Positions 1-64,000 of a stretch of 64,000 bases of DNA are shown piece by piece. The stretch comes from Prorocentrum cordatum (lineage: Eukaryota). The number at the start of each line of letters is the position of its first letter. The stretch's first letter is position 1. The notes under the pieces are model-generated. The model saw nothing but the letters and a program-made list of their open reading frames with translations, searched no databases and was not told the origin of the DNA. A program made the position numbers and the translations under genes. The stretch is taken from the NCBI GenBank assembly GCA_963575745.1, contig CAUYUJ010000114.1, positions 434,001-498,000 of the forward strand, in the 5' to 3' direction.

Positions 1-799
1 TGTCCTGTGCAGCAGCTTCCGAGGCTCGTTTTGCGGACCGTCTTGGGGCCCACCTAGCGGATTTGTTCTGATCAAGTGTGACTCTTGCTCGACCCAGGTT
101 CGTTTGAGGTTCGGCTCAAGTCGACTGATGTTCGACGCAGCGTCGACGCACGAGTGGAACGAGTCGCGAAGTTCCCCAGAACGAGCATTAAGTCGGGCCT
201 GTACCTCTACAGGAGGAATCTGCAAACATAGTTTTAAAACAAGTCTGGGGGCGCTTTTTTTTGCTTTGAGTATATTTGAACAATTTTTGAATATGTTCTG
301 ACCATTATTGATGTTTCCTCGAGAATTCCCCTGTCTGGGGACAGGCCCGACTTCATGACAGGGGGGGGGGCTGGCCCAGGGAGGGAAGCACCGACCCCCA
401 GTCGCCCGTTCCTCGCTCATTGGGGTCCGGGCGCCCTTTTCCCGCCCAGGAGCGTGCGGATCTGCTGCCCCCTTTGGCCCGTCGCCGCTCCCGTGGGCGA
501 CGTGCTCGTCGCGCCCAGGTCACGAGGCCCCGGCCCCCGGAGCCGGTGCCCCCCGATGCCGCTCCCCTTCCGGACAGGGAAAGCACACACAGGCACAATT
601 AATCCTCGATTCCCCCAGAAAATATAGGAAAATATGGGAAGTGGGTGGGAAGACAGAAATCCAAACAATATGGGAAAGCATGGGGAATCTTTCTATTTCC
701 CCACATCCAAAGTGGGGTTCTTGTTTTCTCTGCACACCCCGCGCAGGAACACTCACCCCACCCCCTCTCCTCTTCTGCCTCATCATGCGGATGAGAATT

Positions 800-2098
800 C
801 CGTCGTCACTTTTGGGCTCCTGGGGCGTGAATTTGGAGGAAGTATCAGGCGGGAGCGTCGTCTGTGAGTGAATTGCGAGGAAGTCTCAGGCGGGAGCCCC
901 CTCCCTATGGGTCCCGCACTTCATGTTGGTAATCCGAGGCGGGTCATCGGAACCTTGTAACTGTCGTCACTTTTGGGCTCCTGGGGCTTGGAGGAAGTAT
1001 GGGCTGCCTGGGGCGTGTCCGAGGCGGGTCAGGAATCAAGCGGGAGCGTCGTCTGTGAGTGAATTGCGAGGAAGTCTCAGGCGGGAGCCCCTCCCTATGG
1101 GGCCCGCACTTCATGTTGGTAATCCGAGGCGGGTCATCGGAACCCTGTAACTGTCGTCACTTTTGGGCTCCTGGGGCGTGAATATGGAGGAAGTATCAAG
1201 CGGGAGCGTCGTCTGTGAGTGAATTGCGAGGAAGTCTCAGGCGGGAGCCCCCTCCCTATGGGGCCCGCACTTCATGTTGGTAATCCGAGGCGGGTCATCG
1301 GAACCCTGTAACTGTCGTCACTTTTGGGCTCCTGGGGCGTGAATATGGAGGAAGTATCAAGCGGGAGCGTCGTCTGTGAGTGAATTGCGAGGAAGTCTCA
1401 GGCGGGAGCCCCTCCCTATGGGGCCCGCACTTCATGTTGGTAATCCGAGGCGGGTCATCGGAACCCTGTAACTGTCGTCACTTTTGGGCTCCTGGGGCGT
1501 GAATATGGAGGAAGTATCAAGCGGGAGCCTCGTCTGTGAGTGAATTGCGAGGAAGTCTCAGGCGGGAGCCCCCTCCCTATGGGGCCCGCACTTCATGTTG
1601 GTAATCCGAGCGGGTCATCGGAACCCTGTAACTGTCGTCACTTTTGGGCTCCTGGGGCGTGAATATGGAGGAAGTATCAAGCGGGAGCGTCGTCTGTGAG
1701 TGAATTGCGAGGAAGTCTCAGGCGGGAGCCCCCTCCCTATGGGGCCCGCACTTCATGTTGGTAATCCGAGGCGGGTCATCGGAACCCTGTAACTGTTGTA
1801 CTTTTGGGCTCCTGGGGCGTGAATATGGAAGAAGTATTCAGCGGGAGCGCCGTCTGTGAGTGAATTGCGAGGAAGTCTCAGGCGGGAGCCTCTCCCTATG
1901 GGGCCCGCACTTCATGTTGGTAATCCGAGGCGGGTCATCGGAACCCTGTAACTGTCGTCACTTTTGGGCTCCTGGGGCGTGAATATGGAAGAAGTATTCA
2001 GCGGGAGCGCCGTCTGTGAGTGAATTGCGAGGAAGTCTCAGGCGGGAGCCTCTCCCTATGGGGCCCGCACTTCATGTTGGTAATCCGAGGCGGGTCAC
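800..2098. repeat. ~160-bp tandem satellite, ~8 units
   Basis: ctgtcgtcacttttgggctcc recurs at ~1151, 1312, 1472, 1632, 1793, 1952. Confidence 0.95.
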
Positions 2099-2605
2099 GT
2101 GGCCGTCAGTAGAGGTAAATATCAGCCGGTGCGCCGGCGACTGCTCGTGGCCGTCAGTGGAGAATTGCCGCGGTTCCAAGAGATCTTTCCCACGACCTGG
2201 GCACTCTTTCGGGACTCTCTCTCCTCCTCTTGTGTAGCCTCCTTCCTCCGAGTTGCATAACCTCTGGTGCGCCAGCGACTGCCCGTGGCCGTCAGTAGAG
2301 GTAAATATCAGCCGGTGCGCCAGCGACTGCCCGTGGCCGTCAGTGGAGAATTGCCGCGGTTCCAAGAGATCTTTCCCACGACCTGGGCACTCTTTCGGGA
2401 CTCTCTCTCCTCCTCCTGTGTAGCCTCCTTCCTCCGAATTGCATAACCTCTGTCCAATACAGCTACAGAATTTCAGGCACGATGTCTGCATCGTGCTGCT
2501 CGTTCAAGGACTGTTGCTGCTGATCACTCCTATCATTCACTGTGCTCCACAGAATGGCAGTGCGAAGACGACTGACAAAATGGGCAGAATGGCAGAATGG
2601 CAGAT

Positions 2606-3057
2606 CTGGGAGCGAGCACCTGCAAGGGTTCTCTTTGCCAGGCGGGAGCGAGCACCTGCAAGGGTTCTCGTTGCCGTTTGCCGATCTATCTGGGAGCGAG
2701 CACCTGCCGTTGCCAGGCGGGAGCGAGCACCTGCAAGGGTTCTCGTTGCCGTTTGCGATCTATTGGGAGCGAGCACCTGCAAGGGTTCTCGTTGCACCTG
2801 CTCGTTGCCGTTTGCCGATCTATCGGGAGCGAGCACCTGCAAGGGTTCTCGTTGCCAGGCGGGAGCGAGCACCTGCAAGGGTTCTCGTTGCCGTTTGCCG
2901 ATCTGGGAGCGAGCACCTGCAAGGGTTCTCGTTGCCAGGCGGGAGCGAGCACCTGCAAGGGTTCTCGTTGCCGCTTGCGTTTGGCCGGAGTAGCACCTGC
3001 AAGGGTTCTATTTCCGGCCGCGGGAGCGAGCACCTGCAAGGGTTCTCGTTGCCGCTT
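2606..3057. repeat. Minisatellite of a 32-nt core gggagcgagcacctgcaagggttctcgttgcc (second copy 4634-5118)
   Basis: Core alternates with the linkers aggc and gtttgccgatct(atct). Confidence 0.9.
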
Positions 3058-3649
3058 GGATTACGACGACGACGACGACGGCGACGGCGGCAGCGGCGGC
3101 GAAAAACGACGGCGACGACGACAACAACGACGTACTCTGTTGATTCGTATCGTTTTCACCACCTCTCTAACACCGATGTTGCAATGGACTAAGGGGTCAC
3201 TAACGCAATTTTTTTTTTGGGCGTCGGGGGTTCTCATAGCCGCTTGGATTACGACGACGACGGCGACGACGATGGCGACGGCGGCAGCGGCGGCGAAAAA
3301 CGACGGCGACGACGACGACAACAACGACGTACTCTGTTGATTCGTATCGTTTTCACCACCTTTCTAACACCGATGTTGCAATGGACTAAGGGGTCACTAA
3401 CGCAATTTTTCCCCACATCCAAAGTGGGGTTCTTGTTTTCTCTGCACACCCCCGCGCAGAGAGAGAGATCTCACTCACCCCCTCTTCTCCTCGCACTCAT
3501 TCACACACACATCATCATCACTCGCACTCTCTCACACGCTCACGAACATCATCGTCATCATCGGTATCGGCATCATCCTCATTCAAACATCATCATCGCC
3601 ACCACCACCCACAATCAATCATCATCCTCTTCACCACTCATCTGTAACC

Positions 3650-4128
3650 CTGTAACCCTGTAACTGTCGTTACTTTTGGGCTCCTGGGGCGTGAATATGG
3701 AGGAAGTATAAGCGGGAGCGTCGTCTGTGAGTGAATTGCGAGGAAGTCTCAGGCGGGAGCCCCTCCCTATGGGGCCCGCACTTCATGTTGGTAATCCGAG
3801 GCGGGTCATCGGAACCCTGTAACTGTTGTCACTTTTGGGCTCCTGGGGCGTGAATATGGAAGAAGTATTCAGCGGGAGCGCCGTCTGTGAGTGAATTGCG
3901 AGGAAGTCTCAGGCGGGAACCTCTCCCTATGGGGCCCGCACTTCATGTTGGTAATCCGAGGCGGGTCATCGGAACCCTGTAACTGTCGTCACTTTTGGGC
4001 TCCTGGGGCGTGAATATGGAAGAAGTATTCAGCGGGAGCGCCGTCTGTGAGTGAATTGCGAGGAAGTCTCAGGCGGGAGCCTCTCCCTATGGGGCCCGCA
4101 CTTCATGTTGGTAATCCGAGGCGGGTCA
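3650..4128. repeat. Same 160-bp satellite, ~3 units
   Basis: Near-identical units. Confidence 0.95.
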
Positions 4129-5744
4129 CGTGGCCGTCAGTAGAGGTAAATATCAGCCGGTGCGCCGGCGACTGCTCGTGGCCGTCAGTGGAGAATTGCC
4201 GCGGTTCCAAGAGATCTTTCCCACGACCTGGGCACTCTTTCGGGACTCTCTCTCCTCCTCTTGTGTAGCCTCCTTCCTCCGAATTGCATAACCTCTGGTG
4301 CGCCAGCGACTGCCCGTGGCCGTCAGTAGAGGTAAATATCAGCCGGTGCGCCAGCGACTGCCCGTGGCCGTCAGTGGAGAATTGCCGCGGTTCCAAGAGA
4401 TCTTTCCCACGACCTGGGCACTCTTTCGGGACTCTCTCTCCTCCTCCTGTGTAGCCTCCTTCCTCCGAATTGCATAACCTCTGTCCAATACAGCTACAGA
4501 ATTTCAGGCACGATGTCTGCATCGTGCTGCTCGTTCAAGGACTGTTGCTGCTGATCACTCCTATCAACTGTGCTCCACAGAATGGCAGGCGAAGACGACT
4601 GACAAAATGGGCAGAATGGCAGAATGGCAGATCTGGGAGCGAGCACCTGCAAGGGTTCTCTTTGCCAGGCGGGAGCGAGCACCTGCAAGGGTTCTCGTTG
4701 CCGTTTGCCGATCTATCTGGGAGCGAGCACCTGCAAGGGTTCTCGTTGCCAGGCGGGAGCGAGCACCTGCAAGGGTTCTCGTTGCCGTTTGCCGATCTAT
4801 CTGGGAGCGAGCACCTGCAAGGGTTCTCGTTGCCAGGCGGGAGCGAGCACCTGCAAGGGTTCTCGTTGCCGTTTGCCGATCTATCTGGGAGCGAGCACCT
4901 GCAAGGGTTCTCGTTGCCAGGCGGGAGCGAGCACCTGCAAGGGTTCTCGTTGCCGTTTGCCGATCTGGGAGCGAGCACCTGCAAGGGTTCTCGTTGCCAG
5001 GCGGGAGCGAGCACCTGCAAGGGTTCTCGTTGCCGCTTGCGTTTGGCCGGAGTAGCACCTGCAAGGGTTCTATTTCCGGCCGCGGGAGCGAGCACCTGCA
5101 AGGGTTCTCGTTGCCGCTTGGATTACGACGACGACGACGACGGCGACGGCGGCAGCGGCGGCGAAAAACGACGGCGACGACGACAACAACGACGTACTCT
5201 GTTGATTCGTATCGTTTTCACCACCTCTCTAACACCGATGTTGCAATGGACTAAGGGGTCACTAACGCAATTTTTTTTTTTGGGCGTCGGGGGTTCTCAT
5301 AGCCGCTTGGATTACGACGACGACGGCGACGACGATGGCGACGGCGGCAGCGGCGGCGAAAAACGACGGTGACGACGACGACAACAACGACGTACTCTGT
5401 TGATTCGTATCGTTTTCACCACCTTTCTAACACCGATGTTGCAATGGACTAAGGGGTCACTAACGCAATTTTTCCCCACATCCAAAGTGGGGTTCTTGTT
5501 TTCTCTGCACACCCCCGCGCAGGAGAGAGATCTCACTCACCCCCTCTTCTCCTCGCACTCATTCACACACACATCATCATCACTCGCACTCTCTCACACG
5601 CTCACGAACATCATCGTCATCATCGGTATCGGCATCATCCTCATTCAAACATCATCATCGCCACCACCACCCACAATCAATCATCATCCTCTTCACCACT
5701 CATCTTCACCACCACTCATCATCCTCATCCTCATCATCGTTGAG

Positions 5745-6885
5745 TAAAGTGTGAGGAAGTCTCAGGCGGGAGCCCCCTCCCTATGGGGCCCGCAGATCAT
5801 GTTGGTAATCCGAGCGGGTCATCGGAACCCTGTAACTGTCGTCACTTTTGGGCTCCCCAGGCCTGAAAATGGAGGAAGTCTCAGGCGGGAGCCTCGTCTG
5901 TGAGTGAATTGGGAGGAAGTCTCAGGCGGGAGCTCCCTCCCTATGGGGCCCGCAGATTATGTTGGTAATCCGAGCGGGTCATCGGAACCCTGTAACTGTC
6001 GTCACTTTTGGGCTCCTCAAGCCTGAATATGGAGGAAGTCTCAGGCGGGAGCCTCGTCTGTGAGTGAATTCTGAGGAAGTCTCAAGCGGGAGCCCCCTCC
6101 CTATGGGGCCCGCAGATCATGTTGGTAATCCGAGCGGGTCATCGGAACCCTGTAACTGTCGTCACTTTTGGGCTCGTCAAGCCTGAATTTGGAGGAAGTC
6201 TCTGGCGGGAGCCTCGTCTTTGAGTGAATTGTGAAGAAGTCTCAGGCGGGAGCCCCCTCCCTATGGGGCCCGCAGATCATGTTGGTAATCCGAGCGGGTC
6301 ATCGGAACCCTGTAACTGTCGTCACTTTTGGGCTCCTCAAGCCTGAAAATGGAGGAAGTCTCAGGCGGGAGCCTCGTCTGTGAGTGAATTGGAGGAAGTC
6401 TCAGGCGGGAGCCCCCTCCCTATGGGGCCCGCAGATCATGTTGGTAATCCGAGCGGGTCATCGGAACCCTGTAACTGTCGTCACTTTTGGGCTCCTCAAG
6501 CCTGAATTTGGAGGAAGTCTCAGGCGGGAGCCTCGTCTGTGAGTGAATTGGGAGGAAGTCTCAGGCGGGAGCCCCCTCCCTATGGGGCCCGCAGATCATG
6601 TTGGTAATCCGAGCGGGTCATCGGAACCTGTAACTGTCGTCACTTTTGGGCTCCTCAAGCCTGAATTTGGAGGAAGTCTCAGGCGGGAGCCTCGTCTGTG
6701 AGTGAATTGGGAGGAAGTCTCAGGCGGGAGCCCCCTCCCTATGGGGCCCGCAGATCATGTTGGTAATCCGAGCAGGTCATCCAAAACCTGTAACTGTCGT
6801 CAATGTTGGGTTCTCGCGCTGCCAGAACGCAGTTCCCAGGCCACATTTTGGACGCAACAAGGAAGTTTTTGGGCTCCTCAGGTCG
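5745..6885. repeat. 160-bp satellite, variant subfamily, ~7 units
   Basis: Shared diagnostic changes gcagatcatg and ctcaagcctgaa. Confidence 0.95.
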
Positions 6886-6889
6886 CCGA

Positions 6890-7364
6890 GGTGCTGCGAC
6901 AGGGCGCCGAAGGCGCCGACGACGACGGCCAGGCCGAGGCGCGGGCGCGGAGCTTGCTGATGTTCAGGCCCAGCGAAAGGGAGTTCACATGGCAGAGCTC
7001 GGGGGCGCACAGCGTGCGCCGCTCGGGGTTCACCCTGACGCACGCGTCCTACCTGACCTCCACGCTGTCGCAGGGCCAGACGCTGCGCAAGGGCGTCACC
7101 ATCGACTGCGCGAGAGACGAGGACGCTGGCCGCACGGGCATGTCGGACGAGCAGTGGTGGCTGCACCTCTACGTCATGTTCTCCCGCGCCACGTGCATGC
7201 GGAACATGCTGATCCTGCGGCCGCCGCCGCGAGAGTTCCTGGAGTGCGGGCCGCCGGCGTCCCTGCGGAAGGCGCTCCTGGAGTTCGACAAGAGAACGGT
7301 TTTGTCCAGGGCGGAGGCGAAGCAGCTCGCGGCAGAGCTGGGCTTCGTGCTGCCTTCCGCCTGA
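6890..7364 (+). mobile_element. Helitron/PIF1-type helicase C-terminal fragment
   Basis: HASYLTSTLSQGQTL and LYVMFSRAT resemble the PIF1/RepHel motifs AxTxHKSQGQTL and LYVALSR; intronless; 5' end fused to satellite. Confidence 0.75.
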
Positions 7365-7818
7365 GCGCGGCTGCGCCTCGCTCGAAGCCCGCGGGGTTGT
7401 CCCAACGGCTTGGTCTTGCGCGCCAACGGCTCGCGGGGTTGTCCCGACAGCCTGGCCCGCGGGGTTGTCCCAACGGCTGCGCGACGTGACCAGTAGAGAA
7501 CGCGCCTGTGCTGGCCGTGGCGGCGACGGCGCCGAGGAACATCGACATGCGCGCTCATGCAACAGGAAGGGGAGGAGGTGGCGGGGCGCGGAACAAACAG
7601 GGGGGCGAGGATGGGGACAACGTAAGGAGTGGAAGGGGGGCCCGCGCCAAGGCGAGAGGAAATATACGCAGAAGAGACAGCCAGGACGCCTCACCAACCA
7701 CGAGGACGACGCTGATGGCTTTTTCCAGATTCGCCCAGAGGATTCTTATGTGGGGTTCTTCCGTCGGAGTAATTGTGTGTGTTTATTTGTGTGTCCCAGG
7801 GCCCCATTACCCCTGCAG

Positions 7819-8183
7819 GTGGAGCAACGCAAGCAGAGCCTGTGCGACGAGATGCTGGCCCGCGCGGTAGAGTTAAGTTGGGCCTGTCCATTTACAGTGG
7901 GAATATTCAAAAATAACCAAAAAATAGGCTGGGGACTTGTTTATAGTATTTTTGGGCATCTTTGGGGCATTGTTGGGGTATTTTTAATTTTTCGTCCAAA
8001 ATCCCCCTGTACGGGGACACGCCCGACTTAGCGGTAGAGCGGTTTGGGGAGGCTCACAGCGCGGACGTGCTGGAGCGACTGCTGGGGCCCGCTGCCGCCG
8101 AGCTGCTGGCGGCGTGGCGCCGGGGGCTGCCGGCGTGGCGCCGGGGGGAGCCTGGCCAGCTGGACCTGGGGGCGCGAGGCTGA
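7819..8183 (+). CDS. Possible terminal exon of an unidentified gene, split by a MITE with a 9-bp TSD
   Basis: ctgcAG acceptor; removing 7873-8039 gives VEQRKQSLCDEMLARAVERFGEAHSADVLERLLGPAAAELLAAWRRGL...ARG*. Confidence 0.45.
7873..8030. mobile_element. MITE family A (TIR TTAAGTCGGGC...); other copies at 188-355, 41300-41488, ~52953-53097, and fragments at 36100-36500
   Basis: Terminal inverted repeats with an AT-rich core; this copy is flanked by gcggtagag direct repeats. Confidence 0.85.
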
Positions 8184-9289
8184 TCCGCCGCCACAAGGCA
8201 AGCACGGTTTGAGGGCTCTCATGGCCTTGGCTGCGGCTCCGGGGAAGGCCACGGGGTCCAGAGCCCATCTCTTTTAGGGCCCGCCTCCCTCATGCCACTC
8301 TACAGGCCGCCAGGATGGGCTTGCAGTAGATGGGGTCCGTGGGTCACGGGTCGCGTCGCCGACGACTCTGCGATGCGGCTCGATGTTGAAGCCAATGTTC
8401 TCGACGCTGGCGTCGCCGATGCGTCGGCGATGCGGCGCGATCCCCTTACCCCGTGTATTAGGACCCCATTTTGGCAGCCTCCAGCTACTGGTTCTGAAGA
8501 AGACTAGTAACATGATCGGAGGACCGCGTGGTCGTCTTCGGTCGTCACTGGGCCCCTCTGACGGCGCCTCAGGCGCCGCGCCTGGCGCCAGGGAGGAGGT
8601 CCAGCACCGATCCAAGAAGCCCGCGCGGACCACCAGAAGTAGGAGGAGGAGGACGAGGAGGAGGAGGAGGAGGAGGAGGAGGAGGAAGGGGAGGAGGGAG
8701 AGGAAGGGGAGGAGGAGGAGGAGCAGGAGGAGGAGGAGAAGGAGGAGGAGGGGGAGGAGGAGGAGGAGGAGGAGCAGGAGGAGGAAGGAGGGAAGAGGAG
8801 GAGGAGGAGGAGGAGGAGGAGGAGGAGGAGGAGGAGGAGGAGGAGGTCTGCCCTTACCGCGCGCTCTTACGATCCTTTGCCTGTATGCCCCAGCGACGAA
8901 GCTAAAGCTTTGGTAGACCGCCCGGCCATCCTGCGTCAGTGTGTCGACTAGCGGCGTGCGCGCCGCCCGGGCCGTGCGCATTTCCGCCTTGGTCCACCGT
9001 TGGCTTTGTCCAGGGAGGAATGGTCGAGGAGGAGCAAGTCCGGCGCTTTATGCCAGACCTGTCTCCGACTGTTTCGTATATTCCCTGTGTTCTTGCCAAG
9101 GGCGTTTCTAGATTTCGGCATGTTGCGGTGTGTGTGTGTGTGTGTGTCAGTATCTTCCTACGGCCACTTGCTCGGCTGGTTTGCGCTTTGTGACGCTGTA
9201 AGACGCAGCGTCGCGTCGTTTCCTGACCTCGCAACGCTAGGCGGGCGCTCTTCAATCTATTATGCGGCCTGCGGCAAACCCCGCCATCG

Positions 9290-9960
9290 TTCATGATGCA
9301 GCCCTGAGGAAGATGAAGCGGAACAAACAGGTGTTAACGACGAAAGGTGCGGGGTGCAGATTTGTGGCCGTCTTAGCGCCTTTTTTGTGGTTTGTTTAGT
9401 GGTGGCACTGTTGCACCATACGCGTGGAGCATCCCAAAGATAGCTGGCCTATCCAAGAACGAGGATGTGACGCTACCGACATACCAGCCTATCGCAATCA
9501 TTCCAGTGCTGGTCAAACTATACAAAAGCGTGATTCTATGTCGTATCGAAAGGGTTCTCGATACGAAACACATTCTCGAATAAATGGGTTGCCGCAAATC
9601 AAATTGATGCGTGTACGTAGGCCATTCTTTCATAATGGTGAGCGAAGAGAGCGTATATTGAGGTGAGACTTGGACAGAGCCGTCGACAACATCACTAATT
9701 CAGCAATCTTTCTTGTCTGGTGTGAGTGATGATGAATCGCATGAGATCGACATCCAGGTGCGTCAGAGCATTTACAGCAACCGATATAGTGTCATTCTAA
9801 TGGAAAACGAGGCGCGCAGCGGATATTTCGAGACCTTGAGAGGCGTTTGGCAAGTGGGCCCTGCCACCCATTATGTTCACCAACATTGTGTGGGAGGCTA
9901 TGGCGAGCTTGAAAAAACGCTGCGAGACGCAAGGCTTGGAGACAGCATTTGGCAGCAATA
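9290..9960 (+). pseudogene. Heavily degraded LINE reverse transcriptase fragment
   Basis: Frame-broken motifs ALRKMKRNK, IPK..YQPIAIIPVLVKLY, DLDRAVDNI, SGYFETLRGVWQ. Confidence 0.65.
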
Positions 9961-10355
9961 TTCTCGTGGAGGGGTGATTGTTTTGTCCGACCCCCTCTTG
10001 CTGGTGTCTCTCTGACTCTTCAGTTGGCTCCCTCCTCCCCTCAGCACCCGCGCGCCGCGCAGCACTCGGCTTTGCGCCAACGGAAAACAGTAGAAACAGG
10101 TGAACGAGGCAGGGGACCAACCCCTCCCGATCGCCGGAGACAGTGGCGTCTTGCGCGCCTGGGTGTTGCCACCCCCTCCTGTCCTACTCCTCCTCTCACT
10201 CTCCTTCCTCCTCCTCTCTCCTCCTCTCCTCCTCCTCCCTCCCTCCTCCCTCCCCGCCTCTCCTCCCCTCCTCCTCCTGCTCCTCCTCCTCCTCCTCCTC
10301 CTCCTCCTCTCCTCCTCCTCCTCCCCCTCCTCCTTCTCCTCCCCCTCCTCCTCCC

Positions 10356-12830
10356 GCGTACGGGTCCGTCAGGTTCCTCTCCCAGGCGCTCACCAAGGCT
10401 GGGGTTCTCTTGGGCAGGCTCTGCAACAAGGCGCACTTGAGCATCGCAAGCAAGAGCAAGATCATCGCGGGGGACCCTGGCTTAGCAAAGGACATTGCGC
10501 GCAAGTTGGCACAGCACAATATTAAGATCACTGTAGCACAGAAAGCAGTCGATCTAGGCACCGACAGAGGCACGAACATGCGAGCACGACCTAAAGCAGC
10601 AGCACGTCGCAAAGCAGCATGGAAGCAAGTAGGCCGAGCTCGGAAGCTTATTGGAGCTGGCAGAACAGGCAGAGCAGCAGCACGTCGCGTGATACATCGT
10701 GGATGTTATGCAAAGGTGCAGTATGATGCAGCTGTGTATGGTATGAGCCCTTCTGCAGTGCAAGCTTGGCGCAGAGCTATAGGAGGCACGTTCACGATGT
10801 CGGTCCGTGGCCGGTGCCTCGACACTTTTTTGCAGCTGGAGCTTGGAGATCAAGATCCAGCAATTTTGCAGGTTTTTAAGATGCTCGACAGCTGGATGGC
10901 CATTCTTGCGTCAGGAGCTGAAGCACGAGCGTTTGCAGCACGGGACTGGTCGCAGCACGTGGCTAAGGCTAGAGAAAATCCTAAGCATCGTTGGCGCAGA
11001 ATCACAGGCCCCACCAGAGCTGTAGTGAACACCCTTTTGGACATCAACTGGGACCCCATTGGATCTTGGCATTGAGTTTCTGATCTTGGGAACGTCTATC
11101 AGGCTACTCCAGAGGTCCTTGAAGCAGGTCCACTAGATCTAGATGATATCCGTCAAGACCTAGCCGATTCAGTTCGTCGGGTTCTTTGGAAGCGAGCAGC
11201 AAAGCATTATGAGAGCGCAGATGTTGCTAACGGAGTAGACCTAACTGATGTACGACAGCAGCTACGACGAGCTAGAGATAAAGACCAGCATAAGTGGGCA
11301 GGAGCTTTAGTCACCGTGTGCTGTGGTGGTCAGTGGGCTAGAGAGAGAGTTCAAAGCATCATCAACCCGCCTGATTTTTCTGTTGTGTGTGATCGCTGTG
11401 ATTGTGGACGACCAGAGTCTACCTTCCACCGACTATGGGAATGTTCCGCGAACGACGCCTTGCCCTCGACCACCAGCATCGAGGCATATGTGCACCGTGC
11501 TCGCACCCAGGTGGATTCACAGCCTTCAGTGTGGCTTCGGGGCCTCACTCCTTCTTCGTGGACACAAGTTTCGCTACCGCCCGACGAGGCGGACATTTTT
11601 GTGCACAGCCACGGCTTCTTCCCCGACGGCGCAGACCTGATCGTCGGTGCAGGTGATGCCTCGGGGGGTCAATACTCGGATCAGGCCAGATTCAGGAGAG
11701 TGTCTTGGGCTTATGTCGTCTTCGAGGAGTTCGATTTAGGAAACCCAGCTCCGTCCCTGGCCTTGTCAAGGGTTTCCTCGGGAGCCACATGGGGACCCCA
11801 GACTATCAACCACGGCGAGATGATAGCGCTCTTGAGGTTCCTGGAGGAGGCCCCTGTGGGCCGACCGCTTGTCTTCGTCACGGACTCGTCGTACGTCCAG
11901 AAAAACGTCAATAAGGTCCTCTTGGATTTCTTCCCTGCTGGATTTAGGAACGAGTGGCGTCGAATTCAGCGGCTTCTTCGAGAGAAGCCGACCGTTATCA
12001 TCAAGATCGAGTCGCACATGACTCCCGAGCAGGCTGCAGAGAAAAAGGAGCTTGTCTTTGCTTGGGTTGGGAATAAGGCAGCTGATGAGTTGGCCGAGCA
12101 CACGGCCAAGAACATACAGCTGCAGGCGGGGGAGGTGGAGGCGGTCCAGATTTCTGAGGCCCTGACGCGCGCTGTGAGAATTCGGGCTTGTGAAGTTTTC
12201 CTCTCGAGATTTTCGGAGGCTTCTGGAGACAATCCCCAGGCCCCTAGAGCTCGAAAGAAAGCCAAAGCCAAGCCGAAACCAGCCTTTCCTCCTCCTCCTC
12301 CTCGAGTTTTCAACCCTCGCCCCAAATTAGCTAAGCAGCTTAGGGAGTCGGCGCGCAATATGATTCCTGTAGGAGAAGGTCCAGACTCTAGGCTCTATTG
12401 TAATAGTTGCTGCTCGGTCATTACTGTAACCTCGCACGGTAATATTCCGTCCCAGGAGTTTCTGGCCTCCCCGTGTGTTCCTGCGAAACCCCGTGCAGGA
12501 TATGAGGGAGCGAAGTCCCTCCAGAATGTGTACATCGGTGCCAGGTATGTTGACCCATCTCATGATATGGTCATGTCTGCCAAGGGTACTTACATATGTC
12601 TGACCTGCGGCTCACACGCTACAAGAGCGGGTCAGAATCTTTTCAAAGAATGCAAGAAGGCCACGTCGACAGGGTCGGCCTATCTTGCCAAATTCACGAG
12701 AGGGGAAGTTTAGCTTCCCTGCCTTTTCGACCCGCGAGAAGCGTCTCGATAGGAACTGGCTTTTCTGCCTCCCTTAATCGAAGGGCAGGCTACCCCCCTT
12801 TTTTAGACAGACCAATGGTCAACTGCGTGT
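10356..12830 (+). mobile_element. 5'-truncated non-LTR retrotransposon (RT C-terminus, RNase H, Zn fingers, 3' UTR); one in-frame TGA at 11073-11075
   Basis: ORFs 10143-11075 and 11316-12713 share a frame with no other stop. Motifs AVDLGTD, CDRC..STFHRLWEC, GDASGG, TINHGEMIAL, FVTDSSYV, KIESH, GNKAADELA. Flanked both sides by (CCT)n. Confidence 0.9.
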
Positions 12831-13066
12831 CCTCCTCCTCCTCCTCCCCCTCCTCCTCCTCCTCCTCCTCCTCCCCCTCCCCCTCCTCCTCCTCCTCTTC
12901 CTCCTCCTCCTCCTCCTCCTCGACACAGCCCTGCGCGACGATGAGTCTCGCCGCACACCTTTGAATGCAATGGGTGGCGCTTCCCCTTTGATGCGGGGCC
13001 ATTACCACTTGCGCCACCATGCACTCCCGTTCACCCCTCGGGTGAAACAAAAGAAACCCCAACGAG

Positions 13067-16000
13067 TTACGTGACAGAGGAGCCCGACTCTCCAGCGCGA
13101 ATCAGGAGGCCCGAGCGGAGTGGCTGCACCAGAGGGCGCCACTTCTTGTTCACAGAGAACCGTGCGGGTGTGCGGCCAAGGTTCGACAAAACCCTCGCTC
13201 CCCACGACTTCGGCTGCGGCGGCCCCGCGCAGCAGGTGGAGAGCGAGGCCGAGACCAGAGTCCCCCCACACCCGCACACAACACACACAACACACCACAT
13301 CCGCCCAGCCTCCCCGCCCACCTGGAACGGATGAATGACATGCTGCCTGCCTGGCGCCGACGCCACTCGCGCACATGCGAGGTCGGCGCGCGAGAGCACG
13401 GGCGGCACGACGGCAGGTGGCGGCATCGCGACGAGGGGCGGCAGGCGGGGACCACGCGCCCGCGCCGTCCTCTCCTTGTCTGTGACATGCACGGCGTCGA
13501 GGTCGGCCATTACAGGCCCAATCTTGGCGACCCATGCAGCAAGACGAGAGAGAACCTTAGCCTTGGCCTGATGCGCCTGTCGCACTGGCAGGGGTACTCT
13601 CGATCTGTCTGCCTGCCATCGTGCCCAATCATCTGCACGCATATTACCTTCAAACTCAAAGGGGGAGATCTCGCCTCGCTGGAGGCTAGCACGCGTGCTG
13701 TGCGCCTTGACCTTGCGCACATCCACATGCCCGAGACCCCCCCATTCGTCGATCTGCAGCCAAATCTGAACCCAAACTTCGGCCCAGGCACTGCGGCTGC
13801 TGCAACAGTACTCGCGCCCGCGCACATGCAACCCGTCGTGCACGAAAGCGCTGTCAGTGCACATGATCGTGCCAGGGGTGCAGTGCTGCAAGGCTCGCAA
13901 CAACGCCACGAGCTCGGCAGCGTCGATATCGGCACAGGCCATCACAAGCGTGCCGCAAAACACTGAAAGCGTCCTGAACGGATATTCAGGCTGCACAGCA
14001 ACCAGGGCCCAAGCGAGGGCCTGGGAGGGCCCAAGGAGGTCCTGGTCCATCCAGGACCCGCCCAGAAAAACATGCCCCCCCATGTCGGTGGGCCCGCCCG
14101 AAAACCACCTGGCCGGAGGCTCGAGGGAGGGAGGGGGAGCAGCAGCAGGGCAGAGGAGCCTCTCGGCAAGGAGGCGAGGGAGGGTGGAAGTGGATGCTTG
14201 CACCAGCCCAGTCAAAAACTCTGGAGGCCCTCGTGGGGAAGCAGCTCCTCGTGCCTTCCGCGCGCTCCATGTCTGTGCAACAAAGTCCCTGGAGCGTCCT
14301 GACAGGCCAGGCACGTGGGCTGAGAAACCATACCGCACTCCCATTGCCTGTGCTGCGGCCACTGCCCTCCAGCAATCACAGATCGAAGGTAGCCTTTCTC
14401 TTGAGGCGAGAGCTTCTTCGATCGCAAAAGAGAGAGGATGGGGTCAAGGTTGCATCCGTTAGCCAACTCAGGCACACCCTCACGCTCAGCAACTTTGGCC
14501 CACAACCAATCTTGAATCACCCGACAAAGCCATGTGCGGACAGTGCGTGGAGACTGCTCACGCACGCTAATCGCACCAATTTTGGGATGATCCCAATAAA
14601 AACCATCCATGGAAAAACCCAGGCGCTTCGCAGTGGCCACGCCGGCCGAAAACGGGCCTCGGACGGCAGCCCACGGGTTCCCATGGTCCCTGAAGAGTTG
14701 CCAGGCCTCCTGAAGACCTTGCTCCAAAACGCGCCTGGGCCGCAGATCATCCCAGACAGCAGTGGCATAGGCCAGAAGCGGATCCAACTGCAGCTGAAAA
14801 GCAGGATCGCAGGAGGGCTTATCGGACAGCATCAGAAGCAGAGTGACACTTTTTTCCCGCGAGGCGATTGCTCTGCACGTGCGCCTGCAAAGACCGAGCC
14901 TCGCGTAACAAAGTAGAGTTCGTGCCGTGCACGCTGCCCCCATACTTGACGGAGGCCATGACAGCGGACTGAATCACGTGGTGAACCCTGCGCTTAGCAA
15001 TGTGATTACCTAAACTCACAAGCTTGCGAGCCCGAGCACGCGCTGGACTCCTGCGCTCGCGACGTGTAGCTTGAGACATAACACGCGCAGCAGCAAAATC
15101 GATCCCAAGATTACGCTCATGGCTCACCCCTTTGACCTCGTAGCGGGCCAGCCTGCGCACCAGGGAGGCACGAACCAGATGCGACGACCCCACGACCTTC
15201 GACTTACGACGGGCGACAGGAAGATGAACGGCCTCGAGCTCCTGATGCAGCAAGCACGTGGCACCCGAAAGATCGGCAATGACATCACAATCTCGACCTA
15301 CATGATGCAAACCGAAGTCGTCCACAACAACACCCAGTCGCACCAGTCTATAGCGATCCACGGCCCTGTCGACAGGGCCAAGGAGAATCATCTGCAACAT
15401 AAGCGTGGCAAAGTGACAGCCAGGCAGCACAGCCTGCAGAGTGCACACAGGTTCGGACACAGCATTATCCAAACTTAAAACCCGCGGAAGGCGGTAGAGC
15501 TCAACGAGGAGCTTCAGCTGGCGGAGTGGAAACCCCGACTCCGACGCAGCTCTTACCAACTCACTGTGTCTAATGTGCTCGAAGGCCTTCTGAAGGTCCA
15601 GCAGCACCAAAGCACTGGACATGTCACGGGAAAGCGCCCATTCAGACGAGGCGGCTTGCACCCAGACCAGCTTGTCGCTGCTGCGGCCTGAGGTGGCCCA
15701 ACAATATGGGCGCGCGTGTGCAGCCTGCCACTGGGACACTAATGACTTCCGCAGCCTACCCTGCACTCGCGCCAAGATATGGATGAGGGCTATGGGGCGC
15801 AGCCCCCCATCACGTTTGGCAAGAAAAACAACCTTGGTCCAGATGGTGGGCCACGAGCACGAGCTTTCAACAACAGCCAACACGTCCAGGAAAGCATCAA
15901 GGGCCTGGTCCGAGAGCACGAGCAACTGTCTGGGGCTGATCTGGTCGAAGCCACACCCTGACCGCTTGGGAAAGGACTTCAGGCATCTCTTTAAATCGTC

Positions 16001-17482
16001 CAGGGAGGGCCTGGGAAACTCTGGCCCTAAATCTGGCCAACAAATCTCATCCTCGAGGGCGCCCACCTTCCACCGCCCAGCCCACTCCTCCTCCAAAAGC
16101 GAAACCTCCTCCTGTAAGGTGGCAGGCGCTCCTGAGGGGGACATGCTGCTGGCATGCCAGGGGGTGGCTGGCTTGCTACATGCGTACAGGGCAGCTCCTC
16201 CATTAAGTGAGTGCGCTTGCACCCACTCCTTCCAATTCTGATTCTTGGCCTTCTCGGCCATACGATGCTCTAAAGCTGCTTGCTTGTGCGCTAGCTTGGC
16301 GAGCGCAGAAGCAAGAGGATATGTCAGCTCACGTGCATACTCCAGCAGGTGCAGCCAGGGTTGAGACTTGTCTGCTTCAACCTTGGCCTTCTTGGCCAAG
16401 CCGGGCAAGCTTCGGGCCAAATTCAGCGTTCCAGAACGAAGGGCCCCAGGTTGCCAGACCCCAAGGCCATCCAAACATCGGGCGAGGAGACGCCACCAAA
16501 GAGCCCCTGGAGACAGACGGGGAAAGGCAAGGTCCCTAGGGGCTTTAGGCTTGCAAACTTGAAAGCGCGGGCCCTCAGACCTGCCGATGTACTCGCTGTC
16601 AGTCTCGAGGTCGAGGCCGTAGACGTCTGCCCAGTCGCGCTCCGCGAAGTCCAGCCATAGCCGCCAGGCGGCATCGAGAGGTAGCCCATTGCGTCGCAGA
16701 CAGTACTGCTGCCAAAGATCGCTTGGGTCCAGCGCGCGGCAGCCCATGGGTACATCCTGCGGCAGCCGCTTAGGCACCCTGGCCACCAGGTGCGCCATCT
16801 CGGCCACGGTGCGCGGCCGCAGAGTAAGCACCACAGGGAAGTGCGGCGACGTGCCCACGTCAAACAGCACCTCGGCCTTGGCCCCATGATGAAGGGACCG
16901 TGACATCACGAAGTAGTCAATACAACGACCAGCGCTAACCGAACTGTTCGTGCAAGTGGCGCAGCTCGGTGCAACGCATACGGCGTCCATGCCCTCTGTC
17001 CATTCAGAACCCACCAGCGTGTCAGGCAGCAGCTGAAAGTCACCACACAAGACGAAGGGCATCGCGATCTGCTTGAGGACACAGCCAAGATCCTCTAAGA
17101 TCTTCCAATTTCGAGGGCCTAACTCTTCACTGTGATGCATGTAGACGGTGGCAAGAGCAACACCACCTGGTATCAGCCCAGAGCAGTGCATGACCCTGGC
17201 CCTGCCTGCAGCGACAACCTTCGGCACCAGCTCGAACTCGGCGAGCCCAGCAGCGGCAGGAACCATGTGCATGATACCGCCAGAGGTGCCGCCCTTTTGC
17301 GTGTCCACCGCAGGGCAGCAGGAGGAACGCCAACCAATCTTGCTAAGCCTGGACTCCCAAGCTACACATTCGGGCTCTCGTAGGTGATGCTCCTGAACCG
17401 CCACAGCTCGCGCAGCCCGCACGCGGGTATGCTTCAGCAGCGCCTCGAGGCCAACTTTACCTGTCACATTGCACGTCACCAT
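13067..17482 (-). pseudogene. LINE ORF2: AP endonuclease, reverse transcriptase, Zn knuckle, RNase H and Cys-rich C-terminus; frameshifts near 14850 and 14200-14300
   Basis: EN: TCNVTG, AVQEHHL, LCGDFQ, CIDYFV, SPHFPV. RT: GLRPIAL, LLDLQKAFEHI, QAVLPGC, VVDD, RNLGIDF. Knuckle: CLAC..TLLHR. RNase H: VFLGGS, AAELVAL, CTDSAFV, KVKAH, GNMRADDWA. Confidence 0.92.
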
Positions 17483-17519
17483 AGAAAACGATTCACATTG
17501 AGAGGCTCTGCTGGCTGCA

Positions 17520-18557
17520 TCAAAGACGAGGTCGCTTTTTTGCAGCTTCCAACAGAGCATCGAAGAAGCCTGCCACCAGCTCATGCTTGACCCCGTGAGC
17601 CTCGGCCACCTGTTGGTAGAAGGGGGCGTCGGAGCCGTTGGCATCGCCTGCAGCCTGCTGCTTCTGGCTCTCGAGCCACGCCAGCATCTGTTCATGTTGC
17701 TGTTGCTCACGTCGGTCTTGTTCGGCAGCATGTCGAGCCTCAGCCTCAGCAGTGGCAGCAGCGGCGGCTGCGGCGGCAGCGCCTGCGGCCCCAGCCTCGG
17801 GCGGGAGGCTGGCACCGCCTCCAGGAGCGTCCGCAGCGCCGTCGCCATCAGCAGCATCACCCATGGGAGCGTCCGCTGCCTCGGGCACGACCTCAGGCTT
17901 GGGTACGAGGGCCTGCAGGGCGGGTATGAGGCCGCCGAGCTGCTCGCCAATGCCTTTGAGCCTCTCGTCGCAGCTGAGGCCCTGCACGAGCGACTGGAGC
18001 GCGGCCACGGGGTCGGCGGCATGCGCTGGTGCCATGCTGGAGTAGGCACGTGCGGCCTTGGCTGCCGCCTCCTTGCACTGCTTGTCCAACATGTCAAACT
18101 CGGATTTGGCCTTAACCGCCGCGGCAACAGCTGCCATGGCGGCTTCGTTGGCCTTGTGATACTTGCGCTGAGCCCTCGCCAGCTGATCATGAAGCCTGTC
18201 TTGCTCGATTCTCGCACTCTTTGCCGACGCCATGGGGTCGCCTTGAAGCAGTGACCGCTGCGCCACCACACGCCCGACCGCCTTGGCGGGCCACCCCTCA
18301 GAGAGCTTGGCAAAGTCCGCTGCGGACATCCTGGCATAGATCTCGAGCTGACCATCGTCGAGAGGCGGCCCTGGCACCTTGGCTGGCTTGGACGCAGGCG
18401 GCCCGTTGACCCACTGCCCCAGCTTGCGCTCGCCGCGCGGAGGCTGAGGTGTGGTGCCCTTGGCCCGCCCCCAGACGCGGCAAGCCTCCCTCGACATGTA
18501 GTTGAACCGATACCCACATTTCTTATGCGAGCAAGCCCAAAGCCTGAAGTCCGCCAT
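17520..18557 (-). CDS. LINE ORF1 (~345 aa): N-terminal RanBP2-like zinc finger plus coiled coil
   Basis: First ATG downstream of the SL; MADFRLWACSHKKCGYRFNYMSREACRVWG (last Cys replaced by W); heptad-rich middle. Confidence 0.75.
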   Translation of the reverse strand: MADFRLWACSHKKCGYRFNYMSREACRVWGRAKGTTPQPPRGERKLGQWVNGPPASKPAKVPGPPLDDGQLEIYARMSAADFAKLSEGWPAKAVGRVVAQRSLLQGDPMASAKSARIEQDRLHDQLARAQRKYHKANEAAMAAVAAAVKAKSEFDMLDKQCKEAAAKAARAYSSMAPAHAADPVAALQSLVQGLSCDERLKGIGEQLGGLIPALQALVPKPEVVPEAADAPMGDAADGDGAADAPGGGASLPPEAGAAGAAAAAAAAATAEAEARHAAEQDRREQQQHEQMLAWLESQKQQAAGDANGSDAPFYQQVAEAHGVKHELVAGFFDALLEAAKKRPRL

Positions 18558-18684
18558 CGCGCCTGAGCCGTGATTCGCACAAGGTCGTGAGGGCGGAAGC
18601 CTCAGTACTGTACCAAAAATGTGTGGTGCCTTGCGCACCGAAGCAGGCGGGGCCGCGGACTCCCCACGCCAGTTTGCACAAATC

Positions 18685-18703
18685 CTTGAGCAATGCCTCC
18701 GGA
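18685..18703 (-). other. Degenerate relict spliced leader TCCGGAGGCATTGCTCAAG directly 3' of the intact SL
   Basis: Aligns to the SL with 2 substitutions and a 3-nt deletion; keeps the TCCG start and GCTCAAG end. Confidence 0.75.
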
Positions 18704-18725
18704 CTTGAGCCAAAATGGCTACGGA
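18704..18725 (-). other. Perfect 22-nt dinoflagellate spliced leader (DinoSL) TCCGTAGCCATTTTGGCTCAAG
   Basis: Plus strand reads cttgagccaaaatggctacgga, the exact reverse complement of DCCGTAGCCATTTTGGCTCAAG. Confidence 0.97.
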
Positions 18726-19037
18726 CCTCCTCCTCCTCCTCCTCCTCCTCCTCCTCCTCCTCCTCCTCCCCCTACCCCTTGTCGCTGGCGCTCCGCGAGG
18801 GCGGAGTGGTTGGAGTGGAGGGAGGGCCGGCCCCTGAACGGGGCCGCGCCTCCCCCCTCTGGAGCGCCGGGTGGGGCGGCGGGGGGCGCGCGGGGGCGGC
18901 AACGGGGGCGCGGGGGGGAAGGGCGCTGAGCAGGCGGGGAAGGGGTGCGTGAGTGCGTGAGTGCGTGGTCGTTATTGTGTGGGTGTCTATGGATTTGTGT
19001 GTGTGCGTGTGTGTGTGTGTTCATGTCGATGGATGTT

Positions 19038-19109
<72 letters not shown>

Positions 19110-19549
19110 GAAGTGGTGATTTTAGTCTACGGTGGTGGCGGCGCGTGTGCGCGCACGGTGGTGGCGGTCGTGGTTGCGTCGGCGGTGGCCGCAGGGGCAG
19201 GCGCGCGCGGCGCCCGCAGGCTTGCGCGCAGGAGCGCGCGAGCGCGCCCGTGTGCAGGGTTGTCTTGCTTGCTGTCTGGATTTTGGACGTCATGTATGCT
19301 GAGTTTGAGTCCCGTTTGGCGTTCACTCATTATCGGAGGTTTGGGGGGTGAGATGGAAGCGGAACGGAGATCCCCCGCCGGGAGATCGCTTTCGGTCTCG
19401 GGTTCATGACGCTCGTGCGGGCGAGGCGAAGATGCATGGGTTGGCGACAGGAATGACTTCGCTGTGGCCAGGGCTGGTCAAGACAAAAGACCGCCTCCAG
19501 TGGGCCAGCATGGCCGAGGGTGTCCCGCCGTGGTGTCCCGTTTGTGTTG

Positions 19550-20030
19550 CCGTCGGTGTCCGCGGGCGGTGGCCAGGGGTGTCCCGCCGTGTTGTCCGCC
19601 CGCGTTGTCCAGTCGGTGTCCCGTCGGTGTCCCGTCGGTGCCCCGTCGGTGTCCCGTCGGTGTTACGTCGGTGGCCCGTCGGTGCCCCGTCGGTGTTACG
19701 TCGGTGTCCCGTCGGTGCCCCGTCGGTGTCCCGTCGGTGTTCCGTGGTGTTCCGTCGGTGTCCCGCCGGTGTCCCGCCGCCGGTGTCCCGCCGCCGGTGT
19801 CCCGCCGCCGGTGTCCCGTCGGTGTCCCGATTGGTATCCCGATTGGTGCCCCGTGGGTGTCCCGATTGGTGTCCTCATCGGTTTCTGGTGATGCCCCGGT
19901 GGTGTGTCGATGGCGTCTTAATGGTGTTTTGGTGGTGTCCCGGTAGGTGCCCCGATTGGTGTTCCGATGGTGTTTTGGTGGTGTCTTGGTGTTGTACCGT
20001 TTCGTATGCTGTCCCGACGGTGTCCCGATG
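19550..20030. repeat. 11-bp minisatellite (gtgtcccgtcg)n
   Basis: Direct reading. Confidence 0.9.
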
Positions 20031-21366
20031 TTATTAGCCATTGCCCAGAGACATCATGCATTGCCTTCAGCACCGTCGTCTTGCATCGTCGCCAACTCGT
20101 CTGCGCATCACCGGCATCGCCACCATCACAATCATGGCAGTTGTCCCCAGTTGGTTCTTTCCCCCCCAACCTCCTTGTCACCCGAAGGGTGCTCGTATAG
20201 GTAATCGTAAATGAAGGGTCGGAGAGTCCCAGAGCCGCTCGAGCACGGAGGGGCCGCCACCCAGGCGCGCCAGGCGTCGCAGAATTTGCATGAACGTTTT
20301 GGCCCGCGTTGGCTCGGCGTTCGTGCAGCGCCCGATGTGGCTGCACGAGGCTGTCCTGGATATGACGCGTACGTAAATACCACCCTCTGGCACACGCCCG
20401 TTTCCAATTTTTCGCAGGTTGTACTCACGCATTGGTGATAAGCACGTCGAGTCAACGGGCTGACACCTGACTCTCCATATCAATTTGGCTCCCTTTCCCC
20501 AGCACTACCCTTCCCCCTTACCCGAAAATTGAACGGTGCGCCTCCACAGTTCAGCAAACATGTGAATTCGGGGATGATTCGGGACATTTGATATCTGTGC
20601 CGGCTGTTTGCTCTTTCCGTCACCCAGCCCGGCCCTTTGGCAGTGCCCAGTTGCACCAGTGTGTTCGGTTCTCGACTGAGTTTCTCTAGACATATTTGTT
20701 GTGCTCCCGCGGAAAAATGGACATGTGGCCACATAGCGATGCTCTCCGCGTGATTGTTGCTCTGCTCGTTCCGCTGCGCATTTTCTCTCAAATGTCCCAC
20801 CCACCCCACCCTGGGGGAACCTTTGATGTATGTGCCGGCTGTGTGCGTTTTTCGTCACCCAGCCAAGCACCTTGTCAGTGCCCAGTTGCACCGAGGTGCG
20901 TTGTTCAAGGGCTCCCACGAGGGCGCGAAATTATTCGCGCTTCGCGGTCCTCGTTCCTTCTCCTCCTCCTCGTCCTCCTTTTCTCCCTTTGCGGGGGCGG
21001 CGCGAGAGCGCGAAGTTATTCGCCCTTCGCGGAGCGCGAAGCGCGAAGTTGGAAGCCCCAGGTTGTTTCTCGACCGAGTTCCTCTAGACATGTCTGCTGT
21101 GCTCCCGAGGAACAGAGGGCAGAAGACCACATGACCTGCTCCTCCGGGCCTCGTTGGATGCCCTCCTGGGGCCCCCCTCTGGGCCCTCGCGGAGGCACCT
21201 TGAGCCGTTCTGAAGCCATACTCGGCCGCCTTGGGGCCATGCTGGCCCGTGTTCGCGGCACATTGGGCAGTCCTGGTTGCCGTGGTTGCCTGCCTGGGCC
21301 TTCTTGGAAGCTCGGGGCGCGGACGCGTCGTGCCGCGCGGAGGGTCGTCGGCGTCGGGAGCGCGGA

Positions 21367-21403
<37 letters not shown>

Positions 21404-21425
21404 GAGGGATCGTGGCCATCGGCTT

Positions 21426-21548
21426 GCCATCGCTCGGACGTGTGCATTTTTTCCGGCGAGGGCCATCGAGGAGCATCCTTGATCATTTGGCGAAAAAGCC
21501 ACGCACGAAACCGAAAAAAACACAGGGAATGGACGTCCGAGCGATGGC
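21426..21548. mobile_element. MITE family D (TIR catcgctcggacgt); other copies at ~50479-50603 and 57708-57830
   Basis: Three near-identical ~120-bp copies with 14-bp TIRs. Confidence 0.85.
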
Positions 21549-23862
21549 CAGGTCAGCGTCGGGAGCGCGGATCCATGTGTGTCCGAGGGATCGTGGCCAT
21601 CGGGGCCAGGAGGTGCATGCGCCTGTCCGCGGGTAGAGAGGGGTGCCTTCACAAATTGGAATGCACAAGCCGTCAGGAGCAGCACCTGGCGTTCTGGCGC
21701 ACCCACATTGCGCAGGCACGCTTGCGGATCTCCATGCCATTACTCGTTGTGGGCGGGCAGCAGGCGAACAGCCAGAAACGACAACCAACAAACGATATTC
21801 GAGGAATTGTGCATTCTAACACACCCCAGCTGTCCTTTGGCACGGCGGCGGATTGCTCCCGCGACAGCGAGGTTTTTTTTTTCATAGCTCGGCTGAGTTG
21901 CAGTGCCGTCAGCCTTTCTCCTTCTTCTCGCAGTAGCGATCGAAGAACAACAACCAAATCATGGGCCACATCGTTCCTGGGGTCCGCGCAGGTTTCTTGG
22001 ATCGTTGCCAGACCCCCCTTGGCGGCGCCTCGGGCTCGCCCTTGGCGCGCTTCACGAGCCAGGGGAGGGGTCCAGCGCCGTCCCAGTAAATCTGCGTCAG
22101 GGCCCTGACCAAAACGAACTCTACGTCATCCTTCGCCATCCTTCTCGCTCCTCCCCCTCATTTTTTGTTATTCCTCGATCGAACCCTGTCCTCGTCACAT
22201 CTCCTTCCGACTGCTTCTCCCCCCTGTCTCCTCCTTATCTAGCCTCGCTTTCCTCCCCCATCGTTGTCCTCTTCCCTGCCATCCTCCCGCTCATCCTCAT
22301 GCCCCATCCTGCTCCGTGCCGGCTCGGGTGACCTGTTTTGTTGCGGAGGATTTCAGGGGAAACAGCGTCAGGGGGGGGGGGAGAGGAGGAGGAGGAGGAG
22401 GAGGAGGAGGAGGAGGAGGAGGAGGAGGAGGAGGAGGAGGAGGAGGGGGAGGAGGAGGAGGAGGACAGGCCGAGAGGGGGGATGCATCGACCCCGATCGC
22501 TCACTGTCCACCTCGCAGGGGCGCGGGCGGAGTTGCCATCGGGGACCCGTCGCCGATCCGTCGGCGAAATGTATCGCCGATTCCAGCTCGATGTCTTCTC
22601 CCTGAGCCGCGCCCTCTACCCATCGGTCGTTGGAAGTAGGTATTCTTGGGTTTCCAGATTCCAGTCTACTTTCAGCGCCTTCCTACTTCAAGAGTCGAGT
22701 GGTTTTCCCTCTTCCTTCCTCTGCAGGAGGCGGGCGGAAACCCAATATACTCCCAACGCCTTCCTACTTCATGTTTCCACCTACTTCTTCCGACCAGTGG
22801 GTACAGTCGGGGCCCTGAAGAAGGAGCCCTTTTTTGTTGGGGAGGGGCTCCGTGTTCCTTACTTGCTTGCTTTGCAGTGCTCCTCGGGCTTTCCTGAGGT
22901 TTTCCATGGAACATCGGAGCTTACTCTATGGGAAAGAGGGGCCTCGTTCCTTATTTATCGTTCCTTGGGTCAACGCCCCGACTGTGTCGCCGATTCCAGC
23001 TCGATGTTTTCTCCCTGAGCCGCGCCCTCTCTATCGTCGCCCCTCAGGTAATGGAGGATGACGATTAATAAATGACCGGGGGTCGTGTTCACGCGGCGAC
23101 GCCCGGGATGACGATTAGACAAAACCGGCCGCGGGCTGGAAAACTTTTTTTTCAATCGTTCTCTCTTCCAGTCAGCAACTTGCGCAGAAATAGGAGAACA
23201 CTAGTTTTGTTAATCATTCTCTCCCATTTTTGTATTAATCGTCATCCCGCATTATGCCTCGTTCATCACCCTGGCGGGGCCGGGCTAAATAGGCGGCCTG
23301 CGAGTCTCTGGGCGGGCCACGGATGGCGGTGCCCCTTCCCCTCTGGGTCTCCCTCCTCGGGTCGGGATATGCGCTCGGACCAAACATGTCGAGAGGACTG
23401 CAGCCGCGGTGGTGAGGAACCTCCTGGAGGCACCCAAAGGAAGACAAATATGCCCCGACGCCTCGGACTCGGACGTTCGAATATCCCTCCTCTCCTCCCC
23501 CCTTCCCTCCGTCCACGTCCATTCTCGGAAGCCCCAGGGCTCTGCGCCCTGCTGTGTTGATCAACATCGTTGTGGTTCTGATTTCCTGTCTGCACTGTGC
23601 TGGTGCTCGTGGGCTGCTGTTTTTTTACCTGCTTCGCCAATCCGGTCGTCTTCCAACTAAAGAGTTTTCGTGGAATGCATGACCTGACCTGACCCGTCCA
23701 GGGATACCCGGACCTCTCCAGAGATGCGTTCTGGCAAGAATCCCCTGGGAGTCTGCAGTGGCGACTCGAGAGGTCTCCCAGAAGGCTTTGATCAGTGAAA
23801 GATCTGATGATTTTTGTACTTCGAACCCTCGATCGTCGATGTCCTCCCACCCCCGTCCAGAG

Positions 23863-63026
<39,164 letters not shown>

Positions 63027-64000
63027 GCGCCGCGGCGGCGCCCCGCCGCCCGTAGCGCGCTCCCTCGGGGGGGGCCGCCGCCGCGGGTCGCGGCACGGAC
63101 GCCCATGATTCGGGCCGGACCCTCGTCCTCCTCCTCCTCCTCCTCCTCCTCCTCCTCCTCCTCCTCCTACTCCTCCTCCTCCTCATCATCCCCCTCCCCC
63201 TCCTTCATATTCTCCTCTCCTCCTCCTCCTCCTCCTCCTCTCCTCGTCCTCCTCCTCCCCCTCCCCCTCCTTCGTATTCTCGTCCTCCTCCTCCTCCTCG
63301 TCCTCCTCCTCCTCCTCCGCCTCCTCCTCTTCCTCCTCCTCCTCCTCCTACACGTGCACGAATCCACGCGGGTTTCGAGAGTTCGCATTGCGCGAATGTT
63401 CGTACCACGTGGCCGGTCTCGCGGGTTAGAGGGTCGGGCCGGACGAAAGGGAGGGGATTGGGAAAGGGGGAGTTACAAAATCTGCTGCATGCAGCTGGTT
63501 TCGGCCTTACCGAGGGGCCCATTCCTCGATGCATAGCCGCCTCCGGCGCCGGGCGGCGCCAAGAGAATCAGCTACGCGAGCTGATTCTCAACCTTCCCCT
63601 TTATTATCCCCCCCTTTCGCCCGACACGAACAGACGCCTTTTACCATCGATCTCCTTACCCACGTCTCTATCGATCCCAGCATCGATCTCACGACTGATA
63701 TCACAGTCGATTCACCATCGACATCATTACAGATCGCACGGGCGACTTAACGATCGATCTCCCTATCGATTCTATAGGCGTACGCCACATCCGCCGACCC
63801 CTTTGTTCGAAAAGCGTTGTGGTTTCTCTGGTGTCGCATGCAGTGTCGGCACCATTCTCCTGCAATGTTGCGTGCAGCGTGTGGTCGTGAGGAGGAGGAA
63901 GAGGAGAAGGATGAGAAGGAGGAGGAGGAGGAGGAGGAGGAGGTGATCGCGGGGATCTCTTGGGGGGCTTCTCGCGGGACTCTTGGAGGCAGTTTCGAAG

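What the first reader, a model, noticed from the sequence alone, without database searches (positions are those of the whole stretch)
12922..18725. Full-length LINE whose 5' end is the host spliced leader: a retrotransposon that may use SL trans-splicing in place of an internal promoter
Seen: on the minus strand the element begins exactly with the complete 22-nt DinoSL (18725-18704), directly after a (GAG)n tract and ~150 nt before the ORF1 ATG. No SL-RNA GT donor/intron follows it. Established: DinoSL is added to dinoflagellate mRNAs by trans-splicing, and genomic SL copies mark reverse-transcribed mRNAs; CRE/SLACS and NeSL elements insert into SL genes, which is a different arrangement. Inference: the element RNA was trans-spliced and copied to its very 5' end. 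It could therefore be cut out of any read-through transcript, receiving a cap and defined 5' end. Its RT is also a direct candidate for the enzyme behind dinoflagellate SL-retrogene recycling.
Basis: partly seen in the sequence, partly recalled or inferred. Interest (0 to 1): 0.92.

Follow-up and report, generated by a model that had tools for sequence, protein, structure and literature searches.

The report
Dinoflagellate LINE headed by spliced leader
A jumping gene (LINE) in a dinoflagellate genome starts with the host's 22-base spliced leader, which shows it was copied from a trans-spliced RNA and points to such elements as the enzyme source for the many leader-tagged gene copies in these algae.

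Summary
An exact 22-nt DinoSL lies at 18725-18704 (-). It follows (AGG)14, has no GT donor after it, and sits 146 nt before ORF1 of a 5.8-kb non-LTR retrotransposon (zinc-finger ORF1; endonuclease-RT-RNase H ORF2, two frameshifts in this copy).

New evidence:
- A degenerate full-length second SL follows the first at once, so the lineage was trans-spliced and retro-copied at least twice.
- The same (AGG)n lies at both ends.
- A distant LINE on an unrelated contig (L268) repeats the layout: (AG)n, SL, zinc-finger ORF1, intact ORF2, (AG)n. It also holds an internal SL relic.
- An ORF1 relative (P0015) has an upstream in-frame peptide that fits an SL within 2 edits.
- In environmental DNA, retro-copied SLs carry T at position 1 (56 of 99), while SL genes carry A (37 of 38). 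They also abut simple repeats (14 of 72 against 41 of 3130 control positions).
- Two retrogene-like units share the both-flank repeat signature.

The trans-spliced RNA intermediate is well supported. Promoter independence and a role of this RT in retrogene formation are plausible but untested: no RNA data, no whole genome, and the junction is not confirmed by reads. I found no report of SL-headed LINEs in dinoflagellates.

The parts
18726..18767 (-). 5' flanking microsatellite, pure (AGG)14, ending directly at the SL
18704..18725 (-). complete 22-nt DinoSL, with T at position 1 followed by the 21-nt core
   Evidence: 1 match, 0 expected
18685..18703 (-). degenerate full-length SL relic: 17 of 19 aligned bases identical to the SL, with one 3-nt gap
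   Evidence: local score 21; 0 of 42,614 other 30-nt windows of the window reach it (maximum 20)
18558..18703 (-). 5' UTR, 146 nt; it includes the relic
17520..18557 (-). ORF1, 345 aa plus stop. N-terminal RanBP2-like zinc-finger motif (fourth Cys replaced by W in this copy), then a coiled-coil and Ala-rich region
   Evidence: 27 relatives at E<=0.001; alignment A2; no Pfam hit for this copy
14852..17482 (-). ORF2 part 1, from ATG 17482. Endonuclease-like N-terminus aligned to the Exo_endo_phos region of P0004, then RT (RVT_1 at 15817-15191)
14269..14853 (-). ORF2 part 2, in a different frame after a 1-nt frameshift near 14850 (A-run). Ends in a Cys-His motif
   Evidence: contigs of X1 and X2 lack 1 nt at 14850
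13067..14173 (-). ORF2 part 3, after a second frameshift near 14228. RNase H (13939-13616) and a Cys-rich C-terminus; stop codon at 13067-13069
   Evidence: contigs of X1, X2 and X3 carry an extra T behind 14228
12921..13066 (-). 3' UTR, about 146 nt, with no poly(A)
12831..12920 (-). 3' flanking imperfect (AGG)n, same strand and motif as the 5' tract

Best explanation
This is an autonomous non-LTR retrotransposon of a dinoflagellate. It has a zinc-finger/coiled-coil ORF1 and an ORF2 with endonuclease, RT and RNase H parts, and no poly(A). Its RNA intermediate was a mature, SL-trans-spliced transcript. The RT copied that RNA to its capped end, so the new DNA copy begins with the 22-nt DinoSL. 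It integrated into an (AGG)n microsatellite, which now lies on both sides. A decayed SL directly behind the intact one shows that an ancestor copy already began with an SL. That ancestor was transcribed from outside the element and received a new SL at an AG lying exactly at its 5' border; a purine repeat supplies such an AG. Trans-splicing, not transcription initiation, therefore sets the 5' end in this LINE group. A DNA-encoded SL also carries its own acceptor AGs, one internal and one terminal, so a read-through transcript can be re-capped. Shown: the sequence anatomy, the relic, the repeat on both flanks, recurrence in two other LINE lineages, and the multicopy family. Inferred: trans-splicing of the element RNA (no RNA was seen), which acceptor was used, and insertion into a pre-existing repeat rather than a repeat tail made by the element. 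Open: whether an internal promoter also exists, and whether this RT makes the host's SL-retrogenes.
For: Anatomy of the window element.
- Exact SL at 18725-18704; 1 match in the window, 0 expected.
- No GT and no intron behind the SL, unlike the 38 SL-RNA-gene copies seen elsewhere.
- Position 1 is T. SL genes have A in 37 of 38. Nuclear-like non-gene copies have T in 56 of 99.
- An adjacent SL relic scores 21; 0 of 42,614 other windows reach that score.
- ORF1 and ORF2 domains.
- (AGG)n on both flanks.
- Self-blastn gives only the self hit, so there are no LTRs.

Family in public reads.
- 295 contigs of run X1 lie on the element at 85-100% likeness.
- Contigs remove both frameshifts of this copy.

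Second case, L268 (9096-nt contig, GC 70%).
- Layout: (AG)n 1-116, SL core 117-137, ORF1 231-1343, ORF2 frame open 1358-8968, (AG)n 9005-9074.
- ORF1 carries Zn_ribbon_RanBP (E 1.4e-7).
- ORF2 carries Exo_endo_phos, RVT_1 and RNase_H.
- Its RT region matches the window's ORF2 at 26% identity, E 2e-10.
- A near-full SL relic lies inside it at about 3939-3958, score 28.

Third case, P0015.
- This ORF1 relative is 34% identical to the window's ORF1.
- It has an in-frame N-terminal extension. Residues 6-13 can be encoded within 2 edits of the SL; 0 of 15,616 background windows are within 2, and the minimum is 4.
- That peptide lies 54 codons before the zinc finger, against 60 in the window. It is preceded by MGGEK, which is purine-rich when back-translated.

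General signature in other SL copies.
- 14 of 72 nuclear-like SL copies have a simple repeat directly upstream, against 41 of 3130 control positions; Fisher p 5e-12.
- Two non-LINE SL units, L185 and L189, are flanked by (AC)n on both sides.
Against: - No RNA was seen, so trans-splicing of the element RNA is inferred from DNA alone.
- No contig or read crosses the (AGG)n/SL junction; the read tool skipped 18719-18784. The junction therefore rests on the assembly alone.
- Only one copy is in the window and no whole genome is held. The share of full-length copies that start with an SL is unknown.
- A survey of 232 other distinct non-gene SL copies found one followed by a relative of this LINE, L258/L268. 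By collection: 134 in IMG/VR, 0 hits; 79 nuclear-like in metagenomes, 0 tblastn hits, and no RT in 50 downstream ORFs; 19 loci in genome contigs, 1 hit. Most of those contigs are short.
- L268 has about 3.5 kb between ORF1 and the endonuclease, holding another ORF (1672-3756) and a 207-nt tandem repeat. It may be a composite: an upstream unit plus a LINE, retro-copied together.
- L268 has no significant relic directly after its SL.
- The P0015 case is a back-translation. Its DNA was not seen.
- The window copy has no A-run at its 3' end, unlike L268, L185 and L189.
Confidence: 0.75

Rival explanations
1. One-off event. The family normally transcribes from an internal promoter. This copy, and its ancestor with the relic, came from rare read-through transcripts that happened to be trans-spliced at the element border. 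The SL would then have no role in the element's life cycle.
For: Only one copy could be examined in the window. Summed contig depth in X1 is 3.6 over the 5' UTR bin against 79.6 at the 3' end, so few copies may reach the 5' end; the tool warns that this depth is not a copy number. In dinoflagellates any nuclear transcript is expected to be trans-spliced (passages of PMC5585692 and PMC12014239). The SL survey found one LINE among the other SL copies.
Against: There are two successive SL acquisitions at exactly the same border in one lineage. An SL heads a LINE of a different family (L268). An SL-compatible peptide lies at the homologous place in a 34%-identical ORF1 relative. Three lineages are hard to explain by rare accidents.
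Confidence: 0.15
2. The SL is inherited as DNA and works as a promoter or start element. The TTTT motif of the DinoSL has been proposed as a TATA substitute for retrogenes. Transcription would start at or just before the encoded SL, and no new trans-splicing would be needed at each cycle.
For: Song et al. 2017 propose that DinoSL relicts help retrogene expression and sit where a promoter is expected (PMC5585692 passages). PMC9651163 repeats the TTTT idea. AT-rich giant-virus-like contigs encode the SL directly in front of genes, so a DNA-encoded SL at the start of a gene does occur.
Against: The SL is perfect in the window (22 of 22) and in L268 (21 of 21 of the core). The neighbouring relic has 2 substitutions and a 3-nt gap, and the two 5' UTRs share no significant similarity. 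That pattern fits renewal from the host SL RNA better than DNA descent across families whose RT regions are 26% identical. T at position 1 is typical of retro-copies, not of encoded SL genes.
Confidence: 0.08
3. Assembly or library artefact: a full-length SL-primed cDNA, or a chimeric join at a microsatellite, entered the genome assembly.
For: No read-level support for the junction could be obtained. The junction lies at a 42-nt microsatellite, where assemblies can misjoin. Boroni et al. 2018 raise the same caveat for SL-bearing retrotransposons in Schistosoma (PMC5832876 passages).
Against: There is no poly(A) at the 3' end. The same (AGG)n lies at both ends, as expected of a real insertion. 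An independent contig from another assembly shows the same layout (L268). Contigs of X1 cover the 5' UTR bin.
Confidence: 0.04
4. The element is a site-specific LINE inserted in an SL-RNA gene, in the manner of SLACS/CRE/NeSL elements.
For: An SL sequence abuts a LINE.
Against: The whole 22-nt exon precedes the element. No GT donor or intron lies behind the SL or beyond the 3' end. Upstream is (AGG)n, not the context seen in the 38 SL genes. Position 1 is T, not A. A second SL relic follows in tandem.
Confidence: 0.01

Closest known systems
[quoted passage not shown] 2017, PMC5585692, passages)
   Same: A DNA-encoded SL at the 5' end without an SL-gene intron. Tandem SL plus relic as a mark of repeated retro-copying.
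   Different: Here the retro-copied RNA encodes the machinery itself (endonuclease, RT, RNase H). The relic is full-length and begins at SL position 1. In my survey, 7 of 11 adjacent relics begin at position 8 and 1 of 11 at position 1. The window copy has no A-run or poly(A) at its 3' end.
SymbioLINE and other Symbiodinium LINEs (de Mendoza et al. 2018, PMC5890265, passages)
   Same: ORF2 with Exo_endo_phos, RVT_1 and RNase_H; conserved UTRs; no poly(A) tail.
   Different: Their text holds no mention of a spliced leader. Three supplementary files held as text have 0 occurrences. The window's ORF1 is a zinc-finger/coiled-coil protein, not a DNMT. Relatedness of the RTs was not tested here.
SLACS/CZAR/CRE (trypanosomatids) and NeSL-1 (nematodes), recalled, not from a call
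   Same: LINEs physically joined to spliced-leader sequence.
   Different: Those elements insert into SL-RNA genes at a fixed site and split the gene. Here the SL comes from the RNA intermediate and the target is a purine microsatellite.
L1Tc/ingi Pr77 (PMC1874656, search listing and start of abstract)
   Same: A LINE in an organism where all mRNAs are trans-spliced. It faces the same problem of making a translatable 5' end.
   Different: L1Tc solves it with an internal Pol II promoter that gives unspliced transcripts. The window element carries the SL itself.
SL-containing retrotransposons in Schistosoma mansoni (Boroni et al. 2018, PMC5832876, passages)
   Same: The authors suggest that six SL-bearing (retro)transposon genes are trans-spliced, retro-transcribed elements.
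   Different: In that paper the SL is internal to gene models, and the authors could not exclude assembly chimeras. They describe no relic series, flank analysis or recurrence across families.
Microsatellite-targeting or microsatellite-tailed LINEs, recalled (review PMC3812793 seen only in the listing)
   Same: The same simple repeat at the 3' end and at the target.
   Different: The motif is (AGG)n in the window and (AG)n in L268. Whether the repeat is a target or an element tail is not settled here.

Membership tests
Non-LTR retrotransposon (LINE), APE type | Reverse transcriptase domain in ORF2 | tested here: met
   RVT_1 E 1.2e-5, 25.6 bits, which is below Pfam's 29.6 cut-off. 38% identity over 897 aa to P0004. 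The relative L268 has RVT_1 at E 5.4e-11.
Non-LTR retrotransposon (LINE), APE type | N-terminal apurinic-like endonuclease (Exo_endo_phos) | tested here: inconclusive
   No Pfam hit for the window's own ORF2 at E<=0.1. Its N-terminus aligns with the region of P0004 that hits Exo_endo_phos weakly (E 7.7e-4, below the cut-off). L268 hits at E 5e-9.
Non-LTR retrotransposon (LINE), APE type | No long terminal repeats | tested here: met
   Self-blastn of the element against the window gives only the self hit. The only repeats at its ends are the microsatellites.
Non-LTR retrotransposon (LINE), APE type | Multicopy family with 5'-truncated members | tested here: inconclusive
   295 X1 contigs were laid in four identity bands (74, 67, 79, 75). 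Summed depth falls from 79.6 at the 3' end to 3.6 at the 5' UTR, but the tool states that this depth is not a copy number.
Non-LTR retrotransposon (LINE), APE type | Target-site duplication | not testable with these tools
   Both flanks are the same microsatellite, so a duplication cannot be delimited.
DinoSL-tagged retro-copy (recycled RNA) | DNA-encoded SL at the 5' end, not followed by the SL-gene GT donor or intron | tested here: met
   contrast with the SL genes
DinoSL-tagged retro-copy (recycled RNA) | Relict SL behind the SL | tested here: met
   the relic is of the rare full-length kind
DinoSL-tagged retro-copy (recycled RNA) | Transcripts that carry a fresh SL joined to the relic | not testable with these tools
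   No RNA data could be examined; see Tried and rejected.
SL-gene-specific LINEs (SLACS/CRE/NeSL type) | Insertion inside an SL-RNA gene, with the rest of the gene beyond the element | tested here: not met
   (AGG)n lies on both sides. There is no intron-like sequence after the SL or after the 3' end. Only one SL is in the window.

The most novel reading that the evidence does not exclude
A group of dinoflagellate LINEs has given up its own promoter. The elements land in purine or other microsatellites, are transcribed by host read-through, and are cut out and capped by SL trans-splicing. The acceptor AG is supplied by the repeat or by their own DNA-encoded SL. When a more distant acceptor is used they carry upstream sequence along, as the internal relic and extra ORF of L268 suggest. 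The same endonuclease/RT machinery inserts ordinary SL-capped mRNAs into microsatellites. That would make it the long-sought source of dinoflagellate SL-retrogenes.
Probability: 0.35. Interest if true: 0.85.

Novelty: new variant of a known kind. Interest (0 to 1): 0.72.

Why it matters
Which reverse transcriptase makes the thousands of SL-tagged retrogenes of dinoflagellates is still treated as open. An LTR copia element has been favoured by some authors and LINEs assumed by others (passages of PMC6050394, PMC5585692, PMC12014239 and PMC3942190). This LINE shows in its own DNA that its enzyme copies SL-capped RNA to the very end, and has done so repeatedly. It also shares an insertion signature with non-LINE SL units: a simple repeat on both flanks. 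That turns the question into concrete tests, namely 5'-end censuses, SL-primed long reads and retrotransposition assays. It also suggests how a LINE can live without an internal promoter in a genome where every mRNA is trans-spliced. My searches found no paper describing SL-headed LINEs in dinoflagellates. Subscription journals and preprint supplements were not searchable.

Tried and rejected
Data that could not be reached.
- Whole-genome search: no genome is held.
- Earlier scan notes: three look-ups returned nothing.
- Sequencing runs: no RNA holder was listed. This is no evidence on expression.
- ESM Atlas: unreachable three times.
- The listing of cluster members: switched off.

Read laying.
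- 18719-18784 was skipped as a repeat, so no contig tests the (AGG)n/SL junction.
- A joint 12922 to 17747 in X2 (side 20) lies in low-complexity GC-rich sequence, and I disregarded it.

Searches that found little or nothing.
- ORF1 word-index search: no hit. It was probably swamped by the Ala-rich part, because the full HMMER scan later found 27 relatives.
- ORF2 word-index search: 3 hits only.
- Profile A2 word-index search: 2 hits only.
- The search for related loci with the ORF2 alignment A1: no relative in viral contigs, metagenome contigs or genome contigs.
- PDB profile search with A1: 0 hits at E<=0.01.
- Rfam on 12500-19300: only a sub-threshold H19_2 match (23.5 bits against a 50-bit cut-off), taken as chance.

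Comparisons that were not significant.
- A shared 3' end between the flank before the 18767 tract and the one before the 42526 tract: only 14 nt alike, E 1.8.
- An SL relic directly behind the SL of L268: score 8.
- Similarity between the two 5' UTRs: p 0.8.
- ORF1 of the window against ORF1 of L268 by blastp: one search printed no alignment, so only the zinc-finger plus coiled-coil architecture is shared, not demonstrable sequence similarity. The comparison used a wrong frame and is void.
- L185 and L189 units against the LINE proteins: no hit below E 0.3.

Not done.
- An RT tree against the named LINE clades was not built, because no named reference RTs were available through the tools. The clade is therefore not assigned.


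Full report
**1. Observation**

On the minus strand the window reads a pure (AGG)14 tract (18767-18726). It is followed by T and the 21-nt DinoSL core (18725-18704), then TCCGGAGG.
- The core occurs once in the 64 kb, even with up to 3 mismatches allowed. No match appeared in 100 shuffles.
- There is no GT after the SL. In SL-RNA genes found in other contigs the SL is followed by GT and a T-run about 30-60 nt later.
- The first ATG of ORF1 is at 18557, 146 nt after the SL.

**2. Anatomy**

ORF1 (18557-17520) encodes 345 aa with no Pfam hit.
- A full HMMER scan of 1.84 billion representatives found 27 relatives at E<=0.001.
- Their alignment shows an N-terminal zinc-finger motif of the RanBP2 kind, followed by a coiled-coil-like region.
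- The window copy has W in place of the fourth Cys.

ORF2 starts at ATG 17482.
- It aligns over its whole length with two intact 1479-1545-aa proteins, P0004 and P0005, at 37-38% identity.
- The alignment needs two frame changes in the window copy, near 14850 (an A-run) and between 14269 and 14173.
- Pfam gives RVT_1 (E 1.2e-5, below the curated cut-off) and RNase_H (26.5 bits, above the cut-off).
- The endonuclease is supported only through relatives: P0004 weakly, L268 clearly.

ORF2 ends at 13067. A 146-nt 3' UTR without poly(A) follows, then an imperfect (AGG)n at 12920-12831. Blastn of the element against the window returns only itself, so there are no LTRs and no second copy here. The order endonuclease, RT, RNase H and the lack of poly(A) match what de Mendoza et al. 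2018 describe for Symbiodinium LINEs (PMC5890265, passages).

**3. A second, decayed SL**

The 19 nt directly after the SL (18703-18685) align with the whole SL from its first base. 17 of the 19 aligned bases are identical and there is one 3-nt gap.
- The local score is 21. None of 42,614 other 30-nt windows on both strands of the window reaches it; the maximum is 20.
- The intact SL was therefore added to an RNA that already began with an SL. An ancestor DNA copy started with an SL, was transcribed from outside, and was trans-spliced at an AG lying exactly at its 5' border.
- Among 96 nuclear-like SL copies from other contigs, 11 have an adjacent relic. Seven begin at SL position 8, after the SL's internal AG. 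Only one begins at position 1.
- The window's relic is thus the rare kind. It needs an AG in the flank, and a purine repeat such as (AGG)n supplies one.

**4. Flanks**

The same motif on the same strand lies at both ends.
- The window holds about 20 AGG-type tracts.
- By my rough estimate these cover about 5% of the sequence, so both junctions falling at such tracts in the same orientation would happen by chance in well under 1% of cases. This estimate was not computed in a call.
- Either the element inserted into an (AGG)n tract, or it carries such a tail and pairs with a like target. I cannot tell these apart.
- A different LINE fragment lies convergently on the plus strand (10104-12713; RNase_H E 6e-6; weak match to P0006). 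Its 3' end abuts the same tract from the other side. That favours the tract being a target.

**5. Copies in public reads**

One DNA run, X1, holds 62% of the element's sampled words. It may be the source sample and is therefore not independent. Two metagenome runs and one other organism's run hold 6-19%.
- 295 contigs of X1 were laid on 12900-18900 at 85% likeness or more: 74 at 99% or more, 67 at 95-99%, 79 at 90-95% and 75 below 90%. This is a multicopy, diverged family.
- Contigs of X1 and X2 lack one base at 14850. Contigs of X1, X2 and X3 carry an extra T behind 14228. Both changes are of the kind that removes the window's two frameshifts (frames). In-frame ORF2 copies therefore exist, or the assembly is wrong at these two places.
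- Summed depth falls from 79.6 (12900-13100) to 3.6 (18528-18728) in X1. That is what 5' truncation would give, but the tool warns that this figure is not a copy number.
- The junction region 18719-18784 was skipped as a repeat, so it is not confirmed by reads.

**6. A second SL-headed LINE**

A scan of genome contigs for the SL core gave 19 loci. One, L258, carried a relative of the LINE on the same strand. The whole contig (L268, 9096 nt, GC 70%, filed in a bacterial MAG and evidently foreign to it) reads as follows.

| Feature | Position | Evidence |
|---|---|---|
| Imperfect (AG)n / AGAGAGAC repeat | 1-116 | |
| SL core | 117-137 | |
| ORF1 | 231-1343 | Zn_ribbon_RanBP, E 1.4e-7 |
| ORF2 frame, open throughout | 1358-8968 | |
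| Exo_endo_phos in ORF2 | aa 1193-1366 | E 5e-9 |
| RVT_1 in ORF2 | aa 1679-1893 | E 5e-11 |
| RNase_H in ORF2 | aa 2242-2381 | |
| Short 3' UTR ending in AAAAA | after 8968 | |
| (AG)35 | 9005-9074 | |

- Its RT region matches the window's ORF2 at 26% identity, E 2e-10.
- The layout is the same as in the window: purine repeat, SL, zinc-finger ORF1, ORF2, same repeat.
- Caveats: codon-position GC shows that 1672-3756 is coding in another frame (a 694-aa ORF of unknown kind). A 207-nt tandem repeat lies at 4371-4784.
- A near-full SL relic, score 28, lies at about 3939-3958, before the endonuclease part.
- I read this as an older SL-headed LINE that later acquired upstream sequence when a more distant acceptor was used. 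A LINE with three ORFs, or an upstream gene retro-copied together with a LINE, would also fit.

**7. A third lineage, seen only as protein**

Among the ORF1 relatives, only P0015 has a long in-frame extension before the zinc finger. It is 268 aa, comes from a 946-nt contig, and is 34% identical to the window's ORF1.
- Its residues 6-13 can be encoded by DNA within 2 edits of the 22-nt SL.
- The peptide lies 54 codons before the residue aligned with ORF1 residue 5. The SL's first codon in the window lies 60 codons before it.
- It is preceded by MGGEK, which back-translates to a purine-rich run.

**8. What other DNA-encoded SLs look like**

I classed the distinct SL copies from IMG/VR, metagenome and genome contigs by what follows them and by local GC.

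| Class | Copies | Position 1 |
|---|---|---|
| SL genes (SL followed by GT and a T-run) | 38 | A in 37 |
| AT-rich copies | 139 | A in 135 |
| Nuclear-like copies | 99 | T 56, A 28, G 8, C 7 |

- The window has T at position 1, as do L185 and L189. T instead of the gene-encoded A fits reverse transcription across a modified cap-adjacent base. That reading is my inference.
- A simple repeat lies directly upstream of 14 of 72 nuclear-like copies in the metagenome set, against 41 of 3130 random positions in the same loci; Fisher p 5e-12.
- Two units with long downstream sequence, L185 and L189, show (AC)n, T plus SL, one long ORF, AAAA, then (AC)n. They have no similarity to LINE proteins.
- The signature of SL head plus same repeat on both flanks is therefore shared by two LINEs and two retrogene-like units.
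- Against generality: none of the 134 IMG/VR copies and none of the 79 nuclear-like metagenome copies is followed by a relative of this LINE. 50 downstream ORFs gave no RT in Pfam. Many of those contigs are short.

**9. Mechanism**

- Most likely (0.75): the element's transposition intermediate is an SL-trans-spliced RNA. The RT reaches the capped end, and integration is at a purine microsatellite. The SL is renewed from the host SL RNA at each cycle, while anything behind it decays. This explains a perfect SL next to a decayed one, and perfect SLs in two families whose 5' UTRs are otherwise unalike.
- Plausible but untested: trans-splicing makes an internal promoter unnecessary.

**10. Rivals**

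- One-off accident (0.15).
- A DNA-inherited SL acting as a promoter element, as proposed for retrogenes by Song et al. 2017 (0.08).
- Assembly artefact (0.04).
- Insertion into an SL gene (0.01, contradicted).
- Template switching of the RT onto the SL donor RNA. I rejected this, because it would bring intron sequence, and none is present.

**11. Literature**

- Searches and passages of ten papers gave no description of a dinoflagellate LINE that begins with the SL.
- The enzyme behind retroposition is called unknown. Copia (PMC6050394, PMC3942190) and LINEs (PMC5585692) are both proposed.
- Song et al. 2017 note that 'RNA-dependent DNA replication' is enriched among SL-tagged genes. That hints that RT genes carry SLs, but the paper does not analyse the elements.
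- Boroni et al. 2018 tentatively report SL-bearing retrotransposons in Schistosoma.
- Limits: only open-access full text and bioRxiv were searched. Preprint supplements are closed. For de Mendoza et al. only three supplementary files held as text could be searched.

**12. Verdict**

The finding is real. The first inference is well supported and is now extended by a relic, by recurrence in three lineages, and by a shared insertion signature. It is a new variant of two known things, LINEs and SL-tagged retro-copies. It was predictable in principle but I found no report of it, and it bears directly on an open question. The promoter-replacement claim and the retrogene-enzyme claim remain hypotheses.

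Noticed in passing
L001-L119 (IMG/VR contigs, mostly giant-virus MAG bins, GC 17-30%): The exact DinoSL core is DNA-encoded 139 times in AT-rich contigs, with A at position 1 in 135. It sits directly after recurring AT-rich motifs. The median distance to the first ATG is 47 nt, and 76% of 126 first-ATG ORFs are at least 100 aa. Pfam hits include DUF4116 repeats, CCCH and RING fingers, NADAR and ABC_tran. Giant viruses, presumably of dinoflagellates, seem to hard-code the host spliced leader at the start of many genes. No title in search describes this.
   Followed up: partly
L120-L264 (metagenome and genome contigs): Position 1 of the SL is A in 37 of 38 SL-RNA genes but T in 56 of 99 nuclear-like non-gene copies. 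This may mark reverse transcription across a modified first base.
   Followed up: partly
L120-L245: Retro-copied SLs abut simple repeats of many kinds: (AC)n, (GT)n, (CT)n, (ATC)n, (TA)n, (GGGT)n. This holds for 14 of 72 copies against 41 of 3130 control positions.
   Followed up: yes
L185 (minus orientation) and L189: Two retrogene-like units of 3.3-3.5 kb show (AC)n, T plus SL, one long ORF without Pfam hits, AAAA, then (AC)n again. They are unrelated to each other and to the LINE proteins.
   Followed up: partly
L268 1672-3756 and 3939-3958: Inside the second SL-headed LINE there is a 694-aa ORF of unknown kind in another frame, and a near-full SL relic (score 28) before the endonuclease part. 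This may be 5' sequence capture by use of an upstream trans-splice acceptor.
   Followed up: partly
window 10104-12713 (+): The 3' part of a different LINE (RNase_H E 6e-6; weak match to P0006) lies convergent to the studied element. Its 3' end abuts the same (CCT/AGG)n tract from the other side.
   Followed up: partly
window 18787-18885: The GC-rich stretch just upstream of the 5' (AGG)n has very high summed contig depth in all four runs (2536 in X1, against 3.6 to 80 over the element). Copies diverge beyond 18834. It is a short high-copy repeat or low-complexity sequence ending in (AGG)n.
   Followed up: no
window, whole: About 20 AGG/CCT-type microsatellites lie in 64 kb. There are also long tandem arrays with periods of 160 nt (1035-6810, in three blocks), 77 nt (25270-27158) and 10 nt (31724-31924).
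   Followed up: no
window 41579-41733 (+): Weak RNase H-like match to P0005 (E 0.001), followed about 800 nt downstream by a 210-nt (GGA)n at 42524-42736. It may be another LINE 3' end with the same kind of tract.
   Followed up: no
P0012, P0021, P0030 (library proteins): Public protein sets hold near-identical or related copies in which the ORF1 C-terminus runs into ORF2 sequence. P0012 is 100% identical to ORF1 residues 291-344 and then continues with the ORF2 N-terminus. So there are deleted or frameshifted family members.
   Followed up: no
window 8465-8480 (+): A partial SL-like stretch (10 consecutive bases of the SL middle, score 20) lies about 170 nt before the (AGG)n at 8641. It may be an old relic of another retro-copy.
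   Followed up: no
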